DNA of 64,000 bases, taken from positions 14,069 to 78,068 of the forward strand of contig JAZDJR010000035.1 in assembly GCA_043803815.1 (NCBI GenBank), in the 5' to 3' direction. Below are positions 1 to 64,000 of the stretch, in pieces (position 1 is the first letter of the stretch; each line of letters starts with the position of its first letter). Origin of the DNA: Candidatus Micrarchaeota archaeon. GTDB lineage: Archaea; Iainarchaeota; Iainarchaeia; Iainarchaeales; JAGVWC01. The notes beneath the pieces were generated by a model, which saw only the letters and a program-made list of their open reading frames with translations, was not told the origin of the DNA and searched no databases. The translations under genes were made by a program, and so were the position numbers.

Positions 1-510
1 GCGTGCTCCCTGCACGGGAAAATAAAAAAAAAGTTTCCAAGGAAAAATATTTTCGGAGTCGACAGCGAACCCGTTCCCAAAAATGCCAATTACAAGCGCG
101 GAAGCGCGGAAAAAATCCCGTTTGAAGACAAACAATTTGATTCCATCATGGCCGGCGAATTAATCGAGCACCTGCACCGGCCCGAATTGTTTGTTCAGGA
201 AGCGCACCGGTTGCTTAAAAAAAACGGAATCATGATTATTACGACTCCGAACCGCAAGAGCCTGATTAACCGGTTAACCCGCACGTACCATGCCTCTTTG
301 CATTTTTCATTGTTCAGCATTCCCGAATTGACCGCGGTATTGGAAAAAAACGGTTTTGCCGTGGAAAAGCTGTTTTGCCTGCCGTACAACGAGGAAAGCA
401 GCCCCGGTTCGCGGCACAAGCGGTTTTATGCGGTTCGAAAAGCGGTTCATTTTTTGGTTCCGATAGATTCTTTTCGCGAAGAAATCGTTTTGCTGGCGCG
501 GAAAAAATAG
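1..510 (+). CDS. Class I SAM-dependent methyltransferase (Methyltransf_11-like), 5' end outside the window
   Basis: Frame 1 is open from base 1 (ACSLHGK...IFGVD...GSAEKIPFEDKQFDSIMAGELIEHL...LLKKNGIMIITTPN), which gives the typical type-11 methyltransferase motifs. The ATG at 148 is internal. Confidence 0.85.
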   Translation, partial: ACSLHGKIKKKFPRKNIFGVDSEPVPKNANYKRGSAEKIPFEDKQFDSIMAGELIEHLHRPELFVQEAHRLLKKNGIMIITTPNRKSLINRLTRTYHASLHFSLFSIPELTAVLEKNGFAVEKLFCLPYNEESSPGSRHKRFYAVRKAVHFLVPIDSFREEIVLLARKK

Positions 511-522
511 GGTTGGTGTGGT

Positions 523-1551
523 ATGGTCAAAGCAAGCATTGTCATTCCGGCGTTTAACGCCCAAAAAACGATTGCCGACTGCCTAAACGGCCTGCAAAAG
601 CAGTCAATTCCCCTTAATGAGTTTGAGGTTTTGGTTGTGGATGACGGCTCGACGGACCGAACCGCAGAAATCGTCCTATTGTACCCCTTTGCCCAGTTGT
701 CCAGGCAAAAAAACGCGGGTCCCGCGGTTGCGCGAAACCGGGGCGCAAAAAAAGCCGCGGCCGACATCGTGGTTTTTCTGGATTCCGACTGCGTTCCGAG
801 AAAAAACTGGCTAAGCGAGATGTTAAAACCGTTCAAGGACCCCCGTGTGACCGGTGTCCAAGGAAAGTATGAAAACCCTTCGCCTGAATGGATGACGCGT
901 TTTGTGCAGTTTGAAATCGAGGAGCGATACGAACGCATGAAAAAAAGCATGCAAAAAAACGGTTCGATTGATTTTGTGGGCAGTTACTCGGCTGCTTATC
1001 GAAAAAAAGTATTCCTAGAAAATAACGGCTTTGACGAGGGGTTTCGTGCGGCGTCTGGCGAAGACCCGGATTTGAGTTTTCGACTGGCACGAAAGGGACA
1101 CAGGCTGGTTTTTGCGGAAGACGCCATAGTTGCGCATTTTCACCCCGCAAGCCTTGTCAAATACTGGCGCACCAAGTTTTACCGCGCATACTGGCGCGTA
1201 CGGCTCTATCAGCGCAATCCTGAAAAGGTGAAAAACGATTCTTACACAAATCCGATAATAAAGATTCAGATGGCGTTTGCGGCTTTTGCAATCGCGTTTT
1301 TAATTTTGGGGTTAGTCCAGCATCTTTTTGGAACATATTCTCTTTTTGGATTTCTGTTTAATTTTCCCAGTTTCTTCTTGTCCTTGTGTACTTTAGGAAT
1401 CCTATTTTTAGCCTCTATTCCAACAGCTTTTTTTATTTTTAAAAAAGACTGGATAATAGGAATTATGGCAATTTTCATTTTCACCGTGAACGCCTTTGTT
1501 TTTGTTATTGGATACGCATATGGAGTACTGAAATTGGGAGCTAAAAAATGA
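523..1551 (+). CDS. GT2 glycosyltransferase with C-terminal transmembrane helices
   Basis: SIVIPAFN, VVDDGSTD, GPAVARNRG, FLDSD (DxD) and GEDPDL motifs, a hydrophobic C-terminus, and a GGTG RBS upstream. Confidence 0.93.
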   Translation: MVKASIVIPAFNAQKTIADCLNGLQKQSIPLNEFEVLVVDDGSTDRTAEIVLLYPFAQLSRQKNAGPAVARNRGAKKAAADIVVFLDSDCVPRKNWLSEMLKPFKDPRVTGVQGKYENPSPEWMTRFVQFEIEERYERMKKSMQKNGSIDFVGSYSAAYRKKVFLENNGFDEGFRAASGEDPDLSFRLARKGHRLVFAEDAIVAHFHPASLVKYWRTKFYRAYWRVRLYQRNPEKVKNDSYTNPIIKIQMAFAAFAIAFLILGLVQHLFGTYSLFGFLFNFPSFFLSLCTLGILFLASIPTAFFIFKKDWIIGIMAIFIFTVNAFVFVIGYAYGVLKLGAKK

Positions 1552-2666
1552 AAGTCCTGCACGTGACCAACCAGTTCTGGCCCAATATCGGGGGAATCGA
1601 AAAGTTTACCATGGACCTGTGCCTAAAAACGCGGCCGCTCGGAGTCGAGTCGCGTGTTCTTTGCTTAAACAAGGGAAAAAACGACCGAAGTTCGCTTCCA
1701 AAAACCGCGGAAATCAACGGCATTAAAATACGCCGCATGCCTTTTCTCAATTTGCATTATTACAAGCCCGCGATTCTGCCCATAAAAGAACTGGCTTGGG
1801 CGGACGTGATTCACGTGCACGGCGTCAGCGCCCTAAGCGATTATCTGGTGCTGACCAAGGGCAGCCACAAAAAGCCGATTGTTTTGAACACGCACGGCGG
1901 GCTTTTTCACACCCAATCGCTTTCGGGAGTCAAAAAAATGTATTTTTTCGGCGGGCAAAAACTCATGCTTAAAGGCGTCGATTTGGTGGTGGCGGACAGC
2001 CCGCACGATTTCGAGCTGTTCAAACCCATTGCACCACGCATGGAATTGATTGAAAACGGCGTAGACTTTTCCGCATTGTCCAAAAAAACCAAAAAAAAAC
2101 AAGGGGTTTTTTTGTACGTGGGCCGCCTGTCCAAAAATAAGCGCTTGGACTTATTGTTAAAGACTTTTGGCGAACTCAAAAAGCAGGGACGCGATTTCGA
2201 GCTTCGCCTGGCAGGGCCCGACTGGGAACACTTAGCCGAAGAGCTGAAACGGCTGGCCAAAGAGCTGAAAATCGAAAAACAGGTCGTTTTTTTAGGGGAG
2301 GTTTCCGACCAGCAATTGGCCGCCGAGTATTTATCCGCCCAGTTTTTTGTTTCCGCATCGCGCTATGAAGCATTCGGGATTTCAACGATTGAAGCCATGG
2401 CCGCTGGATGCGTTCCGATTGTAAGCGACATTCCGTCGTTCCGGCACTTTATTAACGACGGGAAAGACGGCTATCTGGCCGATTTTTCGGACCCCGAAAA
2501 AACCGCGGGTCTTATTGCCAAAGTTACGGGGAAAAAATCGGGCGTTTCAAAAAAGGCCCGCCAATCGGCCCTGCGGTTTTCATGGGAAAAAAAAGCGAAG
2601 GAATGGCTAAACGCGTATCGGCGGCTGGTAAAAGAAGCGGAGAAAAAAAATGGCCGAAAAGTTTAA
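1548..2666 (+). CDS. GT4 (GT-B) glycosyltransferase, GumH/alpha-mannosyltransferase-like
   Basis: MKVLHVT...IGGIE, YVGRLSKNK and EAFGISTIEAMAAG (ExxxxxxxE) motifs. The start overlaps the upstream stop. Confidence 0.93.
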   Translation: MKVLHVTNQFWPNIGGIEKFTMDLCLKTRPLGVESRVLCLNKGKNDRSSLPKTAEINGIKIRRMPFLNLHYYKPAILPIKELAWADVIHVHGVSALSDYLVLTKGSHKKPIVLNTHGGLFHTQSLSGVKKMYFFGGQKLMLKGVDLVVADSPHDFELFKPIAPRMELIENGVDFSALSKKTKKKQGVFLYVGRLSKNKRLDLLLKTFGELKKQGRDFELRLAGPDWEHLAEELKRLAKELKIEKQVVFLGEVSDQQLAAEYLSAQFFVSASRYEAFGISTIEAMAAGCVPIVSDIPSFRHFINDGKDGYLADFSDPEKTAGLIAKVTGKKSGVSKKARQSALRFSWEKKAKEWLNAYRRLVKEAEKKNGRKV

Positions 2667-3960
2667 CCCGGGATTTTTTTTAAGAAGCGTATTGTTTTCG
2701 TACGTTAACCGCATCGTTTTACTGGTGCTGGGCTTGGCGTACGTTTTGCTCGTGGCCAACACTCTGGGGCCCAAGCTGTTTGGGGTTTACTCGTACGTGC
2801 TTGATTTTTTCGGAACCGTCCTTTTGGTGCTGGGCATGGAAACGTTTTCGGATGTCCTGCGCGTTTTTTTGCCCAAGAACCGTTCGGCCGAATTCGTCAA
2901 AAAAATCGCGTTCATGCAGACCGGGGTGGCACTGGTAATTGCGGCCGTTGTTTTTTGGCAGGGCTCTTTTTTGTCGGATTTTTTGGCGGCCGGAAGCGGG
3001 ATTCCGTTCGAATGGGTGGCCGTTGTCGTTTTGGGAATTCCGGTCTCATCGCTGGTGTACTCGGTAGCCGTCGGAAACCGGCAGTTTGGAAAGCTCATCA
3101 TGCTGTCCATTGTCGAAAACGCATCCAACGTTATTTTAGCGTTGGTATTGATGCAGCTGATGCCGGATGCGCTGCTTGCGGTGTTTATGGCCCGCGCGGT
3201 TTCCCTGGGCTTATTGGGCCTTGCGGGAGCGTGGCTTTTGACCGGATCACTGACGGAAGCGCCACCGAGCGGAACGATAGTGGCAAAGTACGGCTTTCAA
3301 TCGTGGCAGACAACCCTGTTCAAAAAAATCGGGGACCAAGCCATCCTGATTTACGTCGGAATTTTTGTTTCCGCCGCGGCATTGGGTTTTTTTTATTTGC
3401 TGAAAAAAATAAGCCTGTACATTATCGAAATCCCGATAAATGCCGCCAATGAGGCGCTTTTGCCTTTTGCCACGGGTTCGGGAGACTTGTCGTTTACGGA
3501 AAAGCTCGTGTCCAAAAATGTGAAATTTTACCTGGTTTTTTCGGTTTTAATGGCGCTGGTTTTGTTGCTGGTGACGCCTATTTTGGTCGCGATTTTGTTT
3601 CCTTCGTATTCGGGCGGGATTTTTTTGGTTCCGCTCTTCGCGTTGTATTACGCGCTGTCGTTTGATTATCCGCTGGGAACTTTTTTCCGCGCGGTGAACA
3701 AGCCGAAAATTCAGACCGTGGCGTTTTTTTATTCCGCCATTGCCAGCATTACCGTCGGATACCTGCTGATTTCGCGCTTTTTGGCGGAAGGCCTGTTGTT
3801 GACCATGATTTTTTCGCGCGTTTTAAATATTGCCGTTTCGGTTGCGTTTATCCGCAAAAGCGGTTACAAAATCGAGTTTATTCCGAGAAAAGGGGATTTG
3901 GTTTTTTTTTGGGAATTGGGGATTTCAACAGTCAAAAAAGGAATCCAAAAAATCCGCTGA
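2650..3960 (+). CDS. MOP-superfamily oligosaccharide flippase (Wzx/AglR-like)
   Basis: About 12 hydrophobic segments with LGPKLFGVY and AALGFF patterns typical of polysaccharide exporters, in a glycosyltransferase operon. Confidence 0.85.
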   Translation: MAEKFNPGFFLRSVLFSYVNRIVLLVLGLAYVLLVANTLGPKLFGVYSYVLDFFGTVLLVLGMETFSDVLRVFLPKNRSAEFVKKIAFMQTGVALVIAAVVFWQGSFLSDFLAAGSGIPFEWVAVVVLGIPVSSLVYSVAVGNRQFGKLIMLSIVENASNVILALVLMQLMPDALLAVFMARAVSLGLLGLAGAWLLTGSLTEAPPSGTIVAKYGFQSWQTTLFKKIGDQAILIYVGIFVSAAALGFFYLLKKISLYIIEIPINAANEALLPFATGSGDLSFTEKLVSKNVKFYLVFSVLMALVLLLVTPILVAILFPSYSGGIFLVPLFALYYALSFDYPLGTFFRAVNKPKIQTVAFFYSAIASITVGYLLISRFLAEGLLLTMIFSRVLNIAVSVAFIRKSGYKIEFIPRKGDLVFFWELGISTVKKGIQKIR

Positions 3961-3994
3961 CCGAATACTTTTCTTGCAAAGCGGCGGCTTTTGA

Positions 3995-5422
3995 CTAAAC
4001 AGCGGATTTAATCCGGTTTTTGAGTTCAATGGCGCCGTTAAAAACGCTTTTTGGAATCAGGTTGGCTTTGTAAAGCGTTCCCACAAGTTTTCCGGCGGTT
4101 CCGTAATTGCGCAATAGCCGGTGAATATGATATTTTTTTCGGACTTCGTCCTGAATGCGCGGAATTTTTTTTTCTATGTAACGCCGCTGCTCGGGGGAAA
4201 TATTGGGTGTCCGGATAATGATGCGTTCGGCTTTGGTGTTGAATTCGTTGAGGTATTGCTCGGGCTGTATCAAAAAAAGGTCGCGTTCCTTGGCCTGAGC
4301 ATAACCTTCTGTCCCGCTATAGGGGACATAGTTGTTAAAGCTGGCCCAGCGGACGGGGTGGCGCAACGCAAAGTCGAAGGTATCTTCCACGTCCTGAAAT
4401 GTCTGGTCGGGAAAGCCCAGCATCATATTGAGATGCACATCGAATCCGGCATCGATGGCCGCCTTAATCGCGGCGTCAATCGTCTGCATGGTTTCTCCTT
4501 TTTTGATTAACTTAAGCATGCGTTCGTTGCCGACCTCGACGCCAAACGCAATGGACTCAAATCCGGCCGAGCGCATGCGCTTGAGCAGGGCAGGGGAAAC
4601 GCGGTCGCAGCGCACCCCTTGCGGAATGTTGAATACCATTCCTTTCAGGTTGTTTTGGGCAATCAAATCGCATATTTTGACGACCCGTTCCTGATTAAGC
4701 GTGAAATTATCGTCCAAAAACTCGATGCGGCGGTATCCTTTTTCGTACCAGTATTTGATTTCTTCAAGGACGCTTTCAGGGGAGCGAAAACGCCACCAGT
4801 TCCCGCTGACCACTGAAACCGCGCAAAAGGTGCAGTGTTCAGGGCATCCTCTGGAAGTCAAAACTACCATTGCGGGATACCAGTATTTTTTCAGCTCGAA
4901 TTTTTCATAGCGCGGCCAGGGAATGGATTCGATGTCGCGCCGAAACGGACGGTCCCCCGTAAAAATAATCTTGCCTTTTTCGCGGTAAAGCAGGCCTTTG
5001 ATTTCGGAAAATGGCTTTCCCCGACAGAGTTCCAATAGGGAATCTTCGCCTTCCCTTACTATTCCAAAATCGATGGCGGAGCAGTCTTCCAAAACTTTTT
5101 CTTTTTCTGTCGAAATATGGGCCGCTCCGACGGCAATCGGTATTTTGGGAAAGGCGGACTTTATTTTTTGGATAAGGGCATAACTGTCTTTATAGCGGTA
5201 GCTTTTTGTGGCAATGCCGAGCAAATCGGGCTTAAACGAATCGATTTTTTTAACCAGGTCGTCGAACGAATAGCCCAGATTCAAATCAAGCGTGTCGTAT
5301 TCAACTCCGTTTGCGGACAAATATTCGCCAAGATAGCCGAGCGCCAGATCCGGAACATCGCCCGGTTTGTACGTGCTATTGTAATACGCAACCGGAACCA
5401 GCAGCACCCGTTTAAAACGCAT
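3995..5422 (-). CDS. Cobalamin-binding radical SAM enzyme #1 (class B-like)
   Basis: N-terminal B12-binding Rossmann region (PDLALGYLG...GAAHIS...REGE), RGCPEHCTFC (CxxxCxxC), FLDDNF and FGVEVG. ATG at 5422 preferred over the ORF-track start at 5506. Confidence 0.9.
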   Translation of the reverse strand: MRFKRVLLVPVAYYNSTYKPGDVPDLALGYLGEYLSANGVEYDTLDLNLGYSFDDLVKKIDSFKPDLLGIATKSYRYKDSYALIQKIKSAFPKIPIAVGAAHISTEKEKVLEDCSAIDFGIVREGEDSLLELCRGKPFSEIKGLLYREKGKIIFTGDRPFRRDIESIPWPRYEKFELKKYWYPAMVVLTSRGCPEHCTFCAVSVVSGNWWRFRSPESVLEEIKYWYEKGYRRIEFLDDNFTLNQERVVKICDLIAQNNLKGMVFNIPQGVRCDRVSPALLKRMRSAGFESIAFGVEVGNERMLKLIKKGETMQTIDAAIKAAIDAGFDVHLNMMLGFPDQTFQDVEDTFDFALRHPVRWASFNNYVPYSGTEGYAQAKERDLFLIQPEQYLNEFNTKAERIIIRTPNISPEQRRYIEKKIPRIQDEVRKKYHIHRLLRNYGTAGKLVGTLYKANLIPKSVFNGAIELKNRIKSAV

Positions 5423-5627
5423 ACAAGAGCTATATTGGCATTTTTTTAAAAGCTTTCCTTTGAAAAAAGCCGCTTTGGAAAAATCCGTCAAAGCCGATTG
5501 CACCAAAAAAATATTCAGCCTATTCGCCGTGAATTAATCGGGTTCAACCGGCGATAAACATTAAAGGAGAAAGCCGCTTAACTGGAAACGAATAAGCAAA
5601 GGAAAAAGTAAGGTGCAGAAAAACCAT

Positions 5628-7013
5628 ATGAGCGCAATAAAATTGGCAATCGGAAAAAACCTGTCCTGGCTTTCGACCATGAAAACTCCATTTGGATATG
5701 CGGGGCCCGTCGTGCATTATTGGAGTAATTCGCTGGATTATATCGGTCCCGGAACGGACTGGCGATACGAAGGGCTTATTTCCGCTTTCTTGATTCTGCA
5801 TGAAAAAACCGGCGAGAAGCGGTTTTTGGATTCCGCAATAAAAGCGGGAGAATTCATCCTGGCCAATCGCCGCCGCAACGGCGGGTTTTTTTTCTCGAGT
5901 TTTGAAGCGAACCCTTCGTTTGAAGGCATCGGAACCCCGCACCAAAGCGCGGTGGTCCTCGCGTTGATCCGGCTTGCCGACAGGCTCAAATCGCTTGGGC
6001 TTGAATACAAAAAATTTTCGGCTGCCGCCCTGGAAAACCTGGAAAAAATACATATGGAAAAACTCTGGAGCAAAGAACAGCAAACATTTTTTCAGTATGG
6101 GAAAAGCAGGGCCGCCGGCCGGTCCAACGCGTTTGTTCCCAATAAAATTGCAACCGCGTGCCAGGCCTTTTTCGCCATGTATCGGCACACCAAACAGAAA
6201 AGATTTTTGGATATCGGATTGACCGCGCTTGCATATGTTCCCTCAATGCAGTGCACGGATAACTCGGAGTGGTTTGGCGGCATTTTTCAGTCCGACGACC
6301 AAAACAAGGTTTTTTCGTATTATACGGCGCGCTGCATTCCGGCACTCGCGGAGGGATACGAACTGAGCCAACAAGAAATGTTTCGCCGAACCATTGAAAA
6401 CGCGCTGGTATTTTTGGGTTCCATGCAAAATCCGGACGGCAGCCACAACGCGGGATTCATGCGATTCGGTTCCGTTTACCAAAAGACGACCCTGCCGCAT
6501 TTTGCGGCCGGAGCGGGGGATATCGGCCTTGCATTGGAAATCGGAAAGCCGTTTGGAAAGGCCGACAGCCGCGGCGTACTGGAATGGGTGATGCAAAACG
6601 CGGGAAAGAGCGGGGGATTTTTTTCAGCGCGCGGACTGGAATACAAAAACCGGCCGGATGCGCCCAAAAAAGCGGAATATTCCTGGCAGGACGCGTTGCC
6701 GGTCGTCGGATGGAACGATAAAGCGCTTCATTTTTTATCGTCGGTCTGCAGGAATGTTCAGGATATCCCAAAAATCGAGTTTGAAGAGAGTCAAAAGCAA
6801 TGCTCGAATGGAACGCTTATAGAAACGCGAAAGTTGCTTGCGGTGGAAGGCGCGGAAAAAAACTGGCGCTTTGAAAAACAAAAAAATTTTTCCAATGATC
6901 CCGCGGCATTAAAAAATCTTTTCTGCCGCATTGGCTTATTGGACACTCCGCCGACGGATTGGGTGGCCAGAGCCGGCTTGCGGATTTTAAGGGATTCAAA
7001 TGGACGTTTGTAA
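5628..7013 (+). CDS. Uncharacterised alpha/alpha-barrel protein (six-hairpin glycosidase / prenyltransferase-repeat-like)
   Basis: Repeated helical hairpins (HEKTGEKRFLDSA, YRHTKQKRFLD, FLGSMQNPDGS). ATG at 5628 follows AAGGTG. No signal peptide. Confidence 0.6.
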   Translation: MSAIKLAIGKNLSWLSTMKTPFGYAGPVVHYWSNSLDYIGPGTDWRYEGLISAFLILHEKTGEKRFLDSAIKAGEFILANRRRNGGFFFSSFEANPSFEGIGTPHQSAVVLALIRLADRLKSLGLEYKKFSAAALENLEKIHMEKLWSKEQQTFFQYGKSRAAGRSNAFVPNKIATACQAFFAMYRHTKQKRFLDIGLTALAYVPSMQCTDNSEWFGGIFQSDDQNKVFSYYTARCIPALAEGYELSQQEMFRRTIENALVFLGSMQNPDGSHNAGFMRFGSVYQKTTLPHFAAGAGDIGLALEIGKPFGKADSRGVLEWVMQNAGKSGGFFSARGLEYKNRPDAPKKAEYSWQDALPVVGWNDKALHFLSSVCRNVQDIPKIEFEESQKQCSNGTLIETRKLLAVEGAEKNWRFEKQKNFSNDPAALKNLFCRIGLLDTPPTDWVARAGLRILRDSNGRL

Positions 7014-7025
7014 GAAGGGAAAAAA

Positions 7026-8147
7026 ATGAAAACGCTTTTATTATTTCCATATGCGCCGCCCGAACGCGGGTCCCCGGTCATGCGGGTGGAATCCATTCGG
7101 GATTTTTTTGAGGAAAAAGGCGGGCAAGTACGCATCGCAAGCCCCGTTCGCAATGCCGCATCGGTTCCCGGAGTGATACGGTACAACGGAATTCTGGAAT
7201 TGCTTTGGATTATTTGGAAAGAAAATCCGGATGTTTTAATCGGTTCCTCGCCGCCCATGACGCATTCCGCCATCGGCATGACATTTGCCAAACTACTCGG
7301 AAAACGGGTGTTTGTAGATGTGCGCGACCCCTGGATGTATGCCGCAATCGGACTGAATATTTACAAAAAAAACGAGTGGAAAGCGCTGTTGTACCGCTGG
7401 CTTGAAAAAACCGGTTATGCCTTATCGGAAAAGGTTTTTTCCGTGAGTTCGGACGTTGGGGAGTATATTATGCAAGATGGAGTGAAAGCGGACCGAATTG
7501 TAATCGCGCCCAACGGAACGCTTCCAAAAGTGTTCAGGTTGAATCCCGCGGCAAGGGAAAAGATTCGAAAAAAGCTTGGAATCAAAAAAGACCAGCCGAC
7601 GGTACTGTATGCGGGCGACAGCAACGGACTGGGACTGGAATCGTTATGGCCGCAGCTATTGGCTGCCATTCGGCGCAACAAGGGTTTTTTGGTCCTGCTG
7701 GTTCCGGTTCGCGAATCGGATTCTGACGCAAAAAAAATGGAAGCTGAATGCAAAAAAATATTAAAAGAAAATGTGGCGATTGTGGATGTTCCCCCGCTGG
7801 AACTAAAAGAAGTGGCGGAGTACTTTGCGGCCTGCGATATCGGAATCGCCGTGAATCCGCCGGTGCTAGATTACTGCATCCCCGCCAAAGTGTATGATTA
7901 TGCCGGAGCCGGACTGTACACGGTGGGATTCGGAACCAAAGGCCGCGGACTTGAAAACCTGCTGGACAAAAACGACATGGGTTCTTTTGCGTTTGACCAA
8001 AAAAGCTTTGAAACCGCATTGGAAAAAGCGCTGAAGCGCATACAAACCGAATCCGGAATTAAAAAACGGCTGAATGCGCTGGCGGTTTCGCGTTTCGACC
8101 GTGCCAGAACATCCGAAATTATCTGGAAAGAAGTCGCGAAAAAATAG
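7026..8147 (+). CDS. GT4-family glycosyltransferase
   Basis: PDVLIGSSPP, VDVRDPW, APNG and PAKVYDYAGAG GT-B motifs. Confidence 0.85.
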   Translation: MKTLLLFPYAPPERGSPVMRVESIRDFFEEKGGQVRIASPVRNAASVPGVIRYNGILELLWIIWKENPDVLIGSSPPMTHSAIGMTFAKLLGKRVFVDVRDPWMYAAIGLNIYKKNEWKALLYRWLEKTGYALSEKVFSVSSDVGEYIMQDGVKADRIVIAPNGTLPKVFRLNPAAREKIRKKLGIKKDQPTVLYAGDSNGLGLESLWPQLLAAIRRNKGFLVLLVPVRESDSDAKKMEAECKKILKENVAIVDVPPLELKEVAEYFAACDIGIAVNPPVLDYCIPAKVYDYAGAGLYTVGFGTKGRGLENLLDKNDMGSFAFDQKSFETALEKALKRIQTESGIKKRLNALAVSRFDRARTSEIIWKEVAKK

Positions 8148-8172
8148 GACAAACCGCCCATTTGGAAGTCGC

Positions 8173-9204
8173 TTAACTGCGCTTGTTTTTGTCGTCGAGG
8201 CTTTTTTGTACAACCGCATTAAAACGTTTTGAAAAACCCGAAAGCCCGAATTCTTTTTCAAGCGATTCGTTGAATTCGAATTTGCCAAAAAGCGCTTTGG
8301 ATAGGCCGCTTTGGAATGAATCGACCGAAAAATCGGGAACTTTAATGCAGGCCGGATGCCCAAGCTCTCTTGCAACGCCAAAATCCGTGGTGACGACGGG
8401 GCGGTTGCAGGCCAGCGCTTCAAGGGTAACGAACCCGAATCCTTCAAAGCGCGAGGGAAACAGCACCGCATCGCAGGCCGCATAATATTGGGCGACTGTT
8501 TTGGAGTCAAACGGACCGCGGCAATCGATGCAGTCGGATTGGGCTTTCGGAAAGGTAACCGAAACAAAGTGCCAGTCCGGATTCTGCTTGGCGAGTTTTT
8601 CTGCGACGTCGAATCCTTTGCTGTAATCCGGCCGCCCCACAAAAAGAACGATTTTTTTGTCCAGCGGCAAGCCGGTTTGTTGCCGGCTTTTTTTTTGGTC
8701 TGCGGGCTTGAAAACCGAAAAATCAACGGCAAATGGCACGTGAACCGAATCCAGGCCGTAATCTTTTTTCAGGAGTTTTCTTGTGAATTCGGAATTGGAA
8801 ACGATTAGGTCCGCATTTTGCAGGCTTTTTTTTTCAAACCACGCATAGGCCAGCTGGATGCGCAGGCGGTCCAGGCCCCAAACCATCGCGTTTTTGGCAA
8901 AGGAAACATTGGTGCCGTGGCAAATCCCGACTTTTAGGTAGGAAGTTTTGGCGGGCAGGGCCCAGCCGTACGAAGCGTTAAAAAAAACCACGTCGGGGTC
9001 GTATTGGTCCAGGTGCTTTGCCAGGTAATCGGCAACTGCCTTGGCTTTGGAAGGCTCTTTTAGAATCGGCAGAGCGGCTTGGCCGGTTTCCTCAAACGAA
9101 ATAATGCGAAGGTTCGGAAAAATTTTTTTCAGGGATTCGGAAAACTGTTCGACTCCGGCGGGAACCTTGGAAAACGAGTTTCCGGTTAAAAGCACCGCTT
9201 TCAT
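8173..9204 (-). CDS. GT4 glycosyltransferase
   Basis: LFVGRPDYSKG and FPSRFEGFGFVTLEALAC. Confidence 0.92.
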   Translation of the reverse strand: MKAVLLTGNSFSKVPAGVEQFSESLKKIFPNLRIISFEETGQAALPILKEPSKAKAVADYLAKHLDQYDPDVVFFNASYGWALPAKTSYLKVGICHGTNVSFAKNAMVWGLDRLRIQLAYAWFEKKSLQNADLIVSNSEFTRKLLKKDYGLDSVHVPFAVDFSVFKPADQKKSRQQTGLPLDKKIVLFVGRPDYSKGFDVAEKLAKQNPDWHFVSVTFPKAQSDCIDCRGPFDSKTVAQYYAACDAVLFPSRFEGFGFVTLEALACNRPVVTTDFGVARELGHPACIKVPDFSVDSFQSGLSKALFGKFEFNESLEKEFGLSGFSKRFNAVVQKSLDDKNKRS

Positions 9205-10688
9205 TTCGAATCCTTCCGGTACTCGAAAATCTTGAGGAAGTGCGGATTTTCGGTTTCAAAGATCAAATTGAGGCGGTCCTTGTTTTGCAGGATAAACGGG
9301 TCAATGGCCGCGCGTTCCTTGTCGATTACGCCTTGGCGAATCGCGCTGTCCGACTGGTTGGAATGCAAGAGCTTCATGACATAAACTGGGCGGTCGGATT
9401 CGTCCGCCACGGCCTTTGGATTGCTCCAATTCGAATCGACTTTATAGTATTGGCGGTTGCTAAAAACGCCTTTTAAAAAATAAATGCAGTCGTCGGACGA
9501 ACCGATGACCAGCGCGTTTTCCGGAGTATTGGCAAACAATTGTTCGCGCACAGTTGCACGTTTTTGCAGCAGGTCCTGATGGGCAAACGACAGCGCTACG
9601 GTTGCCAAAAGCAAAACGATTCCGGCAATCCAAAAAAGGCGGGTGATGAACGCCTCGCGGTTCTTGATTTTTTCAGTCAGGCGGTTCAAATAGTCTCCCA
9701 CCAAAACCGCGTACGGAACAAGCAAAAGTCCGGCGATTGGAATCAAATAGCGCATCCTTCCGGTAAACGTCAAAGGCGAAAAGAATTCAAAGACCGCGAT
9801 ATTGCTGTTTCGGCTGACCAAGTACAAAACAATGAGCGCGGAAAAAAATACTTCAATCCCGAATTTTTTTCTGTTGATAAGCGGCGCCGCCAGCATCAAA
9901 GGATACGCCAAAAGCAGGATGAGTGCAAGCAAAGGAAGATTGGACAGAATCGCTGGATTTTGGTTTGCGACAAAATGAATCGCGTCATATCCGTAGGGGG
10001 TATTCAGCGGACCGCCGTAGAGCGCGGCATTGGCGGCTAAAATAAGTATTCCGACAATTCCGGCGCCTAAAAGCGTCCAAATCAATCGCAAACGGTTCCT
10101 GAACAGCGAAACAACCGCAAAACCCGCAAATAAAAACGCGGCATCGTACCGGACCGCAGTTGCAAGGCCGAAAAAAATGCCGCAAAGCAGTCCGTCTTTT
10201 TTGGTGTTTCCCAAATAAAAAAACAGTCCCGCCAAAGTGCCGGTCAGCACCAATAATTCCGGATACAAGGTGCGGCTGCTCCAAACAAACGCGGGAAAAA
10301 AAAGATACAGGATGGCAAGAGCCGGGTCGGTTTTAAGGCGTTTTAAAATCAGGGCAAAAATGCCGAAATTCAGCAGGTGAACCAAAAGTCCCGCCAAAAA
10401 AAGTCCCGCAAGACCCAAAGGCAAAAACGGAATCAAAAAAAGCGATTTTCCAAGGGGATAGGTGGAACGGTACGAGCCGTTTTGGACGGTTCCTCCGCAA
10501 TAATCCAAAGGATTGGCGTCGAACAGTTTTCCCTGGGACAATAACATCGCGTTTTTGGCGTATTCGTGCTCGTCGATTGCGGTATACATGGGGGGAAAAA
10601 AGAGCAGGTACAGGGCCGAAAAGGCTAAAGCGGCCAAAATCAGTCCTCGGTTTCGGGAAAAAAAATCCCGGGAAAAAACAGGTTTCAT
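9201..10688 (-). CDS. GT-C-fold (PMT/ArnT-like) polytopic membrane glycosyltransferase
   Basis: TM1 followed by IDEHEY (acidic DE motif in the first loop), YPLG, and GLATAVRY, with about 11 TM segments. ATG at 10688 has a GAGGAG RBS. Confidence 0.75.
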   Translation of the reverse strand: MKPVFSRDFFSRNRGLILAALAFSALYLLFFPPMYTAIDEHEYAKNAMLLSQGKLFDANPLDYCGGTVQNGSYRSTYPLGKSLFLIPFLPLGLAGLFLAGLLVHLLNFGIFALILKRLKTDPALAILYLFFPAFVWSSRTLYPELLVLTGTLAGLFFYLGNTKKDGLLCGIFFGLATAVRYDAAFLFAGFAVVSLFRNRLRLIWTLLGAGIVGILILAANAALYGGPLNTPYGYDAIHFVANQNPAILSNLPLLALILLLAYPLMLAAPLINRKKFGIEVFFSALIVLYLVSRNSNIAVFEFFSPLTFTGRMRYLIPIAGLLLVPYAVLVGDYLNRLTEKIKNREAFITRLFWIAGIVLLLATVALSFAHQDLLQKRATVREQLFANTPENALVIGSSDDCIYFLKGVFSNRQYYKVDSNWSNPKAVADESDRPVYVMKLLHSNQSDSAIRQGVIDKERAAIDPFILQNKDRLNLIFETENPHFLKIFEYRKDSK

Positions 10689-10823
10689 CAGACTCCTCGA
10701 CCAGAAGAAATCGGCTTTAAAGCATAAAAAGATATTGGAACAGCAGACACCAAATCCTTTTGCAAATATTTTTGAATGCAACAATCCGCATTAAAACACT
10801 TTACAAACAACCTCGATGTTACG

Positions 10824-11927
10824 ATGCCGGAACGCAAAATTAATGTTGCCGTCGTGACCCCGCGACATGTCCAATGCGGAATCGCGGATTATGCAAAAGC
10901 ACTCGTTGAGGAACTGGAAAAAGACCCGCGCATTTTAGTCCGCGTAATCGAAAACAAGAACATCAACAGCCCGTTTTATTTTTTCAGCCTTGGAAAAACG
11001 GCCGCGGAAAAAGGCGACGTTATCCACGTGCATTTCGAATACGGCTTGTTCGGCCGATTTTTCATCCAGGGGGTATTAGCGCCGTTTTTTTACTGGGGGA
11101 CAGGCCAAAAACCGGTCATTACAACGATGCACGAAGTCATCACGTATTCCTCCTTCAAAATGAAAGTCATCGGCGCGGCGCGTTCAATGGTTGATTCGGT
11201 CATAATCAGTCATTCGGAAAAAATCATCGTCACGACCGAAGAAGCGGAAAAAATTCTGGTCCGCCGTTTCCCTCGAAAAAAACCGGTGCTCATCCCGCTC
11301 GGATTTTACCAGCGGATAAAAACCGTTTCTTCTTTTGCGGCCAAAGAACGCCTCGGACTAGCGGGAAAAAAAATACTGACCTTGTTCGGATTCGTGACGC
11401 GGCACAAAAACTACGAATCGGTCCTGCGGGCCTTGCACGAACTGGGCGATGAATACCACGTCGTTATAATCGGCGAACCCAAGGATGCCAAATACCTGGA
11501 GAAACTCAGGCAATTGGCGACTGATGAAAAGCTGTCAAAGCAGGTGGTATTTGCGGGATACGTTTCTTTGGACGGCCTTAACCGGTATTTTTCGGCCACG
11601 GACCTTTTTTTGTTTCCCTATCGCAATGTCACCGGCTCCGCGGCGTTGTCGTTTGCGTTGAATGCCCAAAAGCCGATTTTGTGCACCAATCTTCCCGAAT
11701 TCAAAAAATTCGAGCACCAAGGCATCTTGAAAACCTATGCAAGCGAAAAAGAACTAGCTGATAAAATCCGCTCCACCATAAAGTGGGAACCAAAAGGGCT
11801 TCGCGAGTATAGGACAAAAAACGGCATCGAATTTTTTGCAAAGGAACACGCTGAACTTTATCTTCGCTGCACAAGCGGCACGAAATCCCAGGAACTCGAT
11901 ACGAAACGCGGCCGAAATAAAAAATAA
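10824..11927 (+). CDS. GT4 glycosyltransferase
   Basis: CGIADY, HVHFEYGLF, LFGFVTRHKNYE and PYRNVTGSAAL. ATG at 10824 preferred (the ORF opens at 10776). Confidence 0.88.
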   Translation: MPERKINVAVVTPRHVQCGIADYAKALVEELEKDPRILVRVIENKNINSPFYFFSLGKTAAEKGDVIHVHFEYGLFGRFFIQGVLAPFFYWGTGQKPVITTMHEVITYSSFKMKVIGAARSMVDSVIISHSEKIIVTTEEAEKILVRRFPRKKPVLIPLGFYQRIKTVSSFAAKERLGLAGKKILTLFGFVTRHKNYESVLRALHELGDEYHVVIIGEPKDAKYLEKLRQLATDEKLSKQVVFAGYVSLDGLNRYFSATDLFLFPYRNVTGSAALSFALNAQKPILCTNLPEFKKFEHQGILKTYASEKELADKIRSTIKWEPKGLREYRTKNGIEFFAKEHAELYLRCTSGTKSQELDTKRGRNKK

Positions 11928-11962
11928 GGACCCAAAAAATAGGTTGGTCCTTTGGTTTGGGG

Positions 11963-13543
11963 TCAATTCCGGATGATAACCTTATGCAGCAGCCATTTGA
12001 CTTTCGCATTCTGGTTTAAGAATTTTTTAAAACTGACCAGAAAAAAGATTTCCAGGTCAAGGCTGAAAAAATTGTGCTTAAAGCGCTGTTTTAGCCATTC
12101 GCCGAGCAGTTTTCGCAAAAACGGGTAATGCGGCGCGTGTTTTTGCCGGGTATAGCTGAAATACAGACTGGCCATGTTTTGCAGGCGGATGACTCGGCCC
12201 GGATTTTTCAGCCAGGGCAGGCTTTTTTCCGATATAAACGTGCTGCTGTCAAGGCTGCTTTTGGCCCACTCAAAAAGCGATTGCGGCTCGTGAAAGCCGC
12301 TTTTTTTGCATTCCTGGTAAAGCGGGGTTCCCGGATACGGGCGAAACAGGCCCGGCCCGAGCAAAACGGATTCGGGATAGATTCCGGCAAGCTGGTCCAT
12401 CAATTGCAGGGTTTGGACCATGTCTTTTTCGGTTTCGCCGGGAATTCCGATCATGAAAAAACAAATCGGGATTATCTGGAATTTTTTGCAGCGATGAACG
12501 GCTTTGATGCTCATGTCGACCGTAATTCCCTTGTTCAGGATTTTTAATACGCGGTCGGAGCCGGATTCGATTCCGATGCGAAGCGATGTCAATCCGCTTT
12601 TTACGTATCGCTGCAGGTGCTGGTCGGTCAAAAAATTCGGCCGCACCAAATTGTCGGCGCGGATATCGGCTTCCCAGGTCAGCTTGAATTTTTTCGCTTT
12701 CAAATTGTCCACGATGGCGTCAACGCGCTCCAGGTTTCCGAAGAAAAAATCGTCCACGAACCAGATGTGGTCGATGTTGTGTTTGGAAACCAATTCGTTG
12801 ATGGCCGCGTTTACCTTTTCGGCGCTTAGCGGCCGCCATCGCTTGAACGCAAACATAGTGTTGGTGCAAAAGCTGCAGGCATACGGACAGCCGCGGCTTG
12901 AGGAAATATCGAGCACGATTGCTTTTCGCTCTTTTTTGGTTTTTTCGTCATACAACGGGCGCACCAGGTATTTTTCCAAATCCAAAAGCGAATAATCGGG
13001 CTTGGCCATGTCTTTTTCTTCGACCGGGGCGGATAGCCCGCCGTTGACAATGCCGGATTTTTTTTTGTACAATAGGCCCGGCGTTTTTTTCAGGCTTTTT
13101 TTCGACTGCAAAAATCCCAAAAGGCTGGCCATGGCCAGTTCGCCTTCTCCGGCAATGACAAAATCGATGTTCGGGTCTTTTAGGGTCTGTTCGGGAAACA
13201 AGGTGGGGTGCATTCCGCCCCAAACGATTTTCTTTTGTGGAAATCGTTTTCTCAGTTTTTTGGTCCACAAATAGGCATGTTTGAGGTCGGGGGTCATGAC
13301 GGAAAAGGCAATCAGCCGGGCATCCTTACATTCCCTGCACAGACGCAAAAAGCCTTCCTTTTTGGGGTATACGCGGCAATCGAACAATTTGACGTTATAC
13401 CCTTTTTCTTTTAAGTAACTGCCCAAAGCAAGTGTTCCGATTGGAACACACTTATAGTCGGCCAGTACTTCGAAATCGGCGCCGGGAAAATCCGGCATGA
13501 CGGAAGGCGTGATAAGGATGATGTCGGTTTTTGGTTTTTCCAT
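11963..13543 (-). CDS. Cobalamin-binding radical SAM enzyme #2
   Basis: PIGTLALGSYL, WGGMHPT, GEGE, SRGCPYACSFC, FVDDFF and GIESGS. Confidence 0.92.
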   Translation of the reverse strand: MEKPKTDIILITPSVMPDFPGADFEVLADYKCVPIGTLALGSYLKEKGYNVKLFDCRVYPKKEGFLRLCRECKDARLIAFSVMTPDLKHAYLWTKKLRKRFPQKKIVWGGMHPTLFPEQTLKDPNIDFVIAGEGELAMASLLGFLQSKKSLKKTPGLLYKKKSGIVNGGLSAPVEEKDMAKPDYSLLDLEKYLVRPLYDEKTKKERKAIVLDISSSRGCPYACSFCTNTMFAFKRWRPLSAEKVNAAINELVSKHNIDHIWFVDDFFFGNLERVDAIVDNLKAKKFKLTWEADIRADNLVRPNFLTDQHLQRYVKSGLTSLRIGIESGSDRVLKILNKGITVDMSIKAVHRCKKFQIIPICFFMIGIPGETEKDMVQTLQLMDQLAGIYPESVLLGPGLFRPYPGTPLYQECKKSGFHEPQSLFEWAKSSLDSSTFISEKSLPWLKNPGRVIRLQNMASLYFSYTRQKHAPHYPFLRKLLGEWLKQRFKHNFFSLDLEIFFLVSFKKFLNQNAKVKWLLHKVIIRN

Positions 13544-13676
13544 CGAAAATCATTTTAGTTTGTATCAATATCCGACCTTACACCAACAATTTTATATTCA
13601 AATTGTGGAGGTAAGACGACCGCCCGACCTCGATTGAACCGCAAACCATTAAAGCCTTTCAAGCCGCCAATTAGTA

Positions 13677-14828
13677 ATGAAAATCGTCGTGGTCGGCCCG
13701 ATTTTTCCTTTTCGCGGAGGAATCGCGCATTCCAACCGCCTGCTCTGCGAAGCGCTTTTGCAAAACCATGACGTGACCTGCGTCTCGTTTTCGCGGTTAT
13801 ACCCGCGGATATTGTTTCCGGGAAAAAGCCAAAAAGAAGCGGGATTGGACGAATCGTTTCAAGTTCCAACCGAATACATTTTGGACTCCGTCAATCCTCT
13901 GTCATGGAATGCAACCGCCAAACGAATCGTGGAAAAAAAACCCGACTGGGTGGTGTTTCACTGGTGGCATACGGGTTTTGCGCCGTGCTACCGGCAATTG
14001 GCCCAATACGTCAAAAAAAATTCAAGGGCCAAAATTTCGGTGCTTTGCCACAATTTTTTGCCGCACGATGCCGCCCACGGACTGCACCGTTTTTTTGCAA
14101 AACCTTTTTTCAAGTATGCGGACTGTCTGGCCGCTTTTTCCAGCAGCGTAGAAACCGAACTTAAAAAAGAATTCCCAAAAAAGCCGTCGGGATGGTTTAT
14201 CGAGCCGTCTTACGACAAGGCGATTGCAAGGACCAAAACGATTTCCCGTTCCTTGGCCAGAAAAAAACTGGGAATAACCGACGCCCATGTCCTGCTTTTT
14301 TTCGGCTTTATCCGGCATTACAAGGGACTGGATTTTTTGCTGGAAGCGGTAGCCCAATCGGCCAAAAAAAGAAAGGTTACCTTGCTGGTGGCCGGCGAAT
14401 TCTGGGAAGACAAAACGCGCTATGAAAAAAAAATCGGCGAACTTGGAATCGAAAAAAACGTTCGGATTTTTGACGATTATATTCCTTCCGAACAGGTGCC
14501 GGTTTTTTTTGCTGCCGCGGACGCGCTGGTATTGCCGTATGTTTCCTCGACCAATTCCGCAGTTTTAAAAATGGCGTTCGGCTTTCAGACCCCCGTAATC
14601 GCAACAGCCCTTGCCGCGCACCAAGACGTCATAAAAGACGGGCAGACGGGACTTTTGGTCAAACCGAAGGATTCCAAGAGCCTGGCCAATGCCATTGATT
14701 TGTTTTTTGAAAAAAAAATGGCGGAAAAAATGCGCAACAACATGAAAAAGCAAAAAGGCCTGTTTGACTGGACAATAGCAAAAGAAAAGATTCTTTTTAA
14801 TTCCGGCAAAAGCGGGAATGACCTGTGA
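13677..14828 (+). CDS. GT4 glycosyltransferase
   Basis: GPIFPFRGGIAH, FFGFIRHYKGL and LPYVSSTNSAV. Confidence 0.92.
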   Translation: MKIVVVGPIFPFRGGIAHSNRLLCEALLQNHDVTCVSFSRLYPRILFPGKSQKEAGLDESFQVPTEYILDSVNPLSWNATAKRIVEKKPDWVVFHWWHTGFAPCYRQLAQYVKKNSRAKISVLCHNFLPHDAAHGLHRFFAKPFFKYADCLAAFSSSVETELKKEFPKKPSGWFIEPSYDKAIARTKTISRSLARKKLGITDAHVLLFFGFIRHYKGLDFLLEAVAQSAKKRKVTLLVAGEFWEDKTRYEKKIGELGIEKNVRIFDDYIPSEQVPVFFAAADALVLPYVSSTNSAVLKMAFGFQTPVIATALAAHQDVIKDGQTGLLVKPKDSKSLANAIDLFFEKKMAEKMRNNMKKQKGLFDWTIAKEKILFNSGKSGNDL

Positions 14829-14841
14829 ATCCAAAACAGCC

Positions 14842-15387
14842 TTAATTTTTTTTCTTTCCGACAATGACCTGATTTAAGCCGAGGAAAAAAAGCGATTTAT
14901 GCTCGATTTCAAAACCGTTTTTTAAAAGCAAGGCGGAAAGTTCGGACAGGGTAAAAATGTGAAAATGGTCGTCCTTTGCATCCGTTGAAGCGACATCCAG
15001 GCCGGAAAAAAAACGATGCACCTTGTCGCCGGCCGGGGTTGGGGTCGTCAGGACCAAGCGTCCGCCCGGCACCAGGGACTTGGAAAGGTTTTGGATCAGG
15101 CGGTCATATTCGTGGACATGCTCGATGACGGCCAAAAGGCAGACGGAGTCGAACAATCCGAGGTCGGACAAATCGTCAAGCCCGCTGGCCTGGTAAAATG
15201 TAAAATCGGGGTGGACTGCGGGCTTGGGGTCGATTCCCACGTAATGCGTGTTTGCGGGCAAAAACCGGCGAAAATTTCCCTCGTTGCTTCCAACGTCAAG
15301 GACTCGCGGGCCGCGAACCCACGGTTTTGCGGCGTTGATGCGCTGGCGTTGTAAAAAAACACTTAGCTTGCCTTGTCTTTTGCTCAT
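14842..15387 (-). CDS. Class I SAM-dependent methyltransferase
   Basis: VLDVGSNEG, GID, FDSVCLLAVIEH and PGGRLVLTTP. Confidence 0.88.
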   Translation of the reverse strand: MSKRQGKLSVFLQRQRINAAKPWVRGPRVLDVGSNEGNFRRFLPANTHYVGIDPKPAVHPDFTFYQASGLDDLSDLGLFDSVCLLAVIEHVHEYDRLIQNLSKSLVPGGRLVLTTPTPAGDKVHRFFSGLDVASTDAKDDHFHIFTLSELSALLLKNGFEIEHKSLFFLGLNQVIVGKKKN

Positions 15388-15410
15388 GAAAAAATACCCG
15401 GTGAAAACAC

Positions 15411-15418
15411 TTTAAATA
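15411..15418. promoter_or_regulatory. Bidirectional archaeal TATA box (TTTAAATA) between divergent leaderless genes
   Basis: A single AT box about 24 nt from the minus-strand ATG (15387) and about 22 nt from the plus-strand ATG (15440), with purine-rich GAAAA upstream. Confidence 0.55.
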
Positions 15419-15439
15419 GTTGGGAACCGTTCTAGTAGC

Positions 15440-15937
15440 ATGGTTTCTAAAAAAAACCTTCTTTCGGGTGTCCGGGTTATTCCGCTGTCCGACCATTCCG
15501 ATAAACGCGGCTTTTTCAGGGAAATCGCCAAAAAATCGTGGAAAATGCCGGACATTCGCCAGGTTTCGGTTTCGGAAACCAAAAGCGGAATAATCAAGGC
15601 GTTTCACTGGCACGAACGCCAAGGCGACGCATGGCATTTGCTGAAAGGAAAATTAATCGTAAGCCTGCATGACCTGCGCAAAACATCCAGGGATTTTGGC
15701 CGGACGATTTCTTTTGAATGGGACGCAAAAAAAACCGCTTGCCTTTTATTAATCCCCAAAAAAGTCTGCCACGGCTACAAAGCAGTCGGTCCAAAAAACG
15801 CGCTGATGCTTTACATGATGGACCGCGAGTACAACCCGAAAAAGCCGGACGAAAAAAGAATTCCGTTTGACGACCCCAAAATCGGCATGAACTGGAAAGG
15901 CCAGCCGAAAATGTCGATTAACGATTTTATGCCCTGA
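15440..15937 (+). CDS. rmlC: dTDP-4-dehydrorhamnose 3,5-epimerase family (cupin)
   Basis: DKRGFFRE, GIIKAFHWH, DLRKTS and IPKKVCHGY motifs. Confidence 0.85.
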   Translation: MVSKKNLLSGVRVIPLSDHSDKRGFFREIAKKSWKMPDIRQVSVSETKSGIIKAFHWHERQGDAWHLLKGKLIVSLHDLRKTSRDFGRTISFEWDAKKTACLLLIPKKVCHGYKAVGPKNALMLYMMDREYNPKKPDEKRIPFDDPKIGMNWKGQPKMSINDFMP

Positions 15938-16802
15938 TTTTTTTTTTGGTTTCAATCAGGCCTTCGGGAAAAGTTTCCAGTTTAAAGCCGAGTTTTTTGG
16001 CCTTGGAAACGTTAAGCGAAGTGTCAAGGGGACGGAAAGCGTCGAGTTTGACTTCCGAACTTTTTGTTTTTTTGACGAGCGATTCGTCAAAACCGAACAC
16101 CTTTGCGATTTGCAGGGCGGCGTCATACATAGAAATGCGGCTGTCCCCTGCCAGATTCAAATGGCCGGTTGTTTTTTGGCTTACTAAGCGGGGAAAATTG
16201 TCGACCAGGTTTTCAACGCGGGTCGGCGAACGAATCAGGTCGGCAAAGGCGTTGACGGGCCGGTTGTTGGACAGTTTTTCGATGACTTGTCCCAAAAACT
16301 TTTTGGTGCTGGCTTTCGCGCTGTACGGGGTGGCCGTTCGGACAATGCAATTGCTTTTCAGGGTTGAAACGATTTTTTCGGCCTGCAATTTGGTTTGGCC
16401 GTACACGTTCACGGGATTGGTCTTGTCGTTTTCGGAATAATTCCCTTTTTTTCCGTCAAACACGAATTCCGTTGAAATAAATATCAGGTGCGGCTGGAAT
16501 TTTTGGCAGGCATCCACGATGTTTTGGGTCCCGGTCACGTGCACCAGGCGCGCCAATTTCGGGTCCCGTTCGCACAAGTCGACATCCGTTAAGGCCGCCA
16601 GATGAATAACGCAATCGGGCCGATGCTCCTTGAAAAAAAGGGTTACGTCTTTGGCTTTTGTGATGTCCAAAGGCAAAAGTCCGGACTTTGGGGTGGAGCG
16701 GTAGGTTCCGGTCGCATCAAATTCGGATGAAAGGCGCTTGTACAGAGGCTCCCCGATTAATCCGCCGGCGCCGATTACGGCAATTTGCGGTTTTTTGCTC
16801 AT
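15927..16802 (-). CDS. rmlD: dTDP-4-dehydrorhamnose reductase
   Basis: GAGGLIG, HLAALTDVDLCE, ISTEFVFDG and PVNVYGQTK. Confidence 0.88.
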   Translation of the reverse strand: MSKKPQIAVIGAGGLIGEPLYKRLSSEFDATGTYRSTPKSGLLPLDITKAKDVTLFFKEHRPDCVIHLAALTDVDLCERDPKLARLVHVTGTQNIVDACQKFQPHLIFISTEFVFDGKKGNYSENDKTNPVNVYGQTKLQAEKIVSTLKSNCIVRTATPYSAKASTKKFLGQVIEKLSNNRPVNAFADLIRSPTRVENLVDNFPRLVSQKTTGHLNLAGDSRISMYDAALQIAKVFGFDESLVKKTKSSEVKLDAFRPLDTSLNVSKAKKLGFKLETFPEGLIETKKKIRA

Positions 16803-18052
16803 AAATCGTTCACGCCGGAAATGACACGCACTTTGGGAATCGGAACGATGTATTTTCCCCCGCGCTTTTCATGTTCCTTGGTCTTGTCCATGATTTCCTT
16901 GGCAAAATTCCACGCCAAAATAACCAGATAATCGGGTTTTCGCTTTTCGAGTTCCGCATAGCCGAAAATGGGAATGTGGTTTCCGGGATACAGCTTGTTC
17001 TGCTTTTCGGGGGTCTCGTCGATGATAAAGTCGATGAAGTCGGAACTGACGCCGCAATAATTCAGCATGGTGTTTCCTTTCGCGGACGCTCCGTACGCGG
17101 CAATGGACTTGTGCTCTTTTTTGATTTTGGACAATAGCTGCAGCAAATCGATTTTCAGGTCCAAAAGCTGGTTTACGAAATTAAAATAGCTTTGGATGGA
17201 ATGCAGGCCTTCTTTTTGTTCGCGCTCCAAAAAATCCGCAATGCGGGCTTTCTGGTTTGCAAGTCCCTTGTTTTCCTTTTTGGTGACGAACACGCGGATG
17301 GTTCCGCCGTGAATCGGCATTTCCTGAACGTCCGCCAGTTCCATTCCTTCCTGTTCAAACAGGTGCAAAAGCGGCTTGACCAGAAAATAGGACAGGTGTT
17401 CGTGGTAAATCGTGTCGAACTCGTTTTTCTTGATGAGGTTAAGCGCGTACGGGCATTCGATGATGAATACGCCTTCGTCCGCCAAAATCAATTTGACGTT
17501 TTGGACAAAGCTTTTGACGTCGTGCACGTGCGCAAAAACATTGGTTGCGGTGATGACGTCGGGAGCACCGTATTTTTGCAGGATTTTTTTGGCTACGACT
17601 TCGTCCCAAAAATAAGGCAGGGTTTCGATTCCTTCCGCGTTGGCCATTTCGGCCAGGTTCTTGGCGGGTTCGACCCCCAAGACGCGAAAGCCTTTTTTCT
17701 TGTATTCGCGGAGCATGCAACCGTCGTTGGAAGCGATATCCACGACAAACAAATTCGGTTTTTTGAGGTAGCCTTTGACCTGTTCGGCCATGTCCGCGCA
17801 GTGCTTTTGGAAAGTCTTGGAAATAGACGAGTGGTAGGCGTAATTCGAAAACATGACCACGGGGTCGACCACGATGCTTAACTGCGAAAGGCTGCAGTTC
17901 TCGCAGAACAGGACTTCCAAAGGAAAACCGAATTCGTTGTCTTTTGATTTGGGGTCGACGTAGGAATTGGCCAGCGGCATCATGCCCAAATGGAAATATT
18001 TGGTCAGTTTTTTGGAGCCGCAAATCCGGCATTCCTCGATTGACTGATACAT
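16799..18052 (-). CDS. NDP-hexose C-methyltransferase #1 (TylC3/TcaB9-like, Zn-binding)
   Basis: CRICG...CENC zinc site, DIASNDG, FDTIYHEHLSYF, HGG, YGASAKG and LAWNF. Confidence 0.92.
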   Translation of the reverse strand: MYQSIEECRICGSKKLTKYFHLGMMPLANSYVDPKSKDNEFGFPLEVLFCENCSLSQLSIVVDPVVMFSNYAYHSSISKTFQKHCADMAEQVKGYLKKPNLFVVDIASNDGCMLREYKKKGFRVLGVEPAKNLAEMANAEGIETLPYFWDEVVAKKILQKYGAPDVITATNVFAHVHDVKSFVQNVKLILADEGVFIIECPYALNLIKKNEFDTIYHEHLSYFLVKPLLHLFEQEGMELADVQEMPIHGGTIRVFVTKKENKGLANQKARIADFLEREQKEGLHSIQSYFNFVNQLLDLKIDLLQLLSKIKKEHKSIAAYGASAKGNTMLNYCGVSSDFIDFIIDETPEKQNKLYPGNHIPIFGYAELEKRKPDYLVILAWNFAKEIMDKTKEHEKRGGKYIVPIPKVRVISGVNDL

Positions 18053-18124
18053 AACAATTCCTTTTGTTTGAATGAAAAAACCGATGGTATCGGCAAATAT
18101 AGGGTATTTTTATCCAAAAACGGT

Positions 18125-19069
18125 TTAAAAATTGACCGAAACCGGCTTTTTTTTGGCCAGCACCTGAATCGTGTCGCCAAAGCCGAAAAAGGAAAAAATA
18201 TAGGCGAATGCCACGCAAAGGGGAACCAGCACCGGCAGGAACACAACGGTCAGGACCAAGCGAAGCCAATACCGCGGATTTTTTTTCATCGGCTGGCGTT
18301 TGATTAAATGATGCAAAAAATTGTATTCAAAGCCGAGTCCGTTGTACAGGGACTGGAGCAGGCCGAAAGGATTGAATTCAAACGAGTAGTGCGAGATTTT
18401 TTCCACTACAAACCCGTTTTTTCCAAGCAGCAGGGAAAGGCTTTTGGGGGAAAAGTGGTTTTGGTGGCGCGGCGCGTCCAGATGAAACCAGTTGCACTTG
18501 AAAAGTTTGAAACTGGCACTTTGGATATTGGGAACCGCGATAAAAATCCGGCCGTTTTTGGCCAGCAGCTTGCGGCTGACGGCAAGTTCGTCGGACGGAA
18601 AAGGAACATGCTCGAGCACGTGCCAAAACGTAATCAGGTCAAACGACTCCGCGGGAAAAGAAATTTCCGGCAGGTTCCCGTATTTTACTTGGATTCCTTT
18701 TTTGGTTAGTTCCTGCAAAAACTGTTTTGAGGAAGCGGATACTTCACTTCCGCTGCATTTCCAATCTTTTTTTTGCATGGTTTCCAAAAAATGCCCCGAA
18801 CCGCAGCCTACATCGAGCAAGCGCCCCGGTTTCAGGCCGTTGAAAAAATTGGGGCGCAAGGACTGGATGATTTTCAGAATAAACGAGGGCTTATTGTAGT
18901 ATTCCTGGAAATAATACGGGGCCATTTGCTTTGGCGTCGGCTGCGGCCGCACAAAAACCGCAAAGCAGGATTCGCATTCGAACAGTTCGACGGCCTTTGA
19001 AGGAAAATCCATGTCGCGGCATTTCAGCAGCAACCGCTCTTTTTTTGCACCGCACACTTTGCAGACCAA
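18125..19069 (-). CDS. Class I SAM-dependent methyltransferase with N-terminal Zn-ribbon
   Basis: CKVCG...CESC, LLDVGCGSG, FDLITFWHVLEH and DAPRH. Confidence 0.9.
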   Translation of the reverse strand: MVCKVCGAKKERLLLKCRDMDFPSKAVELFECESCFAVFVRPQPTPKQMAPYYFQEYYNKPSFILKIIQSLRPNFFNGLKPGRLLDVGCGSGHFLETMQKKDWKCSGSEVSASSKQFLQELTKKGIQVKYGNLPEISFPAESFDLITFWHVLEHVPFPSDELAVSRKLLAKNGRIFIAVPNIQSASFKLFKCNWFHLDAPRHQNHFSPKSLSLLLGKNGFVVEKISHYSFEFNPFGLLQSLYNGLGFEYNFLHHLIKRQPMKKNPRYWLRLVLTVVFLPVLVPLCVAFAYIFSFFGFGDTIQVLAKKKPVSVNF

Positions 19070-19080
19070 TTTCGCACAAC

Positions 19081-20103
19081 CTAAGCGGTCAATATCAGTT
19101 CAATCATTTTGAGGCCGTTGAACAGGCCTTTGGAAATGCTGCTTCCGACGCCTTTGCTTTTTCCAACCCTTTTTTTAAACGCAATCGGGCATTCCATCAC
19201 GCGCAAGTCGCATTTTAGCGCGGTAATCAGCATGTGGGGGGAAAAATAATTCCGCTTGACCGTCAATTTGGGAAGAATTTTTTTTAGGGCTTCGGGGCGG
19301 ATTAAGGCAAACCCGATTCCGACATCGGTTATGCGGTATGTTCCCCAAAATCTCAATTGGAGCAGTTTGGCGATGAAAATATTGCCGTACAAAATAAACG
19401 GGGTTATCTGAGAATCGGGAGCGACGATTTCACAAGTCGTCCGGGTCCCTACCACCAGGTCCACGTTTTCAAGGTAGGAAAGCATTTTTCGCATGTCGGT
19501 CGGAAAATAAGTCTGGTCGCCTTCCACAAGGCAAACGATGTTTCCTTTTGTCTTGGAATCTTCCAAGGCTTCGGTCAGGGCGCGGATGCAGGCGGCGCCG
19601 TATCCCTGAACGGGTTCGCCGACCACGCGGGCGCCGGCTTTTTTGGCTTCAATCGTTGTTTTGTCCTTGCTGTTGTTGTCGACGACTACGACACTTGCGG
19701 TTTCTTTTAATTCCTTAAAGCCGCGGACCGCGCCGCCAATCGACAACTCGTCGTTGTACGCGAGCATGCCGATGCACACTTTGGGGTTTGCAATCGGGTC
19801 GAATCGCAGGGGTTTTCGCCTGGAATACAGGCGCTGGCGCCCCAAATCGATTGCCGCGCCGATGATGGCCAATAAAAACAGCGCATTAGCCCAGTCCAAT
19901 AAAAGCAATCCAATATCAAAGGTTACCCCCAATGCTTTCAAAATCCACGATATGAAAAAAAGGAGGTACAAAAAAAGACCGGCTAAAAAAACGACGAATG
20001 AATACAATAGCAAGCGGCCCATAGCATCACGATTTTCGAGCGGTCCAAATCGTTCATATTCTGGTGCAACAACGATTAAAAAGATGCGGATAATTGCAGC
20101 CAA
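19081..20103 (-). CDS. GT2 glycosyltransferase (polyprenol-phosphate type) with N-terminal TM helices
   Basis: LAYNDE, VVDNNSKD, QGYGAA, VEGDQT and RVGKSK. The start is uncertain (TTG 20103 or ATG 20022). Confidence 0.85.
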   Translation of the reverse strand: MAAIIRIFLIVVAPEYERFGPLENRDAMGRLLLYSFVVFLAGLFLYLLFFISWILKALGVTFDIGLLLLDWANALFLLAIIGAAIDLGRQRLYSRRKPLRFDPIANPKVCIGMLAYNDELSIGGAVRGFKELKETASVVVVDNNSKDKTTIEAKKAGARVVGEPVQGYGAACIRALTEALEDSKTKGNIVCLVEGDQTYFPTDMRKMLSYLENVDLVVGTRTTCEIVAPDSQITPFILYGNIFIAKLLQLRFWGTYRITDVGIGFALIRPEALKKILPKLTVKRNYFSPHMLITALKCDLRVMECPIAFKKRVGKSKGVGSSISKGLFNGLKMIELILTA

Positions 20104-20173
20104 GGAGAGCTTAATAGCCGGTAAAAGCGGTTAAATGAATCCTTTTTAACCCGTTTTAGGTTAATGAAAAGGT

Positions 20174-21622
20174 ATGGTAAGACTGCTGCAAAACAAAATT
20201 TTTTGGGGAGCCGTTTTATTTGTCGCGTTATTTTTGGTTTTTTATCCCCGCTTTTGGGACGTCGATTACCTGTCCACCATCCGCACGGCCCAGTGGTTTT
20301 GGCAGGGAAAATTCGTCGAAACCAACCCGCAGTACGCGTATTACATGTGGCAGTCGGCACAAGGCTTTTTTCTGTACCCGTTTGAAATCGGAAGGACTTT
20401 GGTCAGCGCACCATTGGCATTAATCAGCTGGAACGCGCCGTTCATCCTGGGACTTTTGTTTCATCTGTTGGGTTTTTGGTTTTTTTTCAAAACCCTTCGA
20501 TTGCTCAAGTGGGACGAGCGCTATTCGCTGGTGTACCTTTTTTTCCCGTCGGTGGCCCTGATTGCCGACCGTTTTTACCTGGGTGAAGCCGCTTCGATTG
20601 CCTTGATTTGCGGCGCGGTTTTTTTTTATTTGCGGGGGCAAAAAAACGATTATTGGCTGTCCGGAATTTTTTTCGGCTTGTCGGTTTGGTTTCGCTTTAC
20701 CAATGTGGTGGTTGCCGCCGCTTTTGCAGTCGCGGTTTTTTTCAGGCATAAAAAACAGGTTGTACCGTTTTTAACCGGAACTATTGTATTGGGCGCCTTG
20801 TTTTGTGGTGTAACTTATTTGATTTTAGGGGCGCCATGGGGCTATGTCGAACCCGGTTACGTGTCCGGCTCGGTGTACCAATTCGGTTTTTTTCATGTTC
20901 TGGAATCCATCGGCAGGTACCTGATTTTTTTGCTGGCCGGATTCGAACCACTTACTTCCCGCGGATTATTGATTGTTTTTCCACTCACCCTGCTTGCGCT
21001 GTTTAAAGCCAGGGTTTTGCGCCTGGAAACCGCGCTGTCTTTAGTTTTTGTCATTGTATTTTTTTCCATTGCAATGTTCAATACCGACGGACGATACGTA
21101 CTCGTGCTTTTTCCGCTTTTGCTTTTGGGAAGCATCCCCGCGGCCGACGCGCTTCTGAAAAAAATCGGGGAGTGGCAGCCCGCACTGACCAAAACCGCGG
21201 TAGTGTGGACAATTATCGTCCTGCTTTTGGCCGCAACGACCGCCGTGTTCTGGGTGCAGTCCCAAAAAGGAGAGGCGCGATTGCGGGTGGCCCAAACCAT
21301 TTATTCTTCCACCCCGCAAGGCGCGTTACTGATGGATTATCAGGGCGGTTTTACATCAAGTTTTCTATTGGAAACATTCGGGGACCGACGGCTGGAAACC
21401 GCGTCGATTCCGCAGTTAAAAGAAAAAATTTTGACCCCTTGCTGGGTAAAAGACAACGGCGGACTCGGCAACATTTATACTTCGATTGTCGAACTGTCAC
21501 CGCGCACCGAAAATTCGATTGCGGGTTTTATGAAAGTCGACCCCTTAACGACCATTGTGCGGCCGCTTTCCGAATTTCTGGCCGAACAGCAAATCAAGTC
21601 AAGCCAGATTCCCTGCCAATAA
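20174..21622 (+). CDS. GT-C-like polytopic membrane protein (paralog of 9201..10688)
   Basis: WDVDY loop after TM1, then LVYLFFP, SGIFFGLSVWFRF and RY motifs shared with 9201..10688. Confidence 0.7.
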   Translation: MVRLLQNKIFWGAVLFVALFLVFYPRFWDVDYLSTIRTAQWFWQGKFVETNPQYAYYMWQSAQGFFLYPFEIGRTLVSAPLALISWNAPFILGLLFHLLGFWFFFKTLRLLKWDERYSLVYLFFPSVALIADRFYLGEAASIALICGAVFFYLRGQKNDYWLSGIFFGLSVWFRFTNVVVAAAFAVAVFFRHKKQVVPFLTGTIVLGALFCGVTYLILGAPWGYVEPGYVSGSVYQFGFFHVLESIGRYLIFLLAGFEPLTSRGLLIVFPLTLLALFKARVLRLETALSLVFVIVFFSIAMFNTDGRYVLVLFPLLLLGSIPAADALLKKIGEWQPALTKTAVVWTIIVLLLAATTAVFWVQSQKGEARLRVAQTIYSSTPQGALLMDYQGGFTSSFLLETFGDRRLETASIPQLKEKILTPCWVKDNGGLGNIYTSIVELSPRTENSIAGFMKVDPLTTIVRPLSEFLAEQQIKSSQIPCQ

Positions 21623-21704
21623 CAAAAAATAGTTTTTTGTTGTAATTTTCATGCGGTTTCCAAAAAACCAAAAAAATACTTTTTAATACCGACGGAGAAC
21701 AGTA

Positions 21705-22910
21705 ATGGTTATGCAGTTCAGGCGCGTCTCGGTGGGCGAATTCCGGTTCGGCCCCGAGGAAAAAAAAGCGATCAACCGCATTTTGTCCCAAAACTGCATT
21801 TCCGAAGGCGAATTTGTGGAAGAGTTTTCCGCGGAATTCGCCAGGTTTTGCAAAACCAAGTATTGCGTTTCATTGAATTCGGGAACGTCCGCCTTAATGC
21901 TGGTGTGGGCCGGCCTCAAATACCATTCAAAATTCAAGCCGTCGGATTCGCTGCAAGTCATCACGACCCCGCTGACGTACGTCGCGACCACAAACTCGCT
22001 TGTAACAACGGGATTCGAACCCGATTTTGTGGACATTAACCTTGAGGATTTTTCCATTAACGCGGACCTGATTGCAAAGCTGGCCGAAACCGGAAAATAT
22101 TACGGCATTCTTCCCGTCCACCTGATGGGTTACCCCTGCGACATGAAAAAAATAAATTCGATTGCCAAAAAAAACGGGCTTTTGGTCGTCGAGGATTCCG
22201 CGGAAGCGCACGGCAGCGAAATCGAAGGAAAAAAAACGGGGTCTTTGGGGCTTGCGGGCTGTTTTTCTTTTTTTATCGCGCACAACATCCAGGCGGGAGA
22301 ATTCGGGTGCGTAACCACAAGCGATGAGGAGCTTGACCGCCTTTTGCGCAGCATGAAAGGAAACGGGCGGCGCTGCTATTGCCTGCGAAGCGAAGTCGAT
22401 GCGGGAAAATGCCCGCATGTCAACGACGGCTTTCATCCGCGCTACATCCACGATTACATCGGATACAATTTCAAGCCTATGGAATACCAGGCCGCGGTCG
22501 GGGTTTGCCAGCTCAAAAAAGCGGAATGGATTAAGCAAAAACGGCTGGAAAACGTGAAATACCTAAACGACGAATTGAAGGGACTGGATACCGTATTTCA
22601 ATTGCCGCGCTTTTCAAAACAGGTCAGTTACCTTGGGTATCCGCTTTTGGTGACCAACCCGGATTTTTCGCGCAACAAAATCACGCTGGAACTTGAAAAA
22701 CTCGGCGTGGAATGCCGGCCGATTTTCAATTCGGTTCCGACGCAGCAGCCGGCGTATAGTCACCTGAAAAAACGCTTTGAAGGAAAACTGCCCAATGCCG
22801 AGTTCGTCGGGAACAACGGGCTTTACGTGGGCTGCCACCAGTACCTCAAACAGGCCGACCTCGAGCACATTGTAAAAGCCATTAAAAAGGTTTTGAACCA
22901 ACACAAATAA
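21705..22910 (+). CDS. PLP-dependent DegT-fold enzyme of the His-type 3-dehydrase subgroup (ColD/RfbH-like)
   Basis: NSGTSAL, PVHLMG and EDSAEAHG. SFFIAHNIQAGE has His where aminotransferases have the Schiff-base Lys. GRRCYC is also present. Confidence 0.8.
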   Translation: MVMQFRRVSVGEFRFGPEEKKAINRILSQNCISEGEFVEEFSAEFARFCKTKYCVSLNSGTSALMLVWAGLKYHSKFKPSDSLQVITTPLTYVATTNSLVTTGFEPDFVDINLEDFSINADLIAKLAETGKYYGILPVHLMGYPCDMKKINSIAKKNGLLVVEDSAEAHGSEIEGKKTGSLGLAGCFSFFIAHNIQAGEFGCVTTSDEELDRLLRSMKGNGRRCYCLRSEVDAGKCPHVNDGFHPRYIHDYIGYNFKPMEYQAAVGVCQLKKAEWIKQKRLENVKYLNDELKGLDTVFQLPRFSKQVSYLGYPLLVTNPDFSRNKITLELEKLGVECRPIFNSVPTQQPAYSHLKKRFEGKLPNAEFVGNNGLYVGCHQYLKQADLEHIVKAIKKVLNQHK

Positions 22911-22969
22911 CAACTCAAAAGCCGACAAAACAGGTAAATCGGACAGATTTTATTTTTGGGGAAAAGCAA

Positions 22970-23941
22970 ATGACTTCCAAAACCGCGCTGATTACGGGAA
23001 TCCTGCACCAGGACGGCTCGTACCTGGCCGAATTATTGATTGAAAAAGGCTATCGGGTCGTCGGGTTTGTCCGCCACACGGGCCGCGAACCCACCTGGCG
23101 CATCAGCGCAATCGAGGACCAAATCGAATTCGTTTACGGCGACTTGCAGGATTATCAAAGCGTTTTGCAGGCGGTCCAAACCGTCAAGCCCGACGAAGTG
23201 TACAACCTCGGGGCCATGTCGTTTGTCAAGCAGTCCTTTGAAGACCCGATTATTACCGGAAATATTACGGGCCTTGGCGTGATGCGCGTACTGGAAGCCA
23301 TCCGCAAGACCGACCCGACGATAAAATTTTATCAGGCCTCCAGCTCCGAAATGTTCGGAAAGGTTGCCGAGTCGCCGCAGCGCGAAACCACGCCGTTTTA
23401 TCCGCGCAGCCCGTACGGAGTTGCCAAATTATATGGATATTGGGCCGCCGTGAATTACCGCGAAAGCTACGGCATGTTCGCGTCCAACGGGATTTTGTTC
23501 AATCACGAGTCTCCGCGGCGCGGAATGGAATTTGTCACGCGCAAAATTTCAAACGGCGTTGCGCGAATCAAACTGGGAAAACAAAAGGACATCCGCCTTG
23601 GAAACCTGGATGCCAGGCGCGACTGGGGATACGCCAAGGAATACGTCGAAGCCATGTGGAAAATGCTGCAGCACCAAAAAGCCGACGATTTTGTCATCGG
23701 AACCGGCGAACAGCACAGCGTGCGCGATTTTGCCAAAGCCGCTTTCGAGTACGTCGGAATGGATTACGAAAAATACATTACTTTGGACCAGGCCAACCGC
23801 CGGCCTGCGGAAGTCGAGACCCTGATTGCCGACGCTTCCAAGGCCAGCCGAGAACTGAACTGGAGACCCAAAACCAAATTCAAGGAACTCGTCGAAATCA
23901 TGGTGGAAGCGGATTTGGAATATGAAAAAAACAGGCCGTAA
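22970..23941 (+). CDS. gmd: GDP-mannose 4,6-dehydratase
   Basis: QDGSYLAE, YQASSSEMFG, PRSPYGVAK, FNHESPRRG and RDWG. Confidence 0.93.
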   Translation: MTSKTALITGILHQDGSYLAELLIEKGYRVVGFVRHTGREPTWRISAIEDQIEFVYGDLQDYQSVLQAVQTVKPDEVYNLGAMSFVKQSFEDPIITGNITGLGVMRVLEAIRKTDPTIKFYQASSSEMFGKVAESPQRETTPFYPRSPYGVAKLYGYWAAVNYRESYGMFASNGILFNHESPRRGMEFVTRKISNGVARIKLGKQKDIRLGNLDARRDWGYAKEYVEAMWKMLQHQKADDFVIGTGEQHSVRDFAKAAFEYVGMDYEKYITLDQANRRPAEVETLIADASKASRELNWRPKTKFKELVEIMVEADLEYEKNRP

Positions 23942-24908
23942 CCCCGATTTTTGGTCGGGCAAGCGCGTTTTGGTCACCGGCGGCGCTGGTTTTATCGGAA
24001 GCCGCCTTGTTGAAATGCTCGTGGAGTCCGAAGCTATTGTTCGCGTTTCTTATCAGGACCCAAAAAAACTGGAAAATTTAAATTTTGTAAAGAAAAAAAT
24101 CGAACTGGTAAAAGCCGAATTGTTAAATCCCAAAGATTGCGCCTCGGTCGTCCGAAAACAGGAAATTATTCTTAATCTGGCCGCGCGCGTGGCAGGAATC
24201 GAGTATAACCGGCTTCATCCCGCGACCATGCTAAGCGAAAACATGCTGCTTTCGTCCAACATGCTGGAAGCAAGCCGAAAAGAAAATGTCGAACGCTTTT
24301 TGGTCGTCAGTTCCGCGTGCGTGTACCCTGCCGACGCGCCCGTTCCCACTCCCGAATCCGAAGGCTTTAATGGCGAGCCCGAACCGACAAATGCGGGCTA
24401 CGGCTGGGGCAAGCGCTTTGGCGAATTGTTGGGGCAAAAATACGCGGAAGAGTTTGACATGAAAATCGCGATTGCGCGGCCGTTTAACAGTTATGGTCCG
24501 CGCGACAACTTTGACCCGAAGACCTCGCACGTGATTCCCGCCTTAATCCGCCGGGTAATGGCGAACGAAAATCCGTTGGTGGTCTGGGGCGACGGGACTC
24601 CGACCCGCGCGTTTTGCTATGTGGACGATTTTTGCCGCGGACTAATGCTTTGCGCCGAAAACGGCGTCGGGAAAGGGGCGGTTAATATCGGAACCGACGA
24701 GGAAATATCCATCAAGCAATTGGTGGAATTAATCGCCGGATTTTCGGGAAAAAAGCCCAAAATCGTTTTTGACCCCCAAAAGCCCAACGGCCAGATGCGC
24801 AGGAACTGCGACAATGCCAAAGCCAAAAAAGAAATCGGCTTTGAGGCAAAAATCCCGCTAAAAGAAGGGCTTGCAAAAACGATTGAATGGTACAAAGAAA
24901 ACGGCTGA
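23922..24908 (+). CDS. GDP-sugar epimerase/reductase (Fcl/ColC or GDP-mannose 3,5-epimerase-like SDR)
   Basis: GGAGFIG, SSACVYP, YGWGK, YGPRDNF and SHVIPALI. It follows gmd. Confidence 0.85.
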   Translation: MKKTGRNPDFWSGKRVLVTGGAGFIGSRLVEMLVESEAIVRVSYQDPKKLENLNFVKKKIELVKAELLNPKDCASVVRKQEIILNLAARVAGIEYNRLHPATMLSENMLLSSNMLEASRKENVERFLVVSSACVYPADAPVPTPESEGFNGEPEPTNAGYGWGKRFGELLGQKYAEEFDMKIAIARPFNSYGPRDNFDPKTSHVIPALIRRVMANENPLVVWGDGTPTRAFCYVDDFCRGLMLCAENGVGKGAVNIGTDEEISIKQLVELIAGFSGKKPKIVFDPQKPNGQMRRNCDNAKAKKEIGFEAKIPLKEGLAKTIEWYKENG

Positions 24909-24938
24909 ATAAAACGACGAAAGTGCGGCTCAAAAAAA

Positions 24939-25631
24939 TTATTTTTTATTTCGCGGCCTTATTTTTACAATTTTAGACGGCAAGCGCGAAATCACGCGGC
25001 CATACCGAATCGCTTTAAGTTCTCGAACCGAATGATACCCTGTAGCTACTGCCAAGGCCCCCATGCCCAGTTTTTGGGCCGCCAAAACGTCGTTGGGAGT
25101 GTCCCCAACCGCGAGTGCTAGGTTTTTGGGAATTTTGCTTTTTTGCAGGGCAAACCGAAACAGCGATTCTTTGTTTTTGATGGCGCTTGAATCCGAAGAA
25201 AAAAAACCGCGTTCAAAAAAAACCGCAAGCTCGGTTTTGGACAAAATCATTTCGCTTAGTTTTCGCGTGTTTCCGGAAAAAACAAACAGGCGTTTGCCGG
25301 ATTTTTTTAAGTATTTTAACGCGGTTAATACGCCGGGCAAGACGCCGGCTTTGGAAACCCGTAAAATCAGCCGTTCAAATTCGGATGGCCTGGCATGAAC
25401 CAATTTTTGGACCAGCGAATCGGTTGGTTTTTGGCCTTTTAATTCCAAGGCGCGTTTCCAAACGGCCTTGTCGGTTCCGAGTTTGAACAAATCGGAAAAA
25501 AACCGCGGATTGGATTCGTCAATTCCGGTAATTTTTTTGAACGTGTCGCGATAACTCTGAATATGAACGGAAAACAAATTAACCAAAGTCCCATCAATGT
25601 CAAAAAAAATGGCGTCGAATTTTTCAAACAT
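24939..25631 (-). CDS. HAD-superfamily phosphatase
   Basis: FDIDGTL, FSGN and VGDTPNDV. Confidence 0.88.
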   Translation of the reverse strand: MFEKFDAIFFDIDGTLVNLFSVHIQSYRDTFKKITGIDESNPRFFSDLFKLGTDKAVWKRALELKGQKPTDSLVQKLVHARPSEFERLILRVSKAGVLPGVLTALKYLKKSGKRLFVFSGNTRKLSEMILSKTELAVFFERGFFSSDSSAIKNKESLFRFALQKSKIPKNLALAVGDTPNDVLAAQKLGMGALAVATGYHSVRELKAIRYGRVISRLPSKIVKIRPRNKK

Positions 25632-26315
25632 TTAAAACCGTTTTCCAATCCCGATTTCGCGCAAAAGCATTTTCACAAAATACAGGCCGGTGTCGACGGT
25701 TTTGGCGCCGCTTTTTCCGCCGATGCGGTCGCCTTCAAACGTCGGGAATTCCTTTATTTTGTATCCGAGCTTGAGCGCGCGCATGGACATCTGGTATTCG
25801 ATGGCAAAGCCCTGCGCGTCCAGGTGCAAAGCCGAAATCTTTTTTTTGTTGACGCCGCGAAAGCCGTTGATGGAATCGGTTAGGTTCCCGCCGAAAAAAA
25901 AGTTGGATAATCCCGTGAAAAACCTGTTGCCCCATCCGCGGTAGGGAACCAGCTGCAAATGGTCGTCCGCCCGCGCGCCTTTGATGAAGCGCGAAGCGAT
26001 GACCAGGTCAAAGCCCTTGTCCAAAAAGTCCGCCATTTTGGGGATGTCGGAAGGGTTCTCGTTCCCGTCGGGAGAGAAAAAAATCACATTGTCGCACTTG
26101 GCTTTTTTCAGTGCGATGCGAAAGGCTTCCCCGCGGCCGAGTTTTTCCTGCACGATGACCGGCATTTTTTTTTGGCGGAAAAATTCCGCGGTTCCGTCCT
26201 TGGACTGGCCGTCGATTACCAAAACCTCGTCGACTTTTTTGACGGGAATTTTCGGAAAGACTTTGGCCACGCCTTGGATTTCGTTGCGCGTCAAAATGAT
26301 TAAAGTAACGCTCAT
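25632..26315 (-). CDS. GT2 polyprenol-phosphate glycosyltransferase (DPM1-like)
   Basis: LTRNE, IDGQSKDGT, GRGEA, PDGNE, DLVIASRF and DSINGFR. Confidence 0.88.
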   Translation of the reverse strand: MSVTLIILTRNEIQGVAKVFPKIPVKKVDEVLVIDGQSKDGTAEFFRQKKMPVIVQEKLGRGEAFRIALKKAKCDNVIFFSPDGNENPSDIPKMADFLDKGFDLVIASRFIKGARADDHLQLVPYRGWGNRFFTGLSNFFFGGNLTDSINGFRGVNKKKISALHLDAQGFAIEYQMSMRALKLGYKIKEFPTFEGDRIGGKSGAKTVDTGLYFVKMLLREIGIGKRF

Positions 26316-26376
26316 TTCTTCACGACTAAAAAATTATACCCATATATTTAAATGGATAAAGAAGAGGGCGTTTCTT

Positions 26377-27831
26377 ATGAAGATTAATCGCGCGGTTTTC
26401 GTCAATCCGTATCCGTATTATGCCGCAGGCATCAACGAGGCAACCGCCTATCCGCCGCTCGGGCTTGCGTATTTTGCCTCTTTTTTGGCCAAAAAAGGCG
26501 TGAAGTGCCGGGTAATTGACGCCAATATCCTGGCCAAATCCAACGAATCCGTTTTGGCCGAAATCGAGGAATTCAAGCCGCAGCTGGTCGGGATTTCGAC
26601 GAATGTAGTCACCGCCCAGGCGGGAGAAGAGCTGGCCAAAATGATCAAGCAAAAAGACCCGAAAACAATCGTGGTGTTCGGCGGCCCTTATGCGACCAAC
26701 GTGGTTGAAAAATTGCTGAACCGCTCGGGAGCGGACTGCATTATCCGCGGCGAAGGCGAAATGACCCTGCTTGAGTTCGTCAAAAAAGGCGGGAACGTTT
26801 CCACCATCAAAGGGGTATCCTACCTGAAAAAAGGCAGATTAATCAGCAATCCGGATGCGGAAAAAATCCAAAACCTGGACGAACTGCCCTATCCCGCGTA
26901 CGATTTGTTGCCGCCGCTTTCCATGTATCATTCGCGCTCGCGCTACACGCCGATGGCGCCGATGATGATGACGCGCGGCTGCCCGTACGGCTGCATTTTT
27001 TGCTCGAGCGCGCACACCGCCAACAACATCATGGGCGCGGCGACCCGCAAGCGCTCGCCGAAAAATATCGTCGGAGAAATCCGCATGTTGTCCAAAAAAT
27101 ACGGCGTGCGCCAAATCGATTTTTTGGACGACAATTTTTCCCAGGATATGGAATACGCAAACAAGGTCATGGACGCGATAATAAAGGCCGACCTTGGCGT
27201 GGTGTACAATTTCCAAAACGGCCTTCGGGCCGACCGGCTGGACGAGCCCTTGATCATCAAAATGAAAAAAGCGGGGGTTGTTAAAGTCGGCATCGGGGTC
27301 GAATCCGGAGAGCAGGCCATAGTGGATGCCGCCAAAAAATCGCTGAACCTGGAAAAGGTGCGAACCGCAATCGGGTTATTGCGAAAGCACGGCATTATTG
27401 TCATCGGCTTTTTCATGCTGGGATTGCCCGGCGAGACCGCTAAAACAATGGAAAAAACAATCCGATTCGCGCTGGAAACCAATCCGCACATGGCCAATTT
27501 TTCCGTTGTGCTGCCTTTACCCGGAACCGAGTTGTATCGCATGGTCGAAAAAGCCGACGCGTTTGTAAAGGACGATACGACCGCGGGCGCGATGACGGGA
27601 TTTTACTCCCAGATGTTTTATTACAAAATGGGCGAAGTCACGCCTGAGTTGGTGTTTAAATACCAAAAAAAAGCGTACAACGAGTTTTATTTTCGGCCAT
27701 CCAAACTGCTGGACTTGATGACCACAATCCAGTCCTGGAACGAATTCAAGTGGACCTTAAACTCCGCCAAAAACATCGCGGCAGCGATTTTTAAAATGCC
27801 GTTTGGAAAAGCAGCATCCGCCGAGCACTGA
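26377..27831 (+). CDS. Cobalamin-binding radical SAM enzyme #3
   Basis: YPPLGLAYFA, FGGPYAT, RGEGE, TRGCPYGCIFC, FLDDNF and GVESG. ATG at 26377 lies about 25 nt after TATATTTAAA. The ORF-track extension to 25981 overlaps the opposite-strand GT2. Confidence 0.92.
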   Translation: MKINRAVFVNPYPYYAAGINEATAYPPLGLAYFASFLAKKGVKCRVIDANILAKSNESVLAEIEEFKPQLVGISTNVVTAQAGEELAKMIKQKDPKTIVVFGGPYATNVVEKLLNRSGADCIIRGEGEMTLLEFVKKGGNVSTIKGVSYLKKGRLISNPDAEKIQNLDELPYPAYDLLPPLSMYHSRSRYTPMAPMMMTRGCPYGCIFCSSAHTANNIMGAATRKRSPKNIVGEIRMLSKKYGVRQIDFLDDNFSQDMEYANKVMDAIIKADLGVVYNFQNGLRADRLDEPLIIKMKKAGVVKVGIGVESGEQAIVDAAKKSLNLEKVRTAIGLLRKHGIIVIGFFMLGLPGETAKTMEKTIRFALETNPHMANFSVVLPLPGTELYRMVEKADAFVKDDTTAGAMTGFYSQMFYYKMGEVTPELVFKYQKKAYNEFYFRPSKLLDLMTTIQSWNEFKWTLNSAKNIAAAIFKMPFGKAASAEH

Positions 27832-27896
27832 CCAAAATCAAAAAATAATTCGCGAAATTAACTTTTAATGCGGATTTTGTTCCTTATTTTAAATTT

Positions 27897-29213
27897 CTAA
27901 TTTTTACCGAAATCCAGCGGCTTGTCCTGAACGTATTTTAGGCCAAGTGCAAGCGCGGTTTCGGCTTTGGACAGTTCGGTTCCCAAATACAGGGCGTGGC
28001 TGGTCGTTCCGACGATGTTTTCGCGGATAATCTGGTCGCGCAAGGAAAGGGCGGTTTTTCCCGAATACATGAACAAGAGTTCGTTTCCAGGAGACAAGTG
28101 CTCAACTACGATTTCACCCTGCGAAAGATAAATCACAAAAGAGCCCCGAAAGTCGCGCACGAGTTGGGGTGTCGGGACCCATTGCCCAAAATTTTTTTCC
28201 ACAATACTTTGGGTTTTTTCAAGTTCCGCTAACGGAACAAAAAAATCAAGGACCGTAACGGCAATGGCGACGGTTTTAAAAGAATACTCCGAAGCGGAAA
28301 AAACGGATTGAAGCGCGGCAAGCAGTTGGGCAACAGCTTGCGCATCTGCGGAGGAAAGAACCGCCTGGATTAAAAGGCCGTCATCCAGCGATTGCACTCG
28401 GGTTTCTATTTTTTTTTCCAAAAAGGAAAGGTTAACCAAACTTGGAGTCGAATTTTCCGAAAGCAAAGCGTTTGAAAGTTCTTTTTTCCACTGCTTTGCA
28501 AGAGCATCACAGTCCTTGGCCGAAAAGGAAAAAAAATCGGGAACATTGAACGGTTTTTTGGACGGAAGATAAATACAAAAAACGGGATTCAGCAAAAAGC
28601 GTTTTTTTTCATTCGAGTGGCCGAATTTGATAAGGGAATCAAGGCCCAATATCCACGGTTCCATAAAATCCGAGCCGCGAAAAACGAATCCCGCGGGTTC
28701 GCCGAAAAATTTTTTGGCAAACGCGGATTTTTTTTTGAATACCTGTTTTTCGCGCCGCGATTCGGGTTCGGTAAAACGCAGTTCGTTAAACGGCTGCTGG
28801 ATAAAGTCCCACTGATAAACTAAAACGCTTTGGCGCAATTGCTGCAACGCGTTTTCGGAAATGTCGGCTTCTATATAACCTTCCACCGGACTGGTTACCC
28901 GCCAAACATCAATTCCGGTGTCCTTAGTTTTTCCCCTGACAAAGCCGTGTTCAAAAAAATCCCGCAATACAATGCCTGATTTTCCCATGTCCGAACCCGT
29001 AATCACCAGATGCTTGATTTTCGGATTGGATAGCAAGGAACGAACCAAGGTATCCAGTCCCCGCTCGGCATTGTACAGGTTTCCGATAATGCCGAAATCT
29101 TTTTTGGAAAGGCGCGACGCCACCATTTCGACCGGCGTCCACAAAGTTACGATGGCAACCAAAGGGTTGTCCCCGAAAACCAGAGTATTGGTTTTGGATT
29201 CTGCAGGGTTCAT
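27897..29213 (-). CDS. MtrA-like domain + degenerate thymidylate-synthase-like domain + DUF4346 fusion
   Basis: The N-terminus (AIVTLWT...IIGNLYNAERGLDTLVRSLLSNPKIKHLVITGSD) resembles MtrA. The C-terminus (DFRGSFVI...YSGKTA...SHALYLGTELSKAETALALGLKYVQD) resembles DUF4346. The middle aligns loosely to ThyA without its catalytic residues. Confidence 0.7.
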   Translation of the reverse strand: MNPAESKTNTLVFGDNPLVAIVTLWTPVEMVASRLSKKDFGIIGNLYNAERGLDTLVRSLLSNPKIKHLVITGSDMGKSGIVLRDFFEHGFVRGKTKDTGIDVWRVTSPVEGYIEADISENALQQLRQSVLVYQWDFIQQPFNELRFTEPESRREKQVFKKKSAFAKKFFGEPAGFVFRGSDFMEPWILGLDSLIKFGHSNEKKRFLLNPVFCIYLPSKKPFNVPDFFSFSAKDCDALAKQWKKELSNALLSENSTPSLVNLSFLEKKIETRVQSLDDGLLIQAVLSSADAQAVAQLLAALQSVFSASEYSFKTVAIAVTVLDFFVPLAELEKTQSIVEKNFGQWVPTPQLVRDFRGSFVIYLSQGEIVVEHLSPGNELLFMYSGKTALSLRDQIIRENIVGTTSHALYLGTELSKAETALALGLKYVQDKPLDFGKN

Positions 29214-29278
29214 GAAAAAACCCTTGGGGCAATATTTTTTAAACCGCTTGAAATTTCGGCAGGGGGTAATTTTTTGTT

Positions 29279-29782
29279 TTATAACTGAATGGCAAATCGT
29301 TTCCCCAACACGGGGGTAAGATGGTAAAAACTGATTTCCGAATTTTTTTCAAGCGTTATTTTTTCGATTGATTTTTCAGGAATTTTCCCGTTTATTTCAA
29401 ACAAAAAATATCCTTTTTTCCCGTCGATTTTTTCAACCAGATAGCCCGACGGCGTTTTTTTCAGGCCGATGCCCGGAACGCGCTTAAATGCGTCAAGCAA
29501 GGTTTCACCTTCATGGGCTTTAATCACATGCGAGTCGCCAATTGCATGGAAAATTTTTTTAATGGTCTGCAGGTACGCGGTATTAAGCCTAAGCACATGC
29601 ATATTGCCTATTTTTTTGCGTTCGACAATGCGGTTTTTTTCGAGGATTCGGACGTGTTTTAGGGCGACGGGAACCGCGATTCCCACTTCCTTCGCAATTC
29701 CGTTGATGCTGTATTCATTGTCAAAAAGCAGGCGCACGATTTTTCTGCGATTCTCGTTTCCCAAAATATTGAACAGGTCCAA
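29279..29782 (-). CDS. ArsR-type winged-helix transcription factor fused to a DUF4430 (transcobalamin beta-domain-like) domain
   Basis: wHTH: DLFNILGNENRRKIVRLL...SINGIAKEVGIAVPVALKHVRILEKNRIV. The C-terminus (GETLLDAFK...GYLVEKIDG...FLFEINGK) aligns with the DUF4430 lipoprotein at 33012. TTG start at 29782 lies 5 nt after GGTG. Confidence 0.8.
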   Translation of the reverse strand: MDLFNILGNENRRKIVRLLFDNEYSINGIAKEVGIAVPVALKHVRILEKNRIVERKKIGNMHVLRLNTAYLQTIKKIFHAIGDSHVIKAHEGETLLDAFKRVPGIGLKKTPSGYLVEKIDGKKGYFLFEINGKIPEKSIEKITLEKNSEISFYHLTPVLGKRFAIQL

Positions 29783-29801
29783 AAAAACACCGTTATCCTT
29801 C

Positions 29802-29819
29802 GGATAATAATTATTATCC
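29802..29819. promoter_or_regulatory. Perfect 18-bp palindrome GGATAATAATTATTATCC, candidate operator
   Basis: Exactly equals its own reverse complement. It lies between the divergent regulator and transporter operon, with an extra TTATCC half-site at 29793-29798. Confidence 0.75.
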
Positions 29820-29820
29820 A

Positions 29821-29838
29821 AAAAAAGGTTTTTAAAAG
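29821..29838 (+). promoter_or_regulatory. BRE/TATA promoter (AAAAAAGG-TTTTTAAAAG) of the DUF4430 operon; the TATA is also readable on the minus strand
   Basis: A purine tract followed by TTTTTAAAA about 45 nt upstream of the 29882 start, immediately downstream of the palindrome. Confidence 0.55.
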
Positions 29839-29881
29839 CGTATTGGAACCCCAATGAATACGATTTTAGGGGTTTTGAAAT

Positions 29882-31867
29882 TTGGAAAAAAAAATCGCGT
29901 TAACTATTAGCTTTTTACTGCTGGTCACATTGGCCAACGCGTATCCTTTGCCGGCATCGGATTCACACATTACAAGCGCGCTTTCGTATCTTAAAAGCGT
30001 GCAGACCGCCGACGGGTGCATCGGGGGTTTTGCAACGAGTGCATGGGTAATTGATTCGGTTGCCGCGGCGGGACAAAACCCTTCTTCCGTGTCCTGGCAA
30101 AATTCCGGCAAGTCACTCGTGGACTGCATCAAAAAAGATGCCGCTTGGTTTAATGATTCCGGCCGAAGCGCAACGGATTTTGAACGCCAGATTTTGGCCG
30201 TTGTCGCGACCGATGAGGACCCCGCAAATTTTAACGGTTTGGATTATGTTACCAAACTCAAGTCTTTTTTTGACGGAACCCAAATGGGCCAAAGCGCTTA
30301 CCTAAACGATGACATGTGGGGCATCATGGCCTTGCGTGCCGCGGGAGAACCGGCTTCTTCAGCGCAAATTCAAGGCATGGCAACGTTTTTGGAATCCAAC
30401 CAAGGAGCGGACGGTTCGTTCAGTTGGGGCATCGGGCAGGCCGGCGACCCGGACGATACCGCGGACGCCATAATGGCTTTAATTTCCGCAGGAAAAATGC
30501 CGGACAGCGCATCGGTTCAAAACGGCTTGGCTTTTTTAAAAACCCAACAGGACTCCAATATCGCGGGAATACAGTCATTTGGTCTTGTCAATCCCGATTC
30601 GACTTCTCACGCGGTGGATTCCATTGTATCGGCGGGACAAGACCCGACCGATGCAGCTTGGCAGGAAAACGACACGAATCCAGTCGAATATTTATTGTCT
30701 TGGCAGCAGCCGAACGGCGGTTTTAGCAATCCGTACGCAAACCCCCCCGGTTCATCAAGTGAATGGACCACGGCCGGCGCGCTGAACGCGTTGCTTGGAA
30801 AGCCTTATCCTGTCAAAATCCGGACTATTGCGCAGAATTTGCAGATGCCGGTTCGCATTGAAGGCGCCGATGCCGTCATTGTCGACACAACGGTTGTATT
30901 GCCGCAGTCTTTTGAATTCAGCGCTACGAGCGGAACGCATTACTCCCTGCACGAGCCGAGCTTGCTGATGGGTTTGCTTGAAACCGCAAGCGAAAACGGT
31001 TTTGCGGTCGGCGTAAGCGACCAGTGGTATCCCGCGCTCGGTTTTTACGTCAACGAAATCGCGGACCAGCCTGCCGAAGGGCTGAACGGATGGAATGTAC
31101 GCGTGGACAATCGTTCAATCGGTTCTTTTTCTTCCGACGCATTCATTTGGCAGTCCAGTTCGCCGCCCGCTTTGCCGCATCACGACGTTACGTGGTATTT
31201 TGGAAGCTGGGACGCCAATGCGCTTCGGTTAACGAGCAATTCAACAAGCGTTCAAACCGACGAAAACGTGCAGGTCAAGGTGGAATATTTTTCCGAACAG
31301 GATAACGCGTGGTATCCGGTGCAAGGCGCAACCGTCAAAGGTGCGGCCCAAGACCAGCTGACGGACGCGCAGGGAAACGCGACGATTCGGTTTGCTTCGG
31401 GTGGAACCCAAAACGTTTTTGCCGAAAAACCGGGCCAAAAGTACTTTCGCAGCAAAAAGCTGGCTTTTGCGGTGCAAGGACCGGAACAATCCTCAACGCA
31501 AGTCCGATTGATTGGAACCCTTGTTCCGGCCGTGTCGTTTTCGGTTTCGCCAAGCCAACTCAATTTCGGCTCGTTTGGACCGGGATATTTGGTTCATGCC
31601 AATAGCCTGGAAGTGAAAAATACGGGTTCGTGGAACCTGCAAATTAAGGCGAGTATCAATGATACGAACGGCACATTGTATTCTTCGGGTTTATTGTTAA
31701 ACGACACCCCGTGGAACCAGTTTTCGCTGGCATTAAACGCCCAGCCGCCGGGTTTTTTGAACACTGCCGTTGTGACTTCCGGATTGCAGGTGCCACCGGA
31801 TTTTTCGCAAACCGGAACCCAAAACGGAATCGTTACTTTTTGGGCGACCGCTACTCAGGTTCCGTAA
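29882..31867 (+). CDS. Secreted transcobalamin-architecture protein: prenyltransferase-repeat alpha-barrel + DUF4430 + Ig-like domains
   Basis: Signal peptide (MEKKIALTISFLLLVTLANA), then QxxDG-type repeats (YLKSVQTADG, FLESNQGADGSF, YLLSWQQPNGGF). A DUF4430-like segment follows (GFYVNEIAD...GWNVRVD...DVTWYF), then PVQGATV...TDAQGNA and SVSPSQLNFG beta-sandwiches. Confidence 0.75.
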   Translation: MEKKIALTISFLLLVTLANAYPLPASDSHITSALSYLKSVQTADGCIGGFATSAWVIDSVAAAGQNPSSVSWQNSGKSLVDCIKKDAAWFNDSGRSATDFERQILAVVATDEDPANFNGLDYVTKLKSFFDGTQMGQSAYLNDDMWGIMALRAAGEPASSAQIQGMATFLESNQGADGSFSWGIGQAGDPDDTADAIMALISAGKMPDSASVQNGLAFLKTQQDSNIAGIQSFGLVNPDSTSHAVDSIVSAGQDPTDAAWQENDTNPVEYLLSWQQPNGGFSNPYANPPGSSSEWTTAGALNALLGKPYPVKIRTIAQNLQMPVRIEGADAVIVDTTVVLPQSFEFSATSGTHYSLHEPSLLMGLLETASENGFAVGVSDQWYPALGFYVNEIADQPAEGLNGWNVRVDNRSIGSFSSDAFIWQSSSPPALPHHDVTWYFGSWDANALRLTSNSTSVQTDENVQVKVEYFSEQDNAWYPVQGATVKGAAQDQLTDAQGNATIRFASGGTQNVFAEKPGQKYFRSKKLAFAVQGPEQSSTQVRLIGTLVPAVSFSVSPSQLNFGSFGPGYLVHANSLEVKNTGSWNLQIKASINDTNGTLYSSGLLLNDTPWNQFSLALNAQPPGFLNTAVVTSGLQVPPDFSQTGTQNGIVTFWATATQVP

Positions 31868-31880
31868 CGGAGAAAAAATA

Positions 31881-32465
31881 ATGCATGCCACAATTTTTTT
31901 TTTAATCGGCATCTTGTTGCTATTGGGCTGTTCATCATTTGCGGTTGGGCTTGGCGTAAATCCCGCGTATCTGGAATTCAAGATTTATTCCGAAAAAGAT
32001 TTGGAACAATCGCTTTTTGTGATTAACACGGAAAATGCGTCGCTTGATTTTAACGTGTATGCGGTGGATTACTGGTTTTTAATCGAGCCCAATCATTTTT
32101 CGCTGCCTGCGGGAAAAAAACAGGAAGTTTTGTTGCGGATGAAATTTTCCCCAAGTCCGCAGGAAACACAAACGGAAGTGCGGGTCGTCGCAAGCGAACC
32201 CGGCCAAAACCAGGTTAAAACCGGAATTAAGATGCCGGTCAAAATCCTGCAATTACAAGACGCGACGCTTACTGATCCAAACGATTCCAATTCTTCAGAA
32301 CAAAACCCGCAAAAAGCCTTGACTGGTTTTTTTAGCCTGAACGGGTCATCCTCGCTTTTAGGTTTATTGGTTATCGGGCTTTGCGCTTTGGTTGTTGGAC
32401 TGGCCAAAGCAAAGGGATTAAAAGGAAAAATAGGCATAAAATATGCGAAATACGATGAAAAATAA
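31881..32465 (+). CDS. Secreted Ig/PapD-like protein with C-terminal membrane anchor
   Basis: Signal peptide, then LGVNPAYLEF...VINT...IEPNHFSLPAGKKQEV, a low-complexity linker, and LTGFF followed by a TM helix and basic tail. Confidence 0.6.
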   Translation: MHATIFFLIGILLLLGCSSFAVGLGVNPAYLEFKIYSEKDLEQSLFVINTENASLDFNVYAVDYWFLIEPNHFSLPAGKKQEVLLRMKFSPSPQETQTEVRVVASEPGQNQVKTGIKMPVKILQLQDATLTDPNDSNSSEQNPQKALTGFFSLNGSSSLLGLLVIGLCALVVGLAKAKGLKGKIGIKYAKYDEK

Positions 32466-33015
32466 ATCCAAAAATGCGCTGACTTTTTTCGGCGGACTGG
32501 TCCTGACGAGTGCGTATCGCCTGCTTCGAATCTTTCCCAACAACGACCCCATCATGGGTTTTGCACTTCCAATCGCCCGCAACCAGAAATGGTGGCAGGC
32601 GTTTTTGTTTCCCGCCTTGGCCATGGCCTGTTTTGACGTATTGACCGCCAAAGTGGGGCCATGGACGGTTATTACCGCGGTTCTTTACGGCACAATCGGG
32701 GTAATGTTTCATTTTTATTTCAGGAAAAAAACCAAGGTCGGCCTTGGCACGTACGCCAAATTAAGCGTCGTGGGCGTTTTGGCATTCGATTTTTTTACCG
32801 GCCCCATTATGACCAGTTACCTGTTTAAAATCCCGTTTTCCGTTGCCTTAATCGGCCAGATTCCGTTTACTTTGCTTCACCTGGCCAGCGCGGTAACCAT
32901 TACCGTTTTATTGGCGCCCGTTCTTGACCCTTCAGTTAGAAGCCTGCCGGCCGAATTAAAACACAGGATTAAAAGCCGGTTTTTTTCTGGCCAATCATCC
33001 GGGGTCATACGATGA
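32443..33015 (+). CDS. ECF-type S-component, CbrT-like (putative cobalamin)
   Basis: About 190 aa with about 6 hydrophobic segments. RLLRIFPNNDPIM resembles the PNxxP motif of CbrT-type S-components, and GPWT and IPFTLLH also fit. It is flanked by DUF4430 genes. The start may be 32455. Confidence 0.7.
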   Translation: MRNTMKNKSKNALTFFGGLVLTSAYRLLRIFPNNDPIMGFALPIARNQKWWQAFLFPALAMACFDVLTAKVGPWTVITAVLYGTIGVMFHFYFRKKTKVGLGTYAKLSVVGVLAFDFFTGPIMTSYLFKIPFSVALIGQIPFTLLHLASAVTITVLLAPVLDPSVRSLPAELKHRIKSRFFSGQSSGVIR

Positions 33016-33422
33016 AATTCCAGAATGCGATTTTTTGGGGATTTTTGGTTTTTTTTCTTTTGGCCGGCTGCATCCAGCAGCAGCAATCCCAAAACGCACC
33101 GCCCGGCTCCCAAACGCAAACGGTTGCGCTTTCGCTGAAATACACGGATGAAAACGGAACCGTGCTGCTTGAAAAAAATATTTCCGTTGCCAAGGGAACC
33201 AATGCGTTTGATGCCATCAAAGAAAGCGTTCCGCTTGATTTTGAAACGACCTCCTTTGGACCATTCATCAAAAGCATCGGCGGAGTCTCTCCTTCTTCCG
33301 ATTATTATTTGGCGCTTTACGTTAATGGCCAGTATGCGGACCGCGGAATCGCGGGATATACGCTTTCGGAAGATACTAGTATAGAATGGAAAACGGAAAA
33401 AATCCAAAGCGCGCCGGTTTGA
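33012..33422 (+). CDS. DUF4430 lipoprotein (putative cobalamin-binding)
   Basis: Lipobox LLAGC, then GTNAFDAIK...FGPFIKSIGG...YYLALYVNGQYADRGIAGYTL...IEW. ATGA overlap with the S-component gene. Confidence 0.82.
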   Translation: MKFQNAIFWGFLVFFLLAGCIQQQQSQNAPPGSQTQTVALSLKYTDENGTVLLEKNISVAKGTNAFDAIKESVPLDFETTSFGPFIKSIGGVSPSSDYYLALYVNGQYADRGIAGYTLSEDTSIEWKTEKIQSAPV

Positions 33423-33464
33423 ATCCGAACCCAAACCGCTTAAAACCGCCGAGAATTTTTTGTT

Positions 33465-35078
33465 ATGGCTGCCCAAAATCAAAAAATAAAAATAGCGGTG
33501 GTACTGATTGCGATACTGGCCGCCCTGATCCTTAATATCCCCGTTCTGGCGGGATATGCCCAGTCGAATCCGCAGCATGTTTTTTTAGGATTCGATTTTT
33601 TTGACGATTTTCATAATTATTCCATGTATATTTACGAAGCCGCTCATTCCAACCACCTGTTTCTTGAAAACAGGAACAACACGCAGTTTGACGAACCGGG
33701 AAGATACTTTTGGCCGTATTTTTTATTGCTTGGAAAAATCGTCCAGCTGACCGGACTTTCGATTCCCGTCGTTTTTATGGCCAGCCGCGCGATTGTTTTG
33801 CTCCTTTTACTCGGCGTGGCATGGAAACTGGTGCAGGAACTGTTTGAGAATAAGGAACAGCAGGTACTGGCTTATGCCTTGATTGCGTTTGGAACGGGTT
33901 TTGGCTGGCTTTCACGGCTTTTGGAACCCGTAATTCCTATCTTGCAAAGGATAAAAGGCGCGGACATGGATTACACCCTTGGATACAGCACATTTTCGGG
34001 CGCCATGTATCCGCTTTCAACCTTGGCATTTGCGCTTTTCCTTGCTCTATTTTATTTTATTCTCCGATATCACGCAACCCGAAAAAACAAGAATCTGGCC
34101 TACGCGCTGGTGGTGTCGGTTCCGATTCCGTTCATTCACCCGCCGACCATTCCGCTGGTATGGGGAATACTGGCTACAACAACCGTAATATTTTTGGTGT
34201 TTTCAAAAAACAAGTTCAGGGAAAACATGTCGCACAGCGTTAAAATCTGGGGCGTGCTAATCGTTGCCCCGATTCTGTTCGGGTTATACCTGCTTTGGGC
34301 GCTTGGTGACCCGAGTTATGCGGGAAGCGTTGCGACGTATGCGGCTTGGGGCCGATGGTTTAAGCCGATTGTCTGGCCGATTGGGTTCGGCCTGCTCGGG
34401 CTTTTTGCACTCATCGGCCTTGCCAAAGAAAAATTCAAAAACAATTTTACGAGGATTTTGGTCATTTGCTGGCTGGTCGTAAGCCTGCTATTGGCGCTCA
34501 CGCCGACGGGAAGAAAATTCCTGATCGGCGCCCACATCCCGATGGCTTTGCTTGCGTCGGCAGGAATACTTTGGGCATTCGGCAAATTTTTGGGCTGGAA
34601 GCGCAGGACAACGAGGCAAAAAATAATCATTGCGGGAATTCTCGTCGTTTTGATGTCGCTGACGTATGTCATCAACACGCAGGACAAAATCAAATCGATA
34701 CAGGAAAACCCGTACGCTTCTTTGACCCAAAGCGAGATTGATGCAATGACGTTTTTAGAACAGCAGCCCAAAGCAAATGTTCTTTCCAGCTATCGCATCG
34801 GAAGCGATGTTACGTGGATGACCCCGCACCGGGCGTTTTTGGGGCACTGGGGAGAAACGCTTGGCATAAAGGAAAAAACGCTGGAAACCAAGCAATTCTT
34901 TTCCACCGGACTTACCGCGCAGGAAAAAATCGGCTTTCTGCAAAAAGAAAAAATAACGTATATATTTTACGGGCAGGATGAAAAACAATACGGAAACATC
35001 GACCCCGCCGTCGGCCTGGAAACGATTTACCAAAACGCGGAAGTGACTATTTACAAATTCAACCCGCAGCCGGCGTAA
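33465..35078 (+). CDS. GT-C-like polytopic membrane protein with C-terminal soluble domain
   Basis: TM1 followed by FLGFDFFDDFHNY, then FGTGFGWL, IHP, and a C-terminal GHWGET...ITYIFYG...YQNAEVTIYK domain. Confidence 0.65.
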   Translation: MAAQNQKIKIAVVLIAILAALILNIPVLAGYAQSNPQHVFLGFDFFDDFHNYSMYIYEAAHSNHLFLENRNNTQFDEPGRYFWPYFLLLGKIVQLTGLSIPVVFMASRAIVLLLLLGVAWKLVQELFENKEQQVLAYALIAFGTGFGWLSRLLEPVIPILQRIKGADMDYTLGYSTFSGAMYPLSTLAFALFLALFYFILRYHATRKNKNLAYALVVSVPIPFIHPPTIPLVWGILATTTVIFLVFSKNKFRENMSHSVKIWGVLIVAPILFGLYLLWALGDPSYAGSVATYAAWGRWFKPIVWPIGFGLLGLFALIGLAKEKFKNNFTRILVICWLVVSLLLALTPTGRKFLIGAHIPMALLASAGILWAFGKFLGWKRRTTRQKIIIAGILVVLMSLTYVINTQDKIKSIQENPYASLTQSEIDAMTFLEQQPKANVLSSYRIGSDVTWMTPHRAFLGHWGETLGIKEKTLETKQFFSTGLTAQEKIGFLQKEKITYIFYGQDEKQYGNIDPAVGLETIYQNAEVTIYKFNPQPA

Positions 35079-35219
35079 ATAAAACCAGCCGACTGCAGCG
35101 GAATGCCAATAACTAAGTTATTAAAAAGAATCAATGAAAAAATATCAAAAATATCCGTTGAACGGAAAATGACCGCACAAAAACCGCGGCAATCGGCATA
35201 CAAAAGGGGATTATTTCAA

Positions 35220-36785
35220 ATGAATTTCGGAAAAATAGACAAAAGACTCCTGATTCCGATTATTTTTGCCATCGCTCTTGCGCTGCTTCAGCTTACTCCT
35301 TCCATTGCGGGTTATTTTGTAAACACCGATAAGGTGTATTTGGGGTTTGAATCCATTCAGGATTCCTATGTTTATGCCTCGTTTATTGAAGATGCCAAGC
35401 ACAATTTTTTCCTCCTGAATAAAAACCACGCTTTGGAGCCCCAAGTCAGGACCTATTTTGTCCCCATTTTTAACGTGGCCGCATTTATGAACACGTGGCT
35501 TGACTTACCCCTGGTATTTTATGTTATACGCTTTTTTCAGACTTTATTTTTCTTGGGCTGTCTCTGGTATTTTTTGAGTTATTTTTACAAAAATTACCGC
35601 GAAAAACTGTTTTCCTATCTTTTCATACCGATTGCGGGCGGCTTTGGATGGCTGGTCACCATTGTCGGAGTGGTGATCCCGTTAATCGGACGGATCCGAA
35701 GCTATGACATTACCTATTGGATGGGATTCAGCCTCATCGGACATATGTACCTGTTTCATCGGTACTATGCACTCGGACTCGTGCTTGTGGGATTCATCCA
35801 GCTTTTGAAATATTACGAAAAAGGCGAAACCAAGCGCCTAATTGCCGCGGCTTTGCTTGGGCTCGTGTCGTTTTTTATCCATCCGGTTACGACCATTTTT
35901 TTTACCGTCACCGTAATCGGAATGCAGGTGCTGATTGCGCTCAAGAATGGAAAAATAGGAAAAAAACAGATACTGACCATTTTGGTTTTCGGAATCGTGC
36001 TTTTTCCGATTATTCCTTTTTCGGCTTGGGTCGCGCAAAACCCGGTCGCGGCCGACCACCAAAAAGTTTATTTTTTCCAGAAAGCCTCGCAGCCGTTCGT
36101 GTTTTATTTTATCGCCTACGGCATGCTGCTCATCATTACGCTCATCAGCCTTACCAAGGCCAGCTGGCTGGATGACAAGGATTCTCCCGCAATATTCAAG
36201 GAAGTCCCGAAAAACAGCCTGTTTTTGTCCTGGATTATAACATCGCTTATCCTGTCACAGATAGGATTTGGAGTGGAGTACACCATTTTCCTTTTCGTAG
36301 CGCTCGCATTTGTTGCCGCCAAATGGATTTACAATATCCGCGAAAAAGTGCCCAAACTGCTGTGGATTGCAATCATTTTATCCTGCATCCTGTCCGTTCC
36401 TTTTGTCATTGCGGAAAGAACCAACCGCGCGGTAACCAGCGAGTACGCTTATATTACACACGGCGAAGACGAGGCCATGAAATTTTTGGACAACCAGCCC
36501 AAAGGCGTTTTTTTGGGGGACAAGATTATTTCTTCCATCGTTGTTTGGAGGACCAAACATACGGTTTTCAGCGACATCGAATACCTGACTTATGATTACC
36601 GCGACAAAATGGGAGAAGTCAAACAATTCTTTGACGGAAATCTGGACATTCCAAAAGAATACAAGGGAAAAATCGATTACCTGTGGATCGGCCCCGCCGA
36701 GGATTTAAACAAGACCTACACGTCGGAAAAAACCGAACTCATTTTTTCCAATAGCGACGTAAAAATTTACAAGATACTGAAATGA
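35220..36785 (+). CDS. GT-C-like polytopic membrane protein (tandem paralog of 33465..35078)
   Basis: YLGFESIQDSYVY, AGGFGWL, FIHP, EAMKFLDNQPK and FSNSDVKIYK match the upstream paralog. ATG at 35220 follows AAAAGGGGA. Confidence 0.65.
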   Translation: MNFGKIDKRLLIPIIFAIALALLQLTPSIAGYFVNTDKVYLGFESIQDSYVYASFIEDAKHNFFLLNKNHALEPQVRTYFVPIFNVAAFMNTWLDLPLVFYVIRFFQTLFFLGCLWYFLSYFYKNYREKLFSYLFIPIAGGFGWLVTIVGVVIPLIGRIRSYDITYWMGFSLIGHMYLFHRYYALGLVLVGFIQLLKYYEKGETKRLIAAALLGLVSFFIHPVTTIFFTVTVIGMQVLIALKNGKIGKKQILTILVFGIVLFPIIPFSAWVAQNPVAADHQKVYFFQKASQPFVFYFIAYGMLLIITLISLTKASWLDDKDSPAIFKEVPKNSLFLSWIITSLILSQIGFGVEYTIFLFVALAFVAAKWIYNIREKVPKLLWIAIILSCILSVPFVIAERTNRAVTSEYAYITHGEDEAMKFLDNQPKGVFLGDKIISSIVVWRTKHTVFSDIEYLTYDYRDKMGEVKQFFDGNLDIPKEYKGKIDYLWIGPAEDLNKTYTSEKTELIFSNSDVKIYKILK

Positions 36786-36886
36786 CCTCCTTTTGCCCGA
36801 AGACGGCTATTTGAAGCCGGACATTGCACCAAAGCCATATTAAGAAAAATCACCCCATGGGTTAAACGTCCAAAAAAGGTGAATAA

Positions 36887-37822
36887 TTGAAAAACGTCTG
36901 GAAACTGGTGGTCGGCCTCGTGCTCTTGGCCGCCTTGTATTACCTGATTGGAATAACCCGTGTTATTGAAAAAATCGCCTCGGTTAACCCTTTTTTTGTC
37001 ATTTTAGCCGCCGCACTCCTCGTTTTTAGCCTTGTGTTAAGCGGCTTAAACGTCCTGATTTCCGTCTGGCCTTTCCGAAAAATCTCTTTTTCAAAAGCCG
37101 TAAAGTACTATTTTTTCTCCTGGTCCGTCGGCTTTTTGGGACCCGGAAAAGTCGGGGATTTTTCCATCATTCCCCTCCTGCAAAAAGATGGAATTACCGC
37201 GGGACAGGCCACCGCGTCCGCCATCCTGAACAAAACCACAACAGTGTTTACCCTGTTTTTTTTGTCGGCTTTTGGCGTGCTGTTTTTTTTCGAACCCTCC
37301 TACGCGTTCCAGCTGATTTTGGCCGGCGTTGCGATTCTGGCGGTTTTTGTTTTTTTGGTCTGGACCCCGATGGGAAGAAGCTGGATTAAAAAAATCCTCG
37401 GAAAAAAAAGCGCCTGGTTTGCGGGATTTGGAATCGCCATGGACAGTTATTTTTCAAAGCACCGCGACATCGTTATCCTAAACGAACTGGTGACGGTTGC
37501 CCAATGGCTGACTCTTGCGGTATTTACGCTCGCCTTATTTTGGGGGTTCGGCTTTTTTCCCTCGTTTTGGGACGTTGTATTTGTGGCCTGCATTTCGAGT
37601 GTGGTTTCCCTGATTCCGATTTCCCCCAACGGAATCGGCGTGCGCGAAGTGACGTATACTTTTTTGGCCGGCCTTGCCGGTTGGCCCGCCGTCACCACCG
37701 TCAGCGTGATTGCGGTTTCTCTGGCGATTCATTACGCGATTGTCGTTGTAACGTTTGTTTTTTTTGCGGGCGAAATTAAGGGAATCCTAAAAATACAGGG
37801 TCCTGAAAACGGCGGTGCATGA
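36887..37822 (+). CDS. Lysylphosphatidylglycerol-synthase TM domain / UPF0104 flippase-like protein #1
   Basis: PGKVGDF and LIPISPNGIGVRE motifs, about 8 TM segments, and a TTG start after AGGTGA. Confidence 0.85.
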   Translation: MKNVWKLVVGLVLLAALYYLIGITRVIEKIASVNPFFVILAAALLVFSLVLSGLNVLISVWPFRKISFSKAVKYYFFSWSVGFLGPGKVGDFSIIPLLQKDGITAGQATASAILNKTTTVFTLFFLSAFGVLFFFEPSYAFQLILAGVAILAVFVFLVWTPMGRSWIKKILGKKSAWFAGFGIAMDSYFSKHRDIVILNELVTVAQWLTLAVFTLALFWGFGFFPSFWDVVFVACISSVVSLIPISPNGIGVREVTYTFLAGLAGWPAVTTVSVIAVSLAIHYAIVVVTFVFFAGEIKGILKIQGPENGGA

Positions 37823-38738
37823 GATGAAAATACTTGTTACCGGAAGCGGCGGCTTGGTCGGAAAAAAAATCGCGGAGTTGTTGGTCAATCAAAAACACTC
37901 GGTCGTGAATTTTGACCACAACAGCGGTTTTGACATTTTGGACCCGCAGGCGATTACCGCGGCAATGAAAGAGTGCGACGCGGTTATTCATTGCGCCGCG
38001 CTCTTAAACGAAAATCGGGGAAAAGACCTTCTTTGGAAAACCAATGTCGACGGAACAAAAAACATTCTCGCGGCCTGCGTGCAAAACAAGGTCAAGCGCC
38101 TGGTTTTTTTGAGCAGTGTCGGGGTTTACGGAACGGTTCCCGGAATCAAAAACGAAAATTCCCCGCTTTCGCCCAAAACCCTGTACGACCAAAGCAAGGT
38201 TGCCGGCGAAAAATTCATCCTCGAAAACAGGTCCGTTGGTTACACCATTATCCGAAGCGCCTTAGTGGTCGGCCCGAGCCCGCACTGGAAAAAACTCTTT
38301 TCTTTTGTCAAAAAAGGTTTCCCGTTGGTCGGCGACGGGCGCCAAACCTGGCAAACCGTCGATTATGAGGACCTGGCCAAAGCCGCGGTATTTTTGCTTT
38401 TTTCAAAAGAAGGCCAAAACGGGGTTTTTATCGTCGCGGGAAGCGAAAAACCCTCCTTGATTGAATTCACCGGTTTTATTCGCGAGTCCATGGGGAAAAA
38501 AACACGGGTAATGACGGTTCCGCTTTGGATTGGAAAAATCGCGGGTTTTTTTGGCGGTTTTTTGTTTTGGGTTTTGCAAAAGCCGAATCCCCTTTCGCCG
38601 GTCAGTTTGGAAGGAATGCTGCAGGAACGGCGCTACGATATTTCCAAAATCGAAAAAGCGGGATGGAAAAACGGTTTTTCGTTCAGGGAATCCATCCAAA
38701 AAACCGTTGCCGAACTCAAAATGAAAAATTCGCGATGA
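37815..38738 (+). CDS. NAD-dependent epimerase/dehydratase (extended SDR)
   Basis: VTGSGGLVG, IHCAA, NVDGT, SSVGVYG and YDQSK. Confidence 0.88.
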   Translation: MHEMKILVTGSGGLVGKKIAELLVNQKHSVVNFDHNSGFDILDPQAITAAMKECDAVIHCAALLNENRGKDLLWKTNVDGTKNILAACVQNKVKRLVFLSSVGVYGTVPGIKNENSPLSPKTLYDQSKVAGEKFILENRSVGYTIIRSALVVGPSPHWKKLFSFVKKGFPLVGDGRQTWQTVDYEDLAKAAVFLLFSKEGQNGVFIVAGSEKPSLIEFTGFIRESMGKKTRVMTVPLWIGKIAGFFGGFLFWVLQKPNPLSPVSLEGMLQERRYDISKIEKAGWKNGFSFRESIQKTVAELKMKNSR

Positions 38739-38744
38739 TTCGCT

Positions 38745-39320
38745 TCAGTCTTTTTCAAGCTTCCAGTAGATTTGGTAGCACAAATTCCCGATGAAATGCG
38801 CCGCTTTAATCCTGAGACTGGCCGGAATCAATTTGGCCGGCTTGGTAAAAAACAATTCCTGCTCTAAAACATTGAATTTGGATTTGGTATACCTTTTGAA
38901 CGGCCCTTTTTTCGTATAAAACTGGTCGATGGTGGTTTCGCACCACATGATGTGATGGAACGGCAATTGGCCAAAATTAAACGAATTGTAATAAGGGACT
39001 TCAATATGCAAAATTCCGCTTGGTTTTAAGACCCGGTAAATTTCCGTTAAAACCTCGTCGAATTTGAAGGTATGTTCCAAAAAATTCAGGCAAAAAACCT
39101 CGTCGAATTCCCCGTCCTTAAAAGGAAGCTTTTTTTCCGCATCCGCAACAATGTCCGCGCCCGAAGCGGGGTCTGCGTCCAGCCCGACGGCGCCGGGTAT
39201 TTTTCGCCGTCCGCAAGCCAGGTCCAGTATTTTTTTAGAGCCCGGCCGGTAGGAGTTGATTTTTTTGGTTGTCCAGTGACCGACTCCCGCCTCGTTGGAT
39301 ACGAATGAATGCTTAATCAT
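38745..39320 (-). CDS. Class I SAM-dependent methyltransferase (short form)
   Basis: LDLACG, LPFKDGEFDEV, FLEH and RVLKPSG. Confidence 0.85.
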   Translation of the reverse strand: MIKHSFVSNEAGVGHWTTKKINSYRPGSKKILDLACGRRKIPGAVGLDADPASGADIVADAEKKLPFKDGEFDEVFCLNFLEHTFKFDEVLTEIYRVLKPSGILHIEVPYYNSFNFGQLPFHHIMWCETTIDQFYTKKGPFKRYTKSKFNVLEQELFFTKPAKLIPASLRIKAAHFIGNLCYQIYWKLEKD

Positions 39321-39404
39321 CTTTTCACATTCTGGAAATCAATGCTTATATGGTTTGCTTTTGGTTAAAAAACGGTCAGGCGGCCTTCATGAAAATGCTT
39401 CGGT

Positions 39405-40496
39405 TTATTTTTTGGCCGATTCCAAAACATTTTTTATTCTTTCCCCGATTTCTTCCCAGGTAAACACTTCGGGATTTTTGGGAACGAATTGTTGCGGGTT
39501 TTTCAGGACTTTTGCGATAACTTCGGCCGTTTTTACGGGGTCTTTTTGGTTTTTTATTTCAACCACATACTTTTTTTGCGCAAACGCGGGGGACGCGCCT
39601 TGGTTTACGATGACGGGAATTTGGGCGGCGAGGCCTTCCAATAACACAAGCGAAACGGCACGAAAACCCAAAAGCAAAATCAGGGCGGACGAGCATTTGA
39701 GCTCCTTTAGGTAGGCATCCCGGTCGGTCATGGCGCCTTTAAACTCGACTTTGGAAGATATGGCCAGTTTTTGGGCGAGTGCAACAAATTCTTCCCGGTC
39801 CGGCCCGTCGCCGATAATCACAAGTTGCACTTTGGGGTTTTGCTTTGCAACGATTGCAAACGCGGGCAATAAATCCAAAAAACCCTTGCTTTTCACCAGC
39901 CTTCCGACGCAAAGCAGGCGGCCGGGTATTTTTTCAACCTTGACCGATTCGATCCGTTTTCGGTCGATTCCAAGGCCGATGATTTCGGACGGAACTTTTC
40001 CGAACAAATGGCGGTACTGCTCGGATTCGGAATCCGAGGAATAAAAAACATAGTCGATTCTGGAATTAAAAAAGCGGATTAGGCGGTCGAAAAAGGACCG
40101 CAGGAACTTTTTGAAACGCGAATGCGCGCCGGAAGCATTGACATAAATCGCCAGTTTTTGGTTCTTTTTTTTGGCGAGCATGGCGAATAAGGTGGGCAGG
40201 TTATTGTAGCCGTTCACCAAAACAAAATCCGCGTCGCTTTTTTTTAACGCCGAAAAAAGTTCTATGGAAAAAAAATAGCTTTCTTTTGGGGAAAAAGCCG
40301 AAAATTCGCGGATGGTCAATCCTTGCCAGTCAACCGACTGCGTCTTTTGCGGTGTGGTCGTAAAAATTTCAACTTCCAAACCGGCGTTGGAAAAATACCT
40401 GGCGAGCTGTACGGTCAGGTTTTCAAGGCCTGTTGAGTACAGGCGCGGGGTGCGCGGGCAAACCAGCACGATTTTTCTTTTTTGGTTTTTTTTCAC
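39405..40496 (-). CDS. GT4 glycosyltransferase
   Basis: IVLVCP...TGLE, CVGRLVKSKG, IIGDGP and LVLLEGLA. The GTG start at 40496 overlaps the upstream TGA (GTGA). Confidence 0.85.
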   Translation of the reverse strand: MKKNQKRKIVLVCPRTPRLYSTGLENLTVQLARYFSNAGLEVEIFTTTPQKTQSVDWQGLTIREFSAFSPKESYFFSIELFSALKKSDADFVLVNGYNNLPTLFAMLAKKKNQKLAIYVNASGAHSRFKKFLRSFFDRLIRFFNSRIDYVFYSSDSESEQYRHLFGKVPSEIIGLGIDRKRIESVKVEKIPGRLLCVGRLVKSKGFLDLLPAFAIVAKQNPKVQLVIIGDGPDREEFVALAQKLAISSKVEFKGAMTDRDAYLKELKCSSALILLLGFRAVSLVLLEGLAAQIPVIVNQGASPAFAQKKYVVEIKNQKDPVKTAEVIAKVLKNPQQFVPKNPEVFTWEEIGERIKNVLESAKK

Positions 40497-41773
40497 AGGT
40501 CTTTTGCTCCTTTCAGGATTCGAAGGCTTGGAATCAGCAATACGAAACATCCGCCTTTTTTCATTGCCGATTCGGTTTTTTGCATGATTTCTTTTGCGTA
40601 GTTCCACGAAAAAATAATCAAAAAATCGGCCGGTTCTTTTTTTAGCCCCGGCAAATCGACAATCGGAATTCCGGTGTTTCCGATAAACCGCCCTATCTTT
40701 TCCGGCGTCTGGTCAACCACAAAGGAAACCAAATCCTTTGAAATGCCGAAAAAATTCAGCAGTACGCACGCTTTGGCGGCGGCGCCAAAACCCGCCGTTT
40801 TTTTTCCCCGCTTTTTTTGCAAAATCAAAAAATCGATGGTTTGTTTGCGTATTTTTTCAACGGAGTTTTTGTAGGAAAGATACGTGGCCGGAAGGTACAA
40901 TCCATCCCGCTCTTCCTGAGTTAGCAGTTCGGCAACCGAGGATTGGGGTGCCAGCGGGCTTTGGGTGTGAACCGCCCAGATGCGCAGCGCATCCGCATGA
41001 ACCAAAGAGGAGGATGCGTCGATTATTTTCAAGCCGTGCTCTTTTAAAAGCCGGACCAGGGGTTTTAGCAAAAAATAGGACAGGTGTTCGTGGTAAATCG
41101 TGTCGAACTCGTTTTTTTGGATAAGGTTTGCGGCATAATGGACTTCGCAAACCATTGCGCCATCCAAGGCAAGGGCATTTCGGCAGTTTTCAATGAATGC
41201 ATGAACATCGGATACTTGAGCCAGAACGCTGGTAGCCGTAATTACCTGCACTTTTCCTTTTTTCAAAACGGCTTTGGCGGATTTTGAATCCCAATAGCTT
41301 GCAATGGTCGGGATTTTGTTTTTTCGGGCTATTTTTGCAAGCTCTCGGCCGGGCTCCACTCCAAGGGTTTCAAATCCCTGCGTTTTGAATGCCTGCAGTA
41401 AACAGCCGTCGTTGCTTCCCAAGTCCAGCACGGCCCCGTTTTTTAATTTTGGAAAACGCCGGACAACTTCCGCGGCCAGTTTTGAACAGTGCTCTTGGAA
41501 TGTTTTGGAAAGCGAACTGCGGTAGGCATAATTGGAAAAAATAAGGTTTGGATTGACCGCTCCACCCAGCTGAATAAATCCGCAATCCGGGCAAAAATAT
41601 ACCTGAACGGGAAAAGACGGCGCTTTTTCTTTTTGGGTCTTAAAAAACGAATTCACGAGCGGAAGTTTTCCCATGTCCAAAAACAAGGCCATGTCCGCGG
41701 CGCCGCAGAGCCGGCAGGCCGAAAGCGGCTGAAAATCGGGATTGTTTTTTTTTCGGCGGTTTGACATAAACAT
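40493..41773 (-). CDS. NDP-hexose C-methyltransferase #2
   Basis: CRLCG...CPDC, DLGSNDG, FDTIYHEHLSYF, FGAAAK and FSWNY. Paralog of 16799..18052. Confidence 0.9.
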   Translation of the reverse strand: MFMSNRRKKNNPDFQPLSACRLCGAADMALFLDMGKLPLVNSFFKTQKEKAPSFPVQVYFCPDCGFIQLGGAVNPNLIFSNYAYRSSLSKTFQEHCSKLAAEVVRRFPKLKNGAVLDLGSNDGCLLQAFKTQGFETLGVEPGRELAKIARKNKIPTIASYWDSKSAKAVLKKGKVQVITATSVLAQVSDVHAFIENCRNALALDGAMVCEVHYAANLIQKNEFDTIYHEHLSYFLLKPLVRLLKEHGLKIIDASSSLVHADALRIWAVHTQSPLAPQSSVAELLTQEERDGLYLPATYLSYKNSVEKIRKQTIDFLILQKKRGKKTAGFGAAAKACVLLNFFGISKDLVSFVVDQTPEKIGRFIGNTGIPIVDLPGLKKEPADFLIIFSWNYAKEIMQKTESAMKKGGCFVLLIPSLRILKGAKDL

Positions 41774-41872
41774 ATTTGCAAATTTTGTAAAACATTTTGG
41801 GTGAGTTTTGGGTTTTTATTTTATTCCAAATTATTTTTTGCAGCATTCGTTTTCGGTTCGGCTTTTTGCGGT

Positions 41873-42823
41873 TTATTTTTTTAACTTTTTTTCCAACTGG
41901 CTTTTTTTAATCCGGTACAGCGTTTCTTCCGCGATTTTCCGGTTGTTTTTAAGCATCTCGGCCAAAAGGCCCATGGTGACAATCTGAAATCCGAACACCA
42001 GCAAAGCAACAGACAGCACCGCGGTAGGCAAATACGGTTCGACAACGCCAAAACGGAAAAAATGGACCAATATCCGCAGGCCGAACAAAAAACCGGCGAC
42101 AAAAACAAGCCCGCCCAACGTCACAAACACCTTAAGGGGCTTATACGACAAATAACCGATGACCAAAGTCAAAACCGATTTTTTGGCGTATCCAAATACG
42201 CTTCCAATCAGCCGCGATTCGTCTTTTCGCTTCCTAAAATCAACGGGCACTTCCACAATCCGAAGCGAAAGATTCGCGGCATGTACAATCGTTTCCTGGG
42301 TATAGGTGTAGTTTGATAAAACCACGAGGCGCAGGGCGGCTTCGCGGCTGAATGCGCGAAAACCCGTCTGGCCGTCGCTGACGGGAATGCCCGCGACCAT
42401 CGAGACCGCGCGGGTGGCCAATTGGTTTCCCAGTCGTTTTGAAAACGGCATGGATTCGATGTAGCCCGCAAAGCGCGAGCCCAAAACGATGTCGGCTTGG
42501 CCGTCCAAAACGGGTTTCACCAAAAGCGGGATTTGTTTTTGGTTGTACTGCATGTCCGCGTCCGTATTGACGATGATGTCCGCGCCCATTTCAAGCGACT
42601 TTTGCAAACCGTCGCGAAACGAGGACGCGAGCCCTTTGTGCGGATTTTTGAGCACGGTTGCACCTTTTTTTTGGCTGACTTCCGCGGTTTTGTCCGTGGA
42701 ACCGTCGTCGATTACAAGAGTCGAAATGCGGTCGATTCCCCTTATCGAAAAAGGGATTTCGTCCAGCACCAAAGAAATGGTTTTTTCCTCGTTAAAAGCC
42801 GGAATCATGATTACTAAGTGCAT
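41873..42823 (-). CDS. GT2 polyprenol-phosphate glycosyltransferase with C-terminal TM helices
   Basis: IPAFNEE, IDDGSTD, NTDADMQY, VLGSRF and DGQTGFRA. Confidence 0.92.
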   Translation of the reverse strand: MHLVIMIPAFNEEKTISLVLDEIPFSIRGIDRISTLVIDDGSTDKTAEVSQKKGATVLKNPHKGLASSFRDGLQKSLEMGADIIVNTDADMQYNQKQIPLLVKPVLDGQADIVLGSRFAGYIESMPFSKRLGNQLATRAVSMVAGIPVSDGQTGFRAFSREAALRLVVLSNYTYTQETIVHAANLSLRIVEVPVDFRKRKDESRLIGSVFGYAKKSVLTLVIGYLSYKPLKVFVTLGGLVFVAGFLFGLRILVHFFRFGVVEPYLPTAVLSVALLVFGFQIVTMGLLAEMLKNNRKIAEETLYRIKKSQLEKKLKK

Positions 42824-42838
42824 ATAGTCCTCTTTGAT

Positions 42839-43564
42839 TTACTCCTTAAATAACCCAGCCGATGGCGGGGATTTCAATAAAAAGCGGATTCTTAAAAGGC
42901 CCAAAAACATGCTGGGAACCGTCATAAATCCGATTTTGCTTTCCGCGGCATCCGTCCACACAATGGGAACTTCAAGTATGGTAAATCCCTTTTTTTTGGC
43001 GCGCCAGAGCAGTTCGACGTCGAACTCGAAAAATCCGGATTCAACGGACTGCATAATCGGAACGGTTTTTTTTGAAAACACCTTGGCGCCGCATTGCGTG
43101 TCGTTGAGCGGCAAGCCGAACAAAAAATTCACCAAAAAATTGAACGAGCGTCCCAAAAATTTCCGGTACTCGGGCTGGTTTAGGATTTTCGAACCGGACA
43201 GGGCGCGGGAGCCGATTGCAATATCCGCTTTTGAAAGGCCGCTTAAGATTTTCAGGAATTCCTGCGGCGGCGTCGAATTGTCGGCATCCACAAACGCCAC
43301 GACTGGCTTGGCGGCAAGGGCAAATCCCCGTTTGACTGCTCCTCCTTTTCCGATTTTTCTTGGAACGTCGAGTAAGCGCACGTTTTTTTTCCCCTTTGAA
43401 AAAGAATTTACCACGCCGGCGGTATTGTCCGAGCAGTTGTTGGCAACGACGATGATTTCAAAGTCGGATTTTTTTTTCGAAAAAAAAGAGTAATACGAGT
43501 CCAAAGTCTGGGCGATTCTTTTTTCCTCGTTATAAGCGGGAATGATGATTGAAAATGATTCCAA
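42839..43564 (-). CDS. GT2 dolichyl-phosphate glycosyltransferase (ALG5/AglJ-like)
   Basis: IIPAYNEEKRI, GKGGAV, FVDAD, DTQCGAK and FDVELL. TTG start at 43564 after AGGTGA. Confidence 0.9.
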   Translation of the reverse strand: MESFSIIIPAYNEEKRIAQTLDSYYSFFSKKKSDFEIIVVANNCSDNTAGVVNSFSKGKKNVRLLDVPRKIGKGGAVKRGFALAAKPVVAFVDADNSTPPQEFLKILSGLSKADIAIGSRALSGSKILNQPEYRKFLGRSFNFLVNFLFGLPLNDTQCGAKVFSKKTVPIMQSVESGFFEFDVELLWRAKKKGFTILEVPIVWTDAAESKIGFMTVPSMFLGLLRIRFLLKSPPSAGLFKE

Positions 43565-43568
43565 ATTT

Positions 43569-45152
43569 TCACCTTTTTTGTTTATAAACCTTGAACGCCC
43601 CGAATTCAAAAACAGGGGGCCGCCCCAAATCAAAATTGAACTGGCCAGTATTAAAAACGACATACTCAACTTCGGTCTGGTTGATACAGGAAATGCAGCC
43701 GGCTTCGATTTGTTTTTGGATTTTTTCGCGGTTTAACGATTCGTCGGAACCCGAAACGACCTGCAAAACCGAATCCGGCAAAAAATGATCGACCAAAGGG
43801 TCGAACGGAATCTTATTGGAAACCGCCGCAATCCAGCCACCGCCGTCGGCCAAAAAAAGCGTTTTTTTCAGGGCAGGGTCGAACTTTTTGAATGCCAGCG
43901 CAAACGCTTCGTCCTGAACCGTTGCCTTGGAACCCGACCTGGCATGGGCCAAATCTGACGAGGCAAAAAAAGACGCGAGGCAAAGCAGGACAATCAATAG
44001 CAGGACGGTCTGAAACGGCTTCCAACCGGAATGCCGCTTCTCGAACTTTTCCCAGACAAAGGTCGCAAAAAAAGTTCCCGCAAAAATAACGGCAAACAGG
44101 CTGAACAGGAAAAAAAACTTGTCCGAATGCGGAAGGCCGATGGCGGAAAAGAAAAGATAAAATAAAAGCCAGACCACGGAAAAAATAAACGCATCGGACG
44201 ATTTTTTTCCGGAAGAAAAAACCGCGGAAAGTAAAAACAAAACCAGAGGAACCAAGCCGAACCACAGGGGCACGGCGATTAAGGCGGCCCAAAGGCCGGA
44301 AAGACTAAAGGACGCCAGCTGTCCCGGCGCGTTTGTAAAAACCGGAAGGTACGTCAGCAGTATGGCGGGAATCGAAAGGCAGGCAGAAAGCAAAAGCCCG
44401 AGGCCGAACTTGAAATCGCGTTTTTGGATTGTTTTAAACGCCAAAAAAAGTGCCAATAACGGACCGGTTGCGGGATGAAAAACAATCGTTGCGGGCAAAA
44501 GCAAAAACGCAAGCGGGCTTTTTTTTTCGAAAAAATACCAGGCGCCGATAAAAAGCGCGAAGCTGGCAAGCAAAGGAAAAACGCCATAATAAAAATTCTG
44601 GAAAATAACTTTCGTCCCGATCAGCAATGCCGCGGAAATCAGGGAAGCGTTATGGTTTTTGGACAGCGCAAAGGCCATCCAGTATACCAAAGCAACAAGA
44701 ATGACGGAAAAAACAAGCCCTAAAAACCAGACGATTTGGTAATCGGAAACAAAGAAAAACAATTTGGAAACCGCGTTTGAAAACAAGGCAAATCCTATCT
44801 GGTAAGTGAACTTCAGGTCGGAATACGGCGCGTAAGTGCCGGGAATTTTGTCGTTTAGAATGCGGATATTGGTAATATGCAGGACATCGGAACTGGCCGG
44901 AAAAAACGGGTGAACCAAAAGCAGCGGGTATGCAGCCAGACCAAGCATCAACAGGCACAATACCAAAACGCTTTTGGGCAGGGGCATGTTTTCGATTTCC
45001 TTGCCCCATTTTTTTACCGCGAAAAACGCGGCGAACGCGCTTAACAGCAAAATCGGAATCGGAAACAGGTTCCAAAAGCCGATCCACAGGCTGGACAAGG
45101 CGACAACGGATGCCCAGACCAAAAAGCCGAAAACCAAGGATGAAAGCTTCAT
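43569..45152 (-). CDS. GT-C-like polytopic membrane protein
   Basis: About 13 TM segments, with an SSDVLH...TYAPY...TYQIGF external loop, FHP, and a C-terminal VEYVVF...FKVYK domain. Confidence 0.6.
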   Translation of the reverse strand: MKLSSLVFGFLVWASVVALSSLWIGFWNLFPIPILLLSAFAAFFAVKKWGKEIENMPLPKSVLVLCLLMLGLAAYPLLLVHPFFPASSDVLHITNIRILNDKIPGTYAPYSDLKFTYQIGFALFSNAVSKLFFFVSDYQIVWFLGLVFSVILVALVYWMAFALSKNHNASLISAALLIGTKVIFQNFYYGVFPLLASFALFIGAWYFFEKKSPLAFLLLPATIVFHPATGPLLALFLAFKTIQKRDFKFGLGLLLSACLSIPAILLTYLPVFTNAPGQLASFSLSGLWAALIAVPLWFGLVPLVLFLLSAVFSSGKKSSDAFIFSVVWLLFYLFFSAIGLPHSDKFFFLFSLFAVIFAGTFFATFVWEKFEKRHSGWKPFQTVLLLIVLLCLASFFASSDLAHARSGSKATVQDEAFALAFKKFDPALKKTLFLADGGGWIAAVSNKIPFDPLVDHFLPDSVLQVVSGSDESLNREKIQKQIEAGCISCINQTEVEYVVFNTGQFNFDLGRPPVFEFGAFKVYKQKR

Positions 45153-45836
45153 TTATTTCCTCTTTTTTCGGGCTACGGTAAAAATAGTGAAGCGGCGGTT
45201 ATCAAACTGTTTTTCGATTTCAAAATCGTGCTTTCGGAAAAAACCCGCAATCGACGCGGGCGAAAAATGATTGACATGGCCGGCCTCTTTTTTGAAATAT
45301 TCGTTTTGGCGAAGCGTGCCGTGCAAAAAACACTGCATGAAAAAAAGCGGTTTCCAAAGACTGACGATTGTGTCATACGGAACGGTTGCCAACACGACGC
45401 CGTTCGGCGCCAAAATCCGGCGGATTTCGTCGATGGCGTCTTCAAAATCGGGCAAATGTTCCAATACTTCCGAAATAACCACGACATCCGCGCTTTGGCT
45501 TGGCAAACCGGTTTTTTGGACGGATGCTACCCGAGAATCCGAAAGGCGGCCTTCTTTTTTAGCCTTGGAAAGCATGCTCGGATTCAAATCAATGCCCAAA
45601 ACGGGAAGGCGTTCGATGTTCCAGTTGACGGTTCCGCAGCCTAAATCGACGATTTTGGCTTTGTCAAACGCAAATTCCTTGACGGTTTTTAGTATCAGTT
45701 CGTTTTTGGAGCGGTGAAACCAGCGGCGTACCGGATTGGCCGAATTCATCATTTCTTCGTGAAAATCAGGTTCAAAATCGCGGTAAGAAATTTCTGCGGA
45801 AGCGTTGGACTGGTTTTGCCGCAAAGAGGAAGCCAT
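45153..45836 (-). CDS. Class I SAM-dependent methyltransferase
   Basis: VDLGCG, GIDL, DVVVISEVLEHL and RILAPNG. Confidence 0.9.
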   Translation of the reverse strand: MASSLRQNQSNASAEISYRDFEPDFHEEMMNSANPVRRWFHRSKNELILKTVKEFAFDKAKIVDLGCGTVNWNIERLPVLGIDLNPSMLSKAKKEGRLSDSRVASVQKTGLPSQSADVVVISEVLEHLPDFEDAIDEIRRILAPNGVVLATVPYDTIVSLWKPLFFMQCFLHGTLRQNEYFKKEAGHVNHFSPASIAGFFRKHDFEIEKQFDNRRFTIFTVARKKRK

Positions 45837-45937
45837 ACAACACCTCCAAAAAGATATAATATAAGGTTTATGATACGGATATTTAAAGGTTTAAAAACCC
45901 GGTAAAAAAACCGTTTTCTTGTGTTGAATGATGCTCT

Positions 45938-46894
45938 ATGCCTTTGGCAAAAAAAATCCGCTCATTTTTGCCCGTCATCGGACTTGTCTTTTTGCTGGTT
46001 ATTTTAGCTTCGGTTGACCGGGAAAAAATTTGGTCGGTTCTTTCAAAAGCGGACCTGTCGCTGTTGGCTTTGGCCTTGGCTACCAACGGATTGGTGGTCA
46101 TCATAAAAGGCGTCAAATGGAGAACGTTTTTTTTCGATAAAAAAAACAAGGTGTCGACCAGCGAATGCATTCAGGGATTTTTAAAAGGATTTTTTTTAAG
46201 CGTGGTCACTCCCGGCCGCATCGGGGACTTTGCCCGCGCATTTTTTGTAAAGGGCAAAGTAGGGTTTTCATTCGGACTGGCCAGCGTTATTCTGGACCGC
46301 CTGACCGATATTATTCTTTTATTGGCGTTGTCGTTTCTTTCTTTGGTCGCATTTTTTTTCCTCACCCAAAACTGGATTGTCAACCCGCTATTGATACTCG
46401 CCCTGATTGCGGCTCTGCTTTTGGGCGTTTTTTATGTCCTTCGAAAAAGCAAAAAAGGGTTTTTCAGGAGCTTTTTTTTTGCGATTACGCCGGAACGATA
46501 CCGCACCCGCGTCCAGAACACATATGGGAAAATTACCCAGGAACTGCGGGATGCCGGTCGCCACAAAAGCGAACTTTTTTTGGGAAGTATTCTTGGAATT
46601 ATTATCTGGTTTTTTTGCGCCTTGGCCGGTTTTTGGATCGGAAGCGCGATCGGAATCCAACAGCCATTTTATTTTTTCGGCATTATCGTCCTGTTGCTGG
46701 CCTTACTTGAAATAATCCCAATTACGTTTGCGGGCCTTGGAACCCGTGAAGCGGGAGCAATTTTTTTGTTTTCAACCGTCGGGATTTCAGCTGAAACCGC
46801 GGTGGCCTATTCGCTTTTGCTGTTCTTTACGGCCTATATTCCGATCAGCGTGCTGGGCGGCCTGCTCTTTATGCAAAAACCCGACAAGCTCTGA
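45938..46894 (+). CDS. Lysylphosphatidylglycerol-synthase TM domain / UPF0104 flippase-like protein #2
   Basis: TPGRIGDFAR, LDRLTD and IPITFAGLGTRE. Confidence 0.87.
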   Translation: MPLAKKIRSFLPVIGLVFLLVILASVDREKIWSVLSKADLSLLALALATNGLVVIIKGVKWRTFFFDKKNKVSTSECIQGFLKGFFLSVVTPGRIGDFARAFFVKGKVGFSFGLASVILDRLTDIILLLALSFLSLVAFFFLTQNWIVNPLLILALIAALLLGVFYVLRKSKKGFFRSFFFAITPERYRTRVQNTYGKITQELRDAGRHKSELFLGSILGIIIWFFCALAGFWIGSAIGIQQPFYFFGIIVLLLALLEIIPITFAGLGTREAGAIFLFSTVGISAETAVAYSLLLFFTAYIPISVLGGLLFMQKPDKL

Positions 46895-46948
46895 ATTTTT
46901 TTGGAATCAAACGGGAATTGCGGCATTGGGCAATTAAAAAAACAGGTT

Positions 46949-47722
46949 TTACTGGGCAGTTTTTTTTGAGAACCAGCCGGCATAGGTATTTCGGACTTCT
47001 TCCAAAACTTCCAAAGTCCCGATGTCAAACCAGTGGTCGGAAGGATTGTCGAACACGAAACCATACACGGGCTTTTGCCTGTACAGCCATTGCACGAATT
47101 CGCCTGGCTTGTCGGGACTGTTTCCCGCGTCCAGATAAGTCTTGAAATCGCGGACGGTTTTTTTGGTGTAAAAATACACGCCGATGGATACTAAAGTCGA
47201 AGCCGGCTGGAGCGGCTTTTCGACGAAAAAATTAACCCTGCGATTGGCATCCATCCGTACCTCGCCCATTTTGCGGGCTTCTTCGAAAGTCTTGACGTCA
47301 TAGCACGCGATTAAATCCGTTTTTTTGGACAAAAATTCTTTTTGCATTTCCAAAATCGAAAACGTGAACAGGTTGTCGCCTGAAACCCAAATTAAATCGG
47401 AATCAATTTTTTCCTTTTTTATGGCGAACCATGCGTCGCCGATGGCACCCAGCCGGTTTTCGTTGGAAGTTGTTCCGTCATCCAGCACAATAATCGGAAC
47501 GGAAATTTTTTTTTGAAAATCATCGGCCCAAGAATCGAACTGGCTGAAAAAAACATGGTTGGAAACCACGACTATTTTTTCAATGTCGGGAAGTTCAAGA
47601 ATTTTTTGGATGACCTGTTCAATCATGGGTTTTCCAGCGATTTCCAACAGCGCCTTGGGCTTGTCCTTGGTCAAAGGGTACAGGCGCGTCGCGTATCCCG
47701 CCACCGGAATCAATGCAATCAA
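46949..47722 (-). CDS. Sugar-1-phosphate nucleotidyltransferase
   Basis: AGYATRLYPLT...PKALL, GDNLF, FVEKP and WFDIG. Confidence 0.9.
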   Translation of the reverse strand: MIALIPVAGYATRLYPLTKDKPKALLEIAGKPMIEQVIQKILELPDIEKIVVVSNHVFFSQFDSWADDFQKKISVPIIVLDDGTTSNENRLGAIGDAWFAIKKEKIDSDLIWVSGDNLFTFSILEMQKEFLSKKTDLIACYDVKTFEEARKMGEVRMDANRRVNFFVEKPLQPASTLVSIGVYFYTKKTVRDFKTYLDAGNSPDKPGEFVQWLYRQKPVYGFVFDNPSDHWFDIGTLEVLEEVRNTYAGWFSKKTAQ

Positions 47723-49017
47723 ACCGATTCCCTTCCCATGCTGATATATTCAAAGCCGAGCTTTTTCATTTCAATGGGCTTAAACATGTTGCGCCCGTCA
47801 AAAATAAGCGGCTGTTTGAGCAGTTTTTTGGCTTTTAACCAGTCCATTCGCTTGAACTGGTCCCATTCGGTGGCGATTACGATGCAATCCGCGTCGGCCA
47901 TGGCGTCAAATTCGCCGGAACAAAAAGTCACGTTTTTCGACTGGCTTTTTGCATTTTCCATCGCAACCGGGTCGAATGCTCGGATAATAGCCCCTTCTTT
48001 TTGAAGCGCCGCAATAATATCAAGGCTTGGCGCGCAGCGCAAATCGTCCGTATTGGGCTTGAACGCGAGCCCGAGCACGCAAACGGTTTTTCCTTTCAAG
48101 GCACCCATCTTTTTTTTGATTTTTTGGACAAAGTGAATCCGCTGATTGCCGTTGATTTTCTGCACTTCTTTTAGAATTTCAAAATCGAACCCTTTTTTTT
48201 GGGCAATCGTGATAAAAGCGTCCACGTCTTTTGGAAAACAGCTTCCGCCGTAGCCGATTCCCGCGTTAAAAAAATGCTTTCCGATGCGGTGGTCCAATGC
48301 CATTCCGTTGACGACATCCTCGATGTCCGCGCCGGTGTGCTCGCACAGGTTGGCCAAAGAGTTGGCGTACGAAATTTTTAAGGCCAAAAACGAATTGGAC
48401 GCGTGCTTGATGAGTTCGGCGCTGTTAATATCCGTAAACAAAATCGGGCAGTTCAACGGCCCGTATAATTCCCGCATTTTTTCGCGGGCGTTTTCGCTGT
48501 CGGTTCCGATGACCACGCGGTCGGGATGCAAAAAGTCGTGCACCGCGCTTCCTTCGCGCAAAAATTCCGGATTGCTGACAACGGAAAAATGGGTCTTGTG
48601 GTCGTTATGCGTAATCAGAAGTTCGTAAAGGCGCTTTCCGGTTTCCACCGGAACCGTGCTTTTTTCAACCACGATTTTGGGGGATTTGGCGTTTTCCGCA
48701 ATTTGGCGGGCGACGTTTTCAACAAAGGACAAATCGGCCTCTCCGTTGGGCATGGACGGCGTTCCAACGGCGATAAAAATAATTTCGGATTCGTTGACGG
48801 CTTTGGCCAAATCGGTCGAGAAAAACAGGCGCTTGGCGTTGAAATTGCGCCTGATGATTTCTTCAAGCCCAGGCTCGAAAATCGGCATTTCCAGGCGGTT
48901 TAATTTCCGGATTTTTTCCTCGACCATGTCCACGCAAATCACCCGGTTGCCCAGTTCGGCAAGGCATGTGCCCGTAACCAATCCCACATATCCTGTTCCG
49001 ATAATGCAAATGTTCAT
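47719..49017 (-). CDS. ugd: UDP-glucose/GDP-mannose 6-dehydrogenase
   Basis: GTGYVG, KSTVP, NPEFLREG, GYGGSCFPKD and FKPNTDD. Confidence 0.95.
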   Translation of the reverse strand: MNICIIGTGYVGLVTGTCLAELGNRVICVDMVEEKIRKLNRLEMPIFEPGLEEIIRRNFNAKRLFFSTDLAKAVNESEIIFIAVGTPSMPNGEADLSFVENVARQIAENAKSPKIVVEKSTVPVETGKRLYELLITHNDHKTHFSVVSNPEFLREGSAVHDFLHPDRVVIGTDSENAREKMRELYGPLNCPILFTDINSAELIKHASNSFLALKISYANSLANLCEHTGADIEDVVNGMALDHRIGKHFFNAGIGYGGSCFPKDVDAFITIAQKKGFDFEILKEVQKINGNQRIHFVQKIKKKMGALKGKTVCVLGLAFKPNTDDLRCAPSLDIIAALQKEGAIIRAFDPVAMENAKSQSKNVTFCSGEFDAMADADCIVIATEWDQFKRMDWLKAKKLLKQPLIFDGRNMFKPIEMKKLGFEYISMGRESV

Positions 49018-49090
49018 TTTTTCACCCTTTCAACGGCTTTTAGGCGGGAGTTTAAAAAACCGCATTGGTTCAATGGCAAAAAAACGGGTT

Positions 49091-50011
49091 TTAGGCAAAC
49101 CCGTTTTGGGAATACCATTCCAAAGTTTGGTCAAGCCCTCTTTCAATCGGGGTTTGGGCAACAAATCCCAGCAGTTTTTTGGCTTTGGAAACGTCGGCGG
49201 AAAACCGGATGACTTCTCCCGTGCGCGGCCTAGCCAAAACCAATTTGGGTTTAACCCCCATTTTTTGGGCCAGCAATTCGGCGACTTTCAAAAGGCGGGT
49301 GGGTTTTTCAGGGGCAATGTTAAACGACCGGTTTTTGGCGAATTCGAATTTTTGAATCAGCAAAATCACCGCTTCCACCGCGTCGTCCAAAAACGTAAAC
49401 GGCAGCTCTTTTTCTTTTCCAAAAATAGTGATTGCTTCTTTTTTTTTGTTCAGGCGGATAAGAAGGGGAATCAAGCGGTCGCTGTCGTCATAGCGGCCGT
49501 AGACGTTTGAAAAGCGGATAATCTGATAATCGATGCCGAACGAAAAGTGATAAGAGGAAATGAATGATTCCGCGGAAACCTTGGACGCCGCATAAGGGGA
49601 TTCCGTACCGGAAATGTCGACATCGGCTTCACTTGACGGCTGTTTGGAATTGTTTCCGTATACTTCGCGGCTGGAAGAAAACAAAAAACGGGAAATCTTT
49701 TTTTTGCGGCAAAATTCCAGGCAATTCAGGGTCATGAGTATATTGTCGATTGCCAATTGGGGATTCTGCACGGAATTAAAGACATACGCATTGGCTGCCA
49801 GATGAATGAAAAAATCCGGTTTTTTGGAAATTTTTTCCAATGCATCCGGCTTTCGCAGGTCGGCCAAAACCGTTTTTTGGTCAACCGCTTGGCTCCAGCG
49901 GTTGGAAACACGGTCAACGCCGATTACTTCAAATCCTTCCGAAATCAGGCGTTCGCACAAGGCGGTTCCGATCATTCCGCTGGAACCTGTTACCAAAACC
50001 GTTTTTTTCAT
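49091..50011 (-). CDS. NAD-dependent epimerase/dehydratase
   Basis: VTGSSGMIG, SSSREVYG, PYAASK and RFSNVYG. ATG at 50011 overlaps the upstream stop. Confidence 0.88.
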   Translation of the reverse strand: MKKTVLVTGSSGMIGTALCERLISEGFEVIGVDRVSNRWSQAVDQKTVLADLRKPDALEKISKKPDFFIHLAANAYVFNSVQNPQLAIDNILMTLNCLEFCRKKKISRFLFSSSREVYGNNSKQPSSEADVDISGTESPYAASKVSAESFISSYHFSFGIDYQIIRFSNVYGRYDDSDRLIPLLIRLNKKKEAITIFGKEKELPFTFLDDAVEAVILLIQKFEFAKNRSFNIAPEKPTRLLKVAELLAQKMGVKPKLVLARPRTGEVIRFSADVSKAKKLLGFVAQTPIERGLDQTLEWYSQNGFA

Positions 50012-50940
50012 GTTTTCACCGAAGGGTTTTTTTGATACCACTTAATCGTTTCAGCCAAGCCCTCTTTGAGGGAAAAACTGGGTTTCCATCCCAGCTTTTC
50101 AAGGGCGCGATTGTTTTTGATTCTAAGCGAAGCCGCCGGATTAAATGTTACTGGTTTTTGTTTTATCATTTTTTTGATTTGGACCGCAAGGTCGGAGCCT
50201 AAAAAGGATTTTCCGAACGAAATATTAAACGTTTCCCCCGAAAAGCGGCCGCAATTTTTTCCGGCCGCCAAAACACCGTCAATGGCGTCTTTTACAAAAA
50301 GAAAATCGCGGACATACCCTTTTTTGTTTCGGGCAGTTTTTCCTTTCAGAAAGCACACGATGTTATTGTTTACAAAGTGTTCAAAAGCCGGAAAGCGGAC
50401 GGGACCGTACACGGTTGCCAACCGCACGATGACCGCCTTCAGCCGCTTTTTTTTGGCCAAAAACCGCACGACTTCCTCTGCTTTTATTTTGGAAAACGCG
50501 TAGGTTTCGGATTCGCCCAAACGCGAATTTTCGTCCAAAAGTCCGCGATTTGGATAAACGCGGACACTCGACGCCAGCACGAATCGGACGTTTTGCCTGG
50601 CGCACTGCAGGGCAACGCAGGAAGTGCCCAGCACGTTGGCGGAAACGGCCTCCAATGGCGTTTCATCCGCTTTTTTTGGAAACGAAAAGCCCGCCAGGTG
50701 AAAGCAAAAATCCGGCTTTGTTTTTTCAAACAGCTTTTGCACTTCTTTGGGGTTGGCAATGTCCGCGGAAAAAAATTTGATTTGCTTTGAAATGTTGTGA
50801 AGCTTTAGCAGCCGAAAATCGGGGCGCCGCGAAACACCGATGACATTTGCTTTTTGGCTTGCCAGTTCTTTGCAAAGCCAGGCGCCCAAAAATCCCGTGG
50901 CGCCGGTCACCAATACTTTTTTGTTTTTCCAAAAAGCCAT
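50008..50940 (-). CDS. NAD-dependent epimerase/reductase (RfbG-like N-terminus, divergent)
   Basis: FWKNKKVLVTGATGFLGAWL, FHLAG, YAFSK and RDFLFV. Confidence 0.82.
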   Translation of the reverse strand: MAFWKNKKVLVTGATGFLGAWLCKELASQKANVIGVSRRPDFRLLKLHNISKQIKFFSADIANPKEVQKLFEKTKPDFCFHLAGFSFPKKADETPLEAVSANVLGTSCVALQCARQNVRFVLASSVRVYPNRGLLDENSRLGESETYAFSKIKAEEVVRFLAKKKRLKAVIVRLATVYGPVRFPAFEHFVNNNIVCFLKGKTARNKKGYVRDFLFVKDAIDGVLAAGKNCGRFSGETFNISFGKSFLGSDLAVQIKKMIKQKPVTFNPAASLRIKNNRALEKLGWKPSFSLKEGLAETIKWYQKNPSVKT

Positions 50941-50967
50941 TTAAAACCACATCGTACTTTGATTGGC

Positions 50968-51870
50968 TTATAATAATAATTTCCCGAACTTAATGCTTCC
51001 CATCAGGCGGAACAATTTAACCGCGGCTACGTAACCCAAGCCGCCCAAAACAATCAAAATCGAGTGCAGGGGGGATTTGTTCTGCAAAAACGTGATGCCG
51101 CGCGGAGAGCTCAGGCTGAATTTTCCGTTTTTCTGCCAGATTCCCGTTGCAACCGCAAAATCGGTTCTTGGGTCGACTAAAAAGCCGAATTTCACGTGCA
51201 AAAATTCGGCGCACACTTTCGTCTGGTGCTTTTTCCACAAAAGCGCGTCGTTTTGGTGGTATTGCAGGCGCTTTAGCAGGTGCCTGAAAAATGCTTTCAT
51301 TCCTTTGGGTTTTGCTTCTTCGTGGTCATGAACATAATCGGCCTGCACGATTTTGTAGTCAAAGCCCAAATCCATGATTTTAAAAGTCAGGTCGGTGTCC
51401 TCGCGGTAATACCGGTACTCCTCGTCATAGCCGCCCACTTTTTCCAATAATTCTTTTCGAAAACCCGTCGAGGTTCCGCCAAATCCGCCGTAAGCGCTCA
51501 CCACGCCGACTTTTGGGGAATCAAAACCGGCAACCATTTTAGACAGCCAGTCCTTGGCGGGAATGCAGTCGTGGTCCATGTTAATCACGATTGGAAAACG
51601 GGCGGCCATAATTCCCGCGTTGCGCGCCCTGCAAACACCCTGATTTTTTTCAAAATTAATTATTTTGATTTTTTTGTTTTTGGAAAACTTTTGGGAAAGC
51701 ATCTTTGCGGTGTTGTCGGGGCTTCCGTCGTTGACGACGATGATTTCATATTCCGCGGGATAATCGAGGGCGAGCAAACCGTTCAGGGTTTTTTCAAGTC
51801 CGATCGGGTTGCGATAGGTTGCAACGACTATGCTTGCGTTTGACAAAGAACCGTTTTTTTTGGAAGGCAT
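50968..51870 (-). CDS. GT2 glycosyltransferase (internally shortened)
   Basis: SIVVATY, VNDGSPD, ARNAG, MDHD and REDTDL. ATG at 51870. Confidence 0.85.
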   Translation of the reverse strand: MPSKKNGSLSNASIVVATYRNPIGLEKTLNGLLALDYPAEYEIIVVNDGSPDNTAKMLSQKFSKNKKIKIINFEKNQGVCRARNAGIMAARFPIVINMDHDCIPAKDWLSKMVAGFDSPKVGVVSAYGGFGGTSTGFRKELLEKVGGYDEEYRYYREDTDLTFKIMDLGFDYKIVQADYVHDHEEAKPKGMKAFFRHLLKRLQYHQNDALLWKKHQTKVCAEFLHVKFGFLVDPRTDFAVATGIWQKNGKFSLSSPRGITFLQNKSPLHSILIVLGGLGYVAAVKLFRLMGSIKFGKLLL

Positions 51871-52022
51871 TACAATCAAAACAGGGATAAGATTTTTATA
51901 AATCCGAACGTTTTTGCCCGAATCCTTGGCTGGTTTCCTATATAGCCGATTGAACCAAAAAGGTCTTTTAAATCGTCCAAAACACTTGTAGCAAAGGCAC
52001 GAGAAAAAAGGGGGCAAATGAA

Positions 52023-52985
52023 ATGAAACTACTGGTAACTGGGGGCGCTGGCTTTATCGGAAGCCATTACATCAAACAGCATTTGGAAAACAACCCCAAT
52101 GACCAAATCGTCAACCTGGACAAGCTGACGTATGCGGGGCGGCTGGAAAACCTTTTGGAAGTCGAAAAAAACCCGAATTATTCGTTTATCAAAGGCGATG
52201 TCTGCGATTTTAAAACCGTTGAAAAAGCAATCACAGGATGCGACGCGGTCATCAATTTTGCCGCGGAAAGCCACGTTGACCGCAGCATTGAAAACGCGGC
52301 GCCTTTTTTGCAAACCGACGTGGTCGGCGCGTATACTTTGCTTGAAGCCGCCAGAAAACACGGCATTAAAAAATTTGTCCAAATCTCGACTGATGAGGTT
52401 TACGGCCAGATTCTGGAAGGCCAGTTCACGGAACAAACCATTTTAATGCCCCGAAACCCCTATTCGGCCAGCAAAGCCGGAGCCGACCGATTGGCCTACA
52501 GTTTTTTTGCAACATATGGATTGCCTGTTGTAATCACGCGCAGTTCAAACAATTACGGTTCGCATCAGTTTCCCGAAAAGCTTATCCCGCTTTTTGTCAC
52601 GAACCTCATGAAGAAAAAAAAAGTGCCGGTGTACGGAACCGGCAAAAACATCCGCGACTGGCTGTTTGTTGCCGACAACTGCGAAGCCATCGAACTCGTC
52701 CTGAAAAAAGGAAAAAACGGCGAAGTGTACAACATCGGAGGCGGAAACGAAAAAACCAACCTTGAAATCACCAATTTCATCCTTGAACAATTCGGGTTTG
52801 GAAACGAAATGATTGAATACGTGGAAGACCGCAAAGGACACGATTTTAGGTACTCCCTGGATTACTCCAAGATTACGGAAGAACTCGGCTGGAAGCCCAA
52901 AACCCCCTTGGAAAAAGGCCTGGCCGAAACCGTAAACTGGTACCGCCAAAACGAAAAATGGTGGAAACCGCTGGTGAAAAAATGA
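52023..52985 (+). CDS. rmlB: dTDP-glucose 4,6-dehydratase
   Basis: GGAGFIG, DKLTYAG, FAAESHVDRSI, STDEVYG and PYSASK. Confidence 0.96.
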   Translation: MKLLVTGGAGFIGSHYIKQHLENNPNDQIVNLDKLTYAGRLENLLEVEKNPNYSFIKGDVCDFKTVEKAITGCDAVINFAAESHVDRSIENAAPFLQTDVVGAYTLLEAARKHGIKKFVQISTDEVYGQILEGQFTEQTILMPRNPYSASKAGADRLAYSFFATYGLPVVITRSSNNYGSHQFPEKLIPLFVTNLMKKKKVPVYGTGKNIRDWLFVADNCEAIELVLKKGKNGEVYNIGGGNEKTNLEITNFILEQFGFGNEMIEYVEDRKGHDFRYSLDYSKITEELGWKPKTPLEKGLAETVNWYRQNEKWWKPLVKK

Positions 52986-53070
52986 TTTCTGAACTTTTGC
53001 GCAATAATTACGAAAAGAAGTTAGACTGAAAATTTAACCAATATGTAAAGGTAAAAAGGAAGGTGGATAA

Positions 53071-53817
53071 ATGACAAAAATTCGCGGAGTAGTCCTTGCC
53101 GGAGGAACGGGTTCACGATTGCTTCCCCTGACTTCGGTTTGCAACAAACATTTGCTTCCCGTGTATGATAAGCCAATGATTTATTATCCGATTGAAACGC
53201 TGAAATCGGCTGGAATCACCGACATAATGGTCATCACCGGCACACACCATGCAGGGGCTATATTTCAATTATTAGGGAGCGGAAAGGATTTCGGAGTAGA
53301 CTTTACCTATCGCGTGCAGGACGTTGCCGGCGGAATCCCAAGCGCGATTGGCTTGGCCAAAGATTTTGTGGGAAGCGACAAGTTCATTTCGATTAACGGC
53401 GACAATATTTTGACGGAAAGCATCAAGCCGTTCGCGGACGCGTTTGCCAAAGGAAAAGAAAAAGCGCGGATTTTGCTTTACCCCGGAACCAACGAGCAGG
53501 CCAAAAAATCGGGGGTCGCGGTGACCAAAGGCGAACAGGTCTTGGACTTGATTGAAAAGCCGCAGGTTCCGCCGAGCACGTTGATTTCAATCGGCGTATA
53601 TATGTACACTCCCGAAGTATTTGATGTCATCAAAACATTAAAGCCCAGCGGACGCGGGGAAACCGAAATCACGGAAGTCAACAAGTATTTCCTCAAGCAA
53701 AACGCGCTCGTGGCCAGCACCATTAACGGGCATTGGCTGGACGCGGGAACTGTCGACGAACTGTGGGAATCCAACACCAAAATAAAGGCTTTGCTTGAAC
53801 AAAAAAAGAAAACGTGA
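53071..53817 (+). CDS. rmlA: Glucose-1-phosphate thymidylyltransferase (short form)
   Basis: LAGGTGSRLLPLT...NKHLLPVYDKPMIYYP, GDN, PSGRGETEIT and WLDAGT. It follows rmlB. Confidence 0.88.
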   Translation: MTKIRGVVLAGGTGSRLLPLTSVCNKHLLPVYDKPMIYYPIETLKSAGITDIMVITGTHHAGAIFQLLGSGKDFGVDFTYRVQDVAGGIPSAIGLAKDFVGSDKFISINGDNILTESIKPFADAFAKGKEKARILLYPGTNEQAKKSGVAVTKGEQVLDLIEKPQVPPSTLISIGVYMYTPEVFDVIKTLKPSGRGETEITEVNKYFLKQNALVASTINGHWLDAGTVDELWESNTKIKALLEQKKKT

Positions 53818-54815
53818 GGGGAAACGTGGCGCTTCCCAAAAATATTTTTTTCCTCACGGATTTTTATCTGGCCAAAAATGAGCAGTTAGAGCCGCGGTTA
53901 ACCATTGCCAAGTACGCGGCTGAACGGGGTTTGAACCGCTTTGGCGGGGAATTCCTGTTTATCCGCACCGAGGATGTTTCCAACCTGAAAAAACAGGCGC
54001 AGCAGGCGCTTGGGATTAAGGAACAATTGGACTCCCTGTTTGACAAAACTTATTTTTCGATTCATGCTCCCTGGGTGCCGTTTGAAAAAACAGGGTTTGA
54101 ATTTGGAAAAACGCAGTTCAATAATATTCTGCAATTATTGGATTTTTGCCCGGAATTCGTGAAAATTTTAAATGTGCACGCGGGAACCGTTTCTTTGGAG
54201 TACTGGAACAAAAAACTGAAAAACAACCCGAATCAAAAAAAACAAAACATGGAACTGGTGCGAAACCGGCTGGACGAACTGGCCGACCTCGACAGCCGGA
54301 TTTGCGTGGAAACGCTTTTTGCGCCCTTGGACGAGGAAAACGGAGCGAATTATCTGGCCAACCTTCCAAAGGACGTATTGCAACTGGCCAAAAACAAAAA
54401 AGTGGGGATTACGGTGGACACCGCGCATGCGGGAATGACGATTGAGTCCTGCAAAAAAATGATTCAAAACAGGGAATTGTTCAACGGTTATTTTGAAAAC
54501 GAGTGGGATGAAATAAAAAAAACCGCGCTTGGCGGCCGAAAGGAATTTACCGCATTCGGAAAAAAAATAAATCACATTCATTTCAACGATTTTAAGTCCG
54601 GCGAAAAGGCGGTTCCGGCCGGCCTCGCGGACGGCGCGATTCCCGGGCTGGGCACAACCCCGAAAAAAGAACTGTATGAATGGCTAAACGCGCTGGCCGA
54701 AGGGTCGGGAAAAAAAGAAATCGGCGCGGCTTTGGAAATCAAGGAAAAAAGCTATGGCAAACTGAAAAACCAGCAAAAGACAATCCAAATCATTGCGGAT
54801 TATTATGGACTCTGA
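53814..54815 (+). CDS. Xylose-isomerase/AP-endonuclease-2-like TIM-barrel protein
   Basis: SIHAP, NVHAG, CVE, TVDTAHA, HIHFND and LEI metal-ligand pattern. Confidence 0.75.
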   Translation: MRGNVALPKNIFFLTDFYLAKNEQLEPRLTIAKYAAERGLNRFGGEFLFIRTEDVSNLKKQAQQALGIKEQLDSLFDKTYFSIHAPWVPFEKTGFEFGKTQFNNILQLLDFCPEFVKILNVHAGTVSLEYWNKKLKNNPNQKKQNMELVRNRLDELADLDSRICVETLFAPLDEENGANYLANLPKDVLQLAKNKKVGITVDTAHAGMTIESCKKMIQNRELFNGYFENEWDEIKKTALGGRKEFTAFGKKINHIHFNDFKSGEKAVPAGLADGAIPGLGTTPKKELYEWLNALAEGSGKKEIGAALEIKEKSYGKLKNQQKTIQIIADYYGL

Positions 54816-55578
54816 AAAAACCGGAAACAAATTGGGAATTTCCAAGGCGTTCATTCTGGCGGGCGGCCGCGGGGAGCGCCTTGGGGAACTCGGGAAAGAC
54901 AAGCCCAAAGTCATGATGAACGTGCAGGGAAAACCGCTGCTCGAATGGAACATCGAACTGTGCAAAAAGTACGGCATCACACAAATTGTTCTCGGCGTCG
55001 GTTATTTGCACGAGCAAATCGAATCGTATTTCGGCAACGGAAAAAAATTCAGGGTGCAAATCTCGTACAGCGTCGAAAAGGAATTTTTGGGAACCGCCGG
55101 CGCGTTCAAGCTCGCGGAACCATTTTTCGAAAGCGAAAAAAAGTTTGTCATGATGAACGGCGACGAAGTCAAAGACGTTTTGTTTGAAAAACTAAACCAA
55201 GTGTTCGAGTCCGAACAGGCATGGGCCGCGGACGCGCTGGTGCCAACGCCGGATGTTTCCAAGTCCGGTTCGGTAAAACTGGACGGCCATTTTATCACGG
55301 ATTTTTTGGAAAAAAACCCGAAAGCCCAAAACGAAAAAGGGCTTGTGAACGCTGGCGCGTACATTTTGTCCGAAAAAATTTTTGGCTTGATTTTGCCCTG
55401 CCAAAAAGTTTCGATTGAACGGGATATTTTTCCAAGGCTTGCCCGCGACGGGCATATGGTCGGGGTTTCCTGTTTGGGGCAATGGTTTCAGACCGACACT
55501 CTTGAAAAGCTTCAAAAAGCCGAAAACCAATGGAAAACCCGTTTTAATAAAAAAGAAACGCATTTAAACCTGTTTTAA
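54805..55578 (+). CDS. Sugar-phosphate nucleotidyltransferase (mannose-1-P guanylyltransferase/HddC-like)
   Basis: LAGGRGERL, PKVMM, LGTAGA, NGD, FLEK, NAGAY and SIERDIFP. Confidence 0.88.
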   Translation: MDSEKTGNKLGISKAFILAGGRGERLGELGKDKPKVMMNVQGKPLLEWNIELCKKYGITQIVLGVGYLHEQIESYFGNGKKFRVQISYSVEKEFLGTAGAFKLAEPFFESEKKFVMMNGDEVKDVLFEKLNQVFESEQAWAADALVPTPDVSKSGSVKLDGHFITDFLEKNPKAQNEKGLVNAGAYILSEKIFGLILPCQKVSIERDIFPRLARDGHMVGVSCLGQWFQTDTLEKLQKAENQWKTRFNKKETHLNLF

Positions 55579-55598
55579 GATAATTAAACCAGATTTGA

Positions 55599-58352
55599 AT
55601 GGCCCGAAACGTCGCATTCTACATAATCTGTTTGTTGGTTTTGATTCTGGCGGCGCCGATGGCGGGTGCGGTTACGACTGTAAGCCTTGAAATTCAAAAA
55701 ATAATCGGCAATTACACCAATGATAATACGCCCCAATTAACAATTACTGCAGACACTACTGGAACTGCACCCACTATGCGTTTCTTATGCAGCGGAACTA
55801 CATATTCAGACCCTATACCGTTTATATCCCCCGTTACCGATTTTCAAATCAATTCTGGCAATTTTGGCTGCAGCACAGCCGACGGACTCCGCGACATTAA
55901 CGTTCTTATAACCGACGATGATGGCAGTTCGGCTTCAGCGCTTTCATCGGTTACATTAGATACCACTTCGCCAACAGTTACTAATCAAGCACCAGCAAAC
56001 GGCAGTAGCAGCGTTAACAAACGGCCAACCATTGCGTTTGATTTTGCGGATACTGGAATCGGAATAGCAAATCCCTCAGCCCAAGTTGTTTTGCATATTA
56101 ACGGGGACTTTAATTCGTTTACTACCATTACCGCGGGTCACGCGGAATTGGTTCCAACAACGGATTTTCCGGACGGAGTCTACAACATCAGGGCTGATGT
56201 AAACGACGATTTAAACAATAATAACCCTGCAATGTGGACATTTACAGTAGACACCACGGCAGTTGTGTATTCCATTTCGATAAACAACGGTGTCACGGAT
56301 ACCAATCGTCTCGATGTCAATATTTCGGTGAGCGGAGAAACTTCGCTTAACCAATGTCGATTTAAAAATGTAGGCGGAGATTATGGCGCGTGGATTGCCT
56401 TTGCGCCCCAAATGCCTTTCACGCTGACCGGCGCAGACGACAATAATAAAACAGTTATAGGACAGTGTACAGATTCGCTTGGAAATCAAAGCGCGGAATT
56501 CAGCGATTCAATACGGTTGGATACTTCGCCACCCAACATTACCCAGTTTGATGCAGTTCCAACGTCAAGTTCGTCTATTCACCTTACTTGGACAGTTCCC
56601 GACGCGCTGAGCGGAAGCGGATTGTCCCAATTTATTTTAACACAAACCGAACCGAGCGGAACTTCACCTCGAACTATTTCTGGAACTTCATTTGATTATA
56701 ATATAACAGGATTAGCGGCAGATACACTCTATTCGTTTTCATTGGTTGCAAAAGACAATGCTGGAAATTACAGCACACCGCCTAAAACGACATCAACTCG
56801 CACCTTTGCCGGAACTTCGGGCAACAATAACAATAATAACAATAACAACAATGGCAACGGCGGTACGGGCGACACTATTTCCCCGATTGCCAGTTGGGTT
56901 GCTCCTTTGTCGGGTCAGGTTGTCAAGGGAACCGTCAAGCTGCGGGTGAATGCAACGGACAATGTGAGCGTTGCCAGCGTGAAATTTTACATCGATAATG
57001 ACAATGTTATTTACAAGATGGTTGTTTCCCATACCGCCAATGTGTTTGAAACGGATTGGAATTCAACCGCCGTGTCAAACGGTTTGCACACTCTTATTGC
57101 AAGGGCAACGGATACTTCGGGAAACCCCAAAGATGTTCAAATTCCGGTTACCGTAAATAATTCGGCGGTTGATGCCAATGATTTGGACCAAAACAGCGGC
57201 AGTGAAAATGATTCTTTGGACAATTCGGTTCCTTTTGCCGCCCGATTTTCACAGGCAAATTCCGATTGGTTTTCTTTGCTGCTGTTAAGCAATTTTAAGT
57301 CCGATTCGGACGCCACGGCAAAATTGCTGGATGCCCGGCAGAAATTGCTGGAAGCCCAGGCGGCGTTCGATTCGCAGGATGAAGCAAGCGCAAACCAAAA
57401 ACTGGAAGATGCGATTGAAATCATCGGACCTCTAAAAGACTCCCTGGGATTCGGGTCTTTGACCGCGTTTGATTCGCGGCAATTAAACTCGGTCCTGCCC
57501 TATTCTTTTTTGCAATTGCAGCAATTCGGACTTAACAGCGAACTGGCGACGCTTTCATTGCAGGACTCGACTTTGGTTCAGGCCACTCGGGAGTTGTTCG
57601 TCTTTGAGCATACAAACGAAAACGGCGAAAAGGAATATTTTGTCAAACTAGTCGTCAAAATCAAAAACACGTCGGGTGTCCCGCAGGATTTGGAGTTTAT
57701 TGAAATAATCCCAAAATCGCTTTTGCAATCCGCAAGCGGGTTGGTTTCCGATTATTCATTTTCGGTTTTGCAGGATGACCCTTTGGTCCAGTGGTCATTA
57801 AGCCAGGTTCCGTCCGAAAAAGAAATCCGGATTTCGTATGCACCCGTCCGCGCTTTTACCTTGGATGAAGTCCGGCAAATGCTGGATGGAAAAACGCTTT
57901 CCGAATTCCAGAACCGGCCGCTTTTGGTCACCAAAAAAAACACTGAAAACAAAAACGTGCTGGCGTCAACTCCGTGGCTGGCGGGTTTTTCCCTGTTATC
58001 CAACGCTCCGTTGGTTTTGATTGGATTTGTCATTTTGCTGTGGTTTTTTGTGCTTTCGCTTGGATACTGGAACCTCAAGCGAAACGACCCGGTTTTCTCC
58101 TTTGAAACCGCATCCGTCGAAGAAAACAAGCCAATCTGGTTTTCAAGATTAAACCGAAAAATAATATCCCCCCAACCCGCCGCAAAACCGCAAGCGGGGA
58201 TTCCTTTGCTTTGGAATAACAACGCACCCGTGCAAAAAAACGCCTTGGCCAAGCTAATCGAAGGCGACAAGCGGCCCAACCTGCAGCCCAGGCCGATTCA
58301 AGGCGAACCGGTTAACTGGTGGAAAGAAAACAAGCGCCCGCCCGCCAACTAA
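55599..58352 (+). CDS. Large secreted cell-surface protein with Ig-like (Big) and FN3 domains, poly-Asn linker and C-terminal TM anchor
   Basis: Signal peptide, repeated DTTxP...DxxGN beta-sandwiches, an FN3-like IHLTW...GLAADTLYSF segment, and a TM helix near the C-terminus. Confidence 0.8.
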   Translation: MARNVAFYIICLLVLILAAPMAGAVTTVSLEIQKIIGNYTNDNTPQLTITADTTGTAPTMRFLCSGTTYSDPIPFISPVTDFQINSGNFGCSTADGLRDINVLITDDDGSSASALSSVTLDTTSPTVTNQAPANGSSSVNKRPTIAFDFADTGIGIANPSAQVVLHINGDFNSFTTITAGHAELVPTTDFPDGVYNIRADVNDDLNNNNPAMWTFTVDTTAVVYSISINNGVTDTNRLDVNISVSGETSLNQCRFKNVGGDYGAWIAFAPQMPFTLTGADDNNKTVIGQCTDSLGNQSAEFSDSIRLDTSPPNITQFDAVPTSSSSIHLTWTVPDALSGSGLSQFILTQTEPSGTSPRTISGTSFDYNITGLAADTLYSFSLVAKDNAGNYSTPPKTTSTRTFAGTSGNNNNNNNNNNGNGGTGDTISPIASWVAPLSGQVVKGTVKLRVNATDNVSVASVKFYIDNDNVIYKMVVSHTANVFETDWNSTAVSNGLHTLIARATDTSGNPKDVQIPVTVNNSAVDANDLDQNSGSENDSLDNSVPFAARFSQANSDWFSLLLLSNFKSDSDATAKLLDARQKLLEAQAAFDSQDEASANQKLEDAIEIIGPLKDSLGFGSLTAFDSRQLNSVLPYSFLQLQQFGLNSELATLSLQDSTLVQATRELFVFEHTNENGEKEYFVKLVVKIKNTSGVPQDLEFIEIIPKSLLQSASGLVSDYSFSVLQDDPLVQWSLSQVPSEKEIRISYAPVRAFTLDEVRQMLDGKTLSEFQNRPLLVTKKNTENKNVLASTPWLAGFSLLSNAPLVLIGFVILLWFFVLSLGYWNLKRNDPVFSFETASVEENKPIWFSRLNRKIISPQPAAKPQAGIPLLWNNNAPVQKNALAKLIEGDKRPNLQPRPIQGEPVNWWKENKRPPAN
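56823..56852 (+). repeat. (AAC/AAT)10 trinucleotide tract encoding poly-Asn
   Basis: aacaataacaataataacaataacaacaat is in frame within the surface protein. Confidence 0.9.
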
Positions 58353-58454
58353 ACAACCTTGCTTTTTGGCCAAAAAAGGAATTTTTTGATAAATGGCTTT
58401 TTTAATTGATTGCGATTTTTTAGTATCAGAAAATCCTTTTTTGACGTGATTGGG

Positions 58455-59606
58455 ATGGTTTCTCAAAATATTACGATTGTCGGAGCGGGGCCTGCGGGCC
58501 TTTCCACGGCTAAATACCTGTGCGAACAGGGGCTTTTGTGCACGGTTCTTGAAGAACACGCGGAAATCGGGCGCCCCGTCAACTGTTCGGGCCTGTTAAG
58601 CATTGACGGCAGCCAAAAAGCGGGACTACCGATTACGGATGACATTACAGTTAACCGGTTTCGCGGCGCCCGCTTGTACGCGCCGGATAATTCGCTTTTG
58701 ACCGTTGAAAAGTTCAAGCCGGTTGCCAATCTGGTGAACCGCGACGAATTGGACCAGGCTATGGCAATGCAAGCCGAAAAAGCGGGAGCCCAAATCCGGA
58801 CCAAAACGCGCCTGATTGATATCCGAAACAATACCTTGTTTTTGGAATCCAATGGCAGGGGAGAAATACTCAAGACCAATATTATTGTCGGAGCCGACGG
58901 CCCGAGTTCCAAAGTGCGCAATTTGTCCGGCATTGCAACCGACATGAACCATTTTATTCATTCGTATCAGGTCAAAGCCAAGGGAAATTTCGACCCCGAC
59001 TTTGTGGAAATTTATTTCGGCGGATTTGCCTGGAATTTTTTTGCATGGGTCATTCCGGAAAGCAAAACCCGCGCGCGAATCGGCCTTGGATGCAAAACCG
59101 GCCTGAATCCCAAAAAACAATTTGCGGGGTTTTTGCAGCAAAAAAAAATCGAGGTGGACGTGCTGGAAGAATCCAGTTTTTTGATTCCCTGCCGAAAGCC
59201 GCTGCAAAATCTCGTGGTTGACAACCGATTGCTTGTTGGAGACGCCGCGTTTCAAGTCAAAAGTTCGACCGGCGGAGGCGTAATCTTTTCAGCGCTTGCC
59301 GGAAAAGCGGCCGCCGAAAGCATCGCGGAGCACATTGTCCAAAAAAAACCATTGGCGGTTTACAACCAAAAAACGGAAGCGATGCGCAAAGAACTCGAGC
59401 TTCACTGGAAAATCCACAACTATTTCGCGTCCTTAACCGACCAGCAAATCAACAGGCTGTTTGCAAAGCTCAAAAACGCAAAAATCGAGCAATTTTTGGC
59501 TGAGCGCGGCAACATGGATTATCCAAGCCAGTTCATTCCGGCCTTGCTAAGAAACCCGCGCATTTTATTGATGCTGCCCGACGCAATCAAATTCTGGCAA
59601 AGCTGA
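58455..59606 (+). CDS. Geranylgeranyl reductase family (digeranylgeranylglycerophospholipid reductase-like)
   Basis: VGAGPAG, PVNCSG (PxxCxG), GADG, FAWVIP and VGDAA...TGGG. Confidence 0.9.
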   Translation: MVSQNITIVGAGPAGLSTAKYLCEQGLLCTVLEEHAEIGRPVNCSGLLSIDGSQKAGLPITDDITVNRFRGARLYAPDNSLLTVEKFKPVANLVNRDELDQAMAMQAEKAGAQIRTKTRLIDIRNNTLFLESNGRGEILKTNIIVGADGPSSKVRNLSGIATDMNHFIHSYQVKAKGNFDPDFVEIYFGGFAWNFFAWVIPESKTRARIGLGCKTGLNPKKQFAGFLQQKKIEVDVLEESSFLIPCRKPLQNLVVDNRLLVGDAAFQVKSSTGGGVIFSALAGKAAAESIAEHIVQKKPLAVYNQKTEAMRKELELHWKIHNYFASLTDQQINRLFAKLKNAKIEQFLAERGNMDYPSQFIPALLRNPRILLMLPDAIKFWQS

Positions 59607-59804
59607 ATCTGCTTTTGATTCACCAAAAAAAAAGAACCGGAAAAATATAAAATTTCGGGCATATTCCCAAAATAAATTATATTTTCAAAAACGAATTATA
59701 TTCCTAAGAACTCTGTAGAAATCCTTTAAAAATACGCAAAAAGGTTCCGTAAAATTCGCAAATTCGCCAATTAAACCAATTTTAATTTTCGGTTTTGAGG
59801 ATTT

Positions 59805-60226
59805 TTACACCGCCATTCCCAAGACAAGTTTGAAAAAGAACCATTGAACGCCTTCCCAAAAACCGTTGGGCAGGTATTGGATTTCGCCCAATCGAAGAAG
59901 GTTTTTGGCTTCGGCCTGCACATCGGCCGCGTTTTCAAGAGCGGTAATCGCCGCGGGGGTAATGGTACTGGTTCCGCGAAAAGTCAAAGCTGATTCAAAA
60001 AGTGGCTGGATGGAATTGTTTTCGATGCGAAACCAATATTCCCGGTTTCCGCCGGGCGAGGCATACACGATTTTGAAGCTGCCGTATCCGAACGAGGCCA
60101 AAGCCGGCGGAACGGTAAAGAGCTGTTCTGGTTTTCCGGAGAAATCGTATCGGCCAAAACCGTGTGAACCGCGGCCGCTAAAAAAATCGCTGCAATCAAA
60201 ACCAAGCCGGATTTTGAATTGATCAG
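59805..60226 (-). pseudogene. Frameshifted gene for a small secreted protein (or an assembly error)
   Basis: The signal-peptide frame (INSKSGLVLIAAIFLAAAVHTVLA) and the globular-domain frame (QLFTVPPAL...GEIQYLPNGFW) are offset by one base near 60115-60135. The start is uncertain. Confidence 0.55.
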
Positions 60227-60270
60227 TTTTAGGATTGCTCAAAGAATTTAAAAACCCGAAGATTTGCTTT

Positions 60271-61590
60271 TCATTCGGCGGGCAAAAGAAGGATTGGCCT
60301 TTTTTTTTGGCTGAAATGATATGCTCCGCCGATGGCGGTCAGCCCGATTCCGGTAGCAATGACTGGCAAAGGCATGGAAACCATCAGGGTAACGCTGACC
60401 AAAATTCCGATGACCGGCAAAACGGGGATTTTTCCAATGGAAATCGGAACCCTAAACGGCCGCACAAAACCGGGATGCTTTTGCCGCAATTGGATTACCG
60501 ACGCGTTCACAAGAACAAACGCGGCAAACAATAAAAACGCGGTCGCGTTGGCCACAAACGAAATGTCCCCCACAAACAAAAACAAAAGCGAAATTAGGGC
60601 GCATACAATAATAGCCAGGGCGGGAGAATGCGTTTTGGGATTAATTCCCGCCAATGGCTCGGGCAAATTGTTGTCGCGCGCCATGCCGTAAACAATCCGC
60701 GAAACCACGAGCAAAAACAGCAATACCGTGTTGCCCGTTGCAAACAACGCGATCAGGGACAATACCCAAAATCCCGCCGGGCCCAAAGCGGTGCTGGCAA
60801 CATCCGCCAGCGGAGCGCTGGACACCGCCAATTGGTTCGGATTCACAATGGATATAGCCGCAATAGCCACCAAAACATAGAGCACGGAACTGATAATAAT
60901 GGCCAAAATCAGGGCTTTGGGAATTGTTTTGGTGGGATTTTTGGTTTCCTCGCTTAAGCGCACGATGTCTTCAAAGCCGATGAATGCGAAAAAAATCAGG
61001 GCCGCCGCGCCGAGCACATTCGCGGCCGGAATGGCGGCATCATATAATGGAATGCTTCCGATTAAAGGAAAACCCAAAAAAATGATGATGAGCAATCCGG
61101 CGGTTTCAACGATCGTAAAAAAAGTCCCGATGTTCGCGCTTTCCCGAATGCCGCGCAGGACGATTAAGGCCGACAAAACGGTTAAGCCGATGGCCGCAAA
61201 AAATGCGGATATTCCGGTTAAGCGTTCAAAATATCCGCCAAAACCCAAGGCAACGGTTGCAATCGAAATGATTCCGGCGCAGATTACCATCCAGCCCGCC
61301 AAAAAACCCAGGCGCTCGGAAAAAGCGGTTTTGACATAATCGAATTCCGCTCCCGCTTTGGGAAGCATGGAGGACAATTCCGCGTAGCTTAGTCCGGTAA
61401 TGGCGGCCACAATCGCGCCGATAACAAATGAAATCCAAATATTTACGCCCGCAATCGCGACTCCTTCGCCGATCAGCGCGTAAATTCCGGCGCCTAAAAT
61501 AATGCCCACGCCGATTAAAGTGGTGCTCCAAAGTCCCAGCTCGCGCTTTAATCTTGGTTTTTGGGAGTAGTGCTTTTGATAATGGGTCAT
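60271..61590 (-). CDS. APC-family amino acid permease
   Basis: LKRELGL, GIILGAGIY, YAELSSMLPKAG, FFAFIGFE and EETKNP, with 12 TM segments. Confidence 0.93.
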   Translation of the reverse strand: MTHYQKHYSQKPRLKRELGLWSTTLIGVGIILGAGIYALIGEGVAIAGVNIWISFVIGAIVAAITGLSYAELSSMLPKAGAEFDYVKTAFSERLGFLAGWMVICAGIISIATVALGFGGYFERLTGISAFFAAIGLTVLSALIVLRGIRESANIGTFFTIVETAGLLIIIFLGFPLIGSIPLYDAAIPAANVLGAAALIFFAFIGFEDIVRLSEETKNPTKTIPKALILAIIISSVLYVLVAIAAISIVNPNQLAVSSAPLADVASTALGPAGFWVLSLIALFATGNTVLLFLLVVSRIVYGMARDNNLPEPLAGINPKTHSPALAIIVCALISLLFLFVGDISFVANATAFLLFAAFVLVNASVIQLRQKHPGFVRPFRVPISIGKIPVLPVIGILVSVTLMVSMPLPVIATGIGLTAIGGAYHFSQKKRPILLLPAE

Positions 61591-61676
61591 TGTACAAAAA
61601 AAGGAAATGCCGGTTAATAAAATTTTAGGTTGGCGGCGATTTCATGCATCGGAATAAATAGTTTTTTCCGTGAAAT

Positions 61677-62045
61677 TCACGGTTTTTCAGAACATGCCCA
61701 GTCCAACTTGTCCCCGATTTGAATTCCTTTTGCGGCTCCAACGGGAAGTTCCGCCAGAAAACGGGAAGGGTTTTTTGGGGTATAATTCAAGGTCCACGGC
61801 GAAATCGCGGTTTTGATGTCGGTGACTTTCTTTTTCTCGTCCAGATAAACCAAATCGATGGGGAAAAAAACGAACAGCATGTGGATGCTGGCACCCGTTT
61901 TTTTTTCGCTTCCAAAATCAAAAATCAATGCGTAATCAAACGATTCTTTTTTTTCAAGCATCAATCCCCTGAATTTTTTGAAAAAAGAATCCGCAAACCG
62001 GGTTTTTTCCGTTATTTTTTTGTTTTGGGTTTTGTTGAACAGCAT
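61677..62045 (-). CDS. DUF192 family protein
   Basis: ADSFFKKFRGLM, IHMLFVFFPIDLVYLD and ELP...GD. Confidence 0.88.
   Translation of the reverse strand: MLFNKTQNKKITEKTRFADSFFKKFRGLMLEKKESFDYALIFDFGSEKKTGASIHMLFVFFPIDLVYLDEKKKVTDIKTAISPWTLNYTPKNPSRFLAELPVGAAKGIQIGDKLDWACSEKP
62015..62045 (+). repeat. Imperfect 31-bp direct repeat, copy 1 (DUF192 codons 1-10)
   Basis: tttttttgttttgggttttgttgaacagcat matches 62800-62830 at 28 of 31 positions. Confidence 0.8.
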
Positions 62046-62049
62046 ATTT

Positions 62050-62457
62050 TCACGGTTGTTTTTGGTCTGTTAACTCATGTACGGAGTAAACGGCGACTTC
62101 CGATTGTTGTTTGAGCATTTTATCGTTGCTTAAAATAGGGCAGCTTTCTCTGATGGCCAAAGCAAAGAACGGCCAGTCGTCTTTGTCCGGTGAAATCGCT
62201 TTGGCTTTTGTTTTAAATTTTCCATATTCCTCTTTGGGAATGAGTTTAACATATCGGAAGACGGCGTTCAAAAGCGTTTGCAATTCGTCGCCGGTTAATC
62301 CGGCTTTTTTTTGGATTTCGTCTTTATGCTCTTCGATTTCAATCCGGATAAATTCGGGCGCAATGAATTGGAATTCGTCATTGAACAGCAAATCAAGCGA
62401 ATAGTTTTGCGCAATCAGCGCCGCAAAGACGACATTGGAGTCCACCACGAGCCGCAT
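62050..62457 (-). CDS. PIN-domain (VapC-like) toxin
   Basis: LVVDSNVVFAAL, E, DKDDWPFFALA and SNDK acidic PIN residues. Confidence 0.88.
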   Translation of the reverse strand: MRLVVDSNVVFAALIAQNYSLDLLFNDEFQFIAPEFIRIEIEEHKDEIQKKAGLTGDELQTLLNAVFRYVKLIPKEEYGKFKTKAKAISPDKDDWPFFALAIRESCPILSNDKMLKQQSEVAVYSVHELTDQKQP

Positions 62458-62460
62458 GGT

Positions 62461-62682
62461 TTATTCCTCGTGTCGCTTGGCAATTCCGCGGTTGATTTTG
62501 CGTCCCAGTTCCAAAGCGTCTTTTTCCGTGAGTTTGGATTTGGCCGTGATTTGCTTTAATAATTTTAATTCGTGAATCTTTTCGGCAAAGGCTTGGCGTG
62601 CCACTTCCGACCAGTTAATCACCGGAAATCTGTCCATTTCGTTTTTCAGGTCCTTGGGAACCGCTAACGTCATATTAGTCAT
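62461..62682 (-). CDS. Ribbon-helix-helix (CopG-like) antitoxin
   Basis: MTNMTLAVPKDLKNEM...INWSEVARQA, 73 aa, ending 3 nt upstream of the PIN gene. Confidence 0.82.
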   Translation of the reverse strand: MTNMTLAVPKDLKNEMDRFPVINWSEVARQAFAEKIHELKLLKQITAKSKLTEKDALELGRKINRGIAKRHEE

Positions 62683-62692
62683 TTTACCACTT

Positions 62693-62707
62693 CACATATA
62701 TTATGTG
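62693..62707. promoter_or_regulatory. Inverted repeat CACATA-N3-TATGTG, candidate antitoxin operator
   Basis: Lies between the minus-strand TTTATA box (about 62715-62720) and the antitoxin ATG (62682). Confidence 0.6.
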
Positions 62708-62749
62708 TTATAAGTATAAATACGTATCGGCTCATTTTCGATGGGCCGT

Positions 62750-62830
62750 TCAGCCCGGCTTTGGAGCCGAACCTCTTCGCGGCTTTTTGACGGCGGCTGT
62801 TTTTTTGTTTTGGGTCTGGTTGAAAAGCAT
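62750..62830 (-). pseudogene. Truncated duplicate of the DUF192 5' end (contains repeat copy 2, 62800-62830)
   Basis: Reads MLFNQTQNKK-TAAVKKPRRGSAPKPG*, compared with MLFNKTQNKK- for DUF192. Confidence 0.65.
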
Positions 62831-62840
62831 GAAAAAACCG

Positions 62841-63047
62841 CTACTGTTCCTTTTTTTTGTCTTTTAGGACTTCCAAGGAAGGCACCTGGATTTCTTCGAT
62901 TAAGTGTTCGGTCTGGACGGGTCGCGGTTCGAAGCGTTCGAGCCTGTTTTCAAGCTTGTTGATTTCGGAAATCTTGGCTTTAAGTCGGTGCAAAATCGCT
63001 TTTTTCCGGCTTAAAACCGACCCGCTTTTGGCATCTTTAGCGTTCAT
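62841..63047 (-). CDS. Small hypothetical coiled-coil protein
   Basis: A 68-aa ORF starting MNAKDAK, about 25 nt after a TTTAAA box and divergent from uppS. Confidence 0.5.
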   Translation of the reverse strand: MNAKDAKSGSVLSRKKAILHRLKAKISEINKLENRLERFEPRPVQTEHLIEEIQVPSLEVLKDKKKEQ

Positions 63048-63161
63048 ACGGTTAGTTGTCGCAAACCCTGTTTTTAAACGTTTTGAACCCAATCTTTTAA
63101 AAACAAAAAAACCCCTTTATTAAGGTTAAACCCAGATTTTGAATTTGAAAAAGGATTGAAT

Positions 63162-63863
63162 ATGGCATTGCAATCAATTGCATTTATTCCGGACGGCAAC
63201 CGTCGCTATGCCAAAGTCCACCAGATTTCGCTTTTGCAAAGCTACCAGCTGGGCACCCAAAAAGCATGGGACGTCATCGACTGGCTCAAGCCCTACAAAA
63301 ACATCAAAAGCGGAACTTTTTACACCTTGTCCCTTGAAAACCTGACCCGCAAAAAAAACGAAATCGGCTTATTGCTGAAAGTTTTTGAAAGAGAAATCGA
63401 CAAGGCGCTTAATTCGCCGGTTTTTGAGAAAGACGACCTGAAACTCCAATTTGTGGGAAGATTAAACGCGTTTCCAAAAAAAATCCAGGACAAAATGAAA
63501 AAATTGCAGGAACGGACCGAAAACTTCAAATCCAAAACCATCAACCTTGCCTTGGGTTACAGCGGGCAGGCCGAAATCGCGGACGCCGCCAAAAAAATCG
63601 CGGAGGATTATCAAAACAACAAAATCGATTTGACAAAGCTGGACGAAAAAAAATTCCGCGAATATTTATACAACCCGCTGATGGCAGACCCCGACCTGAT
63701 TATCCGAACCAGCGGCACCCAGCGCTTAAGCGGCTTTTTAACCTACCAAAGCGCGTACTCCGAACTGCTGTTTTGCAATAAATACTGGCCCGAATTCGAA
63801 AAAAGCGATTTGGATTTTGCCGTCCGCGACTTTGACAACCGCCAAAGAAACTTCGGAAAATGA
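63162..63863 (+). CDS. uppS: Cis-prenyltransferase (polyprenyl diphosphate synthase)
   Basis: IPDGNRRYA, YTLSLENL, GYSGQAEI and PDLIIRTSGTQRLSGFL...RNFG. Confidence 0.95.
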   Translation: MALQSIAFIPDGNRRYAKVHQISLLQSYQLGTQKAWDVIDWLKPYKNIKSGTFYTLSLENLTRKKNEIGLLLKVFEREIDKALNSPVFEKDDLKLQFVGRLNAFPKKIQDKMKKLQERTENFKSKTINLALGYSGQAEIADAAKKIAEDYQNNKIDLTKLDEKKFREYLYNPLMADPDLIIRTSGTQRLSGFLTYQSAYSELLFCNKYWPEFEKSDLDFAVRDFDNRQRNFGK

Positions 63864-63865
63864 CG

Positions 63866-63886
63866 ATAGGGGGCTACGCCCCCTAT
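63866..63886. terminator. GC-rich perfect hairpin ATAGGGGGC-TAC-GCCCCCTAT (terminator or REP-like element)
   Basis: A 9-bp perfect stem starting 2 nt after the uppS stop, followed by a second imperfect stem at about 63902-63936. Confidence 0.55.
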
Positions 63887-64000
63887 AACCCCCTTGCACG
63901 ACCGCGGGTCTTCGCTTTTGGGCTCAGACCGCGCGGTATCGCCCCGCTACAACGCTGGAACGTCTGCCACGATTTCGACTTTGTGATGCGCTTGTTGGTC

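Follow-up and report, generated by a model that had tools for sequence, protein, structure and literature searches.

The locus lies within a stretch of 64,000 nt (the window, meaning the whole stretch of DNA that was analysed) and is composed of a regulator gene, R, and four genes, P2 to P5, that diverge from it. All five genes claimed in the earlier note are present at the positions it gave. The locus and its closest neighbours comprise the following features:

26398-27831, plus strand: B12-binding radical-SAM enzyme (B12-binding 2.8e-22, Radical_SAM 3.6e-22)
27897-29213, minus strand: MtrA-like/PterinBD-DUF4346 protein of 438 aa, possible extra member
29279-29782, minus strand: regulator R, ArsR-type wHTH with a C-terminal SLBB/DUF4430 domain
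29792-29819, no strand: predicted operator, three alternating half-sites
29829-29838, no strand: TATA-like box TTTTTAAAAG, symmetric, at the mid-point of the 99-bp divergent region
29882-31867, plus strand: P2, 661 aa, predicted secreted α/α toroid protein
31881-32465, plus strand: P3, 194 aa, Ig-like membrane-anchored protein
32443-33015, plus strand: P4, 190 aa, polytopic membrane protein of the DUF6580 family, CbrT-like at family level
33012-33422, plus strand: P5, 136 aa, lipoprotein-like, DUF4430/SLBB

The four plus-strand genes are tightly coupled, with a gap of 13 nt between P2 and P3 followed by overlaps of 23 and 4 nt, and P4 has an alternative start at 32455. They are separated from R by an intergenic region of 99 bp (29783-29881) with a GC content of 30.3%, in keeping with the divergent arrangement across about 100 AT-rich bp that had been described. 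The 438-aa protein is encoded on the same strand as R, 65 bp downstream of it. Its C-terminal part matches PterinBD-DUF4346 (9.5e-18) and its N-terminal part MtrA (0.0069), with residues 12-100 matching the MtrA subfamily NF002126 at 5.9e-7; a fragment of it was found in just one of the 80 related loci introduced below. Glycosyltransferases, sugar-modifying enzymes and GT-C-like membrane proteins are plentiful in the window.

The longest open reading frame of R spans 29279-29854 on the minus strand. Its start was placed at a TTG codon at 29782, based on an alignment of 16 sequences with homologues of ~168 aa and on the profile match in the genome, which covers 29279-29782. The resulting protein of about 167-168 aa comprises a wHTH (residues ~1-80) and an SLBB/DUF4430 domain (residues ~83-152). 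The former matches Pfam HTH_5 (7e-8, 32.7 bits, cut-off 22), and the R family profile retrieved ArsR-family regulators from the PDB, the best being 2P4W at 6.3e-10. The latter matches Pfam DUF4430 (PF14478; 3e-5, 24.8 bits, gathering cut-off 23.8), and residues 83-152 reached 4e-23 with an HMM trained on the related loci, which bears out the DUF4430-like domain that had been assigned to the regulator. Beyond the HTH, the residues invariant in the 16-sequence alignment (G126, G137, E142 and G145) all fall in the SLBB domain. The NCBIfam model HTH_metalloreg (NF033788) scored 46.5 bits, under its cut-off of 55, and the translation of R contains no cysteine.

P2 begins with a signal peptide, followed by the toroid (residues ~25-315), a diverged SLBB/DUF4430-like domain (residues 322-443, corresponding to 30845-31210) and two β-sandwich-like regions at the C-terminus (31211-31864), where a weak match to CarboxypepD_reg was found (0.019). 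The toroid matches SQHop_cyclase_C in Pfam (8.9e-8), and the P2 family profile aligns with squalene-hopene cyclase at 4.1e-22. No match of P2 to Pfam Cobalamin_bind (PF01122) was found, its orthologues in loci L059 and L033 giving values of 0.043 and 0.34 only. Residues 189-194 read D-P-D-D-T-A, with D189 and D191 nearly invariant in the family, and resemble the DxDDTA acid motif of squalene-hopene-type cyclases. The PDB alignment, however, places this aspartate-rich segment at the inner-helix motif that repeats through the toroid, and not at the cyclase active site.

The central domain of P2 had also been read as DUF4430. The sequence itself did not bear this out, as neither Pfam DUF4430/PF14478 (at E ≤ 1) nor the DUF4430 HMMs trained on the related loci matched the domain, and the corresponding region of the three-sequence P2 subfamily gave an hhalign probability of 0.6%. 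In contrast, the P2-family alignment compared with stand-alone DUF4430 proteins gave 89.8% (E 1.8e-6), pairing P2 321-441 with P5 35-129, and the P2 orthologue in L033 matches Pfam DUF4430 at 1.7e-10. The domain is thus a probable DUF4430 at the family level only.

P3 carries an N-terminal LLGC signal and, at its C-terminus, a hydrophobic helix with a basic tail. It shows a weak Ig-like match (Cep192_D6, 26.3 bits, under the cut-off of 35), and the Ig-like gene with hydrophobic segments at both ends that had been described as an Ig-fold anchor is present. Homologues of P3 occur in 4 of the 80 related loci only, each time following a P2-type gene.

The proposed identity of P4 as a CbrT-like S-component held for its family and not for the single sequence, which scored 23.1 bits against DUF6580 (PF20221; cut-off 27) and found no match in the PDB. 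Eight P4-like proteins from the related loci were scanned, and six of them match DUF6580, five at 70-92 bits and one (L015) at a sub-cut-off 24.2 bits. A family profile built from 14 members had a single PDB match below E 1, 6FNP_A (2.8e-4, 8-184 aligned with 8-166), a chain of the B12 transporter ECF-CbrT. Look-alikes of P4 in the Atlas (TM 0.64-0.85) carry ECF-ribofla_trS, DUF6580 or ECF_trnsprt. A link between P4 and CbrT would accordingly apply to the family.

P5 combines an LLAGC lipobox-like signal with a DUF4430/SLBB domain at residues 62-129, which matches Pfam DUF4430 at 4.4e-12 (46.7 bits; 47.9 bits in the genome search with PF14478), as expected from the DUF4430 lipoprotein first proposed. 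A profile made from 51 archaeal DUF4430 domains of the related loci retrieved the transcobalamin-2 β domain from the PDB at 8.8e-7, followed by haptocorrin/TC-1 (0.012) and intrinsic factor (0.014), the remaining rows being protein G only, at E > 0.2. The kinship of DUF4430 to the β-domain of transcobalamin and intrinsic factor, which the earlier note had taken as established, was thus recovered with domains from these loci.

A predicted operator is located between the TATA-like box and the start of R, 10 bp upstream of the latter. Positions 29793-29807 contain a half-site pair, TTATC-N5-GATAA, and positions 29802-29819 a perfect palindrome of 18 bp, GGATAATAATTATTATCC. The motif TTAYC-N4-7-GRTAA was found in exact form in 26 of 80 R-upstream regions versus 8 of 1500 background windows, and with at most one mismatch in 58 of 80 versus 90 of 1500. 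In many of the related loci, a TTTAAA-like box lies upstream of the operator at a similar distance. We infer that the TATA-like box is a candidate promoter element common to R and P2; the operator overlaps R's own promoter and, relative to P2, lies upstream of the box. From the sequence, both repression and activation of the divergent operon by R are conceivable.

In a motif scan, the R operator was the sole double site in the genome. An exact-pattern scan revealed no further intergenic site in this genome, the six other sites inspected all being intragenic. The same scan of genome G001 gave 20 further sites, 18 of them intragenic and two at gene ends, and the counts in five other genomes were close to those of the reversed-pattern control. 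Therefore, no regulon-level link to B12 enzymes was found in these scans. In loci L030 and L042, R is the last gene of a nikR-like operon, and a second exact site precedes the leading gene of that operon, whose middle gene in L030 is NicO-like.

As had been anticipated, no riboswitch was detected at the locus. There were no Rfam matches at gathering score in the whole window, and a search at E ≤ 1 of 29100-30300 returned no cobalamin family, its sole match being a chance-level miRNA family (E 0.98). The fold of the leader had a z of -0.76. The cobalamin riboswitch RF00174 had no match in the genome; among the control genomes it matched 7 of 14, all bacterial, and none of the four archaeal ones, so that the riboswitch-free state does not distinguish this locus in the way first suggested.

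The comparison set consisted of 80 archaeal loci encoding a relative of R, and a partner was defined as a toroid, another DUF4430 or a DUF6580 gene within 3.5 kb of it. Partners were present in 47 loci (toroid in 29, another DUF4430 in 43, DUF6580 in 23) and were divergently adjacent to the R relative, at less than 400 bp, in 42. The grouping seen in the window is thus co-conserved in other genomes. P5 homologues adjoin DUF6580 genes in 23 of the 80 loci. Single proteins combining DUF6580 with DUF4430 are encoded in L055 (Pfam 2.8e-19 and 6.9e-16) and L067, and L033 encodes one in which DUF4430 is joined to a P3-like domain. The loci were drawn from Iainarchaeota, Altiarchaeota, Thermoplasmatota, Bathyarchaeia and others and include Methanolapillus strains; PF14478 also matches the Methanosarcina acetivorans control genome.

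Among the 33 partner-less loci, the most frequent neighbour was a T2SSE ATPase (11 of 121 proteins). In thirteen of them, R has a gene of the type cbiM, cbiQ(O), hemA, nrdD, nikR-like or tetrapyrrole methylase no more than two genes away, and the other 20 have no metal or tetrapyrrole neighbour. A NicO-type transporter accompanies a nikR-like gene near R in two partner-less loci, and nikR-like operons containing R, two of them with a NicO-type gene, occur in Hydrothermarchaeota. Genes of the types cbiM/cbiQ(O), nikR/NicO, hemA, tetrapyrrole methylase and nrdD are said, going back to Rodionov et al. in 2003, to form the B12-riboswitch repertoire in bacteria. The nikR and NicO neighbours could equally indicate nickel.

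The genome assembly comprises 1.08 Mb and is 85.6% complete. The host is an archaeon, TBP being present in the genome and positive only in the 4 archaeal of 14 control genomes; that it belongs to the DPANN is indicated indirectly, by this small size and by its nearest related loci, which are from Iainarchaeum. The genome contains four B12-binding (PF02310) matches, three of them on the contig of the window, and these three (26398-27831, plus; 3995-5506, minus; 11963-13543, minus) were confirmed as radical-SAM genes. CobS and CbiB had no matches in the 85.6% complete genome, which together with the four B12-binding genes makes a need for corrinoids plausible. Within the same assembly there were no matches for a FecCD/BtuC-type permease or for the ECF T-component (PF02361), the latter also being negative by tblastn with the EcfT-like ORFs of relatives. 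Of 24 cluster-bearing genomes, 4 had a PF02361 match. Three DPANN relatives with DUF6580 have a small S-A-T ECF-like operon elsewhere in the genome; therefore one could sit in the missing ~14% of this genome. Neither a PduO-type adenosyltransferase nor a class I/II ribonucleotide reductase was found in the genome. Lacking a detected ECF T-component and PduO-type adenosyltransferase, the uptake system does not merit the description "complete" given to it in the earlier note.

The domain homologies, the synteny, the fusions, the operator motif and the presence of B12-dependent enzymes alongside no detected corrinoid-assembly genes form the basis for a corrinoid-related reading of the locus. We favour, with somewhat more conviction than doubt, the view that it is a module for scavenging and importing corrinoids (cobamides or cobinamides) under the control of its own local, ligand-sensing one-component repressor, the corrinoid being the inferred ligand. 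P2 would act as a capture protein at the cell surface, with a transcobalamin-like build; its Ig-like tail, together with the P3 anchor, would keep it attached to the envelope. The membrane-tethered SLBB protein P5 would then pass the ligand to P4, which, as an S-component of the CbrT-like type, would move it across the membrane, possibly with no need for an ECF ATPase module, in the way suggested for BtuM. Inside the cell, R would bind the same ligand through its SLBB domain and, as a dimer or a dimer of dimers, would sit on the palindromic operator between the shared TATA-like box and its own start codon, thereby governing how both its own gene and the divergent P2-P3-P4-P5 operon are transcribed. 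Repression under ample corrinoid would be the most likely mode, matching the logic of the bacterial B12 riboswitch.

Another ligand could be handled with the same architecture and logic, namely heme, a nickel or cobalt tetrapyrrole, a precursor or some other cofactor, which we regard as unlikely but deserving of serious weight. The strong divergence of the SLBB domain of P2 in the window and the R-containing nikR-like operons of Hydrothermarchaeota, two with a NicO-type gene, point in this direction. However, every solved structure that the SLBB profile matches at E < 0.02 is a B12 carrier, the P4 family has 6FNP_A, the B12 S-component CbrT, as its single solved relative below E 1, and the genome combines four B12-binding domain genes with no detected genes for corrinoid assembly. 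A different ligand was raised explicitly for archaea by Burroughs et al. (2007; PMC1796856), whose text cautions that archaeal SLBB versions may bind another metabolite. Heme was likewise proposed for lsa1836-1840 of Lactobacillus sakei (10.1101/864751), although the case made there draws on docking and physiological data instead of binding measured with the proteins in question.

R might alternatively be an ordinary ArsR/SmtB sensor of cobalt or nickel, with a C-terminal domain for oligomerisation and neighbours that handle the uptake of metals or metal chelates. The HTH_5 and HTH_metalloreg matches and the position of R next to cbiM, cbiQ/cbiO, nikR-like and NicO-type genes in other archaea are what such a sensor would lead one to expect. 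We nevertheless find it improbable, given the sub-cut-off score of HTH_metalloreg, the lack of cysteine in R, the location of the invariant non-HTH residues in a domain homologous to ligand-binding transcobalamin β domains, and partner genes that encode SLBB proteins and a vitamin-type S-component instead of metal permeases. Least credible of all is an envelope module outside cofactor uptake, for instance a terpenoid or glycan surface enzyme with its anchors in a glycan-biosynthesis island, with R as a generic local regulator: the squalene-hopene-cyclase-type repeats of the P2 toroid, its D-P-D-D-T-A segment and the glycan-related genes of the window would suit it, but the aspartates align outside the cyclase active site, the grouping of R with P2, P5 and P4 is seen again in 47 of 80 loci spread over several phyla, where the glycan genes are missing, M7 and M8 have no matches in the 80 loci, and the DUF4430-DUF6580 fusion together with the SLBB and CbrT homologies favours the capture of a small molecule.

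The corrinoid module under a local repressor can be extended to a wider proposal, which we put forward tentatively and hold to be possible rather than probable. In R, a corrinoid-sensing ArsR-wHTH/SLBB repressor, archaea would have a protein equivalent of the bacterial B12 riboswitch, and a conserved GATAAC-N4-GTTATC / TTAYC-N6-GRTAA operator would be recognised by it in five or more archaeal lineages. Auxotrophs, this DPANN archaeon among them, would use it to control corrinoid uptake, and producers to control cobalt uptake, corrin synthesis and B12-independent ribonucleotide reductase. DUF6580 with a membrane-tethered SLBB protein would form a new, ECF-independent class of solitary S-component transport, fed by extracellular binding proteins that include a prokaryotic transcobalamin-like capture protein.

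The literature searched contained no description of archaeal B12 sensing or of the regulation of B12 uptake and synthesis in archaea. The R family offers a concrete and small candidate for this role, a protein of 168 aa with a defined, predicted DNA site of 28 bp, and cultured methanogens (Methanolapillus) carry relatives of R. If the corrinoid reading is true, it would show by what route genome-reduced DPANN archaea, which rely on cofactors from other cells, supply their B12-dependent radical-SAM enzymes with corrinoids. Should DUF6580 work without an ECF module, it would lengthen the list of ATP-independent vitamin importers, which is now short.

Animal transcobalamin, intrinsic factor and haptocorrin consist of an α/α toroid followed by a β-grasp domain. 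P2 has the same order of toroid and predicted SLBB domain, the β domain being homologous through family profiles. Unlike in the animal carriers, the toroid of P2 resembles squalene-cyclase/prenyltransferase repeats and not Cobalamin_bind, two additional β-sandwich regions are present at the C-terminus, and P2 would be part of a membrane-bound relay. In bacteria, the cobalamin riboswitch controls B12 uptake, cobalt transport and B12-independent isozymes. The feedback logic proposed for R and the kinds of neighbouring genes (uptake genes at this locus; cbiMNQO, tetrapyrrole methylase, hemA and nrdD beside R in other archaea) are similar to those of RF00174 control, the difference being that the bacterial sensor is an RNA, whereas the one proposed here is a protein acting on DNA.

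With regard to transport, CbrT of Lactobacillus delbrueckii is described as part of an nrdJ-cbrS-cbrT-pduO cluster (Santos et al. 2018, eLife; PMC5997447). The P4 family aligns with 6FNP_A over nearly its full length, and P4 adjoins a further small gene, as cbrT adjoins cbrS. CbrT is reported there to work with the EcfAA'T module, whereas no EcfT was found in this genome. BtuM, a six-helix S-component-like protein, is proposed to be a solitary cobalamin importer in hosts without an ECF module (Rempel et al. 2018, Nat Commun; PMC6072759). BtuM sequences are stated there to be unrelated to other proteins; BtuM binds B12 via a cysteine and is not known to have an SLBB partner, whereas P4 belongs to DUF6580, a family paired or fused with SLBB domains. 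The L. sakei genes lsa1836-1840 (preprint 10.1101/864751), for which heme uptake is proposed, encode a DUF4430 protein and a toroid protein along with an S-component and an ECF module. They share with the present locus an S-component accompanied by separate transcobalamin-beta-like and toroid secreted proteins, and differ from it, in the account given there, by having EcfA and EcfT and no SLBB regulator.

The closest precedent is the computational work of Burroughs, Balaji, Iyer and Aravind (2007, Biol Direct 2:4; PMC1796856). It describes prokaryotic transcobalamin-like SLBB domains fused to α/α toroids in either order, SLBB-Ig fusions in archaea, stand-alone secreted SLBB proteins and operons with CbiO/CbiQ, and it suggests that the ArsR-wHTH+SLBB proteins of Methanosarcina are one-component sensors whose ligand is B12, a B12 precursor or a so far unknown compound. 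SLBB with a toroid, the Ig link, the secreted SLBB protein and the ArsR-type wHTH+SLBB protein all recur in our locus. The authors of the earlier note knew of no description of this configuration, yet its architectures and the sensor idea were already among these 2007 predictions, and the function of every component is likewise a predicted one. The secreted SLBB proteins of that work are tied to CbiO/CbiQ operons, whereas CbiO/CbiQ are absent from this locus, and neither an operator nor a divergent regulator-operon unit is mentioned in its passages on these proteins, which also name no DUF6580/CbrT partner and no examples from the DPANN. New in the present analysis are the operator, the synteny across phyla and the mostly ECF-less context.

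The ORF list bore out the gene set that the earlier note had described at 29279-33422, namely R on the minus strand and the four genes P2 to P5 on the plus strand. The four are coupled, by a gap of 13 nt followed by overlaps of 23 and 4 nt. The longest ORF of R begins at 29854; because R homologues are ~168 aa long and the family profile matches 29279-29782, the TTG codon at 29782 is the likely start. With this start, the R-P2 intergenic region measures 99 bp at 30.3% GC, in agreement with the ~100 AT-rich bp claimed earlier, and the GC content of the window in 2-kb bins is 44-52%. Two large membrane-protein genes 3' of P5 (33465-36785) had matches in none of the 80 related loci, and the unit therefore ends at 33422. 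P3 recurs in only four of these loci.

Genes and predicted control elements of the unit
29279-29782, minus strand: R, regulator with an ArsR-type HTH and a DUF4430 (transcobalamin-like SLBB) domain
29792-29819: predicted operator, including a perfect 18-bp palindrome, 10 bp before the R start
29829-29838: symmetric TATA-like box, with the operator 10 bp after it on the R side
29882-31867, plus strand: P2, secreted toroid protein
31881-32465, plus strand: P3, putative Ig-like anchor
32443-33015, plus strand: P4, CbrT-like DUF6580 membrane protein
33012-33422, plus strand: P5, DUF4430 lipoprotein-like protein

The genome containing the window comprises 1.08 Mb in 36 contigs, with a completeness of 85.6% and a contamination of 1.3%. 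It encodes a TBP, a family that matched only the four archaeal genomes among 14 controls, and the organism is therefore an archaeon; its small genome and the Iainarchaeum titles of the closest related loci are compatible with a DPANN lineage. With ARAGORN, the 1.08 Mb yielded only 17 tRNAs, and for one of these the anticodon was called with four bases (tgaa); archaeal tRNAs that are split or contain introns may have gone undetected. Directly after P5, the plus-strand genes 33465-35078 and 35103-36785 encode two large membrane proteins, both polytopic and with no match in Pfam, the first of which resembles GT-C glycosyltransferases (PMT_2/STT3-like clusters of the Atlas, TM up to 0.89).

The earlier note had proposed three DUF4430 domains in the unit. 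R carries an ArsR-type HTH (HTH_5, 7e-8 in Pfam) and a C-terminal DUF4430 domain, which at 24.8 bits is barely over the Pfam cut-off of 23.8 and reaches 4e-23 with an HMM trained on the related loci. The lipoprotein-like P5 matches DUF4430 at 4.4e-12. The third domain, at residues 322-443 of P2, had no Pfam match at E<=1 and no match with the locus-trained DUF4430 HMMs, and hhalign of the three closest sequences against DUF4430 gave a probability of only 0.6%. An alignment of 13 P2 sequences against stand-alone DUF4430 domains, on the other hand, gave 89.8% (E 1.8e-6), with P2 321-441 placed on P5 35-129, and the P2 orthologue of locus L033 (37% identity) has a Pfam DUF4430 match of 1.7e-10 at the aligned position. 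The predicted domain of P2 is thus supported at the family level, but is not visible in the window protein directly. A profile of 51 archaeal DUF4430 domains from these loci retrieved from the PDB the beta domain of transcobalamin-2 (8.8e-7), haptocorrin (0.012) and intrinsic factor (0.014), with protein G as the only other match, at E>0.2.

P2 also has a signal peptide, and its alpha/alpha toroid is, by Pfam, of the type seen in squalene cyclases or prenyltransferases. A single-sequence PDB search gave weak cyclase matches only, and the family profile matched squalene-hopene cyclase at 4.1e-22. Residues 189-194 (30446-30463) read D-P-D-D-T-A, with D189 and D191 nearly invariant in the family and the next position variable. 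The stretch is similar to the acid motif DxDDTA known from squalene-hopene cyclases, and may simply be a repeated inner-helix motif of the toroid. P3 has hydrophobic ends and a weak Ig-like match.

The CbrT-like S-component of the earlier note could not be recognized in P4 alone, which scores 23.1 bits against DUF6580 (cut-off 27), and single-sequence PDB searches with P4 and P5 gave no meaningful match. At the level of the family it was supported. Six of eight scanned P4-like proteins from related loci matched DUF6580, five at 70-92 bits and that of L015 at 24.2 bits, under the cut-off; of the other two, one had no match and one was assigned to ECF_trnsprt. A profile of 14 family members had a single PDB match below E 1, 6FNP_A, at E 2.8e-4 and nearly end to end, which we take to be the ECF-CbrT structure. 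Look-alikes of P4 in the Atlas also fall in S-component-type clusters.

How such a protein would be energised was followed through PF02361 (EcfT/CbiQ), which had no match in the 85.6% complete genome of the window and is present in only four of 24 genomes carrying the cluster. Three DPANN relatives with DUF6580 (loci L117-L119) have, elsewhere in the genome, a compact S-A-T ECF-like operon, in which an S-component-like gene is accompanied by one for a fused double ABC ATPase (~387 aa) and by a short EcfT-like gene (~199 aa); in two of the three, an adenylosuccinate-synthase-like gene comes next. No counterpart of this operon was found by tblastn in the window's genome. A precedent is BtuM, a solitary S-component-like protein that has been proposed to import B12 (PMC6072759).

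Relatives of R number 21 in the clustered protein database, and among 1.84 billion, 18 representatives reached E<=1e-30. When a single genome was scanned for each species, 86 relatives emerged, and 80 loci were retained; within the window's own phylum R is present in 32 of 215 genomes, with a patchy distribution. For the survey of neighbourhoods, HMMs were built iteratively starting from the window's proteins and run against the ORFs of the 80 loci. Co-conservation in other genomes, as expected from the earlier note, was supported: a partner gene lies within 3.5 kb of R in 47 loci (toroid in 29, a further DUF4430 gene in 43, DUF6580 in 23) and is divergently adjacent to R in 42, absences being overcounted because the ORF calls were crude, the HMMs were trained on the same loci and some loci were clipped at contig ends. 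From the tally of neighbouring Pfam domains, two of 123 proteins were left out, their ORFs running off the locus end.

Gene fusions tie parts of the R/P2-P5 unit together. DUF6580 is fused to a C-terminal DUF4430 domain in two loci (L055:2013-3026 and L067:641-1684), and a P3-like Ig domain is joined to DUF4430 in a third (L033:1047-2516). The Iainarchaeota-type toroid proteins (L006-L010, L012, L013, L015 and L018) are circularly rearranged relative to P2, with DUF4430 N-terminal and the toroid second; this permutation was previously noted for bacteria by Burroughs et al. (PMC1796856). L010 and L018, both with an R of archaeal type and partner genes, belong to assemblies that are titled Chloroflexi and Falkowbacteria; the contigs measure 2.9 and 14.3 kb, and the two are probably binning errors rather than bacterial occurrences.

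Directly 5' of the R start, most loci contain alternating half-sites of the form GATAAC-N4-GTTATC-N6-GRTAAC. The core TTAYC-N4-7-GRTAA, whose spacing is nearly always 6, occurs exactly in 26 of 80 R-upstream regions compared with 8 of 1500 windows drawn at random from these loci, and with at most one mismatch in 58 of 80 compared with 90 of 1500. The position of the predicted operator in the window, between the TATA-like box and the R start, suggests that R represses its own transcription. The P2-P5 operon probably shares this box, since no other such box is present in the 99 bp. In two Hydrothermarchaeota loci (L030 and L042), a second exact site is located 5' of a nikR-like operon whose last gene is R; the middle gene of the L030 operon is NicO-like. 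In cultured methanogens of the genus Methanolapillus (L041, L057 and L063, ~6540-7010), the R homologues have a lysine/glutamate-rich N-terminal extension and are transcribed divergently from nrdD, with a AATAACAACTCTTATT-type palindrome in the intergenic region in place of the common motif.

When the window's genome was scanned for the exact pattern and for five variants in spacing, 20 matches appeared, among which the R site is the only double one; six others were inspected and all are intragenic. Counts in five other genomes were close to those of a reversed-pattern control. For one of these (G001), 20 of 21 further sites were fetched, 18 being intragenic and two at gene ends. These exact-pattern scans thus revealed no further credible operator sites in the six genomes, and the regulon looks local.

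The claim that the unit is free of riboswitches stood as an observation. Rfam gave no match in the whole window at the gathering score, the cobalamin family was not found around the intergenic region at E<=1, RF00174 had no match in the genome, and the leader folds no better than shuffled sequences (z = -0.76). As a distinction, however, the claim falls away: the control genomes with an RF00174 match, seven of 14, are all bacterial, and none of the four archaeal controls has one, so that lacking it is normal for an archaeon.

Several indications for a corrinoid ligand come from the surrounding genes.

Genes in the window with a possible link to corrinoids
3995-5506, minus strand: B12-binding radical-SAM gene
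11963-13543, minus strand: B12-binding radical-SAM gene
26398-27831, plus strand: B12-binding radical-SAM gene
27897-29213, minus strand: MtrA-like/DUF4346 protein, 438 aa (NF002126 at 5.9e-7, N-terminal; PterinBD-DUF4346 at 9.5e-18, C-terminal)

Four genes with B12-binding domains were found in the genome: the three in the window, confirmed as radical-SAM genes, and one on contig C29. One of them is two genes away from R. The three window genes sit within a glycan or cell-surface biosynthesis island that also holds a DegT aminotransferase, an epimerase, glycosyltransferases and a C-methyltransferase. The MtrA-like/DUF4346 gene follows R after 65 bp in the same orientation, and the two may share a transcript; MtrA is a corrinoid protein. 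The association of this gene with R is not conserved elsewhere, a fragment being found in one of 80 loci, and a putative corrinoid/pterin protein is unusual in a non-methanogen. Searches of the 85.6% complete genome found no CobS, CbiB or BtuC-type permease, and no PduO-type adenosyltransferase or ribonucleotide reductase of class I/II. Partner genes are missing from 33 of the related loci; in 13 of these, cbiM, cbiQ(O), a nikR-like gene (together with NicO in two cases), hemA, a tetrapyrrole methylase or nrdD lies at most two genes from R, and the other 20 have no such neighbour. In bacteria, as Rodionov et al. 2003 reportedly described, these gene classes are under B12-riboswitch control.

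The ligand of the module could instead be another tetrapyrrole. A different ligand for archaea is raised by Burroughs et al. (PMC1796856), and a homologous operon of L. sakei has been proposed to be a heme importer (10.1101/864751). The reading of the earlier note, a corrinoid uptake system under protein control, is plausible, but was overstated there.

That note had also known of no description of the configuration. SLBB architectures and the idea of ArsR-SLBB proteins as one-component B12 sensors were already published in 2007 (PMC1796856). In the literature searched, neither was characterised later, and the supplement of the 2007 paper may contain gene neighbourhoods with a bearing on novelty. 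The papers found with the term DUF4430 do not treat its prokaryotic function, those found on SLBB and cobalamin do not treat HTH-SLBB proteins after 2007, no paper was found for DUF6580, an eLife paper alone was relevant to CbrS and CbrT, and no archaeal B12 regulator was recognised among the matches listed. Beside the 2007 architectures, what appears to be new is the pairing of regulator and divergent operon conserved in several archaeal phyla, the predicted operator of R, the DUF6580 (CbrT-like) partner with its fusions and the mostly ECF-less genomic background, in a system that is directly testable.

Follow-up and report, generated by a model that had tools for sequence, protein, structure and literature searches.

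A conserved predicted operator beside a near-symmetric TATA box at the gene for an ArsR-type winged-helix/transcobalamin-like regulator in Iainarchaeota

Introduction

In 2007, Burroughs, Balaji, Iyer and Aravind described archaeal proteins in which a transcobalamin-like SLBB domain is fused to an ArsR-like winged helix-turn-helix (wHTH), and proposed that they are one-component transcription factors whose signal is B12, one of its precursors or some other soluble ligand (PMC1796856). The parts of that paper that deal with the class give no operator, target promoter or experiment and take their example from Methanosarcina, and a reviewer of the paper remarked that SLBB ligands need not be B12 (PMC1796856). 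DUF4430 is the C-terminal domain of transcobalamins (PMC4350170). In the literature that we searched, which left subscription journals mostly outside, no operator, target or experiment was found for the wHTH-SLBB class.

TrmBL1 of Pyrococcus furiosus recognizes the palindrome TATCAC-N5-GTGATA and controls uptake systems; a site downstream of the TATA box leads to repression by blocking the recruitment of RNA polymerase, while a site upstream of the BRE/TATA leads to activation (PMC4706686). In vitro, nine of nine templates with a downstream site were repressed, and of the three with an upstream site two were activated and one was unaffected (PMC4706686); the rule of position is not absolute, a point that counts against predicting activation from an upstream site. 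TFB-RF1 (PF1088) of the same organism activates a transporter operon as well as its own operon from TCTG-N5-CAGA placed just upstream of the BRE/TATA (PMC5937170). In the BRE-TATA-BRE promoters of P. furiosus, one near-symmetric TATA box of the TTTAAA type, flanked on either side by BRE-like sequence, gives two transcripts, with starts about 50 bp apart (PMC6640164).

By sequence, the solved chain nearest to the HTH of the protein studied here is Phr (2p4w, E 1e-6), followed more weakly by SurR (2quf/2qlz, E 0.03); the partial matches to the NCBIfam Phr and SurR models, 31.9 and 16.9 bits, lie below the cut-offs of 320 and 250 and place the protein in neither family. Phr acts as a repressor of heat-shock promoters and of its own promoter by binding over the start site; whether SurR activates or represses depends on where its site lies. 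Both differ from the present regulator in having other C-terminal domains, with no SLBB, and in their signals, which are heat and redox/sulfur, respectively. Bacterial cobalamin riboswitches place B12 uptake genes under B12-dependent control by an RNA element in the leader; the locus described here would be a functional analogue, but its control would be exerted by a protein.

With the 2007 class, this locus shares an archaeal, intracellular protein that joins a transcobalamin-clade beta-grasp domain to an ArsR-type wHTH, and the genomic company of secreted SLBB and alpha/alpha-toroid proteins (PMC1796856); it differs in its lineage, Iainarchaeota (sources also label it Altiarchaeota or Hydrothermarchaeota), and in having a predicted operator with a defined geometry. 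Like TrmBL1, it has a palindromic site with a short spacer that is found at both positions relative to TATA, whereas TrmBL1 has a TrmB-family HTH, a sugar-binding domain, an unrelated motif and, as a global regulator, dozens of sites (PMC4706686); here, both geometries would fall on one TATA in a single divergent region. TFB-RF1, whose regulon is very small, also has its palindrome just upstream of the BRE/TATA, but it recruits TFB at weak BREs and has no known ligand domain (PMC5937170). Measured against VRAAA, a Pyrococcus consensus (PMC5937170), the AAAAA that would be the rightward BRE of the present locus, 2 nt ahead of its TATA, does not appear weak. The single near-symmetric TTTAAA-type TATA resembles that of the BRE-TATA-BRE promoters, although the bidirectional promoters of P. 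furiosus mostly give antisense noise (PMC6640164), whereas here both directions would serve genes and the operator would lie on one of the two predicted starts. The element is of a familiar type; what is new is the sensor domain, the predicted merging of the dual geometry on one TATA, and the lineage.

Results

The palindrome and its third half-site

A sequence-only reading of the window (the whole stretch of DNA that was analysed, 64,000 nucleotides) had described a perfect palindrome at 29802-29819 and, next to it, an inverted pair, TTATCC-ttc-GGATAA. Both are present, TTATCC standing at 29793-29798 and being followed by ttc and GGATAA, and the palindrome and the third half-site are confirmed as real features of the sequence:

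29802-29819, no strand: predicted operator core, perfect palindrome GGATAATAATTATTATCC (9+9, spacer 0); from sequence, conservation and position weight matrix (PWM)
29803-29818, within GGATAATAATTATTATCC: conserved 16-mer GATAAT-N4-ATTATC (half-sites H1 and H2)
29792-29798, minus strand: third half-site H3, GGATAAC; from sequence and conservation in orthologous loci

H3 is a direct repeat of H1 and starts 21 bp downstream of it in the direction of the regulator gene. The pattern GGATAA-N6-TTATCC has one exact copy in the window, and the genome-wide scan that the same reading had proposed returned a single exact site in the complete assembly of 1,083,160 bases. With up to two mismatches, the window holds 7 copies, compared to 2.39 +/- 1.58 in 100 shuffles, two of which reach 7; with at most one mismatch, the genome holds 8 sites and the reversed control pattern gives 1. 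Perfect palindromes with arms of at least 9 number 3 in the window and 21 in the genome, compared to 3-14 (mean 10.6) in 10 first-order Markov simulations. A bare perfect 18-mer palindrome is unremarkable by itself and within chance, and the case therefore rests on comparison with other genomes.

For a second inverted repeat in the region (29833-29844 / 29857-29868), inspection by eye of the two closest relatives showed no obvious counterpart. Positions 29200-30400, scanned with Rfam, matched no family, the cobalamin family included. Scans for sigma-70 promoters and intrinsic terminators returned nothing; these models are bacterial and not relevant to an archaeon.

The adjoining regulator gene and its start

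The gene to the left of the palindrome has the following elements:

29279-29782, minus strand: regulator gene, 167 aa, start TTG 29782-29780; from Pfam and ortholog alignment
29788-29791, minus strand: Shine-Dalgarno-like GGTG, 5 nt from the TTG start; from sequence

The minus-strand frame is open from 29854 (ORF 29279-29854, 191 aa), and the public protein cluster containing the regulator sequence (P0065) has 180 aa, with its start at TTG 29821. Orthologs align from residue 21-25 of the long ORF only, longer alignments run through stop codons, and in-frame stops lie upstream of most orthologs. When the ORF was cut at TTG 29782, the full-length orthologous matches, 27 of the 29 other rows, aligned from residue 1 or 2; genome G013 aligns from residue 35, and two rows are cut by contig ends. 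All 29 loci compared, that of the window's own genome included, begin with M/V/L-D-x-F, which corresponds to TTG 29782. In addition, GGTGG/GGTGA-like elements stand at the same place in many orthologs, and GGTG is enriched ~3-fold at -15 to -6 in 326 ORFs of the genome. The 180-aa gene model is most likely too long, and the start at TTG 29782 makes the palindrome promoter or leader rather than coding sequence.

The gene product had been read as an HTH-DUF4430 protein, and Pfam matched both parts, HTH_5 with E 7e-8 (32.7 bits, cut-off 22) and DUF4430 with E 3e-5 (24.8 bits, barely over the cut-off of 23.8; residues 118-177 of the long ORF); the DUF4430 match recurred in a whole-genome Pfam scan. 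In the 167-aa numbering, the ArsR-type winged HTH spans ~1-81 and the DUF4430/transcobalamin-beta-like domain ~85-160. The full-length model (pLDDT 79) has the ArsR order of helix, wing and helix, including a fifth helix (helices 3-6, 10-19, 26-33 and 37-49, strands 53-58 and 61-66, helix 68-81). Foldseek with the whole protein placed CzrA, HlyU, SmtB, BigR and NolR on top (E about 2e-5; TM by target 0.7-0.8), so that the ArsR/SmtB winged-HTH fold and sequence profile are both found in the regulator by Pfam, model and structure search. Within the recognition helix region, ISVPVA-x-KH is invariant or nearly so across the wider family. The NCBIfam model HTH_metalloreg gave 46.9 bits, under its 55-bit cut-off. 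The 167-aa protein contains no cysteine and thus lacks the cysteine sites (alpha3N, alpha5 and the like) with which the metalloregulator subgroup of ArsR/SmtB proteins senses metals or thiols; it is not a thiolate-type metal or redox sensor. A prediction of a two-copy complex scored 0.24 against a mark of 0.42 and gives no verdict for or against a homodimer.

Since the whole-protein Foldseek search matched the HTH part only, the C-terminal domain was folded separately. The 85 C-terminal residues modelled alone reached a pLDDT of 87.9, and the best 17 Foldseek rows comprised 3u7z and the beta domains of transcobalamin, haptocorrin and intrinsic factor, with TMq of 0.61-0.67 and weak E-values of 0.007-0.63; the transcobalamin structures matched include 5no0 (apo) and 5np4 (with cyanocobalamin). 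A sequence-profile search with this domain found no solved relative. The domain thus combines a transcobalamin-like SLBB/DUF4430 beta-grasp fold in the model with the DUF4430 profile, and this added C-terminal domain is the presumed sensing module.

A conserved module upstream of orthologous regulator genes

The regulator is present in 30 of the 196 genomes of the order, its own genome counted, and in one further genome from another order of the same class. Thirty loci with upstream sequence were compared; two genomes were set aside, G013 (L015/L080), where the match has no N-terminus, beginning at residue 35-42 within an open frame of 343 aa, and G142, of which a contig end leaves only 57 residues. 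The regulators of the compared loci, all from Iainarchaeota, are 34-66% identical. The compared genomes are related, and the locus counts that follow overstate independence.

According to the sequence-only reading, absence of the motif upstream of orthologous HTH-DUF4430 genes would have spoken against an operator. With sites picked by likeness to the window motif, all 30 loci proved to carry a common module ahead of the gene for the ArsR-HTH/DUF4430 regulator. In the direction of the regulator, it consists of a TTTAAA-type box, 12-14 nt, GATAAT-N4-ATTAYC, 5-6 nt, GRTAAT(A), a variable leader and the start codon. The TTAA word of the TATA-like element begins 17-20 nt before the 16-mer in all 30 loci (one locus, L037, has an extra word at -23), whereas the start codon follows the 16-mer at distances of between 33 and 107 nt. 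Conservation extends to the third half-site, which had also been part of the earlier reading: no fewer than five of the six GRTAAT bases are kept in 26 of the 30 loci and all six in 20. Of these 26 loci, 22 have a gap of 6 nt between the 16-mer and the half-site, and 4 have one of 5 nt. A search for a fourth half-site, 10 nt beyond H3, showed no conservation in the orthologous loci.

Within the 16-mer, TAA/TTA is invariant or nearly so, the outer G/C positions are kept, and each half holds the consensus. The arms are complementary at four or more of six positions in 23 of 30 loci and at five or more in 16; in two loci (L049 and L052), the left half is not palindromic and reads as a direct rather than an inverted copy. 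No conservation was seen between and around the blocks of the module in the 30 loci.

As a control for picking by likeness, the same procedure was applied to 1050 control windows of the same loci. A picking score of at least 15 was reached by 20 of 28 true upstream regions and by none of the control windows, and a score of at least 14 by 24 of 28 and by 7 of 1050, respectively. A PWM of 16.4 bits was then built from 28 other genomes, with the window left out, and the window site ranked first among all positions in its own 1.08-Mb genome, at 23.0 bits. The runner-up (C35:10649, 20.5 bits), just outside the window, lies inside a membrane-protein ORF without a third half-site and was taken as chance. 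There is one strong PWM site per ~3.5-kb locus. Metagenomic relatives supplied 78 upstream regions, 64 of them distinct, and at least 14 bits were reached by 36 of these (28 distinct), compared to 2 of 1225 control windows. In other subfamilies, the site takes a weaker or variant form, and in some of them the palindrome lies between the TATA and a leaderless ATG.

Conservation in orthologs together with the first rank in the genome makes the site more than chance. Overall, a dyad-symmetric motif that is conserved upstream of regulator genes and rare elsewhere in the genome is the pattern expected for the operator of an autoregulator, and comparative evidence of this kind makes it very probable that the site is a conserved operator.

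One TATA box and two predicted starts

To the right of the palindrome lie the elements of a promoter:

29829-29837, no strand: near-symmetric TATA box TTTTTAAAA, TTTAAA core 29831-29836; from sequence, with shared use predicted
29820-29828, plus strand: A-rich BRE-like stretch AAAAAAAGG of the rightward promoter, between operator and TATA; from sequence
29868-29872, plus strand: Shine-Dalgarno-like AGGGG, 9 nt from the TTG 29882 start; from sequence only

In the window, 12 nt separate the 16-mer from TTTAAA, in agreement with the earlier statement that placed the palindrome directly against the upstream edge of the rightward operon's BRE/TATA. One TTTAAA-type box at a fixed spacing was found per intergenic region in 30 of 30 loci, some of which have a second TTAA word nearer the operator; an A at -25 and a T at -10 relative to the 16-mer are conserved, and orthologs carry a GAAAC-like sequence at the BRE-like position on the same strand. 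Since the spacing from TATA to operator is fixed and that from operator to start codon is variable, the operator is tied to the TATA and not to the start codons. The near edge of the operator lies a few bp from the BRE, where occlusion of TFB, and with it repression of the operon, is possible, an observation that counts against activation.

In archaea, transcription usually starts about 25 nt from the centre of the TATA box. Computed from the box centre at 29833.5 with this distance, the leftward start is predicted near 29808, inside the palindrome (centre 29810.5), as the earlier reading had expected for a leftward transcript from the same TATA, and H3 would fall at about +10 to +15. The rightward start is predicted near 29859, which would give a leader of about 20-23 nt and place the operator at about -42 to -59, just beyond the BRE. 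By analogy, one TATA may serve both directions. With respect to the regulator gene, all 30 loci have the site on the downstream side of the TATA, and with respect to divergent or stand-alone targets (the window's own locus and genomes G031, G140 and G121), it is on the upstream side; this is the arrangement of position-dependent dual regulators of the TrmBL1/SurR type, in geometry alone.

The rightward operon and stand-alone copies of the site

The genes to the right are tightly spaced on the plus strand:

29882-33422, plus strand: whole rightward operon; from Pfam and ORFs, with homologous genes flanking the regulator in orthologous loci
29882-31867, plus strand: secreted alpha/alpha-toroid protein, SQHop_cyclase-like, with signal peptide
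31881-32465, plus strand: Ig-like membrane-anchored protein
32443-33015, plus strand: DUF6580 membrane protein, ECF S-component-like
33012-33422, plus strand: DUF4430 lipoprotein

The likeness of DUF6580 to ECF S components is a lead from the Atlas only, with a weak Pfam signal; the DUF6580 homolog of G031 matches Pfam ECF_trnsprt at 26 bits, under the cut-off. We infer a transporter role for the operon from these likenesses. In orthologous loci, a signal-peptide gene is divergent from the regulator in 28 of 29; tblastn matched the divergent gene to the toroid protein in 18 loci and to DUF4430 in another 3.

A stand-alone copy of the predicted operator, with no adjoining regulator gene, occurs in three regulator-positive genomes. 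In G031, where the regulator has no divergent partner, GATAATGATTGTTATC stands 12 nt upstream of TTTAAATA, with an ATG 21 nt after the box, in front of a DUF6580-DUF4430 operon. In G140, the order is ATTATCC, atttg, GATAATAAACATTACC, 13-14 nt and TTATAAAA, again with an ATG 21 nt after the box; this site, which includes a third half-site, precedes a DUF6580-DUF4430 operon located directly after an MFS transporter gene. In G121, GGTAACGCTCATTACC precedes the TATA of a DUF6580 gene by 12 nt. The place of these copies, ahead of DUF6580 TATA boxes, agrees with a positive control of uptake genes.

DUF6580 is more widespread than the regulator, occurring in 66 of 196 genomes compared to 30. Among the 30 best DUF6580 loci, a site of at least 14 bits was found in none of the 17 from regulator-negative genomes, an absence that ties the site to the regulator. 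The 13 regulator-positive loci divide into 3 near the regulator's own site, 1 with a stand-alone site and 9 without a site in the locus; for two of these nine, from the window's own genome and from G109, the site is further upstream in the same operon.

Some target genes lack a site of their own, as seen from the division of the 13 regulator-positive DUF6580 loci and in the f20 family, where a convergent DUF6580-DUF4430 operon has its own promoter and no operator; this counts against the model set out below. Scans for exact GRTAAY-N4-RTTAYC in five genomes, and for the relaxed RRTAAY-N4-RTTAYY in five others, gave counts at or below those of the reversed-pattern control. Of 11 candidate loci from the scans (L167-L172, L174, L188-L191), two are true target sites (L172 and L189). 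The other nine, none of which has a homolog of the operon in its vicinity, were rejected; one of them, L174, is part of a membrane-protein ORF, where it forms the codons for LLITIIT.

Discussion

We propose that the palindrome with its third half-site is the operator of the adjoining ArsR-wHTH/transcobalamin-beta-like (DUF4430/SLBB) one-component regulator, held at a fixed 12-14 nt from one near-symmetric TATA. Leftward, transcription would start inside the palindrome, and the bound regulator would block the recruitment of RNA polymerase, so that the regulator gene is likely autorepressed. Rightward, the operator would stand just upstream of the BRE/TATA, and the bound regulator would most likely stimulate the probable corrinoid-scavenging operon; a ligand, most likely a B12-type corrinoid, would alter the regulator's binding to DNA, and either the apo form, as the earlier reading had it, or the ligand-bound form may be the one that binds. 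Observation supplies the sequence and its conservation, the constant spacing, the association with the regulator gene and the folds; that the regulator binds, where transcription starts, whether either effect is positive or negative, and which ligand acts and in which state the protein binds DNA are inferred. Taken as a whole, from operator and autorepression to operon activation and a corrinoid-type ligand, we regard it as somewhat more probable than the alternatives combined.

The strongest of these alternatives, which we consider rather unlikely yet of real weight, is that the ligand-bound regulator acts as a co-repressor and shuts its own promoter and the uptake operon from the same operator, by crowding TFB/TBP off the adjoining BRE/TATA or by spreading from the three half-sites, as a shut-off under nutrient-replete conditions. 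It would suit an operator that ends 12-14 nt short of the TATA, only a few bp away from the BRE, and an HTH whose nearest sequence relatives (Phr; ArsR/SmtB proteins) are repressors; moreover, the DUF6580 operon often occurs without the regulator, as the genome counts given above show, or is expressed from site-less promoters, so that an activator is not needed in principle. Against it, the three stand-alone target sites lie wholly upstream of the BRE/TATA, and the extra half-site, where present, points away from the promoter, whereas the one unambiguous repressor site, that of the regulator's own gene, leaderless subfamilies included, is downstream of the TATA. The TrmBL1 templates also divide in this way, with every downstream site repressing and the upstream sites either activating or, in one case, having no effect (PMC4706686). 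Activation of the operon is moderately favoured over its repression, mainly because the stand-alone sites, which have no regulator gene beside them that could be repressed, are still kept on the upstream side of the TATA.

Activation might also arise without any contact with TFB or TBP. A symmetric TATA could assemble the pre-initiation complex either way, and a regulator that blocks one start would give the TATA over to the uptake genes, the direction shut being that of the regulator's own gene or, at stand-alone sites, of unproductive antisense transcription. Such a switch of direction is conceivable, and we think it unlikely.

We consider it improbable that the site is real and serves another factor, or that it is a basal promoter in which an AT-rich TATA-like element precedes a leaderless regulator mRNA. 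The palindrome is centred 28.5 nt from the TTG, as a TATA for a leaderless transcript would be, its core is AT-rich, and TATA-like words peak at -35 to -26 in part of the genome's genes. A basal element of this kind would not be expected to keep its distance to an upstream TATA while lying, in orthologs, as near as 33 nt or as far as 107 nt from the start codon, nor to be followed by a Shine-Dalgarno-like GGTG between site and start; the outer conserved G/C positions and the dyad symmetry are not features of a TATA, and the site co-occurs with the regulator gene, being absent from all 17 regulator-negative DUF6580 loci.

There is very little to recommend a palindrome that is coding sequence of accidental symmetry, within the 180-aa model from TTG 29821 or the 191-aa ORF from 29854: the frame is indeed open and the public cluster has the longer protein, but orthologs align only from residue 21-25, stops interrupt the longer alignments and the upstream sequence, and 29 of 29 loci begin with the M/V/L-D-x-F of TTG 29782. 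An equally remote reading, a chance palindrome or an RNA hairpin in the regulator leader with no DNA-binding role, would be in keeping with the about 10 perfect 18-mers expected at the genome's size and composition, but is already contradicted by the comparative data, in which the half-sites are kept as sequence rather than as pairing (five or more complementary arm positions in 16 of 30 loci only), by the lack of an Rfam match and by the conservation controls.

With the operator model preferred, the ligand of the regulator is most likely a corrinoid of the B12 type, since the operon encodes both halves of a transcobalamin-like binder and an ECF-S-like protein, and since the genome has four proteins with B12-binding domains, three of them inside the window, while CobD/CbiB and CobS were not found in it; at a completeness of 85.6%, the absence of biosynthesis genes proves little.

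DPANN archaea, to which the Iainarchaeota belong, must scavenge cofactors, and we know of no account of how cofactor scavenging is regulated in them; nor, to our knowledge, have cobalamin riboswitches been reported in archaea. The locus provides a putative binding site of 27 bp, with the consensus GATAAT-N4-ATTAYC followed after 5-6 nt by GRTAAT, together with target promoters, and its geometry predicts that a single site, next to a TATA shared by both directions, would let the regulator repress itself and activate its targets. The regulator class predicted in 2007 thereby gains its first testable DNA target, and the study of promoter direction in archaea gains a compact natural example. If the transcobalamin-like domain reads corrinoid levels, this would be the first case in archaea of B12 uptake under the control of a B12-sensing protein, which would fill the role that the riboswitch has in bacteria.

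Start codon of the regulator and features around it

The length of the public protein cluster to which the regulator belongs (P0065; 180 aa) would place the start codon at the minus-strand TTG 29819-29821, overlapping the palindrome. This 180-aa model goes against the comparison of orthologs, and the aligned sequences indicate TTG 29782 as the true start of the regulator.

Features of the window near the regulator, and matches to the B12-binding domain
5027-5362, minus strand: Pfam match to the B12-binding domain (PF02310)
13121-13459, minus strand: Pfam match to PF02310
26446-26778, plus strand: match to PF02310 within ORF 25981-27831
27897-29213, minus strand: protein of 438 aa; PterinBD-DUF4346 domain, weak similarity to MtrA at the N-terminus
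29833-29844 (TAAAAGCGTATT) and 29857-29868 (AATACGATTTTA): inverted repeat, arms of 12 nt, 92% complementary, 12 nt apart

The second inverted repeat begins within the TATA box and ends close to the predicted rightward start site; when the two closest relatives were compared by eye, neither showed a clear equivalent. The PterinBD-DUF4346 gene shares the regulator's strand and lies downstream of it. Three of the four PF02310 matches of the genome fall inside the window, and the nearest, in a B12-binding radical-SAM-like protein, is ~2 kb from the regulator. NrdJ, CobD/CbiB and CobS were not detected in this genome (85.6% complete).

Specificity and distribution of the operator motif

When the genome was scanned with the weight matrix of the conserved 16-mer, the runner-up match was GATATTGATTATTACC (20.5 bits), located at positions 10649-10664 of the same contig (C35), ~3.4 kb ahead of the first base of the window. 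This match lies inside an ORF for a 724-aa membrane protein, in codons rich in Ile, Leu and Thr, and the third half-site is absent from it. A comparable intragenic look-alike is present in another genome (G118, locus L174). The operator motif can be mimicked by hydrophobic coding sequence.

The motif GATAAT-N4-ATTAYC was missing upstream of the regulator in a more distant subfamily with the N-terminus MIFKALSSK, represented by metagenome loci (L100, L106-L112, L117, L130, L136, L137, L142 and L146). In its place, 40-50 nt ahead of the start codon, stands an unlike inverted repeat with the pattern GAGTTAT-N7-ATAACTC, and the regulator gene of this subfamily appears to lie downstream of a gene in the same direction.

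Uptake genes and the regulator across the order

At three loci of family f20 (L046, L047 and L012), a sequence that on inspection resembles a tRNA gene stands directly 5' of the DUF6580-DUF4430 operon, at a distance of ~60-200 nt from the convergent DUF6580 gene. After it comes a conserved promoter of the ATTAAGTTTAAA type that has no operator.

Of the 196 genomes in the order, 66 encode the DUF6580 membrane protein and only 30 the regulator. In families f23 (DUF6580 in 19/23 genomes, regulator in 2/23) and f10 (14/38 and 3/38, respectively), the membrane protein mostly occurs where the regulator is absent. The uptake genes are therefore often without regulation, or regulated in another way.
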